From an uncultured Chloroflexia bacterium (lineage in GTDB: Bacteria > Chloroflexota > Anaerolineae > CG2-30-64-16), in the NCBI GenBank assembly GCA_963810095.1, contig CAWEMM010000013.1, forward strand, positions 32,001 through 96,000: a stretch of 64,000 nt of DNA. Direction: 5' to 3'. Below are positions 1-64,000 of the stretch, piece after piece. Position numbers and translations under genes: made by a program. A model generated the notes under the pieces. That model saw only the letters and a program-made list of their open reading frames with translations. It did no database searches and was not told the DNA's origin. Position 1 is the first letter of the stretch. Every line of letters starts with the position of its first letter.

Positions 1-1
1 C

Positions 2-223
2 ACGCGCATGGCGCAGGAATACCCGGGTAAGCGCGTCAACTTCAAGCGGGCGATCGCCGAGGGCGACTATGTCGTGCTCCACTGCTACCAGCAATGGCCG
101 GGCGACTCGGATTGGGCGGGCATCGACATCTTCCGCCTCGACGAAGACGGCAAGGTCGTGGAACATTGGGACGTCCTCCAGCGCGTCCCCGACCAGTCGG
201 CCAACGGCAATACCATGTTCTAA
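2..223 (+). CDS. SnoaL-like/NTF2-family protein, 3' part (runs off the window start)
   Basis: Translation has '[12 protein letters not shown]...[21 protein letters not shown]', the typical SnoaL-like C-terminus; the frame is open to the window edge. Confidence 0.75.
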
Positions 224-246
224 AATAACCGCAAAGTGGAAAGCAG

Positions 247-280
247 TCACATAGGGCGAGCATTGGCTCGCCCTATGTGA
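247..280 (+). terminator. GC-rich hairpin, probable terminator
   Basis: TCACATAGGGCGAGC-attg-GCTCGCCCTATGTGA, 15-bp perfect stem just after the stop at 223; no clear U-tract. Confidence 0.55.
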
Positions 281-645
281 GTGTGCGCAACCCCGTCTCG
301 CGATTAGTTTCGTCCTGCCCACGTTTGCGGTGGTTGCGCAGCGCTCCGGCGCCTATGCCCTGCAAACGCTCCTGCGTCACCCGAGCTCCAACTCCCAGCC
401 GCGCAATTCAGGGCCTAAATCGGGAGCATTTTGTTCACCGCCGTCGTTTGTATTAGTACTCTGCCAGCTGGACGCTGTGAACTGGCGTTTGCGATGTCCC
501 GGTGTTCCTTCTGGCGGCTGTAGTGAAACGATGCGGCGCATGTTCACCGCAAGCATTGCAGTATGCGCACATCATGGACCTGTGTCTCGCACGGCCGGCC
601 TTTTGCCTGCGAGCCGGGACGGACCTGTACCGAGAGGAGTAACAA

Positions 646-1959
646 ATGGACCGGACAGTTGTAGCCTTGTTTGACGACGTGGATACCGCGCAACGGGCAT
701 TGGAAGAGTTGCTGAGCAACGGCTTCGATCGTAACGACGTCAGCGTCGTTCGCACCAACGCGAAGGGCGACTACGCGACAGGATCGACGACAGACACCAG
801 CGCGGCTGACGCCAGCGGCGCAGCCGCGGGTGCGGGCATTGGCGCCGCACTCGGCGGCATCGCCGGCCTGGTGATCGGCCTCGGCGTGCTGGCGATTCCC
901 GGCCTGGGCCCCGTGATTGCTGCGGGCCCGCTGGCCACGACGCTGGCAGGCGCAGGGATTGGCGCGGCGGCCGGTGGTATCATCGGCGCCCTGACCGATG
1001 TGGGCATTCCCGAGAATGAGGCAGGATACTACGCCGAGGGCATTCGCCGCGGCGGCACCCTCCTGACGGTGCGCGCGAGCGACGACAAAGTAACCCGCGC
1101 GACGCAGATCCTGAACCGCTTCTCGCCCGTGGACATCAACCAGCGGGCGACTGAGTGGCGTTCGTCGGGTTGGAGCGAGTTCGATTCGAATGCCAAGCCC
1201 TACGAATCCGGCACGGGTGCAACGACTGCCAGCGGCAGCTATTCGGGCACGAGCGGCTCCTACGCCGGAAGCGGCGCTGGGATGAGCGGCTCCTATTCGG
1301 GCGCCGGCATGGGCGCTACGGGCAGCGCCTATTCCAGCCGCTTCGAGGATTTCGACAACGACTTCCGCAGCGACTGGCAGCGGCGCTACTCGACTTCTGG
1401 TTACGGCTACGAGCGCTACCAGCCCGCCTATCGCTACGGCTACGAGGCGCGCAATCGCTACGAGGGCCGCAACTGGAACGACGTCGAGTCTGACCTGCGT
1501 TCAGACTGGCAGCGCAACCATCCCGGCGATGCGTGGGAAGACTTCAAAGACTCGGTCAAGACCGGCTGGGAGCGCTTCAAGAGCAACGTGAGTGGCGCAG
1601 CGAGCGACGTGCGCCAAGGTGCACAGGAAACGAGCTACGACGCACAGCGGTCCTTTGACCGCACCACCAGCGACATGAGCCGGAGCTTCGACCGCTACGA
1701 CCGCGACTTCCGGAGCGATTACGACCGGTCATTCCGCTCGAGCGGCTACGGCTACGAGCGGTACCAGCCCGCCTACCAGTACGGTTACGGGCTGGCGACG
1801 GAGAACCGCTACCGGGGGCGGAACTGGAACGATATCGAGGCCGACGCCCGGCGGGACTGGGAAACGCGGCACCCGAGCGACGCGTGGGATGACTTCAAGG
1901 ACGCGGTTCAGCATGCCTGGCAGCGCGTCCGTGCCGACGTCAAAGACGCGGTCGACTGA
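646..1959 (+). CDS. General stress protein (YflT/17M-like N-terminus, glycine-zipper membrane segment, two C-terminal 'DFRSD..YERYQPAY.YG..WE..HP.DAW.DFKDAV' repeats)
   Basis: RBS GAGGAG; 'TVVALFDD...GFDRNDVSVV', 'GAGIGAALGG..LAIPGLGPVIAAGP', 'EGIRRGGTLLTV'; paralog at 20831. Confidence 0.8.
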   Translation: MDRTVVALFDDVDTAQRALEELLSNGFDRNDVSVVRTNAKGDYATGSTTDTSAADASGAAAGAGIGAALGGIAGLVIGLGVLAIPGLGPVIAAGPLATTLAGAGIGAAAGGIIGALTDVGIPENEAGYYAEGIRRGGTLLTVRASDDKVTRATQILNRFSPVDINQRATEWRSSGWSEFDSNAKPYESGTGATTASGSYSGTSGSYAGSGAGMSGSYSGAGMGATGSAYSSRFEDFDNDFRSDWQRRYSTSGYGYERYQPAYRYGYEARNRYEGRNWNDVESDLRSDWQRNHPGDAWEDFKDSVKTGWERFKSNVSGAASDVRQGAQETSYDAQRSFDRTTSDMSRSFDRYDRDFRSDYDRSFRSSGYGYERYQPAYQYGYGLATENRYRGRNWNDIEADARRDWETRHPSDAWDDFKDAVQHAWQRVRADVKDAVD

Positions 1960-2030
1960 GGGATGCCGGTAGCAAGCGCTTCGAGGTTTACGTAACTCCG
2001 AAGGCTTGAACCGGACGTAGATTAAGCAGC

Positions 2031-2083
2031 GACCTCCCGGGCGGCGCCACGACGAAGCGGCGCACCCGGGAGGTCTCGTTTTT
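2031..2083. terminator. Hairpin between convergent genes, probable terminator
   Basis: GACCTCCCGGG...CCCGGGAGGTC followed by a T-run. Confidence 0.55.
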
Positions 2084-2131
2084 GTGGCGGCCCGGCGCGC
2101 TCAGCACGGATGGGGCTGGCTCGCAGGGGGA

Positions 2132-2437
2132 TTAGTGGCCCGGCACGCTGAGCCAGGTTCGTGTCAGGTAGTCGTCCAGTACCCCGACGATCAGAATGCC
2201 AAACCAGAAGAGCGCGACGATAATGACGATCTTGGTGATGGGCCCGCTGTGCCGCACGTTCATGAAGAAGAGCACGACGAGCGCTGCCTTCGCCGCAGCA
2301 AACGCCAGCGCCACCGCCCCGTGCCATGGACCCAACGGGATGAACGACGCGCCAATGGTGCCCAACGTCAGCAGGGCTAACAGAATTGCGACGAATACGT
2401 AAGTTCGGATTGGTGTAATTTCTTCGTGCATCGTCAA
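2132..2437 (-). CDS. coxD: Cytochrome c oxidase subunit IV (caa3-type)
   Basis: 101 aa, three TM helices, 'AKAALVVLFFMNVRHS'; last gene of the oxidase operon. Confidence 0.85.
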   Translation of the reverse strand: MTMHEEITPIRTYVFVAILLALLTLGTIGASFIPLGPWHGAVALAFAAAKAALVVLFFMNVRHSGPITKIVIIVALFWFGILIVGVLDDYLTRTWLSVPGH

Positions 2438-2441
2438 TCGC

Positions 2442-3095
2442 TCACCGGATCATGTAGAAGAGGCCAAACAGGAACAGCCAGATCACATCGACAAAGTGCC
2501 AGTACAGCCCCATCTGCTCCACCCGCGTATAGCGGGGGCCGAGAAATGAACCCCGGAAGCCGCGGACCGCCACGATCAGCACCAACACGATCCCGATAAT
2601 CATGTGCGCTGCATGCACGCCCGTCATGGCAAAGTAGAGAAAGAAAAACAGCGCCTGCACGTTTGCGTTCGGCGCCCGTGTGTAATCGTAGTTGAACCCC
2701 GGTGCCAGCCCCTCGTGCCAGTGCTGCCAGTACTCGAATCCCTTGATGCCCAGAAACACCATGCCCAGCGCCGCCGTGGCGAGCAGGAAGAACACCAGCA
2801 CCTTGCGCTGCCCCAGCTGCGCACCCCGTACCGCCAACACCATCATCAGGCTGCTGAAGATCAGCACGAACGTGTTGATCGAGCCGGCCACCACGTTTTG
2901 GTGCTGCGCGGCCTCGGCGAACGCCTCAGGATAAATCGTGCGGAAGATCAGGTAGGCCAGGAACATTCCGCCAAAGAACATGACCTCCGTCGCCAGGAAC
3001 ACCCACATCCCCAGCAGATTGGCGGTATGCTGCTGCTCCCACGTCTCAAAATGATGATCGACGTGTCCTGCGCCGCTGTCATAGGGCTTTTCCAC
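2442..3095 (-). CDS. coxC: Cytochrome c oxidase subunit III
   Basis: 'GMWVFLATEVMFFGG', 'MTGVHAAHM', 'GLYWHFVDVIW'. Confidence 0.93.
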   Translation of the reverse strand: MEKPYDSGAGHVDHHFETWEQQHTANLLGMWVFLATEVMFFGGMFLAYLIFRTIYPEAFAEAAQHQNVVAGSINTFVLIFSSLMMVLAVRGAQLGQRKVLVFFLLATAALGMVFLGIKGFEYWQHWHEGLAPGFNYDYTRAPNANVQALFFFLYFAMTGVHAAHMIIGIVLVLIVAVRGFRGSFLGPRYTRVEQMGLYWHFVDVIWLFLFGLFYMIR

Positions 3096-3110
3096 AACAA
3101 CTCCTTAATG

Positions 3111-3202
3111 GTCCACAGATTGACCTGATCGAGCCGATCCACCTGATCTCTCTGGGGTCGATCAAGAAGATCAGTTCGATCAGTCCGATCTGCGTCCTAT
3201 TC
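3111..3202. repeat. 9-nt-periodic palindromic element, family A, copy 1
   Basis: Imperfect inverted repeat built of (n)nnCTGATC-like 9-mers ending ATCTGCGTCCTATTC; contains the coxA TAG stop. Confidence 0.7.
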
Positions 3203-4825
3203 AGCTTCCGCCAAGATCACATCCTTGATCGCGTCGTAATCGTACGCCTCGTGTGTCACGCACGGAATCTCGTAGAAGTTCTCGGGCGGGGGCGGGGAGG
3301 CCGTAGTCCACTCCAGCCCCGTCGCGCCCCACGGATTGTTCGGTGCGCGCTTGCCCCGCCAGATCGATGGGATCAGGTAGAACAGCGGCATGACGTAGCC
3401 CACGATCAACACCAGCGACCCCAGGCTCGACAGGATGTTCAGCAGTTGGTACTCGGGCGGGTACACCGCATAGCGCCGTGGCATGCCCTGGATGCCCAGG
3501 ATGAACTGGGGGAAGAAGGTCAGGTTGAACCCGACGAACGTGATGATGGCCGCGATTTGCCCCATACGCTCCGGGTACATGCGCCCCGTGATCTTCGGCC
3601 ACCAGTAATGGATGCCGCCGATATAGGCCATCACCATGCCCCCCACCATGATGTAGTGGAAGTGCGCGATGACGAAGTAGGTGTCGTGGACGTGCGCGTC
3701 AAACGCGAGCGCGGCGAGCCACAGTCCCGTCAGGCCCCCGATCACGAACAGGCCGATGAAGCCGATCATGTAGAGCATCGGCGCTTTGAACGAGATGGAG
3801 CCGTCCCACATCGTCAGGCTCCAGTTGAAGACCTTCACCGCGGATGGGATCGCCACCGCGAAGCTCAGGCCCGAGAAGACCAGCGAGGCATGGATCGATT
3901 GGCCCGCGACAAACATGTGGTGGCCCCATACCAGGAAGCCGAAGATCGCGATCGCGAGGCTCGAACCGGCGATGAACCGGTAGCCGAAGGGCCGGTTGCG
4001 CGTGAAGGTGGAGATCACCTCGCTTACCACGCCCATCCCCGGCAGAATCATGATGTAGACCGCGGGGTGCGAGTAGAACCAGAACAGGTGTTGGAACAGG
4101 ATTGGGTCGCCACCCAGCGCGGGATCGAAGATGCCCACGTGCAGCACCCGCTCGGCGATCACCAGCAGCAGCGTGATGGCCAGCACCGGCGTTGCCAGCA
4201 CCAGGATCAGGCTCGTGGCGTACAGCGACCAGACGAACAGCGGCAGCCGGCCCCACGTCATGCCGGGCGCGCGCATCTTGTGCGTCGTCACGATGAAGTT
4301 CATACCGGTCAGGATGGATGAAAACCCGACGATAAAGATGCCCAGGGTCGTCCCCAGCACGTGGGTGTTGCTGCCGCTCGTGCTGTAGGGCGTGTAGAAC
4401 GTCCAGCCCGTATCGACGCCGCCGCTGAGCACCACGTAGAGCAGGAACACGACGCCGAACATGTAGATGTACCAGCTCAGGAGGTTCAGCTTGGGGAACG
4501 CCACGTCGCGCGCACCCAGCATCAAGGGCAGCAGGAAGTTGCCCAACACCGACGGGATGGACGGGATCAGGAAGAACCAGACCATCGTCACCCCGTGCAT
4601 GGTGAAGATCTTGTTGTACGTCGCGGGGTCGACCAGCCACGACACGGGCGAGACCAACTCCGCGCGGATCACCCCCGCGAACGCGCCGCCGACAAAGAAC
4701 ATCAGCGTCACCGAGATCATGTACAGGATCCCAATGCGTTTGTGGTCCGTCGTCAGCAGCCACGATTTGACCGAACTCGCCACGTTCAGATAGGTCGGAC
4801 GCCTATCGAGGGCCAATGCACTCAT
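3197..4825 (-). CDS. coxA: Cytochrome c oxidase subunit I
   Basis: 'TTDHKRIG', 'HG' heme ligand, '[12 protein letters not shown]', 'WGHHMF', '[12 protein letters not shown]'. Confidence 0.97.
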
Positions 4826-4874
4826 GATCGCTCCTTAGAATCCGCTCGCCTCACGCCAGGTCACTTACGGTTCG

Positions 4875-5960
4875 TCAACTCCCAGGTGTCCGGGTCGCGG
4901 CCGGTGTGGCGCCCACGCCACCCGTTGCCCCGCCCGGAGCGCTTGTCCCCACCGGCACAGTTGCGCCCGGCGCGGCGGCGCCCCCGCCCCCGTCACCCAG
5001 CGACTGGATGTACGTAACCAGCGCAAACACCTCTTCGGTGCTTAGCCGGCCCTGATACGAGGGCATGATCGGTTGGAAGCCCTTGACCACTTGCGCCGAA
5101 GGGTTCAGGATCGACTCCCGGATGTAGTTCTCGTCGGCAACCACCGTCTGGCCGTTCGCCAACTCGACCTGTTTTCCGAACACCCCGTTCAGCGACGGCG
5201 CCGGCGCGCCTGCGGCGCCCGTGTGACATCCGATGCATCCGGACTGCTGGAACAGCTGCGCCCCCGCAGCAGCCGTCGTCGCACCGCCGCCAGCTCCGCC
5301 CGCACCGGGTGTACCCCCGGCGCCTGCAGCGGGCGCGCCTCCTCCGCCGCTCCACGCCTGGAAGTCGGCCTCTGACATGACGATGATATCGCCCACCATT
5401 ACCGCATGCCCGGTGCCGCAATACTGCGAGCAGAAGAGCCGGTAGGTGCCCACTTCGGTCGGCCGGAACCACTGGGTCGTATACCGGCCCGGCACCACGT
5501 CGGTGTGGATGCGGAACGCGGGCACGTAGAAATCATGGATGACGTCTTCAGACGTCATGATCAACTTGTAGTCCTTGTTCACCTGCAGGTGAACCGCGTT
5601 GATCTCTTTCTGGCCGTTCTGGTGCTGCGCCTTCCACATCCACATGCGCCCCGTAATGAACACCGGCTCCGCATTGGGCGGCGGATTGAACATGTTGATG
5701 TACGAGCCGCCGGCCCAGAGAAACATGCCCAGCGACAGCACGCCCAGAAACGCCATCCCGCCCCACTCGAGCTTGGTGTTGCCGCCGCTGCCCGTGCCAA
5801 AGTGATCGGGCGAGCGGCGCCGGTAGCGCACCGCGGCCACGATGATGATCGCGGCCACGAGGATCGTGAAGAACGCGCTCAGCAGGAGCAGCACCAGGAA
5901 AATCCTGTCGACGGCTTGCGCCGACGTCGATGCCTGCGGTGGGAGGAACGGTATCTTCAT
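4875..5960 (-). CDS. coxB: Cytochrome c oxidase subunit II with fused cytochrome c (caa3)
   Basis: CuA motif 'DVIHDF...CSQYCGTGHAVM'; C-terminal CIGCH heme site and 'MPSY'. Confidence 0.95.
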   Translation of the reverse strand: MKIPFLPPQASTSAQAVDRIFLVLLLLSAFFTILVAAIIIVAAVRYRRRSPDHFGTGSGGNTKLEWGGMAFLGVLSLGMFLWAGGSYINMFNPPPNAEPVFITGRMWMWKAQHQNGQKEINAVHLQVNKDYKLIMTSEDVIHDFYVPAFRIHTDVVPGRYTTQWFRPTEVGTYRLFCSQYCGTGHAVMVGDIIVMSEADFQAWSGGGGAPAAGAGGTPGAGGAGGGATTAAAGAQLFQQSGCIGCHTGAAGAPAPSLNGVFGKQVELANGQTVVADENYIRESILNPSAQVVKGFQPIMPSYQGRLSTEEVFALVTYIQSLGDGGGGAAAPGATVPVGTSAPGGATGGVGATPAATRTPGS

Positions 5961-5963
5961 CGC

Positions 5964-6986
5964 CTACTCCTCGCCGTCCCTGGCGGCAGCCTCGCCGTCG
6001 CCGACGGCCGCCTCGCCGTCGCCCTCGGCCGCGGCCGGCGTCCCGGCCTGAGCCCGCGCTTGGGCCAGCGCCACATCCTCTTTGCGCCCCCGCAGATCGC
6101 GGCGCCACATCACGCCGATGAAGGAGCCGAGCATGAGCATGGTCAGCACGCCGCCGGCCCGCACGAGGCCGAGCGCGATGTTCGTGTACCGGCCCGTTGA
6201 CACGTCGTAGTGGTAGCACAGCAGCAGAACGGGAGTGATTGGGCTGCTGATCTTGCCCTGGCTGGCCTCGTAGATGGCCAGGCGCAGGTCGTTCGGCGGG
6301 AAGTCCATGCCGTAAAGGTACCGCGCGATGCGCCCCTCCGGCGTCAGCAGGATCACGCCGACCGGGTGCGCAAAGCTCTTGCTCTGTGCGTCGTAGGCGT
6401 ATTTGAGCCCGACGGCCTCGGTCAGCCTGTGAATCACGGGATCGTCGGCCGTCAGGAAGTGCCAGCCGTCCGCACCGTCGGGCGCGTCGGGCCGCTTGTA
6501 GCGGCGCACGACCTCGTCGCGCATCGATGTCGCGTCTTGCGCCGTGTTCGTCGGGTTCAGGCTGATGGCCAGCGCCTTGTAATCGCTCCCCAGTTTGAAC
6601 GTGACCTGGTCCATCGCATCGACCAGGTTCTGCAACTCGAGGGGGCAGAGATCCTGGCACGTAAAATCGTTTATCGAAATCAGCAGCGGCTGCTGGCCCA
6701 GGTAATCGTGCAGCCTGACCTCTTTGCCCGTTTCGTCGCGGAAGGCCAGGTCCAGCGGGACCTGCGCGTCGAGATGGGGGTCGAAGCGTACCTCGCGCAT
6801 GTCGATCACTTCGGCAGCGCTGTGGGCCGCGCTGTCGGCCGAGTCCGCAGTAATGGCCGGCCCGCTAGCCCCAGGTTCCGGTGTCCCTCCATGGCTGGCG
6901 ACCTCAGCCAGGGCGACAGCAGGTGCTAACGCCGCACCCGCCACCAGCGCCAGGCCGGTCAGAAGGAGGAAGAAACGTCTCCTCAT
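5964..6986 (-). CDS. SCO1/SenC-family copper chaperone
   Basis: Start placed at MRRRFF (signal peptide); CxxxC motif 'CQDLCP' and conserved His 'FAHP'. Confidence 0.88.
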   Translation of the reverse strand: MRRRFFLLLTGLALVAGAALAPAVALAEVASHGGTPEPGASGPAITADSADSAAHSAAEVIDMREVRFDPHLDAQVPLDLAFRDETGKEVRLHDYLGQQPLLISINDFTCQDLCPLELQNLVDAMDQVTFKLGSDYKALAISLNPTNTAQDATSMRDEVVRRYKRPDAPDGADGWHFLTADDPVIHRLTEAVGLKYAYDAQSKSFAHPVGVILLTPEGRIARYLYGMDFPPNDLRLAIYEASQGKISSPITPVLLLCYHYDVSTGRYTNIALGLVRAGGVLTMLMLGSFIGVMWRRDLRGRKEDVALAQARAQAGTPAAAEGDGEAAVGDGEAAARDGEE

Positions 6987-7525
6987 GGGATACTCTCCGA
7001 TGTCCTGCCCGAACTCGACCCCTGCAGCAGCAATGTGCCGGCAGGCGCTTGCCCATCGGCCTGCCCGCGCACGGGAAGGCCGCGCTGAGCGGTGAGTTCG
7101 ACGGCGCGATCGATCGGCAGGCTGACCTTGCCGGCCCCTTGATCGATCCACGTGTAGTTGTTCAAGATCGCATCTTCTTTCGCATGCAGCGCACCCAGGA
7201 TTTCGCCGTTCGCAACCTCCAGCCGCGGCTGGGGTGGCGGCGTCACCTTCGGCACATCCTCGACGACCGGCCGGATCGGGCCCGTGTGGCCGAGCATGGC
7301 GCGTTCGAACACGGTGACCGCGATCACCAGCGCGGTGACCGAGACCGCCAGCAACAGGAGCCAGCGCACCACCTGGCGCGTCCGCATGTCGCGCAATTCA
7401 TGGCCGGACTCCAAGGATTCGTCTTCCGGGCTGAGCCCGCGGCCCAGCGGCCCGCCTCCGTGGGTGGCCGCGGGTCGCCGCGGGATAATCCGCTCATTCG
7501 CCGGCCGGTCGCCTGGTCTAGCCAT
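6983..7525 (-). CDS. ActG-like small membrane subunit of alternative complex III
   Basis: Single TM helix, 'PPPQPRLE', 'LNNYTWID...VSLPIDRAVEL'; lies between actF and SCO. Confidence 0.65.
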   Translation of the reverse strand: MARPGDRPANERIIPRRPAATHGGGPLGRGLSPEDESLESGHELRDMRTRQVVRWLLLLAVSVTALVIAVTVFERAMLGHTGPIRPVVEDVPKVTPPPQPRLEVANGEILGALHAKEDAILNNYTWIDQGAGKVSLPIDRAVELTAQRGLPVRGQADGQAPAGTLLLQGSSSGRTSESIP

Positions 7526-8678
7526 TTGCGTTCTCCGCACTCGCTTGCCGGGCAAGCGCATGTTCCCGGTGCTCCGCCAACTCGGCTTCACGCGCCTCGC
7601 GCGCCGCGATGAGCTTCGGCTCAACGGGCGATACTTCGGGCGCCTTGCCGAACTGCCATGTAAAGGCGACCAGCCAGAGCCCGCCGATGATAAATCCCGC
7701 CACCGCCGTCATGATGGCGGCCAGCACGGTGTTGTCGTCGAACGTCGGCTGGACGATCCAGTACCAGTGGAGAAATTGAGTCGCGAGCAGCAGCGCGCAG
7801 ACCGCCGCGAGGATACGCGGGTTGCGCTTGAAGCCCCGGATCACGAGCACGCCGAACGGGATGGCGAAGCCGAAAATCACGATTGCGAGCGCCGTCAGGA
7901 GCCAGCCCCCGTTGGTGCGGCGCACGTACCAGATCGTCTCTTCCGGGAGGTTCCCGGCGTAGAACAGGATCACCTGCGAGATCGACATGTACGCCCACAG
8001 CATCAGGAAGGCCAGCAGGAGGCTGCCCAAGGAGTTGAACAAGGCAGGCGAGGTGAAGTCCGCAAACGGCGCACGATCGCGGCGCACGATTACGACGAGC
8101 GTGGCGAACGCGAAGCCGCTCAGCAGCGCTCCCATCGTGACGATGAGCCCCCAAATGCTCGAGAACCAGGCCGGATCGAGAGACATGAGCCAGTCGATCC
8201 CGGCAAAGCTCACGGTCAGGGCCATTAGCACCAGTCCCAACGCGCTCACGCTGCGCATGCGGCCCGTCAGCGCGGGCGACGGGTCGGCGTCGCGCCGACG
8301 CGACCACGACACGAGCAGCAGGGCGAGCCCGATCCAGACGACGAAATAGATCACCGCACGGGCCAGGAAGAAGGGCACGCTCAGGTACGCCTGCTTGAAG
8401 GCGAGGTCCATGCCTTCCGCGGCCCGGCCCGCGGCCGCGCCTTGCGGCGAGGCGAGCACGTCGCCGTGGATCCAGGGGTAAAGAGCGGGCATGCCGATCA
8501 GCACCGGGATGAAGAGCACCGCCATCAGCGGTATCGTCAGGGATGCGGCCTCGAGCGGGCGGCGCAGCACCGCGCCCCAATAGCCGCCGGCCAGGTTGTG
8601 CAGCATCAGGATGGACAGGCAGCCCAGTGCCAGCATCAGCCAGAACGTATACGCGGTCAGGTACGCGTGAAAGATCAC
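7518..8678 (-). CDS. actF: Alternative complex III subunit ActF
   Basis: Polytopic; 'DWLMSLDPAWFSSIWG', 'YAGNLPEETIWY'. Confidence 0.88.
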   Translation of the reverse strand: MIFHAYLTAYTFWLMLALGCLSILMLHNLAGGYWGAVLRRPLEAASLTIPLMAVLFIPVLIGMPALYPWIHGDVLASPQGAAAGRAAEGMDLAFKQAYLSVPFFLARAVIYFVVWIGLALLLVSWSRRRDADPSPALTGRMRSVSALGLVLMALTVSFAGIDWLMSLDPAWFSSIWGLIVTMGALLSGFAFATLVVIVRRDRAPFADFTSPALFNSLGSLLLAFLMLWAYMSISQVILFYAGNLPEETIWYVRRTNGGWLLTALAIVIFGFAIPFGVLVIRGFKRNPRILAAVCALLLATQFLHWYWIVQPTFDDNTVLAAIMTAVAGFIIGGLWLVAFTWQFGKAPEVSPVEPKLIAAREAREAELAEHREHALARQASAENANG

Positions 8679-9293
8679 TGCTGTCCTCCCTGTGTCGCCG
8701 CAGGCTGGATGCTGTTGCGCAGCTCGGGCGGTACGTCGTCAAGCTGTCCCGCCTGGCTCAGCTGCAGTGCGCGCACGTAGCCCACAACCCGCCACCGGTC
8801 GTCGGGCTGCAGAATCGGACCGTAGGGCGGCATCGTCCCGAACCCGTTGGTAATGAAGGCGAAGATCTGCCCCGCAGGCAGGGCCGCGATGTTGGGTGCG
8901 GTCAGCGAGGGCGGCTTGGTGAAGCCGCGCTGCACCACGATGCCGTCACCCGCGCCCGTCCGGCCGTGGCATGGTGCGCACGTGTCGTTGAACAAGCCCT
9001 GTCCGCGGCGTAGGTCCTCGACCGTCAACTGGAACGGAAAGTCGGGCGCAGGCGTGCCGTTCAGTTGGCCCGTCACCCGCACCGCATCCTGATTCCCCGC
9101 GAGCCCGCGCGACGGTGTTGGCCGGCGGGTAACGCGCCGAACTGCCGTTGGGGTAGAACTCCGAATAAGCGAGCGGCTCGTACTTTGGCTGTTCCTTCAT
9201 GGATGCCGCGCAGCCCCCCAACACGAGCGTAGCGCTTACGAGCGCAGCGCTCAGGAGCGCGGGCAGGCTGAGCCGCCTAGCGTGCAGCGTCAT
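8675..9293 (-). CDS. actE: Alternative complex III monoheme lipoprotein ActE (one frameshift near 9090)
   Basis: N-part 'LVLGGC...MKEQPKYEPL...PPANTVAR' in one frame; C-part with CAPCH and 'MPPYG' in another. Confidence 0.85.
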
Positions 9294-10008
9294 AGACCCT
9301 CCCCGGCGCCAGGGATTCGAGGAACTGCCTGGTCGTCTGGTCCGGCGCCTGCAGCGTCTCGACCGGCGCCTGGGCATAGAACTTGGGATCGTCGGCCTGG
9401 ATCAGCAGGAAGAACCGGTTCGTCGTTGCCCGGCTAAACTCCGGCACGTTGAAGACGGGATGATACGGCCGCGGGAAGCCGTTCAAGAGGATCATGGAGA
9501 TCAGCGCGGTGAACGCCGCGAACAGGATCACCAGCTCATACGTGATGGGCAGGTAGTACGGCCAGGAGTTGTACGGCCGGCCGCCGATGTTCAGGTACGG
9601 GTACCAACGCGACATAGACCAGAGCTGCAGCCCGTATCCGACCAGCCCGCCCGTGATTCCGCCCAGCAGTGTGAGCAGCGCGATCAGGTTGAACCGGCCC
9701 AGCCAGTCGGCCACGCCGCGCCAGTCGCGGCGGCGCAGTGCGGCCGTCAGCTCGGCCCGGTCGTGCCGGTTGCGCAGGTCGACGGATGGCGCCACCAGCT
9801 CGGGCAGCCCCTCGACCGGATAGGGCGAGTACGCGTCCATACGGGTGTAGCCCGCGGCGCGCGCCGCCCGGGCCGCCTCAAGCAAGGAGTCCTCATCCAG
9901 GAATTCGGCCAGCAGCCCGTAGCGGCCCTCCTGGAACTCCGCCTCGATGGGCTGGTGGTGGCGTCGCCCCCGGCGGGGTCCGATCACATCGCCCGGATGC
10001 GCAGTCAT
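9277..10008 (-). CDS. actD: Alternative complex III subunit ActD (DUF3341)
   Basis: 'GYTRMDAYSPYPVEGL', 'NIGGRPYNSWP..LPITYEL', 'YHPVFN'. Confidence 0.88.
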   Translation of the reverse strand: MTAHPGDVIGPRRGRRHHQPIEAEFQEGRYGLLAEFLDEDSLLEAARAARAAGYTRMDAYSPYPVEGLPELVAPSVDLRNRHDRAELTAALRRRDWRGVADWLGRFNLIALLTLLGGITGGLVGYGLQLWSMSRWYPYLNIGGRPYNSWPYYLPITYELVILFAAFTALISMILLNGFPRPYHPVFNVPEFSRATTNRFFLLIQADDPKFYAQAPVETLQAPDQTTRQFLESLAPGRVYDAAR

Positions 10009-11477
10009 GGCGCCACCTCCTCGCCCGCGAACGCAGTCGGGGCAGGCCTCGCGGCGGGCGCGCTCCCGTCGCCTCCGCCCGTCTCCCTCGAGCGAAGCTC
10101 GCGCGTCGCGGCCTTCTTCTCAATCAGTTCCCGCATTTCGTAGTTTGCGACCACGGGCAGGATCCTCAGGAACAGGAACATCATCAGGAAGAACAAGCCC
10201 AGCGTGCCGGCAAACGTCGCATAGTCCCAGATGGTCGGGACAAATACGCCCCATTTGCTGGGCAGGTAAGCTCGGGCCAGGTTCGTCGTGATCAGCACGT
10301 AGCGTTCCATCCACATGCCGAAGAGGACCCCGATCGAGATGAAGAACACGAGCACCCGGTTCTGGCGGAAACGCCGGAACCACAGGAGCTGCGGGAAGAT
10401 CACGTTGAAGGCGAGCTGCAGCCAGTAGAACAGCGCGAACGAGCCGGTAAAGCGGGTCATAATGGCTTGGATGTCGAAGATGTTGCCGCTGTACATCCCC
10501 ATGAAGTTCTCGAACAGGTAGCCGTACGCGACGATCAGGCCGCTGGCCAGCATGACCTTGGCCGCGTTGTCGACGTGCTGCAGGGTGATCATGTTCTCGA
10601 TGTGCAGCAGCTTGCGCAGCGGGATGATCAGCACGAGCACCATGGCAAAGCCCGAGTAGATCGCGCCGGCGACGAAATAAGGCGGGTAGATCGTGTTGTG
10701 CCAGCCCGGCACGATGGCCGCCGCGAAGTCGAAGCTCACGATGGTGTGGACGGACACCACCAGCGCGGTCACGAGCGCCGCCACCAGGTAGTACGCCCGG
10801 TGGAACCGGCGCCAGTGCTGGGCCGAGCCCCGCCAGCCGAGCGACGCGATGCCGTAGATGCGCTTCACCCACTTGTTGGTCGCCCGGTCACGGAACGTCG
10901 CCAGGTCGGGGATCATCCCGACGAGCCAGAACACCGTCGACACGCTTGCGTACGTCAGCACGGCGAACGCATCCCACACGAGCGGGCTGCGGAACTGCGG
11001 CGGCAGCGCCATCGTGTTCGGATACGGCAGCAGCCAGTAGAAGAACCACGGCCGGCCGAGGTGCAGGATCGGGAAAAGCGCGGCCTGGGCGACGGCAAAC
11101 ACGGTCATCGCCTCGGCCAGCCGGTTGATGGACGTGCGCCACTCTTGCCGCAGCAGGAGCAGGATCGCGGAAATCAACGTCCCAGCGTGGCCGATGCCGA
11201 TCCACCAGACGAAATTGGTGATCGCAAAGCCCCAGGCGACCGGCACCTCGATGCCCCAGATGCCGACGCCCCGGGCGAAGAGCAGGGTGATGGCCAGGAG
11301 GAACACCAGGACGCCCAGGAACGCGGCGAAAATGCCCGTGATCCACCAGCGGGGCGTTCGGCGCGTCAGGACAATGTCCGAGATTTGCTCGGTCACCCCT
11401 TCCATCGTCTGTCCGGGCGCCAGCACCGGGATCGGCTCGATCGCCGCGGGATTCGCCGTCGATACGTCTGTCGTCAT
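10005..11477 (-). CDS. actC: Alternative complex III subunit ActC (NrfD/PsrC family)
   Basis: 'WGFAITNFVWWIGIGHAGTLISAIL', 'SINRLAEAMT', 'HLGRPW', 'SVHTIVSFDF'. Confidence 0.93.
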   Translation of the reverse strand: MTTDVSTANPAAIEPIPVLAPGQTMEGVTEQISDIVLTRRTPRWWITGIFAAFLGVLVFLLAITLLFARGVGIWGIEVPVAWGFAITNFVWWIGIGHAGTLISAILLLLRQEWRTSINRLAEAMTVFAVAQAALFPILHLGRPWFFYWLLPYPNTMALPPQFRSPLVWDAFAVLTYASVSTVFWLVGMIPDLATFRDRATNKWVKRIYGIASLGWRGSAQHWRRFHRAYYLVAALVTALVVSVHTIVSFDFAAAIVPGWHNTIYPPYFVAGAIYSGFAMVLVLIIPLRKLLHIENMITLQHVDNAAKVMLASGLIVAYGYLFENFMGMYSGNIFDIQAIMTRFTGSFALFYWLQLAFNVIFPQLLWFRRFRQNRVLVFFISIGVLFGMWMERYVLITTNLARAYLPSKWGVFVPTIWDYATFAGTLGLFFLMMFLFLRILPVVANYEMRELIEKKAATRELRSRETGGGDGSAPAARPAPTAFAGEEVAP

Positions 11478-11493
11478 TCTAGCTCTACCTTTT

Positions 11494-11571
11494 CGCCACG
11501 AATTGCACGAATTTCACGAACTCTCGCAAACCTTGACCGCCAAATTCGTAGCATTCGTCAAATTCGTGGCG
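11494..11571. repeat. 9-nt-periodic palindromic element, family B, copy 1
   Basis: CGCCACGAATTGCACGAATTTCACGAA...TTCGTAGCATTCGTCAAATTCGTGGCG between actB and actC. Confidence 0.72.
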
Positions 11572-11585
11572 GCCTCGGCTCACGT

Positions 11586-14500
11586 TCACGTCCCGATCTC
11601 CGGGTTCGGGTTCCGCAGCGCGGCCAGGTACGTCGTGCGCGGCTGGGTGTTCAACTCGGCCAGCAGCGCGTAGTTGAGCGGCAGCGACTTCCACGTCGAC
11701 ACCTCCGCGGCCTGATCGTTCAGGTTGCCGAACGAAATCGCGTGGGTCGGGCAGGCCGCTGCGCAGGCCGGGATCACCTCGCCGTCCCGAATCCCGCGGC
11801 CCTCGGTCTCGGCGGTCCCCTGGGCGTCTCGGATGCGCTGCACGCAGTACGTGCACTTCTCCATCACGCCGCGGTTGCGCACCGTCACGTCGGGGTTCTG
11901 CACCATCTTGAGCGTAGGCTCTTCCCGGACCTGGTCCGTATAGGAGAAGAAGTTGAACCGGCGCACCTTGTACGGGCAGTTGTTCGAGCAGTAACGGGTG
12001 CCCACGCAGCGGTTGTAGACCATGTCGTTGAGGCCGTCTTCGCTGTGGGCCGTCGCGGCCACGGGACACACCGCCTCGCACGGCGCGGTCTCGCACTGCA
12101 TACACGGCACCGGTTGGAAGACGGTCTGCGGGTCGTCCACGTTGGTGCCTTCGTAGTACCGGTCCACCCGCAGCCAGTGCATCTCGCGCTGGCGGTAGAC
12201 GCCTTCCTTGCCGACCGTCGGGATGTTGTTCTCGGCCTGGCACGCCACCACGCACGCGTTGCAGCCCACGCAGGCCGTCAGGTCGATCGCCATGCCCCAC
12301 TTGTAGTTCGGGTATTCCCACTGCGGGTACAGGCTGATCGCCTCGTGCGGCGTGGCGGCGAAGTTCGGGTTTTCCTGGTATTCGGTCAGGGTGCCGGTCT
12401 TGACGAGGTCGCGGCCCTCCATCTGCCAGTGGAACTGCGTCGTCGCCAGCTGGTACTTGCCGCCGACCTTCACGACCTGCGCGCCCCCTGCGAACCAGGG
12501 CGCCGCTGCAGTGCGCAGGGCATAGGCGTTGAAGCCGGTGCCGCTGCCGAGAGGGCTCCCGTTGCCCATTGGCCTGGGGCTCCGGTCGATCCCGCCGACC
12601 GAGCCGGCGCTCGACGAGGCGACACTGCCGGTCCCCGTGTCCGAGCGCCCGTAGCCCAGATGAACCGTGATCGCGCCGTCGACGTGCCCCGGCCAGATCC
12701 ACACCCCGCCGCGCACAGTCCGCCCGCCGTACCTTACCTCGACCAGGTCCTCCAGCCCGACGCCCAACTGCTCGGCCGTGGCCGGGCTCATCATCACCGC
12801 ATTGTCCCAGGTCAGCAGGTTGAGCGGCTTGGGCAGCTCTTGCAGCCAGGCATTGTTGCCGTAGCGGCCGTCCCAGATGGCCGGGTCCGGCGCGGAAGTT
12901 GATCTCGAGGTCCTGGCCCCTGGGCTGCACTGTCACGCCGTTCAGCTCTGTCGCGATGGCGGTTGTGCTGACCGTTGGCGTGACGGGCGGCAGGGCGGAG
13001 TTGGGGATCACGCCCCGGTTCAACGCGTCGCGCCACCACGTCTCGAAGTCGCCTGCCCCGGCTGCTGCGCCCTGCCAGTACCCGCGCACCTGGTCGTAGG
13101 ATTTGCCCTCGGTCCCGCCAAACAGGGTCAGGATTTCGTGCGGCGAGCGCGAGTCGGGCCACAGCGGCTCGATGAGCGGCTGCACGATGCTGGCGGTGCC
13201 GTCGAAAGCGCGCGCGTCGCTCCAGGCTTCCAGGAAGTGTGTCTGCGGCACGTGCCACGTGCTGGCCATCGCCGTCTCGTCCGCATACAGCCCCACGTGG
13301 ATGCTCGTCCCAACCTTCTTCAAGAGCCGCAGCAAAGTCCAGGTCGGCCGGTGCGGTGTAGACCGGGTTCGCGCCCAGGATGAGCAGGAACTGCACCGCG
13401 CCGGCCTGCATTTCGTTGACGAGCGCGCTGAGGTTCGCGGTCAGGTCGGCGGGGCGAGCGACGACCGGCTCGGTGTAGAGCACGGTTTTGCCCACGTTTC
13501 CCAGCGCGGCGTTCATGGCGTGCGCCAGCGCGTGGACGACGGGCGCCTGGTGGTTGCCTGCGATGACGATGCTCGCCCCGGCATGGCCCTGCAGATCCCG
13601 CGCCAGGGCGTCCACAAACTGCGGCGTGACGCCGGGCGGCAAGTTCTCTGTGGCCGGTATGCCCTGCACCCCGATACGCGCTGCCACCGCTTGGGCGACG
13701 GTCAGCACCTCCCGCGAGAGCACCCGCAGCTTGTGATCCGCCTTCGCGCCCGTCAGCGTGGGCGTGCCTTCTACCGCGTACAGGCGATTCATGGAGGCGC
13801 CGGTGGCGCTCTTGACCCGCCGCCGGTTGATGAAGTCGCGGGAGTATCGCAGCGTGTCCGCATGGCTCTGGAGAAAATCGGAGTCCAGGCTGAGGATCGT
13901 GTCGGCCCGGTCGAAGCGATAGACGGTGTTCACGTCGCGACCGAAGGCCATCCGCGCGCCCAGGTCGGCCTGGTCGTTCGACGCCGCCTCCCACTGCAGC
14001 CACGCCGCGTTGGGCAGGGCCTTCTGAATGGACGCCATCTGCGCAATCAAGGTGGGCGAAGAGGTGACCTCCGTCAGGATGCGGATGCCCTGACCACCGT
14101 TCGCGCTCGCGGCGGCCAACGCGCTGGCGAATCCACTGGCGAAGTCCGCGTAGGTGGCGGTCTGTCCGCTGTGAAGGACGGCCGAGGAGCGGGCCGGGTC
14201 GTAGAGGCTCGAGTATCTCGGCCTGGGCAAAGGTGTCCGTCGACCCCAGTGAAGCCGGGTGGTCCGGATTGCCCTCGATCTTGGTCGGCCGGCCCTCGTT
14301 GCTCTCCACCAGCAGGCCCATCGCGTACCCCGCATGGATCATGGCGGTCGTGTAGAACAGCGATTTGCCGGGCACCTGGTTCGGGTCGGGCGACTTGACG
14401 TACGGGACGATCTTGCGGGCGGGGACGTTGACGCAGCCGGCGAGCCCCGCCAGGGCCAGGCTGGCGCCCAGCAGCTTGAAGAAGCTGCGGCGGCTCATGC

Positions 14501-14687
14501 CGTGCGACCCGCCGCCTTGGGAAAGGCTCTCGTCCCAAACGGAAGCCTGCCGCGGAAACTCGCGGTGCAGGTACTCCTGGAACTCGTCCGTCTCGGCCAG
14601 CGCTTCGAGCCCCTGCCAATACTGCCGCCCGCTCAGCCCTGCCAGCTTGCGCCTTACGGCTGCAATGTCAATCCGACCCTCGCTCAT
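11586..14687 (-). CDS. actB: Alternative complex III subunit ActB (Tat-exported molybdopterin-oxidoreductase-like + Fe-S domain); three frameshifts (~14210, ~13320, ~12890)
   Basis: Tat motif 'SRRSFFK', 'EGRPTKIEGNPDHP'; C-terminal Fe-S motifs CVGCNACVVAC, CMQCETAPCEAVC, CVGTRYCSNNCPY, CTYC; spread over four overlapping ORFs. Confidence 0.9.
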
Positions 14688-14783
14688 GCCTCATCCTCAC
14701 TACCGGGCGCCTCCTACGTAGGCGCCGGCGCCACTACGAAATGCAGTTCGACTTCTTCGGGCCCGACCGGACTCGTTCACCCA

Positions 14784-15458
14784 CTACCGGTGACAGGTCG
14801 AGCAGCTCGTCAGTGTCCGTGCGTCCAGCACCTGGTACTCTTTTACCAACTGGGGCCCCAGCACCGCCTGCGGCTGCGGCGGCTGCCAGCCCATCGTGAA
14901 CACCTGATCCTTCGGCCGGATGTACTTCTCGGGCGCCCGATGGCAGTCCAGGCACCACTCCATCTGCATGCTGGTTGCCTTGTATGTCTGCTGCATCTGG
15001 TCGACACGTCCGTGGCAGCTTTCGCACCCGATGCCCTTCTGAATGTGCGGGCTGTGGTTGAAGTACACGAACTGCGGCAGGTTATAAACGCGGTTCCAGT
15101 GGAGCGGTTGGTTGTTGTTCCAGCTGTCGCGCACGGGCTGGAGGATGGCCGCGTTGGTCCAGATCTGGCTGTGGCAGTTCATGCAGGTCTGCGTGGGGGG
15201 GATGCCTGCAAAGCTGGAGTATTCGACCGACGTGTGACAGTAGCGGCAGCCGATGCCCAAGCCGCCGACGTGATGCTGGTGGCTGAACTGGACGGGCTGG
15301 AGCACCGTCTGGTTGCGCCGGGTGTAGTAGTCCGAGCGCACAAACAGGTAACCGGCAATCGCGGCGCCTGCCAGGAGCAGGATCACAAGCGCGATGCTCG
15401 CGCGCGCAATCGTATTGCTGCTGCGGCCAAAGACCTGAGTAGTCCGGGACGGGACCAC
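14784..15458 (-). CDS. actA: Alternative complex III pentaheme cytochrome ActA
   Basis: N-terminal TM helix; five CxxCH motifs (CRYCH, CMNCH, CESCH, CLDCH, CSTCH); 'QPVQFSHQHH'. Confidence 0.93.
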   Translation of the reverse strand: MVPSRTTQVFGRSSNTIARASIALVILLLAGAAIAGYLFVRSDYYTRRNQTVLQPVQFSHQHHVGGLGIGCRYCHTSVEYSSFAGIPPTQTCMNCHSQIWTNAAILQPVRDSWNNNQPLHWNRVYNLPQFVYFNHSPHIQKGIGCESCHGRVDQMQQTYKATSMQMEWCLDCHRAPEKYIRPKDQVFTMGWQPPQPQAVLGPQLVKEYQVLDARTLTSCSTCHR

Positions 15459-15856
15459 GTTTCCCTCTTCTCTCGCGTGTGCGGTGGTTTGCCGCCCGTG
15501 GTTCGGCGACCTCCAGGCAGCAACACTTCGCGATTCGTCAGGCGCTGGATAAATGCTAGCCCAATGATAGCCTTGTCCATGGCTGCTTCAGTGTTAATGC
15601 TTACAATAAAAAATAATTGATTGTACGCTGCTTATCAATTGTTTTGAGCTGCCTCGTCTTTCCTCCTTGCGTACAAGTCTTTTGATCCATAGGGCCTCCG
15701 GAGCTTCTAGCTCCAGAGGCGTCCCCGGTGACCTGAGGCGTGTCTGCGCTTGGTCCGCCCACTGGTAAAGCCGGCACAGCCCGCTGGCAGGAACCTGCGA
15801 TGCTGAGACGGCTGCCCATCGGATGGGCGGTGCCAAGTGGCGCTCGCGCCTGCGCG

Positions 15857-15865
15857 TGCTATACT
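15857..15865 (+). promoter_or_regulatory. Extended -10 promoter element
   Basis: TGcTATACT about 35 nt upstream of the ATG at 15901. Confidence 0.5.
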
Positions 15866-15900
15866 TGGCGTCCGTATGTCACTGAGGCAAGGAGGTCGTA

Positions 15901-16770
15901 ATGACAGTTGGGTTTATCGGGCTGGGGATCATGGGCAGCCGCATGGCCGCGCGCCTGCAAGGGGCCGGATACGATGTGGTGGTCCACAACCGCACCCGCG
16001 CGAAGGCGGAGTCGCTGGTGGCCGCGGGGGCACGGTGGGCCGGCACGCCCGCGGAAGCCGGCAAGCAGGCCGACGTCCTCTTCACCATGCTGGCCGACCC
16101 CACGGCGGTCCAGGCCGCATCCGCGGGCGTGCATGGGTTCCTCGCCCAGCTCAGGCCCGGCGCGCTCTGGGTCGACTGCAGCACGACGAACCCCTCCTTT
16201 GCCCGGCGCATGGCCGAGCAGGCTGCCGCGTTCGAAATTCATTTCCTCGACGCGCCGGTGGCGGGCAGCAAGGACGCCGTCGCGAACGGCCAGGCCACCT
16301 TCCTCGTCGGCGGCGAGCCAGCGGCGGTCGACATGGCCCGCCCCTATTTCGCAGCCATGGGCCGGGAGGTCAAGCACCTGGGTCCCGTGGGCGCAGGCAT
16401 CTCCTTCAAGCTCGTCAACAACTACTTGCTGGCGCAGGCGGTGCTGGCGTTCTCCGAGGCGCTGGTGCTGGGCGAGGCGCTGGGGTTGGACCGCAAGATG
16501 CTGCTGGACGGGCTGCTGGCCGGGCCCATGGTCCCGCCGTACATGGCGACCAAGCGCCGCGGCTTTGAAACGGGCGAGTTCGAGACCGCTTTCCCGCTCA
16601 AGTGGATGCGCAAAGACCTGGAGATGGCCAGCCAGGCCGCGTACCAGCAAGGCGCGGCCATGCCTTCCGGCAACCTGGCGAAGGAAATCTATGCCCTGGC
16701 CAGCCAGCATGGGCTCGCCGATGCAGACTTCACCGCGATCTTCAAGTTCCTCCTGGAGAAGACCGCTTGA
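15901..16770 (+). CDS. NAD(P)-dependent beta-hydroxyacid dehydrogenase (3-hydroxyisobutyrate/2-hydroxy-3-oxopropionate reductase family)
   Basis: 'GFIGLGIMG', 'FLDAPVAGS', 'KLVNN', 'KDL'. Confidence 0.9.
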   Translation: MTVGFIGLGIMGSRMAARLQGAGYDVVVHNRTRAKAESLVAAGARWAGTPAEAGKQADVLFTMLADPTAVQAASAGVHGFLAQLRPGALWVDCSTTNPSFARRMAEQAAAFEIHFLDAPVAGSKDAVANGQATFLVGGEPAAVDMARPYFAAMGREVKHLGPVGAGISFKLVNNYLLAQAVLAFSEALVLGEALGLDRKMLLDGLLAGPMVPPYMATKRRGFETGEFETAFPLKWMRKDLEMASQAAYQQGAAMPSGNLAKEIYALASQHGLADADFTAIFKFLLEKTA

Positions 16771-16869
16771 TGAACTACGCTAACGCGAACGCCGGCTGAG
16801 ACGCTGACTTCCATCGGACATGCGACGCGATGTGTCTCCACGCAGCATGAAACGATCGCAGCGCGGGAG

Positions 16870-16897
16870 TAGACATCTCCCCACATGATGCTATAAT
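16870..16897 (+). promoter_or_regulatory. Sigma70-type promoter
   Basis: TAGACA-N16-TATAAT with TG extension. Confidence 0.6.
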
Positions 16898-16987
16898 GCG
16901 GCCTCGGCCTGACCGGCCTAAACCAACCGCGGGTTCAAGTCCCGCCGCGGTGTGCGAAGGCAACCGCGTAACAGGAGAGTGTATCCG

Positions 16988-18992
16988 ATGCGTCCAGACG
17001 CGCATACCCCTGAATCGATTTCCCGCGGCCTCGACCGCATCCTGCCGTTCGTGCAGAAGCCCGCCGCGCTACACGGGCGGCGAGTACAACGCCGTGGTCA
17101 AGAACTGGGACGAGATCGCGTACAAGCTCGCGTTGGTCTTCCCCGACGTCTACGACCTCGGCATGTCAAACCTCGGCCTCGCGATCCTTTATGACATCGT
17201 GAACCAACGACCAGACATGCTCGCGGAGCGCGCTTACACGCCGTGGACCGACATGCTGGACGCGATGAAGCGCGATGACCTGCCGCTCTATTCGCTCGAA
17301 ACGCGCCACCCGCTGGCGCAGTTTGACGTGCTCGGTTTCTCCCTGCCCTACGAACAGCTCTACACCAACGTGCTGTCCACGCTCGACCTGGCGGGCATTC
17401 CGCTCCTTGCGGCCGACCGCACGGACGAGCCGCTCGTACTCGCCGGCGGCTCCGCCTGCATGAATCCCGAGCCGATGCACGCCTTCTTCGACGCGTTCTT
17501 CGTCGGCGAGGGCGAAGAAGCCATTGTGGAGATGACCCGCACGTGGAAGGATGCCCGGGCCGCGGGTCGCAGCCGGACGGAAGCGTTGGAGCGCCTGGCG
17601 CAGATCGACGGCGTGTATGTGCCGTCCTTCTACGACGCCACCTACAACGAAGACGGGACGCTCGCCGGCACACGACCCAATCTTACGTGTCGCGAAGCCG
17701 GTCATCACCAAGCGCATCGTCACTGTGCTTCCGCCGCCGGTCACGAAGTTTGTCGTGCCGTTCATCGACATCGTGCACAATCGGGCTGCCATAGAGATTC
17801 AACGGGGCTGCACCCGGGGCTGCCGCTTCTGCCAGGCGGGCATGATCTTCCGCCCGGTGCGCGAACGGCCCGTCGAAGAGGTGCTGGCTGCGGTCGACAA
17901 GATGGTCGTGGAGACGGGCTTCGAAGAGGTCTCTTTCCTCTCCCTCTCGTCGTCTGACTACGGCAAGATCGGCGAGCTGGTGAGCGGGGTCGTAGAGCGG
18001 CACGGGGCCGGCAAGCTCTCCATCGGGCTGCCCAGCCTGCGCATCGAGTCGTTCAGCGTCGACCTCATGGAGATGCTCGAAAAGGGCCGCCGGCGCTCGG
18101 GCTTCACCTTTGCACCTGAAGCCGCGACAGACCGCCTGCGCGACGTCATCAACAAGCCGATCAGCACGCAGGCCATGCTCGACACGGCCCGTGAGGTCTA
18201 CAGCCGCGGGTGGACCACGATCAAGATGTACTTCATGATCGGTCATCCCACGCAGACGCTCGAGGACGTGCAGGCGATTGCCGACCTGGCCCATGCGGTG
18301 CGCAAGACCGGCTACCAGGTGATGGGCAAGAAGTCTTCTGTACGCATTGGCGTGAGCACGCTCGTGCCCAAGCCGCACACGCCCTTCCAGTGGGCCTCGT
18401 TGGCCGACGAAGAGACGATCTGGGCGCAGATCGGCCTGCTCGAGCGCCAGCTCCGTGCGCCCGGGCTCGAGTTCAGCTGGAACAACCCCAAGGAGACGCT
18501 GCTCGAGGCGACGCTCAGCAGGGGTGACCGGCGGCTCGCGCCCGCCATCCTGCGAGCGTGGGAGCTGGGTGCGCGGTTCGACGGCTGGGGCGACCAGTTC
18601 AGAGAACGGGCGTGGGGCCAGGCGTTTGCCGACTGCGGGCTCGACCCGGACTGGTACGCACGCCGCGCCCGAGCCGTGGACGAGGTCCTGCCGTGGGACC
18701 ACATCAGCGCGGGGGTGAAGAAGCAGTTCCTGGCGGAGGAGTGGCAGCACGCGCAAGCGGGCGCGGTCGTCGACGACTGCCGCGAGCACTGCTTCTCGTG
18801 CGGTATTCTGGGCCAGTTCAAGGAGCAGCGCCGGGAGGCGCCGGACGACGCGTGGGGCTGCCCGCGCTGGGCAAGGGCAAGGAGCACCAGCCGGTCAACG
18901 CACACCCCATCCCGCTCTACTTTAACGAAGACATGAGCCCCGACCTGGCGCTTACCGCCGGCCCGCGCGTGCCGCAAAGGAGCAAAGAATAG
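16988..18992 (+). CDS. TIGR03960-type B12-binding-domain radical SAM protein; three frameshifts (~17060, ~17685, ~18865)
   Basis: 'LPFVQKP', 'FPDVYDLGMSNLG', 'CTRGCRFC' (CxxxCxxC), 'VPKPHTPFQW', 'LPWDHI'. Confidence 0.88.
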
Positions 18993-19085
18993 GACGCTGA
19001 TTGAACTGATCGAATTGATCTTCATGATCTCTCTGCGAAACGGTCAGTTCAGGTCAGCCCGATCAATTCGATCTGCGTTCTATTC
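18987..19085. repeat. 9-nt-periodic palindromic element, family A, copy 2
   Basis: GAATAGGACGCTGATTGAACTGATC...GATCAATTCGATCTGCGTTCTATTC; contains the radical SAM TAG stop. Confidence 0.78.
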
Positions 19086-19093
19086 GGAGTAAC

Positions 19094-19750
19094 ATGAACG
19101 AGACTTATGCCCAGAGGATGAGGGTGTGGTTCGCCACCGACGATACGGTGAAGTATGTCGGGCACCTCGACATGCACCGCACGTGGGAGCGGGCGATCCG
19201 GCGCGCGGGGCTGCCGCTCGCCTATACGCAGGGGTTCAACCCGCAGGCCCGTCTTCAGTTTGCGGCCGCACTGCCCGTGGGCTTTACCGGCCAGGGCGAG
19301 GTTGCGGACGTGTTTCTGAACGATGAACTTGCGCCGCCCGAGTTCGTGCGGCGCCTCGGCGAGGCCCTACCGCCTGGCGTTCGTCCTCTGCGCGCCGAAC
19401 CCGTACCGCGCGAGGTCCCGTCCCTGCAGTCGCAGGTGAACGGCGCGCACTACGCCGTCGAGGTCGAAACCGACGACGACGAAGCGGCATTCACAGAGCG
19501 GCTGGCCGGCTTCATGGCGCTCGAGGAAGCCTGGCGCGAGCGCCGCAAAGGCAAGGAGATTTCGCGGTACGACCTCCGCCCGCTCATCCAGGACCTGCGC
19601 TACACCGGACGGACGGCCTACGGCCACTCGCTGCTCGTGACCATGCGGGCGGAGCCGGGTGCAACCGGCCGGCCCGACGAGCTGCTGGCCGAGTTGGGCT
19701 TCGAGAACGCGCCGCGCCGCATCGTCCGCCTGGAACTGCTCTTCGCCTGA
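19094..19750 (+). CDS. TIGR03936-type radical SAM-associated protein (DUF2344)
   Basis: 'YVGHLDMHRTWERAIRRAGLPLAYTQGFNP..RLQFAAALPVG'; usual partner of the upstream gene. Confidence 0.88.
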   Translation: MNETYAQRMRVWFATDDTVKYVGHLDMHRTWERAIRRAGLPLAYTQGFNPQARLQFAAALPVGFTGQGEVADVFLNDELAPPEFVRRLGEALPPGVRPLRAEPVPREVPSLQSQVNGAHYAVEVETDDDEAAFTERLAGFMALEEAWRERRKGKEISRYDLRPLIQDLRYTGRTAYGHSLLVTMRAEPGATGRPDELLAELGFENAPRRIVRLELLFA

Positions 19751-20081
19751 ACGGCTCACGGCCCGGCAGCAGCGCTCCACCTCCGCCGTCACGATTCTCG
19801 GCGAAGCCGAGGTGACGGCGGATGGTGCAACCCGTAAGTCCCCTGGTGCCGACGCCTGCCCCCTAAGGCTTTTGCCCTACCTGCACCTCCTTCGCCTCTG
19901 TCTTTCATACGCACAACCCGTTCATGGATAGGGTCTTTTGCCCGATGACCCCGATGCTGCGCGCCCCTATACTGAAATTGCCCGGACTTAATGGAGCAAA
20001 CGCGCTTTCTTCGACGTTGGAATGATTACTCAAGGACTGCCAGTGATTTACACAGAAAGATTTGATCGGAGGCAAGAACCA

Positions 20082-20654
20082 ATGGCGAAGATGCGTACCT
20101 TGCACGACCTATTCATCGAGCAACTCAAGGACATGAACAGCGCCGAGCGGCAGTTGGTCGCGGCGCTTCCGAAGATGGCGAAATCGGCGAGCTCACCCGA
20201 GCTGCGCCAGGCGTTCGAGCAGCACCTGGACGTTACCAAGTCGCAGATCGAACGGTTGAACCAGGTCTTTGACATGGTCGGCGCTTCCGCGGGCCGCAAG
20301 AAATGCAAGGGCATGGAAGGCCTGATCATGGAAGGCGAAGAGATCATGATGGAAGAGGGAATGGCCCCTGCCGTCAAGGATGCCGGCCTGATCGCGGCCG
20401 CTCAGAAGGTGGAGCACTACGAGATCGCTTCCTATGGCACCCTGCGCACTTTCGCGCAGATCATGGGCCACAAGGAAGCGGGCCAGGTCATCCAGCAGAT
20501 TCTGGACGAAGAAGGCAGGACCGACAAGCTGCTCACACAGATCGCCGAAAAGAGCGTGAACATGCAGGCGGAAGACATGGGCATGGAGGCGGGCTCCCGC
20601 TCTGGCAGCATGGGCGGCCAGTCGGCCGGCTCGCGTTCGACCAAGAGCAAGTAA
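20082..20654 (+). CDS. yciF: Ferritin-like stress protein YciE/YciF (DUF892)
   Basis: 'QLKDMNSAERQL..ALPKM', 'KCKGMEGLI.E', 'AAQKVEHYEIASYGTL'; RBS GGAGG. Confidence 0.9.
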   Translation: MAKMRTLHDLFIEQLKDMNSAERQLVAALPKMAKSASSPELRQAFEQHLDVTKSQIERLNQVFDMVGASAGRKKCKGMEGLIMEGEEIMMEEGMAPAVKDAGLIAAAQKVEHYEIASYGTLRTFAQIMGHKEAGQVIQQILDEEGRTDKLLTQIAEKSVNMQAEDMGMEAGSRSGSMGGQSAGSRSTKSK

Positions 20655-20696
20655 CACCTGAGCAAGTAAGAGCAAGCAAAAAACGTGAAACGCCGA

Positions 20697-20757
20697 TGCG
20701 AAAACTTCCGAAGCCAACAGCGGCAAACGGCGCGCTGTAGCTTCGGAAGTTTTCGCA
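20697..20757. repeat. REP-like long hairpin
   Basis: 18-bp perfect inverted repeat TGCGAAAACTTCCGAAGC / GCTTCGGAAGTTTTCGCA. Confidence 0.65.
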
Positions 20758-20830
20758 AATGGACTGATCTGGTGAAGTTGTTGGATAGCAGAAGGCAGAT
20801 TGGGATGATACAGCGAAGAGCAGGAGTGGG

Positions 20831-22830
20831 GTGATGGAGAAGACAGTGGTGGCGTTGTTCGATAACCTCGACGGCGCGCAGGGAGCGGTGCAGCAGCTGC
20901 TCGAGGCGGGTTTCAGCCGGGACGACATCAGTGTGGTCCGCACAAATCAACAGGGTGACTACACGAGCGGCAACGTGGTCGAGGCCAGCGAGCACGATGC
21001 CAGCGGTGCCGCTGCCGGCGCCGGCATCGGAGCCGTTCTCGGCGGTCTTGCGGGCCTCCTCGTCGGGTTGGGTGCCCTGGCGATCCCCGGCATTGGTCCC
21101 GTGATTGCGGCCGGTCCGATCGCAACCACGCTCGCAGGCGCAGGTCTGGGCGCAGCGACCGGCGGCCTGGTCGGGGCACTGGCCGATGCGGGCGTGCCCG
21201 AACCCGACGCAGGCGCGTATGCGGAAGGCGTGCGCCGCGGCGGAACACTCGTGACGGTGCGTGCGGGCGAAGAGAGGGTGTCGCAGGCTACCGAGGTGCT
21301 GAATCGCTTCAGCCCGGTGGACATTAACCAGCGAACCGGCGAATGGGAGACTTCGGGCTATAGCGGGCATGCCGCGAGCGCCGGACCTTACAGCACGTCG
21401 AGCGGCGCGCCACATACCCACCAGGCCGAGGAGATGGCGCAGGAAAAGCCGAGCCCCATCGACCCCAGCCAGAGTCCCGACTACCGGGCGCAGACGGGCT
21501 ACACGGGTGAGAACAGCGGCGGCTCGGCGGAAGGCGCGGGCACGTTGGGCTACACCGGCGCAGGCACGACCTACCAGGGCACGGGCACGTTCACCAGTAA
21601 CACCGAGCCGTCCGGATCGGACTCGGGCACGGTGTACGGCGGCGGCGATAGCTATACGAACGATATGGACAAGCCAAACCCCTCGGACAAGACGGAGTCG
21701 CCGGATCGGGTCGGCAGCAGCAACTGGGCCGACGAAGACAGCGTGATGCGGAGCGGGCACGGTGAGATGAGCACCAGCACCGGTTTCTCGGGCCAGGGCG
21801 GCGGCACTTACGAGGCGCCCGGGGACGCCGGGCGAAAGCAGGATGCCGATCCGACTGTGCACCCGCGATCGAGCGAGGGCGACTACCAGGCGCGCCGCGA
21901 CTTCGCCCGCGGCAGCCAGACCGAGCAAGAGAACCAGGGCCAGGGCGGCATGATCGAAACTGGCCGCGGGACGTACGGCAGCCAGGGGCAGAACTTCGAG
22001 CCGTCGCGAGGGTTGTCTGAGGGCCTGGTTGCGCCCGGCGCAGGCGGGTCAAGCGGCGACGACATGGGCACGACAGGCGTAACCTTCCGCAGCGGGCCGG
22101 CCGCCGGTCAACCCGCCGGCATCGATGACTTCGACAGCGATTTCCGCAGCCACTACGAGCGCAACTACCGGGGCAGCGCCGGCGTCGAATACGGCTACGA
22201 ACGCTACCGGCCGGCCTACCAATACGGTGGGCAGTTGGGCCAACAGTACCAGGGCCAGGCGTGGAACGACTTTGAGTCCAGCGCCCGGACCGATTGGGAA
22301 CGCAGCCACCCCAACGACGCGTGGCAGGACTTCCGAGCCGCGATCTACGAGGGCTGGGAGCGCTTCAGGGGGGCGTGCAGGATGCAGGGCAGGACCTGCA
22401 GCATGGCTCGCAGGGCGCCGAGCAGCCGTACAAGGGCATCGAGCAGGGAGCGCAGCCTCGCCAGGTCGCGGACCAGGATGCCCGGACCTGGAGCCAGGAC
22501 GCGCGCGACAGCCTCGAGCAGACCTACGATCGGACCATGGGCGAAATGAGCCGCGGCTTCGACACCTATGACAGCGACTTCCGCAGCGACTGGGACCGCT
22601 CGTTCCGCTCGACGGGTTATAGCTACGAACGTTACCAGCCGGCCTACCAGTACGGCTACAACCTGGCGACCGATGCCAAGTACCGCGACCGGAACTGGAG
22701 CGACCTGGAATCCGACGCCCGGCGTGACTGGGAAACGCGGCACCCGAACGATGCGTGGGAAGATTTCAAGGATGCAGTCCAGCACGCGTGGGACCAGGTG
22801 CGCGGCGGCATTGAGGGCGCCCTGGACTGA
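20831..22830 (+). CDS. General stress protein, paralog of 646..1959 with a long G/S/T-rich linker; frameshift in a G-run near 22370
   Basis: Same N-terminal domain and two C-terminal 'DFRS..YERY.PAYQYG' repeats; the second repeat is in ORF 22294..22830. Confidence 0.8.
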
Positions 22831-22841
22831 GTTTACAGTTC

Positions 22842-22900
22842 GCAAACACCAAGGCAGCAAGACACGAGGCGAAAGCTTCGTGTCTTGAGCCCTCGTGTTA
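22842..22900. repeat. Palindromic element with ~9-nt periodicity (family C)
   Basis: ACACCAAGGCAGCAAGACACGAGG-cgaaag-CTTCGTGTCTTGAGCCCTCGTGT. Confidence 0.5.
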
Positions 22901-22925
22901 ACCCGTCTCACTCGAGGCTTCACCC

Positions 22926-24566
22926 ATGACCGCTCCATTACAGGTTTCACGTGCCGAGATCCGCCGGACCGCTCAGCAAGGGCTGGGCTTTGATCACCTG
23001 CGACCGGGCCAACAGCCGGTTATCGAGGCCGTGCTGGCCGGGCGGGACACCCTCGCAGTCATGCCCACGGGGTCCGGCAAGTCTGCGATCTATCAGATTG
23101 CAGGGGCGCTGATCCCGGGTGCGACGCTGGTGGTATCGCCCTTGATCGCGCTGCAGAAGGACCAGCTCGACGCGCTGGCACAGGGCGACGTGGGCGAAGC
23201 GGCCGCGTTGAACTCGGTCATTGGGAATTCGGAGCGCGAAGAGGCCCTGGCCGACATGGAGGATGACCGGCTGGAGTTCATCTTCATGGCGCCGGAGCAG
23301 TTCAGTAATGAAGAAACCCTGCGGCGCCTGGAGCAAAACCCGCCGTCCCTCTTCGTCGTCGACGAGGCGCACTGCATCAGCGAGTGGGGCCATGACTTCC
23401 GGCCCGACTACATGAAGCTGGGCGCGGTGATCGAGCGTTTGGGCCACCCGACGGTCCTGGCCTTGACTGCGACGGCTGCCCCGCCCGTGCGGCGCGAGAT
23501 CATCGAGCGGTTGGGCATGCATGAGGCACGGATCGTCGTGCGGGGATTCGACCGGCCGAATATCTGGCTGGGCGTCGCCACCGTGCAGGATGAGAGTGCG
23601 AAGGAGAAGGCGCTCATCAAGCGGGTGGTGGCGGCCGAGAAGCCGGGCATCGTCTACGTGGCGACCCGCAAACACGCGTCCGAGGTAGCGGCCAAGCTGG
23701 GCGAGGTCGGGGTGCGGTCGGAGTTCTACCATGCCGGCCTGAGCCCCAAGGAACGCGAGCGCGTTCATGACGCATTCATGGCGGATGAGATCGAGGTGAT
23801 CATCGCGACGATCGCGTTCGGCATGGGGGTGGACAAGCCAAACGTGCGCTTCGTGTTCCACTATGACATCAGCGAATCGGTCGATTCCTACTACCAGGAG
23901 ATCGGCCGGGCTGGGCGCGACGGACTTCCGGCCCAAGCACTGCTGTTTTACTGTCCCAACGACCTGGGTTTGCGCCGTTTCTTCGCCTCCAGCGGGGTAA
24001 TCGACGAGGAGCAGGTTCGCCGGGTCTACGACTTCATTCTGCTTAACAACGGAAGGGCGACGCAGGAGGAGCTCGCGGACAGCGTTGCGCTCTCCAAAGC
24101 GAAACAGTTGGCCGTCCTCAATCGTTTAGTTGACGCAGGGGCGCTGGATAGGCTGCCGGACGGTGCGTACGAGGCGACGAACAGTGCCGAGACGAAGATC
24201 GAGCAGTTGCTGGCCGAGGCAGTCGGCGCGCAGGAGCGACGCCGCGAGTACGACCGGTCGCGCGTCGACATGATCCGCAGCTATGCGGAGATGAGTGGGT
24301 GCCGGCGCCAGCATTTGCTCGCCTATTTCGGCGAGGAACTGCCCGAGCCGTGCGGCAACTGCGACAACTGCGCGAGTGGCATTGCGAAGTCGAGCGATGC
24401 GAGCCAGCCGTTTGCGACGGGCAGCCGGGTGCAGCACAGGCGCTGGGGGCCCGGCCAGGTCCTGCAGTACGAGGGCGAGAACGTCGTCGTGTTATTCGAT
24501 AGCGTGGGCTATAAGACTTTATCCGTTTCATTGGTGATGGAGCAGGGCTTATTAGCTCAGGCGTAA
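22926..24566 (+). CDS. recQ: RecQ-family ATP-dependent DNA helicase
   Basis: 'MPTGSGKS', 'VDEAHCISEWGHDFRPDY', 'ALTATA', 'QEIGRAGRDG', Zn site 'CRR...CGNCDNC'. Confidence 0.93.
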   Translation: MTAPLQVSRAEIRRTAQQGLGFDHLRPGQQPVIEAVLAGRDTLAVMPTGSGKSAIYQIAGALIPGATLVVSPLIALQKDQLDALAQGDVGEAAALNSVIGNSEREEALADMEDDRLEFIFMAPEQFSNEETLRRLEQNPPSLFVVDEAHCISEWGHDFRPDYMKLGAVIERLGHPTVLALTATAAPPVRREIIERLGMHEARIVVRGFDRPNIWLGVATVQDESAKEKALIKRVVAAEKPGIVYVATRKHASEVAAKLGEVGVRSEFYHAGLSPKERERVHDAFMADEIEVIIATIAFGMGVDKPNVRFVFHYDISESVDSYYQEIGRAGRDGLPAQALLFYCPNDLGLRRFFASSGVIDEEQVRRVYDFILLNNGRATQEELADSVALSKAKQLAVLNRLVDAGALDRLPDGAYEATNSAETKIEQLLAEAVGAQERRREYDRSRVDMIRSYAEMSGCRRQHLLAYFGEELPEPCGNCDNCASGIAKSSDASQPFATGSRVQHRRWGPGQVLQYEGENVVVLFDSVGYKTLSVSLVMEQGLLAQA

Positions 24567-24613
24567 GCCGGGCGAGCCAAAGCCCGTGAGCGAAAAGGTA
24601 GGGGGGCGCCGCG

Positions 24614-24988
24614 GTGGAGACATGGGAAATCTGGTATCCCGAAGGTGCGGCAGCGGGTGTTCCGTTCTTGCGCAGCAAGATCGATCCCGCCCAGGCTGTG
24701 TTGGTCCATTCGGCGCCGCCCACTCTTGAGGTGATCGTGACCGGCGCCGACGGTGTGCGGTTGGCGAAGGGCGAGAACCTCGAGCGAACGATGGAGAGCC
24801 CCATGTGCCTGCTCGTGCGCGACGGCGAGCAGATCGTGCGGCGGGATCTTTGGCCTGGCGAGTCTCACGTGGGTGCAGTGATTCTGCTGCCCGGCGGCGA
24901 GGCGGGCCGGCTGGTGGAATGGTGGCATGCGCCCGATCAGTCAGAGTGGCGCTGGCGGGTGGAGTTTTATAACAAGCGGTCTTCATAG
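24614..24988 (+). CDS. Hypothetical protein
   Basis: GTG start after a G-rich RBS, co-oriented in the operon; Trp-rich 'ILLPGGEAGRLVEWWHA..SEWRWRVEF'. Confidence 0.6.
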   Translation: METWEIWYPEGAAAGVPFLRSKIDPAQAVLVHSAPPTLEVIVTGADGVRLAKGENLERTMESPMCLLVRDGEQIVRRDLWPGESHVGAVILLPGGEAGRLVEWWHAPDQSEWRWRVEFYNKRSS

Positions 24989-25061
24989 CAATCATGAGCG
25001 AAGTGGGTGGTCCCGCCCCAGCAGCGGTGGGGCCTGTTGGTTTGACTAAAGGAGTAAGACG

Positions 25062-26133
25062 ATGGGAATAAGAGGTTTCTTTACGACGCTCGGGCTGGGG
25101 CTCGGAGCAATGTATTTCATGGACCCGGAACGTGGTGAGGAGCGCCGAAACGAGGTTCGCAACCAGGTCATGCAGCTCCGCGATCAGGCGCAGACTGTGT
25201 GGAACGAAGGGAGCGACGACCTCGCGAACCGGGCGAAGACCTTGCGCAACAAGGCGGGCCAGGCGCCGTCCGACGTCATGCAGGCCGGCAAGGATGCGAT
25301 GAGCCAGGGCCGGCGGGGCATGAGTCTGCGCCTCGACATGGAGCGGCCCGGAGACCGCTTGCTAACGATGAGCGGCGGCGGCCTGCTGGCGCTGTACGGC
25401 CTGGTGCGCGGCGGCATCCTTGGGAAGGCCGCGCTGCTTGCAGGCGCGAACTACGTTGCCAAGGGGCTCACACAGAAGGACATGCTGGGCGACGCAGTGA
25501 GCAAGATGCGCGCCAGCCGCAGCACGGGCGGCGGGATTGAGTTCCGCAAGGCCGTTCGCATCAATGCGCCCGTGGAGGATGTCTTCACGTTCTGGCAGAA
25601 CTACGACAACTTCCCGCGCTTCATGTCGCATCTCAAAGAGGTGCACGACCTGGGCGAAGGCCGGTCACACTGGGTTGCCAACGGCCCCGCCGACCTGCCG
25701 GTTGAGTGGGATGCGCTCATTACCGAGCTTCGCCCCGAACCGGGTGATTGCCTGGGAAAGCGTGCCGGGTTCGGACGTGTACAACGCCGGACGCGTGCGC
25801 TTCGAGTCGGTCGACGGCGCAACGCGCATCGACGTGTTCATGACTTACAACCCGCCCGGGGGCGTCGCGGGCCATGCCATCGCCGCGCTCTTCGGAGCCG
25901 ATCCGAACACGGCAATGGACGACGACCTCCTGAAGCTCAAGTCGCTGCTCGAGCAGGGCGGCACTGAAACCATGAGGCCCGGCCGGTCCTATCGCCGCAC
26001 AAAAGGCGACGGCGGCATGGGCTCGATGGAGGATGAGATCAGCGGGGGCAGCGCCGCCGCGGGCTTCAACGGCGGCGAGAACGCACCCTCGCGGCGGAAG
26101 CCGGGAAGCGACGTGCCGGGCGCCGGCAGTTGA
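25062..26133 (+). CDS. SRPBCC (polyketide cyclase/START-like) protein with a YtxH-like N-terminus; frameshift near 25735
   Basis: 'GAMYFMDPERGEERR'; 'NFPRFMSHLKEV..GRSHWV...VEWDA' continuing as 'NRVIAWES...GRVRF..YNPPGG'. Confidence 0.82.
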
Positions 26134-26263
26134 GGCGCCCCTCAGCCGCGGCCGTCTGCGAAGACACGAACGGCGGAAACGAATGGGCGCAAGAGCGCCT
26201 TCGGTCCGTCCGTTCGCAGGATTCGTGGATGGCCGCGCTTCGCAAGTCGAAGGCAGCACGACC

Positions 26264-27433
26264 TTGACCGCAAACATTGCAGCGGAGCCCAACCCGCACA
26301 ACGGCGACGAAGTCCTCGGCCAGCATGCCAGCGTGGCCGAAGGCGGCGCGGTCATCGTTCCGGGCCTTGTCTACAGCAGCGATACGTTGCCCGGCATCCG
26401 CCGGCGGCGCTGCGGCAAGGGCTGGTGCTACATTGGACCGGATGGAAAGCACATTAAGGAGGCTGAGACGCTGGCCCGCATTCGCGCCCTCGCGATTCCG
26501 CCGGCATGGTCTGAGGTCTGGATTTGTGCGGACCCTAACGGCCACATTCAGGCGACCGGCCGCGACGCAAAGGGCCGGAAACAGTATCGCTATCACCCCA
26601 GCTGGAGCGAGCATCGCAGCAATGCGAAGTTCGGGCGCGTCATCGCTTTCAGTCAGGCTCTTCCACACATTCGCGAGCAGGTCGAGAAGGACCTGCGCCG
26701 CCACGGCCTGCCACAGGAGAAAGTCGTTGCCGCAGTCGTGCGCCTCCTCGAAACGACCTACATCCGTATCGGGAACAAGGAATACGCGCGCCAGAATAAA
26801 TCGTTCGGCCTGACCACCTTGCGTGATCGCCACGTGGACGTCGCGGGCACGACTCTGCGCTTCAAATTTGTGGGCAAGAGCGGCCAGAAGCACGCGATCG
26901 AACTGCACGACCGGCGGATGGCGCGGATCGTCAAGATGTGCCGGGACCTGCCCGGGTACGACCTGTTTCAGTACATCGACGACGAGGGCGTGCGCCAGAC
27001 GGTCGATTCAGGAGCGGTCAACGCCTACCTGCGCTCGATTGCCGGCGAAGACTTCAGCGCGAAGGACTTTCGCACTTGGGGCGGAACGCTGCTCGCCGCA
27101 CGTGAGTTGCGCCAGATGACACCGCCGACATCCCAGCGCGAGGTGAAGCGCACGACGAACCAGGTGATCCAGCGGGTAGCCAGCATGCTGGGGAACCGGC
27201 CGGCAACCTGCCGTAAGTACTACGTCCACCCCGCGATCCTGGAAGCATACGCCGACGGCACGCTGTTTGAGGCTGTGGCGCAGGTGCGAAAGGAGGGGTA
27301 CGAGGACGCTCCGCACGATTTGGACCTGGAGGAGGCCGCGCTGCTGGAACTGCTGGAACGCAAGCAGGCGCAGGGCTACGCCGCCGATCCGCAGGCGCCG
27401 GATCCCGTGCCCGAGGACTGTGAAGAGTCTTGA
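26264..27433 (+). CDS. Bacterial DNA topoisomerase IB (start uncertain; ATG at 26183 also possible)
   Basis: 'AIPPAWSEVWIC..NGHIQATGRDAKGRKQYRYH', 'RIGN', 'FVGKSG', 'KDFRTW', 'LGNRPATCRKYYVHP' (catalytic Tyr). Confidence 0.92.
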   Translation: MTANIAAEPNPHNGDEVLGQHASVAEGGAVIVPGLVYSSDTLPGIRRRRCGKGWCYIGPDGKHIKEAETLARIRALAIPPAWSEVWICADPNGHIQATGRDAKGRKQYRYHPSWSEHRSNAKFGRVIAFSQALPHIREQVEKDLRRHGLPQEKVVAAVVRLLETTYIRIGNKEYARQNKSFGLTTLRDRHVDVAGTTLRFKFVGKSGQKHAIELHDRRMARIVKMCRDLPGYDLFQYIDDEGVRQTVDSGAVNAYLRSIAGEDFSAKDFRTWGGTLLAARELRQMTPPTSQREVKRTTNQVIQRVASMLGNRPATCRKYYVHPAILEAYADGTLFEAVAQVRKEGYEDAPHDLDLEEAALLELLERKQAQGYAADPQAPDPVPEDCEES

Positions 27434-27566
27434 TGCCGCAATCGGCCCTAAACAGAAGAATCAAAGAAAGGAAGGTCCGCGTAGGAACCTTCGAGCTGCT
27501 TTGGTTCTTGCTTTCTTTCTGTACACCCGGTCTCTCGCAATGGGCTAAACTGGAAGGAGTAGGCAA

Positions 27567-28448
27567 GTGAACTGGACGCTGCTCGTTAACCGGATCTCCG
27601 AGCAACCTTGGCTTGACAGCGGCGCGGATGCCGTGAAGGGCGCGGTGCATAAGTTCTACGAAGGACTGGGATCGGCCTCGGTCCCCGTCCGCAACTTCCT
27701 GCATGGCGTCTGGCTGGGCCACCCGCTGCACCCAGTCATCACGGACATCGTGGTTGGGGCGTACACTGCTACCGCCGTCCTCGACGTGGCCGAGGCGATC
27801 GGCGGCGAGAAGCAGATTGCACCTGCGAACGACATCGTGCTCGCCACCGGCATCGCAAGTGGCTTGAGCGCGGCCGCGGCCGGGATCACCGATTGGCATG
27901 TGCTGAAGGGCACGCCGAAGCGGATCGGCTTCCTGCACATGCTGTTGAATCTGTCTGCCACCGTCCTGTACATCTTCTCATTCATCGCGCGGAAGTCGGG
28001 CAATCGCGGGCTGGGCCGCGCCCTGGGCTGGACCGCGTACGGCACGATCTTTGGCGGCGCGTACCTGGGGGGACACCTGGTGTTCGTCAACAACATCGGC
28101 GTGGACCATGCGGCCGAATGGGAACAGACCGACGAGTACCGCCAGGTGATGCCCGAGGCCGATTTGGCGCAGGGCGAGCTGCGCAAGGTGATGCTGAACG
28201 AGACTCCGGTCGTCTTGATTCGCCATGGGCGGGTAATCACCGCCATGTCTGACAGCTGCGCGCACGAAGGGTGTTCCCTGGCGGAGAGGGGCGAACTCGA
28301 CGACGACACGATCCGCTGCACGTGCCACGGCTCGTGCTACCGGCTGGCCGACGGCCAGGTGCTCGAGGGTCCCTCGGCCCATCCCCAGCCTGTCTACGAC
28401 GTGCGCGTGCGAGGCGGCCAGATCGAAGTGCGCCAGCCGAGCGAGTAG
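27567..28448 (+). CDS. DUF2231 membrane domain + Rieske [2Fe-2S] protein
   Basis: 'LHGVWLGHPLHP', 'GGHLV'; Rieske motif 'CAH...CTCHGS'. Confidence 0.87.
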   Translation: MNWTLLVNRISEQPWLDSGADAVKGAVHKFYEGLGSASVPVRNFLHGVWLGHPLHPVITDIVVGAYTATAVLDVAEAIGGEKQIAPANDIVLATGIASGLSAAAAGITDWHVLKGTPKRIGFLHMLLNLSATVLYIFSFIARKSGNRGLGRALGWTAYGTIFGGAYLGGHLVFVNNIGVDHAAEWEQTDEYRQVMPEADLAQGELRKVMLNETPVVLIRHGRVITAMSDSCAHEGCSLAERGELDDDTIRCTCHGSCYRLADGQVLEGPSAHPQPVYDVRVRGGQIEVRQPSE

Positions 28449-28462
28449 GACTCAAAGGGCCG

Positions 28463-28561
28463 GAACGGGACGCAGATTAAACTGATGGAACTGATCGACA
28501 TGATCCTTTTGCAGGAAGATCAATCCGGATCAGTCAGATCAGTTCAATCTGCGTCCTATCC
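28463..28561. repeat. 9-nt-periodic palindromic element, family A, copy 3
   Basis: GGGACGCAGATTAAACTGATGGAACTGATC...GATCAGTCAGATCAGTTCAATCTGCGTCCTATCC. Confidence 0.78.
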
Positions 28562-28599
28562 CTGATCACCCGACGGGAAGTACTGGACGAAGGGAAGTA

Positions 28600-29651
28600 T
28601 TGATGAAGTTATTGCCGGTTAGTCAGCAGGTTGTCGTCCTGTTCGGCGCATCGAGCGGGATCGGGCGGGAGACCGCGCTGCAGTTTGGGGCCCGCGGGGC
28701 AAAGGTTGTCGTTGCCGCTCGGCGGAAGGACGCACTGGAGTCGCTCGCCGAGGAGATCCGCCTGGCAGGAGGCGTCTGCCTACCTGTTGTGGCCGAAGCG
28801 ACGGACTTTGCGCAGGTCAAGGCGGTTGCCGAAAATGCCGCGAAGCATTTCGGCCGCATCGACACGTGGGTGCAGTTGGCCGCAGTGTCGCTCTATGCGC
28901 CCTTCGAGCAGCACGAACCCGAGGAGTTCCACCGGATTATCGACGTGAACCTGGTCGGCGCGGCCTATGCGGCGCGGGCCGCACTCCCGCACCTCAAGGC
29001 TTCGGGCGGCGGCGCCTTGATCATGGTCACGTCCATCGAGTCGGTGCAGGCAATCCCGTTCCATGCCGCCTATGCCGCCTCCAAGCACGGGTTACGGGCG
29101 ATGGCCGAGGTTATCCGCATGGAGCTGGCGGCCGAGGGCGCACCCGTGAGCGTCACCAATGTCATGCCCGCATCGATCGACACGCCGTTCTTCGAGGTGG
29201 CCAAGACAAAACTCGGCGTCAAGCCGCGCGGCGTGCCTCCGGTCTATGAACCCGACGTGGTGGCGCGCACGATCCTGTTTGCGGCGGAGCACCCTTCCGC
29301 GACCTGGCTGCGGGCGGAGCGGGCAAGAGCTTCATCTGGCTCAAACGTTTGTCGCCTTCGGCCGCAGACCGCTTGATGGCGTGGGCCGGGTTCACGATGC
29401 AGAAGACAGACGAGCAGAAGGGTCCGGACGCGCCGAACAACCTGTTCGAGCCGGTCGAAGGCGGCCCGGTAGGCCCACAGGGCTCGCTGAGTAAGGAAGC
29501 GCGTTCGTGGAGCGTATACACGTGGTGGGAAACCCATCCGGTGGCGCACTGGGCCGGCCGGGTGCTGGCGGCGGCCGGGCTGGGCGCGCTGGTATTCCGG
29601 GTTTGGGGCTCGAAGACAATGCGGGGTTGGAGCGCGAAGCCGCGCAGGTGA
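28600..29651 (+). CDS. Short-chain dehydrogenase/reductase; frameshift near 29300
   Basis: 'GASSGIG', 'YAASK'; C-terminus ('PNNLFEPV', 'SVYTW') in ORF 29349..29651. Confidence 0.87.
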
Positions 29652-29857
29652 CGAAGCCGAGCGCGTAGAATCTATCCGAAAAATGCTCTGGCCGGTCTCG
29701 TACGACAACTTGGCTGGCGCCCAGGCCAGACGGGGCACGGTCAGAGACCGGCCCCAGCTAATCCTCGGATAGATACTTAGCGTTCGGGCCGCTCGCGGAC
29801 ACGGGTCGGGGTGGCGCCCTAATCTTTGCGCGAGGGGAACGAGAAGGAGTAAGTGCA

Positions 29858-30772
29858 GTGATTCGATTTCGAAAACAAGGCGAAAACGAGGGCTGGGTGA
29901 ATGTGGGCAAGACCGAACGCCAGCTGTCCGCGGTGCTGGGCGTCCTGCTGCTGGGCTCGCTGCTGTTGAAACGGGGCGAGGGTGTGTGGCGGTGGGTCCG
30001 CCTTGCGTTGGGCCTGGTCATGGTGGAACGGGCGGCGACCGGCTTCTGCACCCCCTATAAGCTGCTTGGCATTACCAGTGTCGAGCCCGAGGAGGGCCGG
30101 GTGGTGAGCCTGCCGCTGAAGCGCGGCATCGAGATCGAGCGCTCGGTGACCGTGAACAAGCCCCGTGACGAGGTGTACGCCTTCTGGCGCGACCTCGCCA
30201 ACCTGCCTCGTTTCATGCGCCATCTGGAGTCGGTGACCGAGGCGGGCGCGCGCTCGCACTGGGTGGCCAAGGCGCCGCTGCAGGTGGAATGGGACGCCGA
30301 GATCACCGCAGAACGTCCGGGTGAGCTGATCGGGTGGCGGTCGATCGAGGGGTCGACGGTGCGTAATGCGGGCAGCGTGCGTTTCAAGGACGCGCCGGGC
30401 GGCAAAGGCACGGAGGTGCATGTCTACCTGGAGTATCAGCCCGTTGGCGGCCCGGCGGGGGCAGCCGCGGCCAAGCTCATCAAGCAAATCACCCTGACGC
30501 AGATCAGGATGGACATGGGCCGGTTCAAGGCCATCCTGGAAGCCGACGAGGCGCCTACGACCGAAGGTCAGACGTCCGGACGGGAGAAGCTGAAGCCGGG
30601 TGACCAGGGCGTACACCAGCAGTTTGAGCGCCGCAAGGACAAGGTAAACCTGGCCTCGGCCGAGTCCTTCCCGGCGAGCGACTCGCCCTCATGGACAGGC
30701 GGAGTGGTTGGCGCGGACGAAGAGCTGCGCGACCAGGGCAGTCTGCCCACACAGGGAGGGCTGCAAGAATGA
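29858..30772 (+). CDS. DUF2892 + SRPBCC protein with a C-terminal 'ESFPASD' motif
   Basis: 'NVGKTER', 'TGFCTPY', '[18 protein letters not shown]', '[15 protein letters not shown]'. Confidence 0.85.
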
Positions 30773-31941
30773 AGGCGCTTTGTTGGTGGGGGCCCGGTGT
30801 CGTCAAGGTCGAGACGGTGCCCGATCCGCAGATCATTAACCCGACGGACGCCATCATCCAAGTGACGGCGGCCGCGGTGTGCGGGTCTGACCTGCACCTG
30901 TACGACGGCTACATCCCTTCCGTCGAGAAGGGCGACGTTCTGGGACATGAGACCGTCGGCGTCGTGGTCGATGTAGGGCCCGAGGTGCACAATCTGCATC
31001 TGGGCCAGCGGGTCGTGGTGCCGTTCCCGATCTCGTGCGGCCGGTGCTGGTATTGCCAGAACGGCCTGTGGTCGCTGTGTGACAACAGCAACCCGAACGC
31101 ATGGATGGCCGAGAAGATGTGGGGTTATTCACCCGCCGGCATCTTCGGGTACTCACACATGCTCGGCGGCTATGCGGGCGGGCAGGCCCAGTATCTCCGC
31201 GTGCCCTTTGCCGACGTCGGCCCGCTGCCCCTGCCCGACACGCTGAGCTCGGAGGCCGCAGTCATGCTGGCCGACGTCTTTCCGACCGGCTACCAGGCCG
31301 CTGAGTACGCAAACATCCAGCCGGGCGACACAGTGGCAGTGTTCGGCTGCGGTCCAGTCGGCCAGTTTGCCATCCGCAGTGCTTTCATGCTCGGGGCCGA
31401 GCGGGTGATTGCGATCGATCGCATCGCCGAGCGGTTGCGGATGGCACGCGAGGGCGGGGCCGAGGCGGTGAACTACGAGAATGTGGAGATCATCGAGGCC
31501 CTGCGCGAGATGACCGGCGGCCGGGGTCCCGATTCGTGCATCGAGGCCGTGGGCATGGAGGCGCACGATATGGGATTCGAGGGCGCCGTCGACCGGGTGA
31601 AGCAGGCGGTGCGCCTCGAGACCGGCCGGCCCCACGCACTGCGAGCGGCGATTGTGTCGGTTCGCAAGGGCGGCACGGTTTCGATCCCCGGCGTGTTTGG
31701 CGGCCTGGTCGACAGCATCCCGATGGGCGCGGTGGTCAACAAAGCCCTGACCCTGCGCAGCGGGCAGACGCACGTGCATAAGTACCTGCGCCCGCTGCTG
31801 CGCCGGATCGAGGCAGGTGAGATCGATCCTGCGTTCGTCGTGACGCACCGCCTGAGCCTTGACGAGGCCCCGAAGGCCTACGACATCTTCAAGCACAAGG
31901 AAGACGAGTGCATCAAGTGCGTGCTGAGTCCGCAGATGTAA
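30769..31941 (+). CDS. Zn-dependent alcohol/formaldehyde dehydrogenase
   Basis: 'CGSDLHLY', 'GHE', 'CGRCWYC..GLWSLC', 'GCGPVG'; ATG overlaps the upstream TGA. Confidence 0.92.
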
Positions 31942-31996
31942 CGGTGCATCACGCACGAAACCTGGTTTCTAGCACGTATAGATGAGGGAGGAAGAA

Positions 31997-32284
31997 ATGA
32001 GCAATCCGAGTTTGGCGAGGGCAATGAATTACGAGTTCAAGGCGCAAGGGGACGAGAACCGCGAGAAGGTGCACCGCGAGCGGCCCGACGTGGACGACGT
32101 AACGATCACGCCGAGCCAGGCGGAGGGCGACCGTGATACCGTGGAGCGCGACCTGGGCGACCCTGGCGACGACAATTTCGGCCGCGAGGGTGGCGGTCAG
32201 GGTCAGCGCCAGCCCACTCCGAGCCAAGCCGAGGGCGACCGGGCGGAGATCGAGCGCGACCTGCGCGAGAAGAGTAGCGGCTGA
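31997..32284 (+). CDS. Small acidic hydrophilic protein with two 'TPSQAEGDR..(V/I)ERDL' repeats
   Basis: RBS GGAGGA before ATG 31997; internal repeat; co-oriented with the island. Confidence 0.65.
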   Translation: MSNPSLARAMNYEFKAQGDENREKVHRERPDVDDVTITPSQAEGDRDTVERDLGDPGDDNFGREGGGQGQRQPTPSQAEGDRAEIERDLREKSSG

Positions 32285-32297
32285 CAAGCGTGAGATG

Positions 32298-32397
32298 GAA
32301 TAGAACGCAGATTCAACTGATGCAACCGATCTGAACTGATCTCCTTGAAAAAAGATCAGTCTAGATCAGTCTGATCAACTCGATCTGCGTCCTATTC
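32298..32397. repeat. 9-nt-periodic palindromic element, family A, copy 4
   Basis: GAATAGAACGCAGATTCAACTGATGCAACCGATC...GATCAGTCTGATCAACTCGATCTGCGTCCTATTC. Confidence 0.8.
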
Positions 32398-32417
32398 GAC
32401 GTTCAATGAAGGAGTGA

Positions 32418-32879
32418 GTGAGCATGGCAGACCCGATTACCAAGACGATCATTGTGAAGACCGATGCGGCGACGGCCTACAACCTGTGGGCCAATTTCGA
32501 AAACTTCCCGAGCTTCATGAAGTACATCGAACATGTGACCAAGTTGGGCCCCAACATGAGCAAGTGGGAGATGAGCGGGCCGCTCGGCAAGAATGTCGAG
32601 TGGACGGCCGAGACGACGAAGATGGAGCCCAACCGGCGCATCGCGTGGAACACGAAGGACAACGCCAGCACGGTAACGACCAGCGGCGAGGTCATCTTCA
32701 CTCCGCTGGCCGACTTCCAGACCGAAGTCACAGTGACGTTGAAGTACGACCCGCCGGCCGGCGCGCTGGGCGAGGCGGTCGCGAAGATCTTCGCGGATCC
32801 GGCGGGGCGGCTCGATGAGGACCTGAAGAACTTCAAGAACTACGCCGAGGGCCGCCCGACCTCGGGACAGAGGGCGTAG
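32418..32879 (+). CDS. SRPBCC-family protein
   Basis: 'WANFENFPSFM', 'VEWTAE', 'RIAW', 'YDPPAG', 'DLKNFK'. Confidence 0.88.
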   Translation: MSMADPITKTIIVKTDAATAYNLWANFENFPSFMKYIEHVTKLGPNMSKWEMSGPLGKNVEWTAETTKMEPNRRIAWNTKDNASTVTTSGEVIFTPLADFQTEVTVTLKYDPPAGALGEAVAKIFADPAGRLDEDLKNFKNYAEGRPTSGQRA

Positions 32880-32888
32880 AGCAGTGAA

Positions 32889-32919
32889 GGCATGGGGTCG
32901 GGCGACACGACCCCATGCC
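32889..32919 (+). terminator. Hairpin closing the stress island
   Basis: GGCATGGGGTCG-loop-CGACCCCATGCC, 12-bp stem. Confidence 0.6.
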
Positions 32920-33104
32920 ACTTGCGTTCGCAGCCCGTGTTCTTCGCGCGTTTCGTGATCTTCGTGCACCTCCACGTCCTCGCGTTTCAAAACGCATGCC
33001 GTTGCGCGTCATCCTGCATCGGACTCTTGGCGAGCGAGTTGCTCCCGCCTGACCCCCGTGTTACACTGGCATGATAGCCGTTCTCATCGCACCCTGGGGT
33101 TCTC

Positions 33105-36100
33105 ATGTCCAATTCGACGATGCCCTACAACTATCGTCGCTCGTCGCGACCCGCTCCGGGTTGGCTCCGCCGAATAGTGCCTTCCCGTTTCGTGGATACA
33201 GTGGAATTGCCGCGTCCCCTGGGCTGCGGCGCCCCCGACGGCCTGCTCGATCCTGAGTTCAACTACGAGTATGTGATTGCGCTCTCCGACGAGTTCCGGT
33301 TTGTCCACGAGCCCACCGCCTTCCTGGGCGCCGACGTGTTGACGGATCACCGTTGGAGCACCGATTGCTTCGTCGGGCGCGAGCGCGAGGTCCGCCTGCT
33401 GACACAGCGAATTCTCCTCTCCCACGGGGGCGCATTTCTGGTCACCGGCTACCGTGGCGTCGGCAAAACCTCCTTTGTGAATCGCGTTGTCCAGCAGGTC
33501 AAGCTTGCATGCGAATCGGAGTGGGGCCGGCGGCGGTTTGGCTCGCTCGAAGTGGTGGACGTGCACCTGAACCTGGCGCGTGAGGTCACCCCGGGCGAAC
33601 TGATGCACCATGTTATCCGGAGCATGTACAGCAGCCTTGCAGATCGCGGCGTGCTGCCCCTGCTCGACCGGACTACGCGTGAGGCCCTGGTGCTTGCCTT
33701 CCGCCGTACATCCATTAATCTCACGCAGCGCTACATGAGCGCGCACGAACGGTCGATCGGTATCAGCCAGATTGGCATCCCCCTCAAGGGCCTCGCCGCA
33801 CAGGTCGGTCTTACGGACTCGCACTCCAAGGGCGAAGAACTCGACATGGCCTACTTGCCCTTCGACGACAAAGCCGCCGAATATGACCTGATCCAACTGG
33901 CATCGAAAATCTCGCAGGGCTACACGGGACGGTCATCGCTCGCCCGCCGCATTCTTAACGCCATTTCGGGCGTCGAACCCCCGCGCACGGCAGCTTAAAG
34001 TAATTTTCATCTTTGACGAAATGGACAAGGTCGAGGCGGTCGACAAGAAGGACCGTCTGCAAGCCGTCGACGAAATCCTGCGCGTGCTAAAGAACCTGTT
34101 CACGACTTCGGGCCTCACCTTCATCTTTGTCGGCGGGCAGGACCTGCATGAGCGGTGGCGAGACGATCTGGGTCGGGGCGACAGCGTCTACGAGAGTGTG
34201 TTCGCCTATAACCAGTATCTTCCGGCGATGTGGGACGATGTAGGGCGTCTGTGCGGCAATTGGGTCAGCGAATGGGAGGTCGGGGCGAACCGAGACGTAT
34301 ACGACCAGTTCGTTCGGTTCTTGACCTTTCAGGGGCGCGGGCTGCCGCGCGAGCATTTTGCGCGGCTTCAATCAACACGTCCACTGGGGCGAGCGTTCGC
34401 CATTTCTCGCCTTCTCGCCCCTCGAGCGGCGCCGCGTGAAGTTCTTCGCGGGGCTGCAGGCCGCGCTCGATGAACGGGAGAAGGAACTGCTGGGCGAAAC
34501 GTGGGAGGTAGTGCCCGGGGAGAGCATCGACAAAGCGCGCCTCGCGATCTACTACCTGACGGACTGGGTGTTGCAGCGTGGCGAACGGCCCTTTACCGCC
34601 GCGGATCTCGCAACCGCCTGTCGTGGCCTCAGTCCGAAGATCGCGCCGGCCGCAGAGTTGGTCGACGAGGTGGTCGACGGTCTCATTGCCACGCTCCTTG
34701 CCATCAAGTACCTGGAGGAGATCGTTCCACAGCGCGACCAGGAGGTGGTCGTCGCGAGTCCCTCCACGCTGCCCCCGCCGAGAGTATCGCGTTCCTAAGC
34801 CGCGAATCATCGAGATGGGCAGCCCGCTGGATGCTTCCGGTGAAGAGGGAACGGCATGGCAAGAGGGAACCGAGGGCAGGCGTCGTGTCGCACACTACCG
34901 GCTGGGTGACCGCTTGGGGATGGGCGGCATGTCGGAGATTTGGCGCGCGTGGGATGAACGGACCGGCCAGCAGGTCGCCATCAAGCTGCTCAACTTCCCC
35001 GATTCGTCGGCAGCAAGACGCTTCGGCCAGGAGGGCGAACTTCTTTTCAGGCTGCGCCATGACAACATTGTCCGCTGCTACGATTACAGCAACGAGCCAG
35101 GAAAGCAGTACATCGCCATGGAACTGGTCGACGGCTTAACGCTCGGGGAAATGGTCCGCTCGCTCGGCCGGCTGACGTTCGACGAGGCGGTGGCGGTGAT
35201 GCGGCCGGTCCTCAACGCTGTCGCGTACCTACACCGCAACCGCATCGTTCGTCTCGATCTTAAAACCCACAACATTATGATTGATCGCCGTGGAAGGGTT
35301 TGCCTGATCGACTTGGGGATCGCTCGGCGGCTCGATGCAACGGTCACATCGACCGCGATTATCGGCACCCTCTACTACATGGCGCCGGAACAGGCTGAGG
35401 GCAGCCAGGCCGACGGCCGGGCCGATATCTACGCCGCGGGCGTGGTGCTGTATGAGCTGACAACCGGCGCCTTTCCGCATGCCATACCGCCCGAGCTACC
35501 CGACGCCATGCCGCGCCTGCTCGACGCGCTAATACATGGGACTCCGAGGCCCCTAGAGAGCTCAGGGCCGACCTGTCGCCGGCCTTCGAAGCAGTTGTGA
35601 TGAGATGCCTGGCCAAGCGGCCAGACGACAGGTACGAAAGTGCCGAAGAGTTGCTCGGCGCGCTCCCCCGGCCCAGCGGGTCGATCTCGGTGCGCTGGTT
35701 GCCCGGGCACTGGAGCTGCAGCGGAAGCAGAGCGAGCGCGAGAGTGACATAACTGAGCCGCTGGTCTCACGTCACCGGCCGCAGAAGCAGTCGGCTCCCG
35801 TCTCAGCCACAACTGTCTACGTCAGCGGCGACACCGTCCCGCTGGCCCCGCGCCCTGCCTTCAGCGGACCATCATACCAGCCGCCCCCATCAGACATCCC
35901 AACCGAAGTGATCGCACCCGCGGCTCGTGTAGATACGGGTTCGGCGACCGTTATCGTGGCCCCACAGTTGATAGCCCCGTCAGGGGGAGGAGCCGTCCTC
36001 CTGATGACCGCCGGTCCTCGAGTGGGCCAGCTATTCCCCCTGGTCCGGCATGGTGCGACCCGGTTCGGGCGCAGCGCCGAGAACGAGATATCGATCGACA

Positions 36101-36279
36101 GCGAGAAGTGGTCGCGCTATCATGCGCTGATCGAGGAACTGGCCACCGGGTATCAGATCAGCGACCTGAACTCGTTCAACGGCACGCTGGTTAACGGCGA
36201 ACGCGTCACGTCGACGATGCTCTCGAGCGGCGACAGGATCGAGATTGGCGACGTAGTGTTCAAGTTCCGCGCCGCTTAG
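33105..36279 (+). CDS. P-loop NTPase (KAP-like) - Ser/Thr protein kinase - FHA fusion, broken by about five frameshifts (intact gene with sequencing errors, or pseudogene)
   Basis: Walker A 'GYRGVGKT'; Walker B 'VIFIFDEMDK' across the shift at ~33985; kinase 'LGMGGMS/VAIK/DLKTHN/DLG/MAPE/DIYAAG'; FHA 'FGRS...SRYHA...DLNSFNGT'. Confidence 0.78.
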
Positions 36280-36283
36280 CGCT

Positions 36284-37317
36284 TCAGACTGCCTCCACGC
36301 CAAACGTGAGCTCGTACTTCTTGCTCTCCCCCGGCTCGAGTTCGGTCAGAACGCCCTTCGCCCTGGCATCCGCACGTCCTTCCATCGCGCTGGAATTGAC
36401 AGGTTCCACGCCCAGCACGTACGAACCCTGGCCCATCATCTTCCACTGCACGAGGTAGGGCAGCGTGCCGGCGCTGAAGCGCAGCGTAGCCGCCAGCCCG
36501 GCTTCCCGGTTGGCGATGTGAGCCGTGGCGTAGCCGTCGGCTGCCGGCTCCACTTCCATGATGTAAACATGTTCGCTGAAGCCGGCGGTGGGAGGGCGCG
36601 ATCTGCGTATGCTCGCCCAGGTGCTGTTCCGCGAGGGGCGTGCGGGGGATCACCCGCCGCTTGGGGAAGTCGAGCTCGGTCGCCGGGACTGATGAGCGGG
36701 AAACCGAGGTTGAAGTGGTACATGATCATGTGCGGCTGGCGGTTCCAACCCTCGTTCGTCACCTCGTCCTCAATGCGGATCGAAGATGACCCCAGCGCGG
36801 TTCTGATCCGCCGGCGCAGCACCAGGTTCTCGCCGAAGAGACGGGTCTGTCGCACGGTGCCTGTGATCTCGAGCCGGTAGTCGTCGCCGTCCCAATAGGT
36901 CTGGTAGCCCACCTGCTCGGCCGGCAGGTTGCCGACACGCCCGTGCAACCCGAACTCCTCGCCGTTCTCCTCAGAGGGCGAGGCGAACTGGTCGAGCCCA
37001 CACGTGACGAACAGGCCACCCCCGAAGGTGCGCAGCCAGCGCAACCCTTCCGGCTCGTAGAAGGCGCCGTGGGCGAAGCCGCCGGGCGAGTTCCAGGTCA
37101 GCGACTTGCCGTTGAACGTGCAGGGGCCGATGTCAAGACTGCGGCCCGCCAGCACGTCGAAGGTGAGGCCGGATCCGGTCCAAACGTTGAACGCGCGCAC
37201 CCCCGCGCTGCGCCCATCGTCGTAGCTGATCGCACGGATGCCTGCAAGCTGATTCATGCTGCCGGTCAGCTGGCGGAGCTGCTCAGGTGTCCACTGGCGG
37301 CCGAAGAGGGTTGGCAT
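36284..37317 (-). CDS. Aldose 1-epimerase-like protein (DUF4432); frameshift(s) near 36600-36670
   Basis: 'WLRTFGGGLFVTCGL', 'GLHGR', 'MYHFNLGFPL'; C-terminus 'QWKMMGQGSYVLGVEP' in another frame. Confidence 0.85.
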
Positions 37318-37496
37318 AGCGCATCTCCTGGTGTTGAGCGAGAAATGTTAGTGCGCTGTATTGTAGCCCAGACGCCGTTCATTGTGTAGGGCCAGGTGTT
37401 CCCTCGTCCCACCCTAATGCCCGGGGCGCAACCCTACCGGGAGCGCGCCGTATTCACAATTGGTACATCGCACAATCCACGGCGCTGGAGTCATTC

Positions 37497-38771
37497 ATGT
37501 CAACGCAGAAGCCTTCTCCCTGGGTCCGGAAGGGCCTCGTCATCGCCGGCCGGGTGCTTGCTTTCGTTCTGGCCGTGCTTCTTTGTCTTCCCGTGGTCCT
37601 CTTGCCATTTGCGACCGCAGTTCCCGCCTGGATTTCGATCGCGCTCATCTTCGCGGACGTGGCTCTGCTCGTGCTCTTCTTCCGCATCAAGCCGCGGTGG
37701 AAGGGCACAGCCGTTACGCTCGCCGGCGTCCTCGTGCTGGGCGTCGCAGCCGTACTCGTCTCCCAGGCCACCGCCACGACTCCGCCAATCACGGGCGCCG
37801 ACGGCAAACCGTTGCCCGGCAGCATCGCCTCGCTGGAGACGGTCGATCTCAACGGCAGCCGCCAGTGGATTTCCATTCGCGGCAAGGACGCGACCAAGCC
37901 TGTGCTCCTCTTCCTGGCCGGCGGCCCCGGTGGCACCCAGCTTGGCACCGCCCGATTTGCACTTGGCGGCCTGGAGGATCATTTCGTCGTGGTCGATTGG
38001 GAGCAGCCCGGCTCGGGAAAGTCCTTCGACGCGGTCGACCGCTCGACGATGACCCCCGAGCGCTACATTCAGGATGCCCACGCACTTATCATGATGCTGC
38101 GTCAGCGCTTCGGCCAGGACAAGGTCTACGTCCTGGGCGAGTCGTGGGGCAGCGCGTTGGGCATCATGCTCGTGCAGCGCTATCCGGAGCTGTTCCACGC
38201 GTTCGCCGGCACGGGCCAAATGGTCGCGTTTCTGGACACCGACCTGATGTGCTACGACTTTGCGCTCAAGTGGGCACAAGAACGCGGAGACGCCGGCAAG
38301 GTTGCGAAGCTCGTGACGCAGGGCCCGCCGCCCTACTACGGCCCCGGGACAAGCTGGGCTGAAGCCGCCTATCTGCTCGACACGTTCAGCTATATGAACC
38401 AGAACCCGGCCATTGCCGACAACGGCGCGAATACCTTTCGCGACCTCGGTGCGGTCGAGTACGGCCTGTACGACAAGGTGAGCTGGGTGCGCGGCCCGCT
38501 CGAGACCCTCGACGTCGTTTATCCGCAGCTATGGGACGTCGACTTCCGTAAGAGCGCGACCAAGCTGGACGTGCCGGTCTACTTCTTGATCGGCCGCCAC
38601 GACATCAATGCGCCGACGGTCCTCACCGAGCAGTATTACGAGCTGCTGGCCGCGCCCCACAAGCAGATCGTGTGGTTCGAGCACTCGGGGCATACCCCCT
38701 GGGTTTCGGAATCTGCCGCATTTGTGGATGCGATGGTGAGCACGGTGCTTGCCCAGACTCAGAGCCAGTGA
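37497..38771 (+). CDS. Membrane-anchored alpha/beta hydrolase (proline iminopeptidase-like)
   Basis: N-terminal TM helices; 'LAGGPG', nucleophile 'GESWG', 'GRHD', 'FEHSGH'. Confidence 0.85.
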   Translation: MSTQKPSPWVRKGLVIAGRVLAFVLAVLLCLPVVLLPFATAVPAWISIALIFADVALLVLFFRIKPRWKGTAVTLAGVLVLGVAAVLVSQATATTPPITGADGKPLPGSIASLETVDLNGSRQWISIRGKDATKPVLLFLAGGPGGTQLGTARFALGGLEDHFVVVDWEQPGSGKSFDAVDRSTMTPERYIQDAHALIMMLRQRFGQDKVYVLGESWGSALGIMLVQRYPELFHAFAGTGQMVAFLDTDLMCYDFALKWAQERGDAGKVAKLVTQGPPPYYGPGTSWAEAAYLLDTFSYMNQNPAIADNGANTFRDLGAVEYGLYDKVSWVRGPLETLDVVYPQLWDVDFRKSATKLDVPVYFLIGRHDINAPTVLTEQYYELLAAPHKQIVWFEHSGHTPWVSESAAFVDAMVSTVLAQTQSQ

Positions 38772-38787
38772 GACCGGGAAGCAGGCA

Positions 38788-39414
38788 ATGAAGCAATCCG
38801 AGAAGGCTGCTCTGCACGACGCCTACGCAGCGGACTATGACGCCCAGGTGCAAGCCTACGGCTGCCACATCGCCGAGGTGCTGTTCGGACTGTGCTATGC
38901 CACGATCCGCCCCGGCGAGCGCCTGCTCGACGCGGGAACGGGCAGCGGACTCTCTGCCGAGTTGTTCGCCAAGGCCGGCCTGGAGATACACGGAATGGAC
39001 TTCGCCCCGGCGATGCTCGATCTGTGCCGGCGCAAGGGGTTTGCAACAGATCTCCGGCAGCACGACCTGCTGAAAGTCCCGTGGCCGTATCCAGCCGGCC
39101 ACTTCGACCACTTGATCTGCTGCGGCGTGCTGCACTTCATCCCCGACCTGGAGGGCATCGTTGCCGAAGCTGCCCGCCTGATCGTCGACGGGGGACTGTT
39201 TGCCTTCACCACTCGGCTGCCGGCCGCGCCGGTTGCCGCGACGCAGAAGTACGAACGGCAGGAGGCCGGCGAGTTACCGATCTTCTCGCACGAACCCGAG
39301 ACCGTCTGCGCGTTGTTGCTCGCGTGCGGGTTTGCCAAGCGGAAGATGCAGCGCTGTTACGTGGGCGAAGACCTGTTCGCAGTCTGGGTGGCCGAGCGGA
39401 ACGGGCGGGGCTGA
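38788..39414 (+). CDS. Class I SAM-dependent methyltransferase
   Basis: 'LLDAGTGSG', 'GMDFAPAML', 'CGVLHF'. Confidence 0.85.
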   Translation: MKQSEKAALHDAYAADYDAQVQAYGCHIAEVLFGLCYATIRPGERLLDAGTGSGLSAELFAKAGLEIHGMDFAPAMLDLCRRKGFATDLRQHDLLKVPWPYPAGHFDHLICCGVLHFIPDLEGIVAEAARLIVDGGLFAFTTRLPAAPVAATQKYERQEAGELPIFSHEPETVCALLLACGFAKRKMQRCYVGEDLFAVWVAERNGRG

Positions 39415-39446
39415 GCGGCAAAGGCGCCGGCCGGGGTGAGGGCAGC

Positions 39447-39480
39447 AAAACGGCCCGGGCGAAACCGCCCGGGCCGTTTT
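39447..39480. terminator. Bidirectional intrinsic terminator
   Basis: AAAACGGCCCGGGCG-aaac-CGCCCGGGCCGTTTT between convergent genes. Confidence 0.85.
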
Positions 39481-39493
39481 CGTTCCCCTTAGG

Positions 39494-40228
39494 TTATTCA
39501 GCCCGCAGGTACAGGTACGACGGGTTGGTCATGCTCACGAGACACGCGGCCCCTTCGCAGTCAGCCCGGAATTCGACCGGCTGGCCCGCCTTAACCGGCC
39601 AATCCACCGGCCCCATCGGCCCGAAGTCGATCAACTCCTGCGGCACGCCGAGCGTCACGGCCGGCTCGTTCCAGCCCGGCGTCCCGACGAAGAGCGGATT
39701 GACGCCGCTCAGCTGCAGCTCGTAGCCAGGCTGGTTGCCCGGCTCAAAAGGATCGACGTCGGCCGTCGCTGCGACCGAGGCGACGGTGGCTTGTGCAATC
39801 ACCTCAACCGGCGCGAGGCCGGGGTCGCCGGCGGTCAGGTCGACGGACCGCATTTCCACGCCGCCCCACAGGTCCTCGACCTCCAGGGTGTAGAACTGGA
39901 CCGCGGCCGTCGGACATGCCTGCTGCGTGCCTGATGCTGCGACACCCGCGCCATCAAGGAAGACCGACTTTGCATACTGGGTGGCCCAGTGAAGCGTTGT
40001 GCAGCCCCCGGCCTGCAGCGCGTAGCGGTCGGCCCAGAAACGCACCTGTGCGCCCGGGATCTGGACGAGGGGCATGAAGATCTTCACGCCTCCCGCGGAC
40101 GGCGAAATCTGGGCCGGGGGTGAAAGCGGATCTTGAGCAGGGCCCGCGGACGCTGCGGGTGCGAGAACTGCGAGCAACACCAACAGCGCGGCGCATGCGA
40201 CCAGGCCGACACGGCGACTGTTCATCAT
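39494..40228 (-). CDS. Secreted hypothetical protein
   Basis: Signal peptide 'MMNSRRVGLVACAALLVLLAVLAPAASA'; 'KIFMPLV' motif; Ig-like 'CTTLHW' segment; RBS GGAGG. Confidence 0.7.
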   Translation of the reverse strand: MMNSRRVGLVACAALLVLLAVLAPAASAGPAQDPLSPPAQISPSAGGVKIFMPLVQIPGAQVRFWADRYALQAGGCTTLHWATQYAKSVFLDGAGVAASGTQQACPTAAVQFYTLEVEDLWGGVEMRSVDLTAGDPGLAPVEVIAQATVASVAATADVDPFEPGNQPGYELQLSGVNPLFVGTPGWNEPAVTLGVPQELIDFGPMGPVDWPVKAGQPVEFRADCEGAACLVSMTNPSYLYLRAE

Positions 40229-40310
40229 GTTCCTCCAACTAACACAGATATGCCTTGGCAACTTGCCATGGGCGCACATTATCGCACGTGTCGTCCGAGT
40301 TGCGAAATGT

Positions 40311-41732
40311 CTACTTTTGCACCCGGAGCAGGACCTTGCCGCCTTTCTCGCGCACGGGGTATGTCCTCACCGGCGTCTTCGGCGGGGGCCGGCGCACCGA
40401 CCCGTCCTTGACGTCGAATCGTCCATTGTGCTTTGGGCACTCAATGCAGATGCCTTGCAGGAAGCCGTCGGCCAGCGAACCGCTGCCGTGCGTGCACTTC
40501 TCTTCTGTGGCGTACAACTGTCCGATCGACGTCCGGTAGATCGCGTACGCATTCCCGCCGTGCTCGAAGCGCACCGCCTCGCCGGGCACCAGCCCGTCCA
40601 GCTCGGCCACCTCCACCCAGCCCTCCGCATCGGGACGCGCGTTCGAAGTGATGGTCTGCGCGCCGGTGTGCGCGGCGGCCGACTTGGGCGCGGGCAGCAC
40701 CCGTTTCACATAGTAGTCGGCGTCCTTGGACTGGCGGATAATGGCCGGGATGACCTCCCGGTACACGCCGACCAGCCCGTGGTACGCGGGCGGGCAGTCG
40801 TCCTTCATCAGTGCGTGCAGCTTGGCGAGATTGTGGTAGGGCACCATCGGGAACATGTGGTGTTCCACGTGATAGCCCATGTTCCAGTACAGGTAGCGGT
40901 TGAGCGCATTGAGGTAGACCGTGCGGGTGTTGAGCCGGTGGTCGAGCACGTCCTCGGCCAGCCCGGCATGCTGCTGCAGGCCGTAGACGAACTGCAGCCA
41001 GTCCCCGTACAGGTTGGGCAGCCCAATGAACATGAGAGGCAGGATGCTGCGCGTCGCAATTGCCGAGGCGATGACTGCCGCGTAAATGACCAGGTAGATG
41101 CGCGCTCGCAGGTAGACCTTGCCGAATTCCGACTCGGGGATGTAGGTCTGTTCGTCGGCGGTCATGCGGCCCAGCGCGTGGCGGAACACGCTCTGATAGA
41201 AGTTGAAAATGTGGGGGATGTTGATGAATTTGAGCAGGATCTGGGGAATGGAGATGGGGCGCATCGCCCCGATCTCGCGGTCGCGACCGACAATGATCGT
41301 GTCGCTGTGATGCCGGGCATGGCTCCAGCGCCAGACCACCGACTCGCGGATGACCATGAACGATGCGATCTCATACAGCGCGTTGTTCATCCAGTCCGTC
41401 TTGAAGGCGGTCCCGTGCCCCGACTCGTGCCAGCGGGAGTCGGAGACCGACGCGTACAGCACGCCGTAAATTGCAAAGGGCAGCAACGCCCACCAGGTAC
41501 CCCATAGCAGCACACCGGCTGCGCCAAATCCTGCCAGCAGCGCGAACCAGAGCAGCGTGTCACGGATGGCGGGCCCGTCCCGCCGCTGCAGCAGCTCGCG
41601 CATCTTCTCGCGCGGGACCGGCGACGTGTACCATTTCGCGTCGGCCAGACCGCGGGCCACTGCCTGGCCGGCGCGGGGGCCGACCAAGCTATAGTCGGCA
41701 TGGGTTCTGGGGCTGGCGGTCACGGTGGTCAT
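40311..41732 (-). CDS. Fatty-acid-desaturase-family (MocD-like) di-iron enzyme fused to a C-terminal Rieske ferredoxin (MocE-like)
   Basis: His boxes 'HESGH', 'HARHH', 'HVEHH'; Rieske motif 'CTH...CPKH'. Confidence 0.87.
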   Translation of the reverse strand: MTTVTASPRTHADYSLVGPRAGQAVARGLADAKWYTSPVPREKMRELLQRRDGPAIRDTLLWFALLAGFGAAGVLLWGTWWALLPFAIYGVLYASVSDSRWHESGHGTAFKTDWMNNALYEIASFMVIRESVVWRWSHARHHSDTIIVGRDREIGAMRPISIPQILLKFINIPHIFNFYQSVFRHALGRMTADEQTYIPESEFGKVYLRARIYLVIYAAVIASAIATRSILPLMFIGLPNLYGDWLQFVYGLQQHAGLAEDVLDHRLNTRTVYLNALNRYLYWNMGYHVEHHMFPMVPYHNLAKLHALMKDDCPPAYHGLVGVYREVIPAIIRQSKDADYYVKRVLPAPKSAAAHTGAQTITSNARPDAEGWVEVAELDGLVPGEAVRFEHGGNAYAIYRTSIGQLYATEEKCTHGSGSLADGFLQGICIECPKHNGRFDVKDGSVRRPPPKTPVRTYPVREKGGKVLLRVQK

Positions 41733-41926
41733 CGTTGTCCTCCTGAGGGGCGCGGTCGCCTGGGAGACGATCGCGCGCTTTGCTGGCCCCTATATTACAC
41801 CACGGTCGGGCGCGGAGCGTCTCGGAGAATTGGAACCGGGTTCGTGAGGATTGGAACCTGGATGGACGGGATCAGCGGCGCCAGGGGGAGCGCCTCGCAC
41901 GCGCTCCCCCTGGCGCCGTTGGCCAG

Positions 41927-43660
41927 CTATTGGACGACGATGAACGTCGTCCCGTTGCTGCCGCCGTCGACGTCGTGGTTCGATGCTGCCGCGTACGTGT
42001 AGCCCGTCTTAGCGAGGTTGGTCACCGTGAAGGTGACGCTCTTTACGGTCAACTTCAGGCTAGGCTTGCTGATCTGGCACGTGCCCGACAGTCCCGTCGT
42101 GCATGCGACGGTGCCTGAGGCTCCCGCGCTCCAATTCCCCGTCACGACGACGCCCGCGATGGGCGTGTCCTTCGCGTCGTGCGCCGTGATCGTTACGGTG
42201 GGGCTCCAGTTCTTCTTCGAGACGTTGGTCGCTCCATCCAGATCGCCCACGTGCGTGCTCAGCGCGGCGAGCGTAGTCGCAGCCGTGGGGCCGGCGTAAG
42301 CCGAACTGCCGCCGCTGTTGTAGGCCCGCACCCGGAAATAATAAGCTGTGCCCGGGGCGAGCCCGCTGCTGGAGACACTCGTCACATTTGCGCCGACGGC
42401 GGCGACCTGCGTCCAGCCCGTGCTTCCGTCAGCCGAACGCTCGACCTGGAAGCCGTCCTCGTCCATCGAGAGGTCGCTCCAAGTGAGATCAATCTGCGAC
42501 TGCGATGCGGCAACGGCAGCGAGATTTGCGGGCGCAGCGGGCGCGCTGACCGTCGCGGGGCTCAGGATCCCGAAAATGTTCGTGTTGTCGATCTGCGCTC
42601 CGGTGATCTGTTCGGCGCCCGCACCCTTGGCGAAGACCCGGACGGGCGTCGTGCTGTGTCCCGTCGTGGTCCAGGTGATCGACGGAACGACGCCAACGCC
42701 GTTGTTCACCACGTTGGTGATGCCACCCGTCTCATGGTCGCCGACAACCACGAACAGGGTGTTCGTCCAATCGGCCGCGGTCAGGGGATCGTTCACCCAG
42801 TCGACGGCCAGCTGCACGGCGTCCGAAAGCTCGGCCAACGACCGGACCATGTTCGTTGCGTCGTTCGCGTGGGCGTACTCGTCCACGCCCTCGTGCTCGA
42901 CCAGCAAATAGAAGCCGTCCGGATCGTTGTCGAGGATGTTAAGCGCCTCGGCGGTCATCTGCGGCAGGGTCGGGAGAGCTACGTCCCGGTTAGGGTAGCC
43001 GACCGGGGGGATCAGACCGCTGCCGAAGCCGCCGGCGACATAGGTCGTGGCCTCGGTGTTGAGCCCGAGCATGCCGCTCAGAGTGGTCACGACCGCGTAG
43101 CCGGCTCCAGAAGCGGTCGAGCCGCTGAAGCCGTTGCCGCCGCCGCCCAGGATGACGTTGGGTTTTGTTTGGTTTACGTAGTCCAGGAAAATGGCTGCGG
43201 AGTTGTTGCGGCTGGTCTCGTGCGCGCCGTGCGCCCCGGGTGTAGCGTCCGTCGTGTAGGACGTGGTCACCAACCCGGTGCTTTTGCCCCGGTCCCGGTG
43301 TGCTTCGAGCAGGGATCGCAGCACCGAGCCGTCGCCTGGCAGCCGTACGCTGATGACGCCGTTGTTAACCTTCACCCCCGTCGCCATCGCGGTCGCCGAC
43401 GCGGCCGAGTCCGTCAGGGTATTGCTCGCATTATTGTGGGTCATGGTCGTCTGGTTGGGGAAGGACTCGAACGACAGGCACGGCGTTGCGCCACAAACGT
43501 AGTAGCCGCCGGCTTCGACGTGCTTGCCCGCCATGCCGTCACCCTGGAACAGGATGACGTACTTGGCCGGCGTGGCGGCTTGTGCGGGTTCTGGGACGGT
43601 TGCTTGCATCAGTGGCAGGAAGACGAGGACGACGAGCAAGCGCGTGACGACATTGTGCAT
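41927..43660 (-). CDS. phoA: Secreted alkaline phosphatase with FN3 and a C-terminal beta-sandwich domain
   Basis: 'GDGM', 'TDSAASATA' (catalytic Ser), 'DEYAH', 'GDHETGG'; FN3 'YYFRVRAYN'. Confidence 0.88.
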   Translation of the reverse strand: MHNVVTRLLVVLVFLPLMQATVPEPAQAATPAKYVILFQGDGMAGKHVEAGGYYVCGATPCLSFESFPNQTTMTHNNASNTLTDSAASATAMATGVKVNNGVISVRLPGDGSVLRSLLEAHRDRGKSTGLVTTSYTTDATPGAHGAHETSRNNSAAIFLDYVNQTKPNVILGGGGNGFSGSTASGAGYAVVTTLSGMLGLNTEATTYVAGGFGSGLIPPVGYPNRDVALPTLPQMTAEALNILDNDPDGFYLLVEHEGVDEYAHANDATNMVRSLAELSDAVQLAVDWVNDPLTAADWTNTLFVVVGDHETGGITNVVNNGVGVVPSITWTTTGHSTTPVRVFAKGAGAEQITGAQIDNTNIFGILSPATVSAPAAPANLAAVAASQSQIDLTWSDLSMDEDGFQVERSADGSTGWTQVAAVGANVTSVSSSGLAPGTAYYFRVRAYNSGGSSAYAGPTAATTLAALSTHVGDLDGATNVSKKNWSPTVTITAHDAKDTPIAGVVVTGNWSAGASGTVACTTGLSGTCQISKPSLKLTVKSVTFTVTNLAKTGYTYAAASNHDVDGGSNGTTFIVVQ

Positions 43661-43999
43661 GGCTGTGGTCCTTTGGATAGCAGGCGGTGGATGCGGTCGG
43701 GCAACCGCGGCGAAGTTCGCCTAGCAGGTATTCTAGCCGATTATTGATTTCTCGCCAACTTCCCCAAGTCCCGGGGAGGGAGGCAGGCCAGCCGCCGTGG
43801 TTTGCGACCGCGACGCCCTCGCGGTGTGCGCCGGTGGGCGCCGCCCATAGGATGTTCGTATAGGTCGAATTCCATACCAACGGATGTGGCGCTCTGAAAC
43901 GCTCTGTGGTATCCTCCAACACGGCCCAACTATCAGCTGCGGCTGCACGCGAAACGCGGCCGCCTCACTCATCCTACACCTTGGGGGAGAACTGCACTC

Positions 44000-44452
44000 A
44001 TGTCGTCGAAGAAAAATCAGCAGAAGTCCGCGCACAAGGGCAACGCCTCCGCCCGGCAGGGGCAAGGCGCGGCCGCCCAGAAGGCCAATCCGCCCGTCGT
44101 GAAAAAGCAGCGGGGCGGGTGGCTCACCGCCATGATCATCATCATTGCGATTCACGGCGTCTTCAATACGATCGCGCTACTTTCGTTCCGCGATACGGGG
44201 AAGTGGGCGACCGTGCCGCCGTGGTTGTTGGCAGCCGCCTTGTTTGACGGGGTTGCGACCGTCCTCGCGGCAGTCGGGCTGTGGTACTGGAAGCGCTGGA
44301 GCCTGTACCTCTACCTGGCCGCGACGGCGGCGAGCATCGCAGTCGGCCTGTTCGTCTACCCGAGCATGATCGCGGTGTTCTACAACCTGGTTCCCGTGCT
44401 GATCCTGGTCTATATCCTGACCGGGCAGAAGAAAATGGCGCTGCTGGCCTAA
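44000..44452 (+). CDS. Hypothetical membrane protein
   Basis: Basic N-terminus and about four hydrophobic helices; RBS GGGGGAG. Confidence 0.7.
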   Translation: MSSKKNQQKSAHKGNASARQGQGAAAQKANPPVVKKQRGGWLTAMIIIIAIHGVFNTIALLSFRDTGKWATVPPWLLAAALFDGVATVLAAVGLWYWKRWSLYLYLAATAASIAVGLFVYPSMIAVFYNLVPVLILVYILTGQKKMALLA

Positions 44453-44486
44453 GCGCACTCCCGCGGCAAACCGAATCACCACCCCC

Positions 44487-44517
44487 GGGGCCGGCCTTCG
44501 CAATGAGGGCCGGCCTC
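44487..44517 (+). terminator. Hairpin terminator
   Basis: GGGGCCGGCCTTC-gcaat-GAGGGCCGGCCTC followed by a T-rich tail. Confidence 0.55.
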
Positions 44518-44594
44518 TTGGTTTCCCGTCTCCATCCGTGGCGGCAGGGACCGCACTTTGTGCGGCTCGGGGGCATGTGTGATATAAGTTATGC

Positions 44595-47304
44595 ATGCCT
44601 CGCACTCTTTTCGCTCCCATCGTACTGTTCGCCTTGATCCTGTCGGCCGCGGCATTCGGCGCGGTTGGTGTGCCGCTGCGCGTCGAGCCGGCCGCGCCGG
44701 CCCCTCCCGACCGCGCCGCCGAGTCCGGCGCGGGTCACGGCCCCGGGCGGGGCGCCCGGCGTCTACAGCGTCGACTATCTGTACCCGTCGACCCAGCTCG
44801 ACCCCGCCGTCTACCCCGTCGATGGGCAGCTTGGGTTCTTTGTGTGGCGCGACCTGAACCCCGCGCAGGGCAGGTACGACTGGGAGCCGGGCATGCCGGG
44901 TATGCTCCCTGACTGGATCATGAAGCAGGCCGACGCTGGGCTGCGGGCGGCGATCATGGTTTCGACGTACGACGGGAGCGATGCGAACGACATCCGCTCC
45001 ACGCCCAACTGGGTCATCAAGCTGCCCGACGCGGTCCTGCCCGTCACGCTGACCAACGGCTTGCCGCACTACATCGACTATTACCACCGCCGTTCCAGCC
45101 GGGGCCTTAACGGCGAGTTTGACCTGGATGCGAAATACTGGACGATCAGTGACACCACCGCGATCACGCTGACCAAGTCCGCGCCTCACGACGATCACGT
45201 GTCTGAAACGGCCACCCGGCCCGACCGGCCTGCCAGCGGCCCGGCATTGAGGCTCGGCGGCGCAAACAACGTCGACGCGCTGATCACGCACGACCCCGAG
45301 CAGGTGCCCGCGATGCCGGCCAGCCTGGCCGGGCAGACCAACGCATACGTCACCGCGCGCGTCAACATCGTCACGACCGACCCCAATCCGAACGACCACC
45401 TCTACCTGGAAGTAATGGACGCGGACGGGAACCGGCTGGGCAACGGTGCGCAGGTCGACGTCGCCAACACCGCGCACGCAGGCCGGGCCGCTTCCTACTG
45501 GCAGGAGTATCAGCTGGATATCACGCCATTCGCCCTGGAGAAGAATATCAGGGTGGCGTTCCGGGTGGCGACCGACGCGGCAAACCCCACAACCTTTTAC
45601 GTGGACAACGTCCAGCTGCGCGTGCGTCACCTGATCCCCAAGTACTGGTCCGACTCGTACAAGCAGGCCTATAAACAGTTCATCACGGCGCTTGGTGCGC
45701 GCTACCGCGCCACCCCGGCGGGCGCCGATCCGCGCTTCGACCTCGCCTACGTGGCGATTGGCACGGGCGTCTACGGCGAAAGCCAGCCCACCCAGGACAA
45801 CCCCGAGTGGGAGTACGGCACGACGTTCGACCACGTGGTCAAGAACGCGGGGCTTGACACGACCCAGAAGTGGCAGGCTTGGGTGAACGAGATTACCGCC
45901 GCGTATGCAACAGCCTTCGCAAGCGCGGCCGGCAGTCCACCCGTCAAGCCCCTGCTCCTCCAATTCGCGCCGACCTTCATCGATCCGGAAGAGAAGGGCT
46001 ACACGACCGACTACGCGGCCGGGCTGGGCGTCGGCCTGTCCTACAACCGGCTGATCCCCGAATGGGTGAACCTGTTCCGCAACAACCGGGCCGGCGGGTA
46101 TGACCCGATGCGTTTGTACTGGGGCAAGGTGCCGACAGCCTACGAGGGCGACAACTGGGATCTTGGCTGCTCGCCCGTGCTGACGTACTGGGCTGTGTGG
46201 GGTGCGGTGGCGCGGCACGTCGACTACCTGCGCGTCGCGCCCGATCTGCTCCAGGATGCTGCCGGCCGGCCCACCGTGCATAACGCGCCGTTCGCGTGGG
46301 CGCGACCCTACATCGGCAAGACGGTCCAGAGCGCGCCGCGCGTCTGGACGATTCTGCGCGAGCACCGCAACCCGGCCATGCAGCGCTGCGGTTACCTGAA
46401 CTACGACACGGACCAGTGGGGCTCGACCTACCCCGAGTACGGCAATTTCAATTACTGGCTGGCGCAGGACGACACGATCGCCGGCGGCCGCACTGTAGCC
46501 GAGACGAACGACAAGGGCGCCGACCGGCGCTACGCCAAGGACCCGGCGACGGGCAATGCCAACACCTACGCGGGCCTCGGCAACTGCCCCCCCAAGGCCT
46601 ACGGTGCGATCTACAACTCGAACCCGCCGGTCTGCAATCCTGAGCCCTACAACCCAAACCTGCCCGCGCTCAAGGGCCAGGACCCGGCAAACTACAAGGA
46701 CTACTACAATCCGAACGACTGGACGGGCGAGGGCAAGGAAGCCTACGTCGTGCGCCGGACCGACCAGGCCGGGGCGAACCCGTTTATGTTCTTCCGCATC
46801 GACGACGGCTACATTGGCGCGGGCCGGCCGAGCCGGAGCGTGAAGTTCACGATTGGCTACTTCGATATCGGCATGGACCGGTGGTCGCTTAGGTACCACT
46901 CGACGGCGGGGGAGAAGGTTGCGGGGACGGTCACGAAGGGTGGCACGAAGGCGTACAAGGAGATCAGCTTCACGGTGAACGATGCCGCGCTGGCGAACGG
47001 GCTGACGGGGGGCGCGGACTTCTCCCTGGACAGCCGGGCGCCCGACGGGACCGCCGACGGGGACGAGTGGGTCCACCAGGTCACCGTCGAGCGGCTGGAC
47101 GCGCCCGTAGGTGGCACCGAGACGCCGACCCCCAGCCCCACGCCGACCCAGACCCTGTCGCCCACTGGGCTGCCGTCTGAGACGCCGACCGCAACCGCAA
47201 CGGTTACGCCGGCGGCAACGGTCACGGCGACAGCCACGGTCAGGCCGGACCCAATCGCCACGCCAGAGGGAGTGCGGCTGTTTCTGCCGGTGATCAGGCA
47301 CTAA
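44595..47304 (+). CDS. Large secreted protein, possibly a glycoside-hydrolase-like barrel with inserted carbohydrate-binding-like domains; frameshift near 44720-44750
   Basis: Signal peptide in ORF 44595; 'WRDLNPAQGRYDW', 'TPNWV', 'IPKYW', 'GVYGE'; P/T-rich linker and 'LFLPVIRH' tail. Confidence 0.6.
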
Positions 47305-47418
47305 TGAGTGCAGTGAACAAGGCCGGTAGCAGACAGGGTTGGTTCTACCCGGAGTTCTAGCTTCCGGCGCTTGCCGAGCTTCGCTCAGGGTCGAAACCCC
47401 GAATGTGGCGGGCTACTT

Positions 47419-47670
47419 TCAACCTTCGTTCGGTTTGTCGGGGCCGTCGGCTTTCAGCGGGGCCAGGTCTTTCGCCAGGATCTCACGGCCGCACTGGGGG
47501 CAGGCGGCAATCGGTTCCTTCCCAGGCACCGGGTCCATGCCGCTGCGCTCTTGGGCGGGGAAGAAGAGGTTGTCGTCGCCGACGAAGATGGCGCGGCCGC
47601 AGCGGTGGGTCTTGAGCACGAGGCCGTAAGCCTTCATGCGCTGGGCCTGGCGTTTCCTGCGAGTTGTCAT
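47419..47670 (-). CDS. Small hypothetical protein with a possible Zn-ribbon
   Basis: 'HRCG' ... 'CPQCG'; GC3-rich codon usage. Confidence 0.45.
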   Translation of the reverse strand: MTTRRKRQAQRMKAYGLVLKTHRCGRAIFVGDDNLFFPAQERSGMDPVPGKEPIAACPQCGREILAKDLAPLKADGPDKPNEG

Positions 47671-47738
47671 AATAGTTCCTGGTTTCTCTCAACCGTGGCA
47701 CGAGCTGCGTGAGCGCATCCGAGCATGAATCCAAACGG

Positions 47739-47753
47739 GCGGGGATGCATGAG
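47739..47753 (-). repeat. 15-bp direct copy of the tRNA-Sec 3' end (att-like)
   Basis: GCGGGGATGCATGAG identical at 47739-47753 and 47896-47910. Confidence 0.7.
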
Positions 47754-47896
47754 CGTGCGCCGAGCGAGCGGGTACCTGATTGTGCCGCGCTGCAGCCACA
47801 CACTCGTTTTAGGGTTTCTTATGCTCCCTTTCCTGTAAAGGAGAGCAAGACACCACTAGCTGTAGTGGGCTACCAGGTGCCGTTGCTACTAGATAG

Positions 47897-47990
47897 CGGG
47901 GATGCATGAGAGTCGAACTCACCTGTGCCGGGCCTACCGCCACACACCGGTTTTGAAGACCGGGGCCGTCACCGGACGACAAGCACCCCC
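47897..47990 (-). tRNA. selC: tRNA-Sec (anticodon UCA)
   Basis: Minus strand: 8-bp acceptor stem GGGGGTGC/GCATCCCC, discriminator G, anticodon arm CCGGT-CTTCAAA-ACCGG, long variable arm, T-loop TTCGACT; CCA not encoded. Confidence 0.92.
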
Positions 47991-47997
47991 ACCGGCT

Positions 47998-48026
47998 ATG
48001 TTACACGCGATGCCCCCCGCCCGCAA
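47998..48026 (-). promoter_or_regulatory. Promoter for selC
   Basis: Minus strand TTGCGG-N17-TAACAT, 7 nt before the tRNA 5' end. Confidence 0.6.
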
Positions 48027-48219
48027 AACCGTCCCCCCGTTTCACCACCTCCCACCCAAACAACATGACCTTTTGGGGGATTGACTAGGACAGAATTTGT
48101 GATAGTCTGTTCGATGAAACCAGCACTGCAAACGGCGCTCCGCCGCGCCGCGCCAGACAGACCTGTCCGTGGTGACAGCAAGGCAGAATGTCACCTCTCT
48201 CCCACCGCCTGGAGGAACT

Positions 48220-51200
48220 ATGAGGAAACAAGGTCGTCAGTATGTCGTCTCGATCCTGGTCACCGCTCTCCTGCTTCTGGCCGCCGTCATTCCTGCGGCC
48301 GCCCAAACGGCAGAGCCGAAGTTGCCGTCCCACCTGCAGATCGTCCAGGGCGCCGACACAGAAACCTGGAGCCAAACCCCAGGCAGCCAGGCCACAGGCC
48401 GCGTGCAGATCGTCATGCACGTCGACCGGTCGCCGTTGGCCGTGGTCGGCAAGTTCTGGAGCCACGAGCAGCGCCGCCAGTACGTCCAGGAGACGATGGC
48501 GCTCCAGGACACCCTCATCCCGCAAGTTGAAGCCTTAGGCGGCCAGGTCGTCGGCCGCTTCCTCGAGGCCTCCTCGGGCCTCGCGGTCACCATCGACGCG
48601 GACCAAGTGCAAAACCTGCGCGGCCTGAACCACGTGGCCGGCGTGCGCGGGATCGGCAACTACCAACTGGACCTGACCGAAACGGTCCCGTGGATCGGCG
48701 CCGCTGCGGTGCAAGCCGCGGGCACGACGGGCACGCACCACTGGACGTCCAACGGCCTCGACGTGGCCGTGATCGACTCGGGCATCGACTTCACTCACTC
48801 GAAATTCGGCGGCCCCGGCACAGCCGAGGCTTACGCGCAAGCCTACTGCGGCGATCCCACGAAGACGCCCGCACGCGGCTGCGGCCCGGCCTACACGCTC
48901 GCGCCCGACCCCGCCCTCTTCGGCCCCGGCCACAAGGTCGTCGGCGGTTATGACTGGGTGGGCGAGAACTGGCCGACCTACTCGGCCGGCATCCAGCCCG
49001 ATTCCAACCCGATCGCGCTCAAGGGCTCGGGCAACCACGGCACGCATGTGGCCGACATCATCGGCGGCCTGGAATCCGCGCCGGGCGCGGCCGACCAGGG
49101 CGTGGCGCCGGGCGTGAACCTGTGGGCGTTCAAGGCCTGCAGCGCAATCTCGACCTCGTGCAACGGCTTGGCCATGCTGCTCGCCATCGACGATGCGCTC
49201 GACCTGGACAACTCGGACCAGGGCGCGTGTACGCCGGGTGTGGACGCGAACTGCACGACCTTCGACCCGGCCGACGTGATTAACATGTCCATCGGCTCGC
49301 CCTACGGCCAGCCCGAGGACGACGCGACCCACTTCGCCAACATCGCCTCCTACTACGGCACCGTGGTGGTGGCCTCGGCGGGCAACAGCGGCGACCGGCC
49401 CTATATCCTCGGCTCGCCTTCCGCAGGCGCAGGCGTGATCAGCGCGGCCGAGAGCACCGTCCCGTCGGCCAAGCTGGAGAAGGTGACTGCCGGCTCGGTG
49501 ACCGCGGGCGGGCTGTGGCAGGCGTGGTCGCCGGCCATCAGCGGACCCATCAGCGGCGACCTCCAGTACGGCGACGGCGCGGGCGGCAACACGCTCGGCT
49601 GCTCGGCCTTCCCGGCCGGCTCGCTGGCCGGCAAGGTGGTGCTGCTCGATCGCGGCACGTGTGCCATCAGCATCAAGGGGGCGAACGCCAGCGCGGCCGG
49701 CGCAGTCCTCGTCCTGGTCGCCAACAATGCCTTCTCGAATACCCCGCCCAACTTCTCCTACGGCGGCGGCACCATTACAGCGCCGGTGCTGAGCATCACG
49801 CAGACCGACGGCGTCAACCTCAAGACGGTCCTCGGGCAGGCTGCCGCCGTCGATCCGGCCAGCCCCATCCTGTTGCCCGACGACATCGTCGCGACCTCGT
49901 CGCGCGGCCCGCGCACAGCCGACGGCTCGATCAAGCCGGACATCTCCGCCCCCGGCGCGAGCGTCTCGGCCGAGGCGGGCACGGGCACGGGCAAGACGGC
50001 GTTCGGCGGCACTTCAGGTGCGGCCCCGATGGTCGCGGGCGCGGCGGCGCTGGTCGTGCAGAACCTCGAACAGCGGGGCATCCTCAACGATGCGAACCCC
50101 GGCGTGGTCCGGCCCGGCATCTCGATGACGCCGCTGGTCAAGGCCATGCTGCAGAACACTGCGAACCCGAACACATACATCGGCGGCAGCGCAGCGAACG
50201 GCGGCAAGGGCTTCCTGGCCCCGATTACGCTGCAAGGTGCGGGACGGGTCGACTCGCTGGCTGCGTACAACACCGGCGCGGTGGCGCTCGATGTGACGGA
50301 CCTGGCGAACTGGCTGGAGCAGCGCAAGACAGGCGTCTACGACGTACCCTGCACCGTCTCGGCCTCCCCGCTGCACAGCGAGACCGCGCTGCTGCTCGGC
50401 GTCACCCTGCCCGAGTGGTTCGATCCCAGCGCCTTCGGCTGCCTGAGCGCCTACCCGTTCGGCAACGACTTCTTCAATGCCTGGAACACGATCGCCGGCA
50501 GCCTCTCGTTTGGCTATGACGGCGTGTCGGCGAACTACTCGGAGACACGCAAGGTGCTGGTGGTCAACCTGACCGACCAAGCCCAGACCTACAACTTCAC
50601 CCCATCCTTCCGCTACGTGGACGACGAAGGGAAGGGCGTCACGCTGAGCATCTCGCCGTCGACGCTGACCGTACCGCCGAAGACGCTGCTCAACCCGGAC
50701 GTCGATAACCTGGTGGTGAATGTGACGCTGACGGTCGATCCTGAAGGGCTGCGGCCGTGGACGCTGGACGCGGGCACATTCGGTGCGTCGGGCACGGATA
50801 TCTACTGCGACACAAGCGCGCCGGGCGCGATCAACCCGAAGACCGGCTGCCCGACCCTCACCATGTTCGAGTACGACGGCTACGTGACCATCGGCAACGG
50901 GCAGGGCGGCGCGATCCGCATGCCGTGGCAGATCCTGCCGAAGAAGGCGGGCGACACGGCCGTGCTGAGCAAGGTCGGCCGCGTGATCACTCTGCAGAAC
51001 ACCTCGCCTTCGGTGAATACCCGGGCGGACGCGTTTGCGCTGGTAGAGCAAAGCCCGAACAACTGCGAGATCGTCGACGGAAACAACAACTGCCTCGATG
51101 CGAACTACGTGCCCGGCATCCTGCCCGGCATCAACACGACCGCGATCGACATGAAGGATGTGGGCGTGCGCGGATACACGGTGCCCGACATCAGCAAGTG

Positions 51201-51813
51201 GCTGAAGTTCGCGGCCAACGTCCCACCGAACGACGACGTGATCGACTTCGGCGTCACGGTGTACGACAAACCGTTCCGTGCGTCGCACAACTACCCGGTC
51301 GAGTTCGACGTGTACATCGACAGTAACGCGGACGGCACGTGGGACTACGTGGCTTTCAACGCCGACCTGACGCTCAACGCGGCGGACGGCCGCAATGCGG
51401 TGTTCGTGGCCGACGTAAACAGCGCGAACGGCGTAAGGCCGACCCGACCGTACTTCTTCGCGAACACGAACTTCAACTCGCAGAACTGGATCCTGCCGGT
51501 GCCCGCGGGCGCGGTGGACATCACGCCGACGACGAAGTTCAAGTTCCAGGTGCTCGCGTTTGACGCCTACTTCACCGGCAATCTGTGGGACTGCTCGCCG
51601 AACGACTGCACGTCGGCGCACACCTACACGGTGCGCTGGCCCAAGTACCGGCCCGGGCAGTACTTCTTCTCCGTGCCGTCGGCCTCGACCAAGCCCGTGC
51701 CCTTCCTGACCCCGATCCAGGGCCAGCTGGCCTCGCCGTCGCAGATCGGCCTGCTGTTCATGTACCGCGACGCGCCGGTGGAGAAGGAATCCGACTCGGT
51801 GCTGCTGCCGTAA
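48220..51813 (+). CDS. Secreted S8 (subtilisin, Vpr-like) serine protease with a PA domain
   Basis: Signal peptide; catalytic triad 'VAVIDSG', 'HGTHVA', 'GTSGAAP'; PA domain 'LLDRGTC..KGANA..AGA'; RBS GGAGG. Confidence 0.93.
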   Translation: MRKQGRQYVVSILVTALLLLAAVIPAAAQTAEPKLPSHLQIVQGADTETWSQTPGSQATGRVQIVMHVDRSPLAVVGKFWSHEQRRQYVQETMALQDTLIPQVEALGGQVVGRFLEASSGLAVTIDADQVQNLRGLNHVAGVRGIGNYQLDLTETVPWIGAAAVQAAGTTGTHHWTSNGLDVAVIDSGIDFTHSKFGGPGTAEAYAQAYCGDPTKTPARGCGPAYTLAPDPALFGPGHKVVGGYDWVGENWPTYSAGIQPDSNPIALKGSGNHGTHVADIIGGLESAPGAADQGVAPGVNLWAFKACSAISTSCNGLAMLLAIDDALDLDNSDQGACTPGVDANCTTFDPADVINMSIGSPYGQPEDDATHFANIASYYGTVVVASAGNSGDRPYILGSPSAGAGVISAAESTVPSAKLEKVTAGSVTAGGLWQAWSPAISGPISGDLQYGDGAGGNTLGCSAFPAGSLAGKVVLLDRGTCAISIKGANASAAGAVLVLVANNAFSNTPPNFSYGGGTITAPVLSITQTDGVNLKTVLGQAAAVDPASPILLPDDIVATSSRGPRTADGSIKPDISAPGASVSAEAGTGTGKTAFGGTSGAAPMVAGAAALVVQNLEQRGILNDANPGVVRPGISMTPLVKAMLQNTANPNTYIGGSAANGGKGFLAPITLQGAGRVDSLAAYNTGAVALDVTDLANWLEQRKTGVYDVPCTVSASPLHSETALLLGVTLPEWFDPSAFGCLSAYPFGNDFFNAWNTIAGSLSFGYDGVSANYSETRKVLVVNLTDQAQTYNFTPSFRYVDDEGKGVTLSISPSTLTVPPKTLLNPDVDNLVVNVTLTVDPEGLRPWTLDAGTFGASGTDIYCDTSAPGAINPKTGCPTLTMFEYDGYVTIGNGQGGAIRMPWQILPKKAGDTAVLSKVGRVITLQNTSPSVNTRADAFALVEQSPNNCEIVDGNNNCLDANYVPGILPGINTTAIDMKDVGVRGYTVPDISKWLKFAANVPPNDDVIDFGVTVYDKPFRASHNYPVEFDVYIDSNADGTWDYVAFNADLTLNAADGRNAVFVADVNSANGVRPTRPYFFANTNFNSQNWILPVPAGAVDITPTTKFKFQVLAFDAYFTGNLWDCSPNDCTSAHTYTVRWPKYRPGQYFFSVPSASTKPVPFLTPIQGQLASPSQIGLLFMYRDAPVEKESDSVLLP

Positions 51814-51824
51814 CGCGACAGGAC

Positions 51825-51896
51825 CCGCCACGAATTACCCGAATTGAACGAGTCTATGCACGCTCCAATTTGGGTAATTCGTGCAATTCGTGGCGG
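51825..51896. repeat. 9-nt-periodic palindromic element, family B, copy 2
   Basis: CCGCCACGAATTACCCGAATTG...CAATTTGGGTAATTCGTGCAATTCGTGGCGG. Confidence 0.75.
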
Positions 51897-51977
51897 CCTC
51901 GTCAGCCATGACCCGAGGCAGAGACGGCTCTCCTTCCGCTGTCTCTGCCTCCTGCTTTAGAGGAAGGTTCCTCATCC

Positions 51978-52891
51978 ATGCCCAGATTAGCTATCTTCCT
52001 GCTGGTGTTCGTGCTCGGCGGCCTTTCCCCCATCGCCGCAGCCGCCCCTGAGGCACCTGACTCGCCCGCGCAGACCTGGACGACCCTGATGAGCCAGGGG
52101 TTCGAAGGGACGTGGCCGAGCGCGGGGTGGAGCGTCAAGGGCCTGGGCGACGTCGGCCCCAGCTATTGGGGCAAGGCAAGCTACCAGAAGCACGCCGGGA
52201 CGTACTCGGTTTGGCCGGCGGCCGCGGGGCCGGGCGCCATCACCCCCGGCGCGGGCATCGTCTACCCTGACAACCTCAGCAGCCAGATGATTTACGGCCC
52301 ATTCGACCTCAGCGCAGCGAAGACCGCAGAATTGCACTTCTGGCTGACGGCCGAGATTGAGGTGGGCTGGGACGATTACCTCTATGTCGGCACCTCGGCC
52401 ACGGGCACGAATGACTATTTCGCGGAAGGCCGATGGGACGGCTCATTGGACTGGAATGAGGTCGTCGTCGACCTGACCAAGTACGCAGGCGACTCGTCAG
52501 TGTGGGTGCGCTGGGATTTTCTGAGCGATACGCCGTCGGCATGGGCGGCCCGTACATCGACGACGTCTCGATCCTGATGGACACCGGGCTGGATACGCCG
52601 GTCGTCACGATCAAGCGGATGGGGACGAGCGATATCCGGCTGGACTGGCCGGCGGACCCCGACGCCACCTCCTTTGAGGTGTGGCGCGGGACGAACTCGC
52701 CCTACTTCGCCCCCGGCGAGACCTGCACCGCGCCCGCCTGCACCTCCGTGACGACGAATTCCGCTGTCTACCCTGGCGACAGCGGCAGCACGGCCAACAA
52801 CTACACCTACGTCGTCCGCGCAGTCAAGGGCTCCGCCAAGTCTGCCCCGTCTCAGCGGACGGGCGAGTTTGACTTCGCGCTCACCCGCTAG
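51978..52891 (+). CDS. Secreted protein (jelly-roll/adhesin-like domain + FN3-like tail); frameshift near 52535
   Basis: Signal peptide; 'GFEGTWP..GW', 'YGPFDLS', 'DLTKYAG..VWVRW.F.SD' then 'GPYIDDV' in the next frame. Confidence 0.65.
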
Positions 52892-52894
52892 CAA

Positions 52895-52987
52895 CACGGA
52901 CACTGATTGAACGGATCGGACTGATTATCACGCTCTTCACCCAAGGGACAGTGTGGATCAGTTCAATCAGTTGCATCAGTGTCCCGT
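52895..52987. repeat. 9-nt-periodic palindromic element, family A, copy 5 (divergent)
   Basis: ACGGACACTGATTGAACGGATCGGACTGAT...GGATCAGTTCAATCAGTTGCATCAGTGTCCCGT. Confidence 0.7.
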
Positions 52988-53123
52988 ATCAAATCAGTAA
53001 ATCATAACATCGTCCCCTTGACACGGTTTCTCTCTCGGTGTACGGTGGGCATACCCGATACCCCGTTGCGGCAGTCGTCCGGTGCCGCGTCGCGTTTGGC
53101 ATCTCGAGAACCGGTGGACAGGC

Positions 53124-54140
53124 ATGTCTCATTTCCTTTTGCGACGCGTCGGCTGGGCCGTTCCCGTCCTCTTGGCCGTCTCGGCCATCGTCTTTCTCCT
53201 CATGCACGCGGTTCCCGGCAGTCCATGGGACGCGGCCGGCGGCGCCCAGGCGATTCCCAATGTGCACATGGACAGCTTCGCCCGTGCTACACGTGACCAG
53301 CGATACGGGCTCGACCGGCCGCTGTGGGAGCAGTACGTCCGCTACATGGTCGGATACCAGGACAAGAGCGGGCGGTTCCAGTGCGGCGCGATTTGCGGTA
53401 ACCTCGGACCGTCGTACCGCCAGGCCGGTCGCACGGTCGAAGAGATCTTCTTCGAACCGCCCGAGAACCTTTCGGTCTGGCAGAGCCGTGTCGGCTACTC
53501 CTTGCGACTGGGCATGTACGCGTTCGCCTTCGCGCTGGTGTTCGGGCTGCCCCTTGGCATTCTCGCTGCCGTATGGCAGAACCGCCCCCTGGATCTGGGG
53601 ATTCGCATGGTCGTTTCCATTGGCGCCGCCATCCCCAACTTCGTGCTCGGCCTGGTCTTGATCATCATCCTCGGTTCTGGGCTTGGCCTCATCACGTTGA
53701 CCCCCGCATCCTGGGCCAAGTCCAGCCCTGCTACCTGGGTTGTCCCCGTCGTCGTTCTCGGGTTCGGGGCGATGACAGCCATTGCCCGGCTCACCCGGGC
53801 CAGCCTGCTGGAGACGATGCGGCAAGATTACGTGCGGACGGCGCGCGCAAAGGGTCTGCGCGAACGCTCGGTGATCACCGTGCACGTGCTCAAGAACGCC
53901 CTGATCCCGGTTGTGACCATGCTGGGCCCGATCATGGCCGAGTTGATCACGGGCGCGTTCGTCATCGAAACCATGTTTGGCTTTCCCGGCATCGGGCGAG
54001 AGTACATCGAGGCGGTTGGGCTGCACGACTACTCCATGATCATGGGGACGACGCTGCTCTACGCGCTGCTCATCGTGGCGGCGAATTGGACCGTCGACCT
54101 GAGCTATGCCTTGATCGATCCGCGGGCGCGGGTGGAGTGA
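53124..54140 (+). CDS. oppB: Peptide ABC transporter permease OppB/DppB
   Basis: 'VPGSPW', 'YGLDRPL..QY', EAA loop 'DYVRTARAKGL', 'IETMFGFPGIG', 'IDPR'. Confidence 0.9.
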   Translation: MSHFLLRRVGWAVPVLLAVSAIVFLLMHAVPGSPWDAAGGAQAIPNVHMDSFARATRDQRYGLDRPLWEQYVRYMVGYQDKSGRFQCGAICGNLGPSYRQAGRTVEEIFFEPPENLSVWQSRVGYSLRLGMYAFAFALVFGLPLGILAAVWQNRPLDLGIRMVVSIGAAIPNFVLGLVLIIILGSGLGLITLTPASWAKSSPATWVVPVVVLGFGAMTAIARLTRASLLETMRQDYVRTARAKGLRERSVITVHVLKNALIPVVTMLGPIMAELITGAFVIETMFGFPGIGREYIEAVGLHDYSMIMGTTLLYALLIVAANWTVDLSYALIDPRARVE

Positions 54141-55141
54141 GGCCGGTGAAAGAGCTGAATGCTGCGCCGGACGCCGTGTCGCGCGTGGGCACGGGACCCA
54201 TCATGAGCACCCGGCCGCGCAGCCTGTGGGCCGACGTGGGGACGCGGCTCGGCAAGGACCGCCGCGGCGGGATCGGTGTGGCGCTCGTCCTCTTCTTCAC
54301 CGTCATCGCGCTCGTCGGACCCTTCATCGCGCCTTATAATCCGCGTGAGCTGAACTTCGATTCTCGCTACATCCCCCCGTTCTGGCAGGCGCGTTCCTTA
54401 AGCGGACGCACGCCTGATGCCGCTCATCCTCTGGGCACCGACGCCGAGGGTCGCGACGTGCTGAGCCGGGCGCTCTACGGCACCCGGACCTCCATGCTGA
54501 TCGGGTGGGCGACCATCTTGTTCACGCTGTTGATCGGCTTGCCCGTCGGCCTCCTGAGCGGCTACGTGGGGGGACGACTCGACAACGCGCTGATGCGCAT
54601 CACAGACGTGTTCTACGCGCTGCCGACCATCATGTTCTACATCCTTATCGTGCTGGCGCTGCGCGAGACGCAGTTTGGAAAACTGCTGAGTGGCCTGATC
54701 GTGCTGATCATGGCGTTCTCTTTCGTAGGCTGGGTCCAAGTGGCCCGGCTCTCGCGCGGATCGACGCTCGTACTGCGTCACGCTCCGTATGTCGACGCCA
54801 GCCGGGCCTCTGGCGCCCGCACCCGGCAGCTGCTGCCGAAGCACATCATGCCCAACATTCTGGGGCCGATCCTCGTGTGGGTCGCGATTGCCGTGCCTCG
54901 CATCGTGACGGTCGAGGCGATCCTCGGGTATCTTCGCATAGGCATCAGCCCGCCGACGGACCCGGATGCGTTCTTTGCGCTAAGCTGGGGCGGCATGTTT
55001 CTCGACGGCCGGGCAGGGCTGCGCAGCTCGCCCTGGCTCCTCCTCGTGCCAACGGTCTGCCTCGCGCTGCTCACCATTGGGTTTACACTGCTGGGCGACA
55101 GCCTGCGCGACGCGCTGGACCCGACAAGCCGGCCCGCGTAA
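54137..55141 (+). CDS. oppC: Peptide ABC transporter permease OppC/DppC
   Basis: 'HPLGTD..GRDVLSR..YGTRTS', 'YVDASRASGA', 'LGDSLRDALDP'. Confidence 0.9.
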   Translation: MRPVKELNAAPDAVSRVGTGPIMSTRPRSLWADVGTRLGKDRRGGIGVALVLFFTVIALVGPFIAPYNPRELNFDSRYIPPFWQARSLSGRTPDAAHPLGTDAEGRDVLSRALYGTRTSMLIGWATILFTLLIGLPVGLLSGYVGGRLDNALMRITDVFYALPTIMFYILIVLALRETQFGKLLSGLIVLIMAFSFVGWVQVARLSRGSTLVLRHAPYVDASRASGARTRQLLPKHIMPNILGPILVWVAIAVPRIVTVEAILGYLRIGISPPTDPDAFFALSWGGMFLDGRAGLRSSPWLLLVPTVCLALLTIGFTLLGDSLRDALDPTSRPA

Positions 55142-55164
55142 GGGCTCTCGGATTTGCATAACGA

Positions 55165-55173
55165 TGCTATAAT
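55165..55173 (+). promoter_or_regulatory. Extended -10 promoter element
   Basis: TGcTATAAT upstream of amrS. Confidence 0.55.
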
Positions 55174-55227
55174 ACGTGCTCGGGCCGGAGTTGCCCTCAG
55201 CTCCGACGCCCGGACAAGGAGCATCTG

Positions 55228-56265
55228 ATGCGTCACGAGGCTATTCTATGGGAACCCCTCGCGCCCAACGACGGGCGTGTGCGGTGCAACCTGTGTTCAC
55301 ATCGCTGCGTGATCCCGCCCGGTAAGCTCGGCGCGTGCTGTGTGCGGGAGAACGTCGATGGCCGGCTCTATACCCTGGTCTACGACCGCACCATCTCGCA
55401 GAACGTCGACCCTATCGAGAAGAAGCCGTTTTTCCACTTCATGCCGGGAACGACCGCCTTTTCCATTGCCACTCCCGGCTGCAACTTCCGCTGCGCGTTC
55501 TGTCAGAACTGGGAGATCTCTCAGATGCCCCGCGATGGAGAGCTGGCCGGCGTGCAACTGAAACCCCCGGATGTGGCCAAGGCGGCGAAGCGGCTCGGCT
55601 GTGCGTCGGTGGCGTACACGTACACCGAGCCTACCATCTTTGCCGAGTATGCTCTGGACTGCGCGGCGGAAGCGAAGGCGCTGGGGCTGAAGAACGTGTT
55701 CGTAAGCAACGGCTACATGACTCCCGAGCTGATCGAACGCATGGGGGGCGACGGGTCGTCGCCGCTCATCGACGGGATCAACGTGGACCTGAAAGCGGGG
55801 CGGGGTGAGTTCTACCGGCGGATTTCGGGTGCGGGTCTTAAGCCCGTGCTCAAGAACTTGCGGCTGCTGCGCCAGCGCGGCATCTGGCTCGAAGTGACAA
55901 CCCTGGTCATCCCGGGGCTGAACGACACGGACGAAGAACTGCGGTGGGTCGCACGGTACCTGCGGGATGAAGTCGGGGCCGACACCCCCTGGCACATCAG
56001 CCGTTTCTACCCGCAATACGAGATGACCGATACCCCGCCCACACCTGTCCGAGTGTTGCAGCGCGCCTATGAGATCGGGAGAGAAGAGGGGCTGCAGTAC
56101 GTCTACGTGGGCAACCTGCCGGGCAACCAGGCGGAAAGCACCTTCTGCCCGGGCTGCGGCAAGCTCGTCATCGAGCGGGCCGGCTACCGGATTGGCAGGC
56201 GGAACCTGCGCGAGGGCAAGTGCGCGTCGTGCGGGAGGGAGATCGCCGGCAACGGGCTTAGGTAG
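55228..56265 (+). CDS. amrS: AmmeMemoRadiSam-system radical SAM enzyme
   Basis: 'CNLCSHRC', 'DPIEKKPFFHF', 'GCNFRCAFCQNWEISQ', 'YTYTEP', 'YVYVGN'. Confidence 0.9.
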   Translation: MRHEAILWEPLAPNDGRVRCNLCSHRCVIPPGKLGACCVRENVDGRLYTLVYDRTISQNVDPIEKKPFFHFMPGTTAFSIATPGCNFRCAFCQNWEISQMPRDGELAGVQLKPPDVAKAAKRLGCASVAYTYTEPTIFAEYALDCAAEAKALGLKNVFVSNGYMTPELIERMGGDGSSPLIDGINVDLKAGRGEFYRRISGAGLKPVLKNLRLLRQRGIWLEVTTLVIPGLNDTDEELRWVARYLRDEVGADTPWHISRFYPQYEMTDTPPTPVRVLQRAYEIGREEGLQYVYVGNLPGNQAESTFCPGCGKLVIERAGYRIGRRNLREGKCASCGREIAGNGLR

Positions 56266-56361
56266 GCACAAATTGCACGAATCAAGCGATTAGGTCGAAG
56301 CACGGTTGCCGAGTTCGGCGGCAGATACGCAACCATTCGCGAAATCAGTGCAAGCGGTTGG
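56266..56361. repeat. Degenerate family-B palindromic element
   Basis: GCACAAATTGCACGAATC...ATTCGCGAAATCAGTGCAA between convergent genes. Confidence 0.4.
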
Positions 56362-56646
56362 CTACCTCGTAATCGTGTCAATCTCGCGCGCGAGGCTGAA
56401 GTCCTTCTCTGTCAGGCCGCCCGCGCTGTGGGTCGAGAGCTTCAGCGTCACCTTCTTGTACTGGATCAGGATGTCCGGGTGGTGATCGGCGCGCTCGGCA
56501 AGGTGGCCGACCGCCGCCGCAAAGACCAGCGCCGCCGAAAAGCTGGGTAGGGTAAAGCTGCGATAGATCTCGTTCCCTGTCTGCTGCCACTGGGGCGCAT
56601 TTGCCAGAGCCGCTCCGATTTCCTCGTCGCTCAGTAACTTGCCCAT
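56362..56646 (-). CDS. phhB: Pterin-4-alpha-carbinolamine dehydratase
   Basis: 'AERADHHPDI', 'LSTHSAGGLTEKD'. Confidence 0.92.
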   Translation of the reverse strand: MGKLLSDEEIGAALANAPQWQQTGNEIYRSFTLPSFSAALVFAAAVGHLAERADHHPDILIQYKKVTLKLSTHSAGGLTEKDFSLAREIDTITR

Positions 56647-56716
56647 CGTCGCCTCCTCGGCTATGATTGGTGACGCCTGGGGCGCTTGCCCCTGGCTCAA
56701 CCCCGTACCGAGCAGT

Positions 56717-58387
56717 ATGAGCGAGCGACCCGACGAGGGCCGTAACCCCGGCTCCGAACCTGATGCAGCACCCCTGAGCGTTGAGAGCGCTGCCGTCGGG
56801 CTCGGCGCGCCCGCGTTCCGTCCGCTCCTTCAGTCGCGAAGCCAAACCACACCCTCTGCCGGTCCAGCCGGCCGTCCGCAGACACGCGCACGGTTGGGGG
56901 TCGTCACCCTGCTCACTTGGTGCGCTGCGCTGGCTGTCGTCTCGTGCGCCGTGTTCTGGGTCGTGCGGGAGACACCCCTGGCCGGTGTCCCCGTCGTGGT
57001 CACTGTCGATGGGCATGACGAAACGATCCGGACGGCCAGCCCCGATGTGGCAGGGCTTCTTGCGGACCTAGGACTGGCGCTGCGGCCCGAGGACGAGCTT
57101 TCACCGGCGCCCGGTACGAAGCTGACCAGCGGCACACACATCACGGTGCGGCGCGCCCGGCCCGGATTAGTCAGCAGCGATGGGCGGCTGGTCGAGGTGT
57201 TCACCCGCAGCGGGACCGTTGGCGGCTTGCTGGATGCCTCACATATCCCCGTCTCGGCACGCGACGAAGTGCTGCTCGATGGCGAGATCGTGCAGCTCGA
57301 CACGCCGTTACCGCCCGTTCTGCGTCCCCAAGCGCGGGCGGGCTTTCCGCTCGGCCGCAGGTGGAACGTACCCGGCCCTCAGCCCGTGCATCTCTCCATC
57401 CACCGGGCCGTGCCCGTCACCGTCGACGACGGCAGCGTTCCGTACACGCTCTACACCACCGCCTCGACAGTAGGCGACGCGCTCCTACGGGAAGCCGTGA
57501 GCCTGTACCTGGGCGACAAGGTGCAGCCCAACCTCGGCTCGCGCGTCACGGCGGGGATGCGCATTTACGTCCAGCGGTCGAAGCCCGTCGTCGTCGCGGC
57601 AGACGGACACACGGTCCAGACGCGCACGCAAGGTAAGACAGTTGGCGCGGCGCTCATGGATCTTGGCGTGGTGGTCACGGGCATGGACGAGGTCAGCCCG
57701 GCGCTGCACGAGCCGTTGGTCGACCAGATGCATATCCAGGTGACCCGGGTGGCCGAAGTGACGCTGGTCGACAGCACCCCGATTCCGTTCGAGTCGATTT
57801 CCCGGGCCGACGATACGCTCGAGCTCGATCACACGAAGCTGGCCCAGGCCGGCAAGAACGGCGAGTACCGCAAGCGCTGGAAGGTGCGTTACGAGGACGG
57901 CCAGGAGGTCGACCGCGTCCTGGTCGACGAGTGGCAGGCAGCGGCGCCGGTCACGCGGGTGATGGCTTACGGCCGGATGATCGTCAGCCGCACGCTCGAC
58001 ACGGAGCAGGGTCCCTTGACCTACTGGCGCAAGATTCGCATGTATGCCACGTCTTACTCGCCGGCGCGCTCGGGCACGCCCCGCAGCGCACCCTGGTACG
58101 GCCGCACGCGGATCGGCCTGCCGCTCAAGAAGGGGCTGGTCGCCATCGACCCGAAGGTGATCCCATTCCACACGCTGGTCTACGTTCCCGGCTACGGCAT
58201 TGGGCGTGCGGCGGACGTAGGCGGCGGGGTGCGCGGGAAGTGGATTGATCTGGGTTATGAGGACGGCGACTACCAGTCGTGGCATTGGTGGGTCGACGTC
58301 TACGTGCTCGAGCCTCGAAACCCGCCCTCCAAGATCGTGTGGGTGCTGCCCAACTATCCACCGCCCAGTTTTCCGAAGAAACGTTAG
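56717..58387 (+). CDS. DUF348 (ubiquitin-like) repeats + G5 + 3D-domain cell-wall protein (YabE-like)
   Basis: TM anchor; repeated 'TVG..L...D.V.P' units; G5 'GKNGE...YEDGQEV'; 3D domain 'ATSY..VAIDPKVIP..YVPGYG..ADVGGGV.GKWIDL'. Confidence 0.85.
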   Translation: MSERPDEGRNPGSEPDAAPLSVESAAVGLGAPAFRPLLQSRSQTTPSAGPAGRPQTRARLGVVTLLTWCAALAVVSCAVFWVVRETPLAGVPVVVTVDGHDETIRTASPDVAGLLADLGLALRPEDELSPAPGTKLTSGTHITVRRARPGLVSSDGRLVEVFTRSGTVGGLLDASHIPVSARDEVLLDGEIVQLDTPLPPVLRPQARAGFPLGRRWNVPGPQPVHLSIHRAVPVTVDDGSVPYTLYTTASTVGDALLREAVSLYLGDKVQPNLGSRVTAGMRIYVQRSKPVVVAADGHTVQTRTQGKTVGAALMDLGVVVTGMDEVSPALHEPLVDQMHIQVTRVAEVTLVDSTPIPFESISRADDTLELDHTKLAQAGKNGEYRKRWKVRYEDGQEVDRVLVDEWQAAAPVTRVMAYGRMIVSRTLDTEQGPLTYWRKIRMYATSYSPARSGTPRSAPWYGRTRIGLPLKKGLVAIDPKVIPFHTLVYVPGYGIGRAADVGGGVRGKWIDLGYEDGDYQSWHWWVDVYVLEPRNPPSKIVWVLPNYPPPSFPKKR

Positions 58388-58416
58388 GGCTCGCATTTGG
58401 CGGGCTCCTGCAAGCC

Positions 58417-58940
58417 GGCCCCTACCGCTTGCTTAACCTTGTTCTTCGGCGGGGCATGGGGCCCCTACCGCCTGCTATACCTTGCTTTCTGCCGGGGGCG
58501 TGTACGCCCCCGAAACCCCCAATCGCGACGCTGCTGGCCGAGTGCCGGCCTGCTGCAAGCAGGCTTCCATAAGCCAGCGACGTGTCACAGCCGGCTGCCC
58601 CACAAACTAGCTTTTGTGGAATTGTGCTGCGGCCGCGTCGACACCGTTGCCCTCGTAAGGTGTTTTTCCGCGAATATCTTCGTTTGCGCTTAACCCTTTG
58701 GGGGTCGAGGGGGCGAAGCCCCCCGTCGGGGTTGGCAGGGGCCAGACGGCCCCTGCCAGAAGCACCAGCGAAGAAACAAGAGAAGAACCGGGGTCGGCAG
58801 GGGCCAGACGGCCTCTGCCAGAAGCACCAGCGAAGAAACAAGAGAAAGACCGGGTAGCAGGGACCAGGCCGCCGCCAGACGGCCCCTGCCACAAGGAACA
58901 AGAAGAGGATCACCGGCAGGGGCCAGACCGCCAAACCTGC
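58417..58940. repeat. Mirror-arranged repeat cluster (two 43-nt units, inverted G/C hairpin motifs, four ~62-nt tandem units)
   Basis: GGCCCCTACCGC at 58417 and 58460; GGGGGCG..CGCCCCC motifs at 58494-58520 and 58700-58724; tandem units starting at 58727, 58789, 58851 and ~58913. Confidence 0.75.
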
Positions 58941-58978
58941 AGAATGCCCGTTCTTTCTTTGGTCGCGGACGTGGGCAG

Positions 58979-58987
58979 TGCTATAAT
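58979..58987 (+). promoter_or_regulatory. Extended -10 promoter element
   Basis: TGcTATAAT upstream of the glycan operon. Confidence 0.55.
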
Positions 58988-59012
58988 TCGCCGTCGTTTC
59001 AATTGCGGAGGA

Positions 59013-60092
59013 ATGTGTTTGGCTGCAAACGATGAGCCGCTGACGCCCGCACCGCGACGATCGTGTGCGCTGCTTCAGCGCGCCCTGGAAATTGGCATCA
59101 GCCTGCTCTTTCTTTGGTTGGCCGTGCGCCAGATCGACTTCCGCGCGTTGCTGCTCGCGCTGCGCGACGCGAACTGGATCTGGATTCTCCCCGCGGTCGG
59201 CGGCATCGTTGCGATGCTCCTGATCAAGTCATGGCGCTGGCAGATCATGTTCCTGCCCGAGACCAAGGTGCCATTCGAGTCGGTGCTGACGGCACAGTCT
59301 GCCGGTTACCTGGCAAGCAACGTGCTGCCGGGCCGGGCGGGCGAGGCGGTGCGCTTCGTGCTGATGGCAAGCGACCAGCCGGAGGTGGGCGCGGCCCGGG
59401 TGCTGTCGACGATGCTGGTCGAGCGCCTGCTCGACACCCTCTCGCTCCTGGCCGTCCTGGCGCTGCTCCTCCCGTTTCTCAATGACCTGCCCGAGTGGAT
59501 GACGAGCTCCGTTAAGGCGCTCGCCGCCGCGGCGACCCTGGCAACCATCCTGATTGTCGTGCTTTCGTTCTTCAAGGAGCGCGTCCTGGCCTATGCCCAC
59601 GCGGTACTCCGGCACGTCCGGTTCCTCGACAAGCCCGGCATCTACTCTGGCATCGAGCACCTGATCGACGGCTTCACGGCCCTCCGCGGGCGGCGCGGAC
59701 CGGCGCTGATCGCGCTCTCGTTCGCCGTGTGGGCCGCGCTGATCTTCCAGGTTTGGGGTATCCGGAACGCGATTGCCCCAGAAGTGCCGATGACGGCCAT
59801 GGTGTTTGCGCTCCTCGTGACATCGCTGGGAATGGTTGTGCCGTCGACGCCGGGCTACATCGGCGTCTTTCACGGACTCGTCGTGCTCACCCTTGCGCCG
59901 TTCGGCGTGCCCACGACGACGGCGATGAGCATCGCGCTCGTCTGGCACGCGGTTAATTACATCGTTCTGAGTGGATCGGGCCTGATCATGCTTGCGAAGC
60001 ATGGCACTTCGTTCGGCCAGGTTGTGGCAAAGTGGCGCAATCGTTCGATGACAACGGAGACCCCGGAGGTCTCCAAGACCTCGGAGGTCTGA
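59013..60092 (+). CDS. Lysylphosphatidylglycerol-synthase-TM / flippase-like (UPF0104) membrane protein
   Basis: 'KSWRWQ', 'SNVLPGRAGEAVR', 'ERLLD', 'PSTPGYIGVF'; start ATG 59013 or TTG 59019. Confidence 0.87.
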   Translation: MCLAANDEPLTPAPRRSCALLQRALEIGISLLFLWLAVRQIDFRALLLALRDANWIWILPAVGGIVAMLLIKSWRWQIMFLPETKVPFESVLTAQSAGYLASNVLPGRAGEAVRFVLMASDQPEVGAARVLSTMLVERLLDTLSLLAVLALLLPFLNDLPEWMTSSVKALAAAATLATILIVVLSFFKERVLAYAHAVLRHVRFLDKPGIYSGIEHLIDGFTALRGRRGPALIALSFAVWAALIFQVWGIRNAIAPEVPMTAMVFALLVTSLGMVVPSTPGYIGVFHGLVVLTLAPFGVPTTTAMSIALVWHAVNYIVLSGSGLIMLAKHGTSFGQVVAKWRNRSMTTETPEVSKTSEV

Positions 60093-60098
60093 GTCCAG

Positions 60099-61119
60099 AT
60101 GCGTATCCTGATTACCGGCGGGGCGGGTTTCATCGGCTGTAACCTGGCCCGCGGATGCATCCAGGCGGGGCACCGGGTGACCCTGCTCGACAACCTGTCG
60201 CGGCGCGGCAGCCAGGCCAACCTGGATTGGCTGCGCGGCCAGGCGCCCGGGTTTGACTTCGTCCAGGCCGACGTGCGGGACGCCGAAGCCATGTTGCGGG
60301 CCGCTGCGGGGCAAGAGGCCGTTTACCACCTGGCGGCCCAGACCGCGGTCACCACCTCGGTGACCGACCCTCGCACCGATTTCGAGATCAACGCGCTGGG
60401 TACGTTCAACGTGCTCGAGGCCGCGCGCAAAGCGGCCAATAACCCCGTCTTCATCTACTCGTCGACTAACAAGGTCTATGGGGGCATGGACGATGCCGTG
60501 GCGGTGGAGCAGGAGACGCGCTACGTCCTGCCCCAGTACCCGAACGGCGTGGGCGAGGACCGGCCGCTCGATTTCCACAGTCCCTACGGCGTATCCAAGG
60601 GTTCCGCGGATCAGTACGTACATGACTATTCGCGCATTTACGGGATGAGAACGGTCGTGTTCCGGCAAAGCTGCATCTATGGTCAGCGGCAGATGGGCGT
60701 GGAGGACCAGGGCTGGGTGGCCTGGTTCGTGATTGCGTCTGTGCTCGGCCGGCCGATCACCATTTACGGTGACGGCAAGCAGGTACGCGACCTGCTGCAC
60801 GTGGACGACCTGGTGCGGGCCTTCCAGATGGCGACGGAGCATATAGACATAACGATGGGACAGGTGTTCAACCTGGGCGGCGGGCCGGCCAACACCCTCA
60901 GCATCTGGGCCGAGTTCGGGCCGCTGCTGAGCGAGCTAGCCGGGCGCCCCGTGATCCCCGAAGCATTCAAGGACTGGCGGCCGGGCGACCAACCCGTGTT
61001 CGTGGCCGACGTGACCAAGGCGCAGCAGGTCTTCGGCTGGGCGCCGCGGGTGACGCGTACGCGAGGGCATCACGCGGCTGATGGAGTGGGTGAAGCAGAA
61101 CCGGGAATTGTTTGCGTGA
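60099..61119 (+). CDS. NAD-dependent nucleotide-sugar epimerase (CDP-paratose 2-epimerase-like); frameshift near 61058
   Basis: 'TGGAGFIG', 'SSTNKVYG', 'YGVSK', 'FRQSCIYG..Q.GVEDQGWVAWF'; true end 'EGITRLMEWVKQNRELFA*' in another frame. Confidence 0.88.
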
Positions 61120-62394
61120 AGATCCTGTTCATCCTAACTTACTACCGGCCCCATGTCAGCGGGCTGACGATCTACGTGGAGCGGCTGGCTCGTGCGCTTG
61201 CCGCCCGCGGGCACGAGGTCACCGTGCTCACTTCCCGTTACAACCACAGTCTGCCCGCGGATGAAGATCATGGACGGCGTGCGGGTGGTGCGGGTGCCGG
61301 TGTGGCTTCGCTTCAACAAGGGCGTCATCATGCCCGGCTTTGCCGCGGCCGCGCTGAGGGAAATCGGCCGGGCAGACGTGGTGAGCATCCACCTGCCGCA
61401 GGTCGAGGCGGCGCTCTCCGTGTTGCTGACCCGGCTGAAGGGGCGCAAGCCGCTGATCACCTACCACTGCGACCTCGAGATGCCCCCGGTCTGGTACGGC
61501 AAGTTCGTCGACCGGATCACATACTGGAACAACGTCGTCGCGGGTAAGCTGGCCGACACGATCGTCGCCTATACGGCCGACTTTGCCCGGCACAGCCCGT
61601 TTCTGTCCCGCTTTGCCGGGCCGGAGATCGGGTCGCCCGGCAAGCCGGCCTCGCGGAACGAGCCCCAGACCGCCAGGGAGCAGGCGCGAGCGCGGGGCAA
61701 GGGGAGCACATCGGGTAAGGTGCGCGTGATCCTGCCGCCCGTCGTCATTCCGGACCCGACGCCTGAAGGCATGGCGGCGCTGCGCCGGCGCATCGGCCTG
61801 GAGGACGGCGACAAGGTGATCGGGTTCGCGGCCCGGTTTGCCTACGAGAAGGGCGCCGGCTACCTGATCAATGCGATTCCGCAGATCCTCAAGGAAATGC
61901 CGTGCCTGAAGGTCGTCTTTGCCGGCCCGTACGGCAAGGACGTGATCGGCGAAACGATCTGGGACGACCTGCAGCCGCTTATCAAGCAGTACACGCCGTA
62001 CCTCACGTTCCTGGGCACGCTGAACCCCGAGCAGATGGCGAACTTCTTTGCGCTGTGCGACGTGGTAACGGTGGCGTCGATCAATAACACCGAGTCGTTC
62101 GGGCTGGTGCAGGTGGAGTCGTTCATGTGCGGCACGCCTGTCGTTGCGACGAACCTGCCGGGCGTCCGCCAGCCGGTGACGATGACCGGCATGGGCGAGA
62201 TCGTGCCCATCGCCGACGCGCACGGCCTGGCCGGCGGGTTGGTGAAGGTGCTCCGTGACCCCCAGCGGTATGTGAAGCCCCGCGAGGAAATCATGAGCAT
62301 CTTCGAGTTGAAGCACACGGTCGACCAGTACGAAGCGCTGTTCAGGGAGAAGCGGGTGCGGCGAGCGACCGTGCGGGGAGCGACCGTGCGGTGA
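61116..62394 (+). CDS. Glycosyltransferase family 4; frameshift near 61265
   Basis: 'KILFILTYYRPHVSGLTIYV', 'RFAYEKG', 'ESFGLVQVESF.CGTPVV'. Confidence 0.88.
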
Positions 62395-63191
62395 GCGAGA
62401 CAATGAAGTATCCCCCCGAGGTGCTCGAAGCACACCTGGCGCGCGTGCCCGTGCACCGCGCGCTGATCCGGGCGCTGGAGCACCGGCTGTTTGCCGAGCA
62501 GGAGATTGTGCGGCCGGTGTTGGACATCGGCTGTGGCGACGGGCACTACGCGGCCGCGGCCTTCCCCGACGGCCTGGACGCGGGGATCGACATCACCCGC
62601 GAGATCGTGGCCGAGGCTGCCCAGCACGGGCCGTACCGCAGCCTGGCCGTGGCCGATGGGACGAAGCTCCCGTACGGCGACGCGACGTTCAAGACGGTGG
62701 TCAGCAACTGCGTGATCGAGCACATCCCCGACATCGAGGGGCTGGTGGCCGAAGTGAGCCGGGTCCTTGCCCCGAAGGGGCGTTTCATCTTCTCCGTGCC
62801 GGGCGAGCGCTTCACCGAGTCGCTGTTCACCGTCCGCACGCTGAACTCGCTGGGGCTGCGGGGCCTGGCACGGCGTTACGGTAAGTGGTGGAACGGCAAT
62901 GCCTTCCATTGCACGCTGGAGTCGCCCCAGCAGTGGCAGGCCCGGCTGGAGCGGCACGGGCTGAAGTTGGACGACTACGAGTACTACATGTCCCTCGACG
63001 CCGCTCGTGTCTTCGAACTCTCGCATTACTACGCGGTCCCGTCGATCGCCTGGCACAAGGTGACGGGCAAGTGGTCGCTGCGGCCGGGCAGCGTGCGCAA
63101 TACGCCCGCGTACCGGTGGCTGCTGCCCTACGCGTCCGAGCCGGTGCCGGCCATGGGCGCGTGCATTTTCCTCGCGGCTTCGAAGGGCTGA
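62391..63191 (+). CDS. Class I SAM-dependent methyltransferase
   Basis: 'VLDIGCGDG', 'SNCVIEHIPD'. Confidence 0.87.
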   Translation: MSETMKYPPEVLEAHLARVPVHRALIRALEHRLFAEQEIVRPVLDIGCGDGHYAAAAFPDGLDAGIDITREIVAEAAQHGPYRSLAVADGTKLPYGDATFKTVVSNCVIEHIPDIEGLVAEVSRVLAPKGRFIFSVPGERFTESLFTVRTLNSLGLRGLARRYGKWWNGNAFHCTLESPQQWQARLERHGLKLDDYEYYMSLDAARVFELSHYYAVPSIAWHKVTGKWSLRPGSVRNTPAYRWLLPYASEPVPAMGACIFLAASKG

Positions 63192-63198
63192 CCACTCC

Positions 63199-63984
63199 TT
63201 GTATACCATCCGGCGCATCCTCTACTACCTGCGTTCGATCTTCACGCTGCTCTTCGGCGTTCGTAACCCCGGGGCGTTGCTTGCGCTGGCGCGCGGCCGC
63301 GGTCCGGCCGTCCTGCACCTGCGCGACGGCTCGCACTACCACGTCAGGACGCTCATGGATGCGTGGATCGTGAAGGAGACCGTGCTCGACCGCGATTACG
63401 AGCGGCACGGCGCGGCGCTGCACGATGGGTGGACCATCGTCGACATTGGCGCAGCGTCGGGCGACTTCACGGTGTTTGCCGCTCGGCGGGCGCCAAAGGG
63501 CCGCGTTATCGCGTTTGAGCCTGCGCCCGACTCGGTCGAGAGCCTGCGGCGAAACGTGGCCGCCAACGGACTGCAGAACGTCGAGGTGCGCCCGGTGGCG
63601 GTGGGCGCCCAGGCGGGGGACATCACGCTGGACGTGTCGGGCGGGGTGGCGGTGCAATACCGGACGGCCGGGCGTGCGCCGGAGGTCGGCGCCGGCAGGT
63701 TCGCGGTGCAGTGCGTTCCGCTGGCCGAGGTGCTGCGCGAACTGCCGGCGGTCGATTTCCTCAAGATCGACGTGGAAGGCGCGGAGTACGAGATGCTGTT
63801 CAGCCTCGACGAGGCGAGCCTCGGCCGGGTGCGCCGGGTGTGCATGGAGTACCACGAGGGCGTGACCGAGTGGGCTCACGCGGACCTCGAACGCTTCTTC
63901 CGCAGCAAGGGATGGGCCGTGCGGGTCAGCCCCAGCCCCGTGCGCCCTGAGTTAGGTTTTCTTTATGCTCAAGCCCCGGCATGA
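63199..63984 (+). CDS. FkbM-family methyltransferase
   Basis: 'VDIGAASG', 'AFEP', 'FLKIDVEGAE'. Confidence 0.9.
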   Translation: MYTIRRILYYLRSIFTLLFGVRNPGALLALARGRGPAVLHLRDGSHYHVRTLMDAWIVKETVLDRDYERHGAALHDGWTIVDIGAASGDFTVFAARRAPKGRVIAFEPAPDSVESLRRNVAANGLQNVEVRPVAVGAQAGDITLDVSGGVAVQYRTAGRAPEVGAGRFAVQCVPLAEVLRELPAVDFLKIDVEGAEYEMLFSLDEASLGRVRRVCMEYHEGVTEWAHADLERFFRSKGWAVRVSPSPVRPELGFLYAQAPA

Positions 63985-64000
63985 TGACTAAACTGTAAGC

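What the first reader, a model, noticed from the sequence alone, without database searches (positions are those of the whole stretch)
33105..36279. Hidden ~1050-codon P-loop NTPase - Ser/Thr kinase - FHA fusion: candidate one-gene sensor-kinase conflict/defence system
Seen: five apparently unrelated ORFs join into one reading path by single-base shifts (~33985, ~34350, ~34790, ~35555, ~35668). The missing kinase C-lobe 'RELRADLSPAFEAVVMRCLAKRPDDRYESAEELL' lies in an unlisted frame at ~35556-35665. Domain order: Walker A GYRGVGKT, Walker B VIFIFDEMDK, 'LKNLF..SGLTFIFVGG', helical region, kinase, Pro-rich linker, FHA. There is no signal peptide or obvious TM helix. Established: KAP/STAND-class NTPases often act as sensors in phage exclusion (e.g. 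PifA, Avs), Ser/Thr kinases can trigger abortive infection (e.g. Stk2), and FHA binds phosphothreonine. Inference: a cytoplasmic NTPase switch, kinase and phospho-reader in one chain. It sits alone at the edge of the stress island. I do not recognise this architecture as a characterised system.
Basis: partly seen in the sequence, partly recalled or inferred. Interest (0 to 1): 0.8.

Follow-up and report, generated by a model that had tools for sequence, protein, structure and literature searches.

The report
Frameshift-riddled NTPase–kinase–FHA gene, probably intact
The five "hidden" frame breaks are most likely errors of a long-read assembly, and the gene behind them is one roughly 1,050-residue protein that joins an ATPase switch, a Ser/Thr kinase and a phosphothreonine reader; this family is widespread but unstudied, and a role in phage defence is possible but not shown.

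Summary
Four intact homologs align collinearly to 33105-36279 through frames 0>1>2>0>2>1, which means five frame breaks.

The breaks are most likely assembly indel errors, not gene decay:
- rpoB, rpoC, secA, gyrA, a uvrA copy and two dnaE copies of the same MAG are also split across frames.
- The adjacent DUF4432 gene is split too.
- The only short-read contig that spans a break lacks one base at 33989, and removing that base restores the frame.
- 89 of 94 family-invariant residues are kept.

The protein is an AAA_16/KAP/ORC-like P-loop NTPase, then a catalytically complete non-RD Hanks kinase, then an FHA domain. By my count, 111 of the 120 listed proteins matching ORF1 carry both Pkinase and FHA. 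The NTPase module has 476 cluster representatives at E<=1e-30 and is almost always kinase-linked (45 of 47 variant members).

The gene is rare in the host's phylum: 1 of 300 other genomes. It has no conserved neighbour. Context is mixed: a type I R-M operon in the closest homolog, a signalling cluster in another, and stress/metabolic genes in the window.

Six literature searches and three curated libraries name no such system. A defence role remains unproven; I put it at about 0.25.

The parts
33105..36279 (+). Whole gene: about 1,050 codons read through six segments and five frame breaks. Order: P-loop NTPase, Hanks kinase, FHA.
   Evidence: Collinear tblastn of 4 of 4 intact homologs. Alignments A1 and A2. 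89 of 94 invariant residues kept.
33105..33989 (+). Segment 1 (frame 0). N-terminal conserved motifs FRFVHEP (33294-33314) and FVGRERE (33369-33389), Walker A GYRGVGKT (33447-33470), and a long insert in the P-loop domain.
   Evidence: AAA_16 E 2.5e-7.
33989..33989 (+). Break 1: one extra base in the window, inside a GG pair.
   Evidence: Short-read contig X3 record 15 covers 33919-34070 with 0 other differences and leaves out this base. Removing it in silico runs ORF1 on into ORF2.
33990..34350 (+). Segment 2 (frame 1). Walker B VIFIFDEMDK (34000-34029), sensor-1-like LKNLFTTSG (34087-34113), GRGDSVYESVF (34171-34203) and the GxP-like GRGLPR (34333-34350).
   Evidence: These columns are invariant or nearly so in A1 and A2.
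34349..34354 (+). Break 2 (frame 1 to 2), in a GC-rich GCGCG stretch. Not covered by any laid contig.
   Evidence: The family motif continues with ILRGFNQ at 34355-34375.
34355..34770 (+). Segment 3 (frame 2). C-terminal helical and winged-helix-like half of the NTPase module.
   Evidence: Alignment A2. AF2 model of the L003 homolog has helices plus a beta-hairpin at residues 410-421.
34765..34785 (+). Break 3 (frame 2 to 0), at or near a CCCCC run. Not covered by any contig at 95% likeness or more.
34785..35552 (+). Segment 4 (frame 0). Kinase N-lobe and catalytic core: Gly loop GMGGMS (34917-34934), VAIK Lys (34974-34991), catalytic loop RLDLKTHN (35250-35273, non-RD), DLG (35310-35327) and APE (35373-35390).
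   Evidence: Pkinase E 2.9e-44. Invariant K, D, K, N and D of A1 are kept.
35550..35554 (+). Break 4 (frame 0 to 2): one base missing at a CCCC run. Contig X2 record 13 ends at 35551, so it is not informative.
35555..35665 (+). Segment 5 (frame 2). End of the kinase C-lobe (RCLAKRPDDRY, 35603-35635).
   Evidence: tblastn frame-3 HSP 35552-35668 in 3 of 4 homologs..
35665..35668 (+). Break 5 (frame 2 to 1): one base missing at a CCCCC run. Not covered by any contig.
35668..36057 (+). Segment 6a (frame 1). Pro-rich variable linker holding the family-invariant Thr (SDITEPL, 35743-35763).
   Evidence: This Thr column is invariant in 40 of 40 sequences of A1 amid variable flanks and is kept in the window.
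36058..36279 (+). Segment 6b (frame 1). FHA domain with the G-R (36061-36078), S-x-x-H (36112-36126) and N-G (36178-36198) motifs. The stop codon is at 36277-36279.
   Evidence: FHA E 1.8e-16, Yop-YscD_cpl E 9e-14..

Best explanation
There is one gene at 33105-36279, and it is most likely intact in the living organism. The five frame breaks are indel errors, or minor variants, of a long-read metagenome assembly.

The gene encodes a cytoplasmic protein of about 1,050 residues with three linked modules:
1. An N-terminal P-loop NTPase of the AAA_16/KAP/ORC-Cdc6/STAND type. It has Walker A, Walker B, a sensor-1-like motif, a GxP-like motif and helical plus winged-helix-like domains.
2. A Hanks-type Ser/Thr kinase with all catalytic residues but no Arg before the catalytic Asp (a non-RD kinase).
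3. A variable linker with one invariant Thr, followed by a canonical FHA phosphothreonine reader.

Proposed mechanism (inferred, not shown): NTP binding or hydrolysis in the NTPase module acts as a switch. It changes conformation or drives self-assembly and so activates the kinase by proximity. A non-RD kinase does not need activation-loop phosphorylation. The kinase phosphorylates the invariant linker Thr. The FHA domain binds it in cis or in trans, which latches or multimerises the active state, and may also recruit substrates. The output is Ser/Thr phosphorylation of cellular targets.

The gene is a rare, horizontally scattered, self-contained accessory module. Whether it serves stress or regulatory signalling or phage defence is open; I put defence at about 0.25-0.3.
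For: The breaks are assembly artefacts (shown):
- 8 of 12 long housekeeping gene copies examined in the same genome are split across frames. These are rpoB, rpoC (pieces in three frames with internal TGAs), uvrA on C1 (3 ORFs), secA, gyrA on C2, a gyrA/parC-like copy on C14, dnaE on C2 (4 ORFs) and dnaE on C6.
- Three are unsplit (ileS, dnaE on C7, uvrA on C6) and one is ambiguous (uvrA on C5).
- The adjacent DUF4432 gene is split into profile positions 2-185 and 221-304.
- The genome is a 16-contig MAG at 88.5% completeness.
- The only break covered by an independent short contig shows one base fewer there and no other difference in 151 nt. Removing that base fuses ORF1 and ORF2.
- No other indel appears in the roughly 1.4 kb of the gene covered by contigs at 99% identity or more.
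- 89 of 94 invariant columns of 40 homologs are kept, 3 carry conservative changes, and 2 fall on break junctions. There are no stops inside the segments.

One fused protein (shown):
- By my count, 111 of the 120 listed proteins matching ORF1 carry both Pkinase and FHA.
- 22 of 26 genomic loci hold it as a single ORF of 950 aa or more.

Modules (shown):
- Pfam domains and invariant catalytic residues.
- The NTPase fold matches ORC1/Cdc6/ORC4 (E 3e-6), NB-ARC of NRC2 (2e-5), archaeal ORC2, TnsC and RdrA (6e-3). Profile hits to ORC4 and Cdc6 point the same way.

Coupling of the modules (shown):
- The NTPase module has 476 representatives at E<=1e-30.
- 45 of 47 variant-architecture members carry Pkinase.
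- The same triad recurs in shuffled orders: kinase-NTPase-FHA in G152 and NTPase-FHA-kinase in L029.
- The linker Thr is invariant in 40 of 40.
Against: - Only 1 of 5 breaks could be tested, with a single contig at depth 2, possibly from the same sampling campaign.
- The target's break density (5 in 3.2 kb) sits at the top of the range seen in the controls. Only rpoC is comparable, and ileS and a 1,214-aa ORF in the same window are unbroken. One or more breaks could therefore be real.
- The NTPase class is not settled. Foldseek TM-scores are about 0.2, Pfam AAA_16 is at or just below its cut-off, and nSTAND hits are sub-threshold.
- Switching, self-assembly, autophosphorylation of the linker Thr and FHA binding are all inferred. 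None was tested.
- The invariant Thr lies in a region that is hard to align.
- Context gives no consistent clue to the biological role.
Confidence: 0.6

Rival explanations
1. Dedicated single-gene anti-phage (abortive-infection type) system. The STAND-like NTPase senses a phage cue and assembles, and the kinase then phosphorylates host or phage proteins to stop infection. This shares the molecular logic of the best explanation but commits to a defence role.
For: - The closest intact homolog (L003) lies inside a type I R-M operon: hsdR, PIN, hsdS, the gene, two unknown ORFs, hsdM, all on one strand.
- L029 has a type IIG R-M enzyme next to it.
- Among the 93 nearest neighbours from 24 loci there are 3 phage integrases, 2 PIN and 2 DUF3800 proteins.
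- Distribution is very patchy: 0 true matches in 7 same-genus and 17 other same-family genomes with ORF1, and 1 of 300 other genomes of the phylum with the profile.
- The gene is self-contained, with no conserved partner.
- One family member carries EAD7, a conflict-system adaptor domain.
- The NTPase resembles NB-ARC and RdrA.
- Single-gene kinase defence systems exist; the PD-T4-6 models match the kinase domain.
Against: - The window has no defence or mobile genes within about 12 kb on either side.
- No family exceeds 3 of the 93 nearest neighbours.
- 7 of 10 large neighbours have no PADLOC hit at 1e-20.
- G152's copy sits in a signalling cluster of kinases, receiver proteins and GAF/HAMP proteins.
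- No copy was found on viral contigs.
- PADLOC matches only the generic kinase domain. The NTPase and FHA pieces have 0 hits.
- The module's partners are kinase, FHA, GAF, PP2C and zinc ribbons, not the varied nuclease or TIR effectors typical of defence STANDs.
- No matched control for neighbourhood enrichment was run.
Confidence: 0.27
2. A real, decaying pseudogene. The five frame breaks exist in the organism's DNA and the protein is not made.
For: - There are five breaks in 3.2 kb, denser than in most control genes.
- The gene is an accessory gene that close relatives lack, so its loss would be tolerated.
- Four of the five breaks are unverified.
Against: - Essential genes of the same assembly carry the same kind of break.
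- The one tested break is absent from a short-read contig.
- 89 of 94 invariant residues are kept and there is no in-segment stop. That is unexpected after enough time to collect five indels.
- All five breaks sit in or beside G/C runs or a GC-repeat.
Confidence: 0.1
3. Three or more separate genes (NTPase, kinase, FHA protein) that are adjacent and only appear to be one gene.
For: the ORF listing shows separate ORFs with their own start codons. Split forms of the family exist elsewhere, for example FHA-NTPase without a kinase (P0028).
Against: - The breaks fall inside conserved domains: between Walker A and Walker B, inside the GxP motif, and inside the kinase C-lobe.
- The kinase ORF lacks its C-lobe.
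- 22 of 26 loci hold the gene as a single ORF.
Confidence: 0.02

Closest known systems
STAND NTPases (NB-ARC/NACHT/AAA_16 type; bacterial Avs, bNACHT)
   Same: - A P-loop NTPase with Walker A and B, the FVGRxxE lead-in typical of AAA_16, and a GxP-like motif in the helical domain followed by a winged-helix-like domain.
- Foldseek hits to the NB-ARC of NRC2 and NRC1, E 2e-5 to 2e-4.
- Fused to an output domain in one chain, with patchy distribution.
   Different: - No C-terminal repeat sensor (TPR, WD40 or LRR).
- The output is almost always a kinase rather than a varied set of effectors.
- Pfam nSTAND1 and nSTAND6 hits are sub-threshold.
- No hit of the NTPase part to any PADLOC model.
ORC/Cdc6 initiator-clade AAA+ ATPases
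   Same: They are the best structural matches (ORC1, Cdc6 and ORC4 at E 3e-6 to 4e-4; archaeal ORC2 1w5t) and the best sequence-profile matches (ORC4 at 3e-3). JGI names some homologs 'Cdc6-like AAA superfamily ATPase'.
   Different: TM-scores are only about 0.2. There is a large insert between Walker A and Walker B. There is no replication context, and the module is fused to a kinase and FHA.
KAP family P-loop NTPases (Pfam PF07693)
   Same: KAP_NTPase scores above Pfam's cut-off in some homologs: P0004 at 42.7 bits, P0002 at 25.9 and P0043 at 20.3, against a cut-off of 20. The P-loop domain carries a long insert.
   Different: The window's ORF1 has no KAP hit at E<=0.1. No TM helix was found in the window's copy (homologs not scanned), whereas a TM insert is the family's hallmark (recalled, not from a call).
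Single-gene Ser/Thr-kinase defence proteins (PD-T4-6; Stk2; kinase parts of MAD6, PglW, MkoA)
   Same: A Hanks kinase domain. PADLOC PD-T4-6 models match the window's kinase ORF at E down to 5.6e-61.
   Different: The matches cover only the generic kinase domain. NCBIfam scores for MAD6 and PglW are far below their cut-offs. Those proteins are not known to me to have this NTPase or FHA (recalled). The PD-T4-6 and Stk2 papers were not read here.
NTPase + Ser/Thr kinase + FHA threat-sensing pathways (MoxR-vWA ternary systems; Esr pathway of Actinobacteria)
   Same: The same parts list: an NTPase, an S/T kinase and an FHA output whose Thr phosphorylation carries the signal. I read passages of PMC7159879 and PMC13622651.
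   Different: Those are multi-gene systems built on a MoxR AAA+ ATPase and a vWA protein with a surface sensor. Here a different NTPase, the kinase and FHA are in one chain, with no vWA or MoxR partner.
PknK-type kinase-AAA_16-TPR (MalT-like) regulators
   Same: A Hanks kinase fused to an AAA_16 NTPase in one protein (recalled, not tested here). G152 also encodes a Pkinase-TPR(MalT-like) protein next to its copy.
   Different: The domain order is the reverse in the window's type. There are no TPR or HTH domains, FHA is added, and the kinase is non-RD.

Membership tests
Hanks-type (eukaryotic-like) Ser/Thr protein kinase, Pfam PF00069 | Score above Pfam's gathering cut-off | tested here: met
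   ORF4 scores 151.9 bits against a cut-off of 31.7, E 2.9e-44. The profile's last 66 positions lie in the next frame.
Hanks-type (eukaryotic-like) Ser/Thr protein kinase, Pfam PF00069 | Catalytic residues: Gly loop, VAIK Lys, catalytic Asp/Lys/Asn, DFG Asp, APE | tested here: met
   GMGGMS, VAIKLL, RLDLKTHN, DLGIAR and YYMAPE are present and match the invariant K608, D699, K701, N704 and D717 of A1. The Arg of HRD is absent in the window (Leu); the A1 majority residue at that position is Asn, so the kinase is non-RD.
FHA domain, Pfam PF00498 | Score above cut-off, plus the pThr-binding Gly-Arg, Ser-x-x-His and Asn | tested here: met
   60.7 bits against a cut-off of 20.7. RFGRSA, SRYHA and NGTLVNG are present. 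G951, R952 and S966 are invariant in A1.
P-loop NTPase, AAA_16 (PF13191) | Score above Pfam's gathering cut-off | tested here: inconclusive
   The window's ORF1 scores 31.8 bits against a cut-off of 32.6, and that ORF is cut before Walker B. Homologs score 31.6-41.4 bits.
P-loop NTPase, AAA_16 (PF13191) | Walker A GxxxxGK[ST] and Walker B hhhhDE | tested here: met
   GYRGVGKT and VIFIFDEMDK. G98, G100, K101, D284 and E285 are invariant in A1.
STAND NTPase | GxP motif in the helical domain, followed by a winged-helix domain | tested here: inconclusive
   GRG[IL]PR is nearly invariant. The model shows helices and a beta-hairpin after it. That these are the STAND GxP and WH elements rests on recalled definitions and on Foldseek NB-ARC hits with TM about 0.2.
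STAND NTPase | C-terminal repeat sensor (TPR, WD40 or LRR) | tested here: not met
   There are no repeat domains in the window's pieces or in the 6 homologs scanned; the kinase and FHA follow instead.
KAP NTPase (PF07693) | Pfam score above cut-off | tested here: inconclusive
   Met in homologs P0004, P0002, P0001, P0028 and P0043 (20.3-42.7 bits against a cut-off of 20). No hit for the window's ORF1.
KAP NTPase (PF07693) | Transmembrane helices inserted in the P-loop domain (definition recalled) | tested here: not met
   The highest 19-residue hydropathy mean is 1.17-1.52 in the window's own NTPase segments; homologs were not scanned.
ORC/Cdc6 AAA+ | Fold and sequence similarity to the initiator clade | tested here: inconclusive
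   These are the top Foldseek hits (E 3e-6) but with TMq 0.22-0.23. ORC4 scores E 3e-3 by profile. The arginine finger and sensor 2 were not mapped.
Known anti-phage systems (PADLOC-DB 2.0) | A model that matches beyond the kinase domain | tested here: not met
   There are 0 hits for the three NTPase pieces and the FHA piece. In 3 of 3 full-length homologs, every one of the best 25 PADLOC hits shown aligns to the kinase region.
Known anti-phage systems (PADLOC-DB 2.0) | Location in defence islands | tested here: inconclusive
   L003 is inside a type I R-M operon and L029 is beside a type IIG enzyme. Most of the 24 loci, and the window itself, show no defence gene among the nearest neighbours. 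No control set was run.
NCBIfam curated families | Any model above its cut-off | tested here: not met
   All hits in 4 full-length homologs are below cut-off and limited to the kinase and FHA parts. The window's three NTPase pieces have 0 hits.

The most novel reading that the evidence does not exclude
This is the founding example, once its frames are read through, of an undescribed class of single-chain immune sensors. An ORC/STAND-like NTPase detects an invader and assembles. It switches on a non-RD kinase, the kinase type that pattern-recognition receptors of plants and animals signal through (recalled). A built-in FHA and phospho-Thr latch makes the response all-or-none, leading to growth arrest or abortive infection. 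With about 500 clusters at 50% identity across soil and sediment phyla, it would be a widespread defence family missing from the copies searched here (PADLOC-DB 2.0 of 2023, NCBIfam 20.0, Pfam-A).
Probability: 0.22. Interest if true: 0.75.

Novelty: new variant of a known kind. Interest (0 to 1): 0.42.

Why it matters
There are two lessons.

The first is technical. In this MAG, apparent pseudogenes and "hidden" multi-frame genes are largely consensus indel errors. Annotation of the whole genome, and its 88.5% completeness figure, are affected. Any frameshift-based finding from this assembly should be discounted until it is polished.

The second is biological. Reading through the errors exposes a well-conserved but unnamed protein family. 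Its NTPase module has 476 representatives at E<=1e-30, found across Acidobacteriota, Chloroflexota, Cyanobacteria, Planctomycetota, Proteobacteria and others. The family hard-wires an NTPase switch to a non-RD Ser/Thr kinase, usually with an FHA reader and an invariant linker Thr.

Databases call these proteins just "protein kinase". If the NTPase gates the kinase, this would be a compact bacterial counterpart of NLR-plus-kinase signalling. It would also be a tractable model, in one polypeptide, for how nucleotide switches control Hanks kinases. If it defends against phage, it is a new single-gene system.

Tried and rejected
- A GC3-periodicity frame map of the window was too noisy to count frame breaks, so I dropped it in favour of homology controls.
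- Counts of long stop-to-stop ORFs do not measure the error rate, because alternative frames stay open for more than 1,500 aa in this 65% GC genome (see rpoC).
- The promoter and terminator scan of 32800-36500 found no more than chance.
- The look-up of sequencing runs gave only small-share holders, 6-9% of words. Laid contigs cover about 43% of the gene and only one break. Uncovered parts say nothing.
- Complex prediction with two copies of the NTPase module (residues 70-520 of the L003 piece, with alignment A2) returned 'no answer', score 0.00. It counts neither for nor against self-assembly.
- Local BLAST of L003's R-M genes against the flanks of the other loci found nothing.
- The viral-contig scan found no relative.
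- The protein-atlas search returned only generic stand-alone AAA_22, AAA_16, KAP and Orc1-like ATPase clusters.
- Six literature searches found no description of this architecture. I read passages only of 10.64898/2026.10.19.760177, PMC7159879 and PMC13622651. All other papers I saw only as search listings.
- Supplementary tables were not available. Those of PMC7159879 could list such architectures.
- I considered and rejected programmed frameshifting or an alternative genetic code. The breaks go in both directions, they lie inside domains, and the same kind of break occurs in rpoB and rpoC.

Full report

Yes. The ORF listing shows six + strand ORFs between 33105 and 36279, in frames 0, 1, 2, 0, 2, 1 (start mod 3).

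I took ORF1 (297 aa) to the 5.8-billion-protein index, asking for longer proteins. It returned 145 hits at E<=0.001, of which 120 are listed. Most are 950-1,600 aa and the best is 48% identical. By my reading of the table, 111 of the 120 carry both Pkinase and FHA besides AAA_16 or AAA_22.

tblastn of four of them (P0001, P0002, P0006, P0043) against the window gives collinear HSPs through frames 1>2>3>1>3>2 in 4 of 4. The short fifth segment appears in 3 of 4. Three-frame translations and the family alignment place the breaks at these positions:
- about 33989
- about 34349-34354
- between 34765 and 34785
- about 35550-35554
- about 35665-35668

Three of the breaks need a base skipped and two need a base added. 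The kinase ORF covers only profile positions 1-197 of 263, and the rest lies in the neighbouring frame. There is no TM-like segment.

**2. Are the breaks biological?**

Most likely not. The genome is a 16-contig, 6.13-Mb MAG at 88.5% completeness.

I searched it with curated models of long universal genes. Of 12 gene copies, 8 are split across frames:
- rpoB: the last 137 profile positions lie in another frame.
- rpoC: pieces in three frames, with TGA codons inside the matches.
- uvrA on C1: three ORFs.
- secA: two ORFs.
- gyrA on C2 and a gyrA/parC-like gene on C14: two ORFs each.
- dnaE-family copies on C2 (four ORFs) and C6 (two ORFs).

Three copies are unsplit (ileS, dnaE on C7, uvrA on C6) and one is ambiguous (uvrA on C5). 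Essential genes cannot be pseudogenes, so frame breaks are a property of this assembly, and they are clustered. The gene next door (DUF4432, 36284-37317, minus strand) is also split.

The only public data holding this DNA are small-share short contigs from sediment metagenomes. When laid on the stretch, those at 99% identity or more cover about 1.4 kb of the gene. They show a single indel: contig X3 record 15 (151 nt, depth 2, no other difference) lacks one base at 33989, which is exactly break 1. Removing that base in silico runs ORF1 on into ORF2. The other four breaks are not covered.

Finally, of the 94 columns that are invariant in 40 full-length homologs, the window keeps 89. Three carry conservative changes (Y>F, L>I, L>V). 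Two fall on break junctions. None of the six segments has an internal stop. All breaks lie in or beside G/C runs or a GC repeat.

I therefore put about 0.85 on the gene being intact in vivo and about 0.1 on a real pseudogene. The caveats are that one contig at depth 2 is thin evidence, and that the break density here (1.6 per kb) is matched among the controls only by rpoC.

**3. What is the protein?**

*NTPase module (about 33105-34770)*
- It starts with conserved FRFxHEP and FVGRxxE motifs, followed by Walker A, a long poorly predicted insert, Walker B and a sensor-1-like LKNLFTTSG.
- Then come GRGDSVYESVF and a GxP-like GRG[IL]PR, and then helices with a beta-hairpin.
- Pfam sees AAA_16 and AAA_22 at or near their cut-offs. 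In several homologs KAP_NTPase scores above its cut-off.
- An AF2 model of this module from the closest intact homolog (L003 piece, 568 aa, alignment of 24 rows) has mean pLDDT 70.4.
- By Foldseek the model matches ORC1/Cdc6/ORC4 (E 3e-6 to 4e-4), the NB-ARC of NRC2 and NRC1 (2e-5 to 2e-4), archaeal ORC2, TnsC, PAB2304 and the RADAR ATPase RdrA (6e-3). All have low TM-scores of about 0.2.
- A profile search of PDB sequences gives ORC4 at 3e-3, then Cdc6 (6.8e-3) and chains 8hr7/8fnt labelled 'Archaeal ATPase' (0.01-0.03), of the same entry series as the RdrA chain 8hr8.
- The two VIA-align libraries were unavailable.
- So this is an ORC/STAND-type AAA+-like switch module whose finer class is unsettled.

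*Kinase*
- Pkinase scores E 2.9e-44.
- The Gly loop, VAIK Lys, catalytic Asp/Lys/Asn, DLG and APE are all present and are invariant in the family.
- The residue before the catalytic Asp is not Arg: Leu in the window, with Asn the majority residue in A1. This makes it a non-RD kinase.

*Linker and FHA*
- The linker is variable, but one Thr column is invariant in 40 of 40 sequences and is present in the window.
- The FHA domain scores E 1.8e-16 and keeps the Gly-Arg, Ser-x-x-His and Asn motifs.

**4. How big and how coherent is the family?**

A profile of the NTPase module searched against 1.84 billion representatives finds 2,615 proteins at E<=1e-3, 1,797 at <=1e-10 and 476 at <=1e-30.

From the 150 listed I picked the 47 whose length or module position departed from the window's type, and scanned them with Pfam:
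- 45 carry Pkinase, some of them two kinase domains (P0226).
- 8 carry FHA.
- 1 carries EAD7.
- 1 has a weak NACHT hit.

Other variants add N-terminal zinc ribbons or a C-terminal GAF plus PP2C phosphatase. Some permute the order: kinase-NTPase-FHA in G152 and NTPase-FHA-kinase in L029.

So this NTPase module is, in effect, a kinase-dedicated module, and FHA is a frequent third partner. The triad is kept while its order is shuffled, which argues that the three parts work together.

**5. Distribution and context**

A scan of one genome per species found 74 loci. About 30 hold full-length copies, in Acidobacteriota, Chloroflexota, Cyanobacteria, Planctomycetota, Proteobacteria, KSB1, Bacteroidota-like and Firmicutes MAGs.

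In the host's own lineage the gene is rare:
- With ORF1 as query there was no true match in 7 same-genus genomes and 17 other same-family genomes. The one hit, at 8e-4, covers only the P-loop.
- With the profile, 1 of 300 other genomes sampled from the phylum has it (1 of 244 high-quality genomes).
- No copy was found on viral contigs.

Clustering 461 flanking ORFs from 26 loci shows no conserved neighbour. Apart from the gene itself, every cluster spans at most 3 loci, and three of those six clusters are the near-identical Blastocatellia loci L006-L008.

I then scanned the 93 nearest neighbours (two on each side) from 24 loci, dropping L007 and L008 as near-duplicates. No Pfam family occurs more than 3 times. 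Peptidase_S9 and Phage_integrase occur 3 times each, and PIN and DUF3800 twice each.

Individual contexts diverge:
- L003, the closest intact homolog, has the gene inside a type I R-M operon: hsdR, PIN, hsdS, the gene, two unknown ORFs, hsdM, all on one strand.
- L029 has a type IIG R-M enzyme beside it.
- G152 has it in a dense signalling cluster: a second Pkinase-FHA protein, two receiver proteins, HAMP-GAF, MASE11-GAF and Pkinase-TPR.
- The window has SDR, SRPBCC (twice), Zn-ADH, YflT, YtxH, topoisomerase IB and a RecQ-like helicase upstream. DUF4432, a hydrolase, a methyltransferase and a desaturase lie downstream.

**6. Mechanism**

Shown:
- There is one chain.
- The NTPase, kinase and FHA motifs are all intact.
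- The kinase is non-RD.
- The linker Thr is invariant.
- The NTPase and kinase are linked almost without exception.

Inferred:
- Nucleotide-dependent switching or assembly of the ORC/STAND-like module activates the kinase by proximity.
- The kinase phosphorylates the linker Thr.
- The FHA domain binds it in cis or trans, acting as a latch or a multimeriser, and may recruit substrates.
- The PP2C-bearing variants would then carry their own reset.

None of these inferred steps was tested. The one computational test of self-association gave no verdict; it is reported only under Tried and rejected.

**7. Comparison with what is known**

- PADLOC matches only the kinase domain (PD-T4-6, mad6, MkoA, PglW). 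The NTPase and FHA pieces have 0 hits.
- NCBIfam has no model above its cut-off, and none at all for the NTPase pieces.
- Six full-text searches found no description of the architecture.
- The nearest concepts are STAND sensors with fused effectors, and multi-gene NTPase-kinase-FHA threat-sensing pathways: the MoxR-vWA systems (passages of PMC7159879) and the Esr pathway, where Thr phosphorylation of an FHA protein carries the signal (passages of PMC13622651). PknK-like kinase-AAA_16 regulators are also close (recalled).
- It fails the STAND criterion of a repeat sensor, and the window's copy fails the KAP criterion of a TM insert. I therefore file it as a new variant of NTPase-coupled kinases, not as a member of either family.

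**8. Verdict**

- The 'hidden gene' aspect is an assembly artefact.
- The underlying gene belongs to a widespread, unnamed and uncharacterised NTPase-kinase-FHA family.
- The defence interpretation is possible, with the R-M embedding in the closest homolog, the patchiness and the self-containment in its favour. It is not supported in the window and is contradicted by a signalling context elsewhere. I put it at about 0.25.
- Interest is moderate at 0.42. A specialist would not be surprised by another multidomain Hanks kinase, but the obligate NTPase-kinase coupling, the non-RD kinase and the invariant linker Thr next to an FHA domain give a concrete, testable model.

Noticed in passing
window 36284-37317 (- strand): The DUF4432 gene next door is split into two overlapping ORFs: 36436-37317 (profile 2-185) and 36284-36559 (profile 221-304). 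This is another frame break within 1 kb of the target.
   Followed up: partly
G000 C14:146935-155374; C1:73454-76467; C6:1029095-1031513; C2:334164-336576; C2:152126-155272; C6:1013104-1016189: rpoB, rpoC, uvrA, secA, gyrA and two dnaE-family genes of this MAG are split across frames. rpoC lies in three frames with internal TGAs. The whole assembly needs polishing, and any 'pseudogene' call from it is suspect.
   Followed up: yes
window 20831-32879: A run of general-stress-type genes lies upstream. It holds a YflT-domain protein (20831-22549), YtxH+SRPBCC (25062-25967), SRPBCC+YgaP-TM (29858-30772) and SRPBCC (32418-32879). A RecQ-like helicase (22926-24566), a bacterial topoisomerase IB (26033-27433), DUF2231-Rieske, an SDR and a Zn-ADH are interspersed.
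   Followed up: partly
window 25062-26133: The SRPBCC domain of ORF 25062-25967 stops at profile position 63 of 126, and an overlapping ORF in the next frame (25537-26133) has no Pfam hit. This may be another assembly frameshift.
   Followed up: no
L003:13158-16461: Two ORFs (354 and 565 aa) with no Pfam hit lie between the NTPase-kinase-FHA gene and hsdM, inside a type I R-M operon that also holds a PIN protein. The L003 protein also has a 428-aa N-terminal extension with no Pfam hit. These are candidate further passengers of the R-M locus.
   Followed up: no
L006:4527-8765, L007:10001-14275, L008:10001-14205: In three Blastocatellia MAGs, a 456-474-aa ORF that also matches the family lies directly upstream of the 1,135-1,145-aa gene. 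It could be a tandem partial paralog or a split N-terminal part.
   Followed up: no
L081 (G152:C30:58000-77999), 1249-19759: The only other carrier found in the host's phylum has its permuted copy (kinase-NTPase-FHA, 9446-12382, minus strand) in a same-strand cluster. The cluster holds a second Pkinase-FHA protein, two receiver proteins, HAMP-GAFx5, MASE11-GAF, zinc-ribbon-TPR, TPR-SH3 and Pkinase-TPR.
   Followed up: partly
window 44665-47304 (+): An 879-aa ORF whose frame agrees with the GC3 map has no Pfam hit at E<=1e-4.
   Followed up: no
P0226 and similar proteins: Some family members carry two kinase domains flanking the NTPase module (kinase-NTPase-kinase).
   Followed up: no
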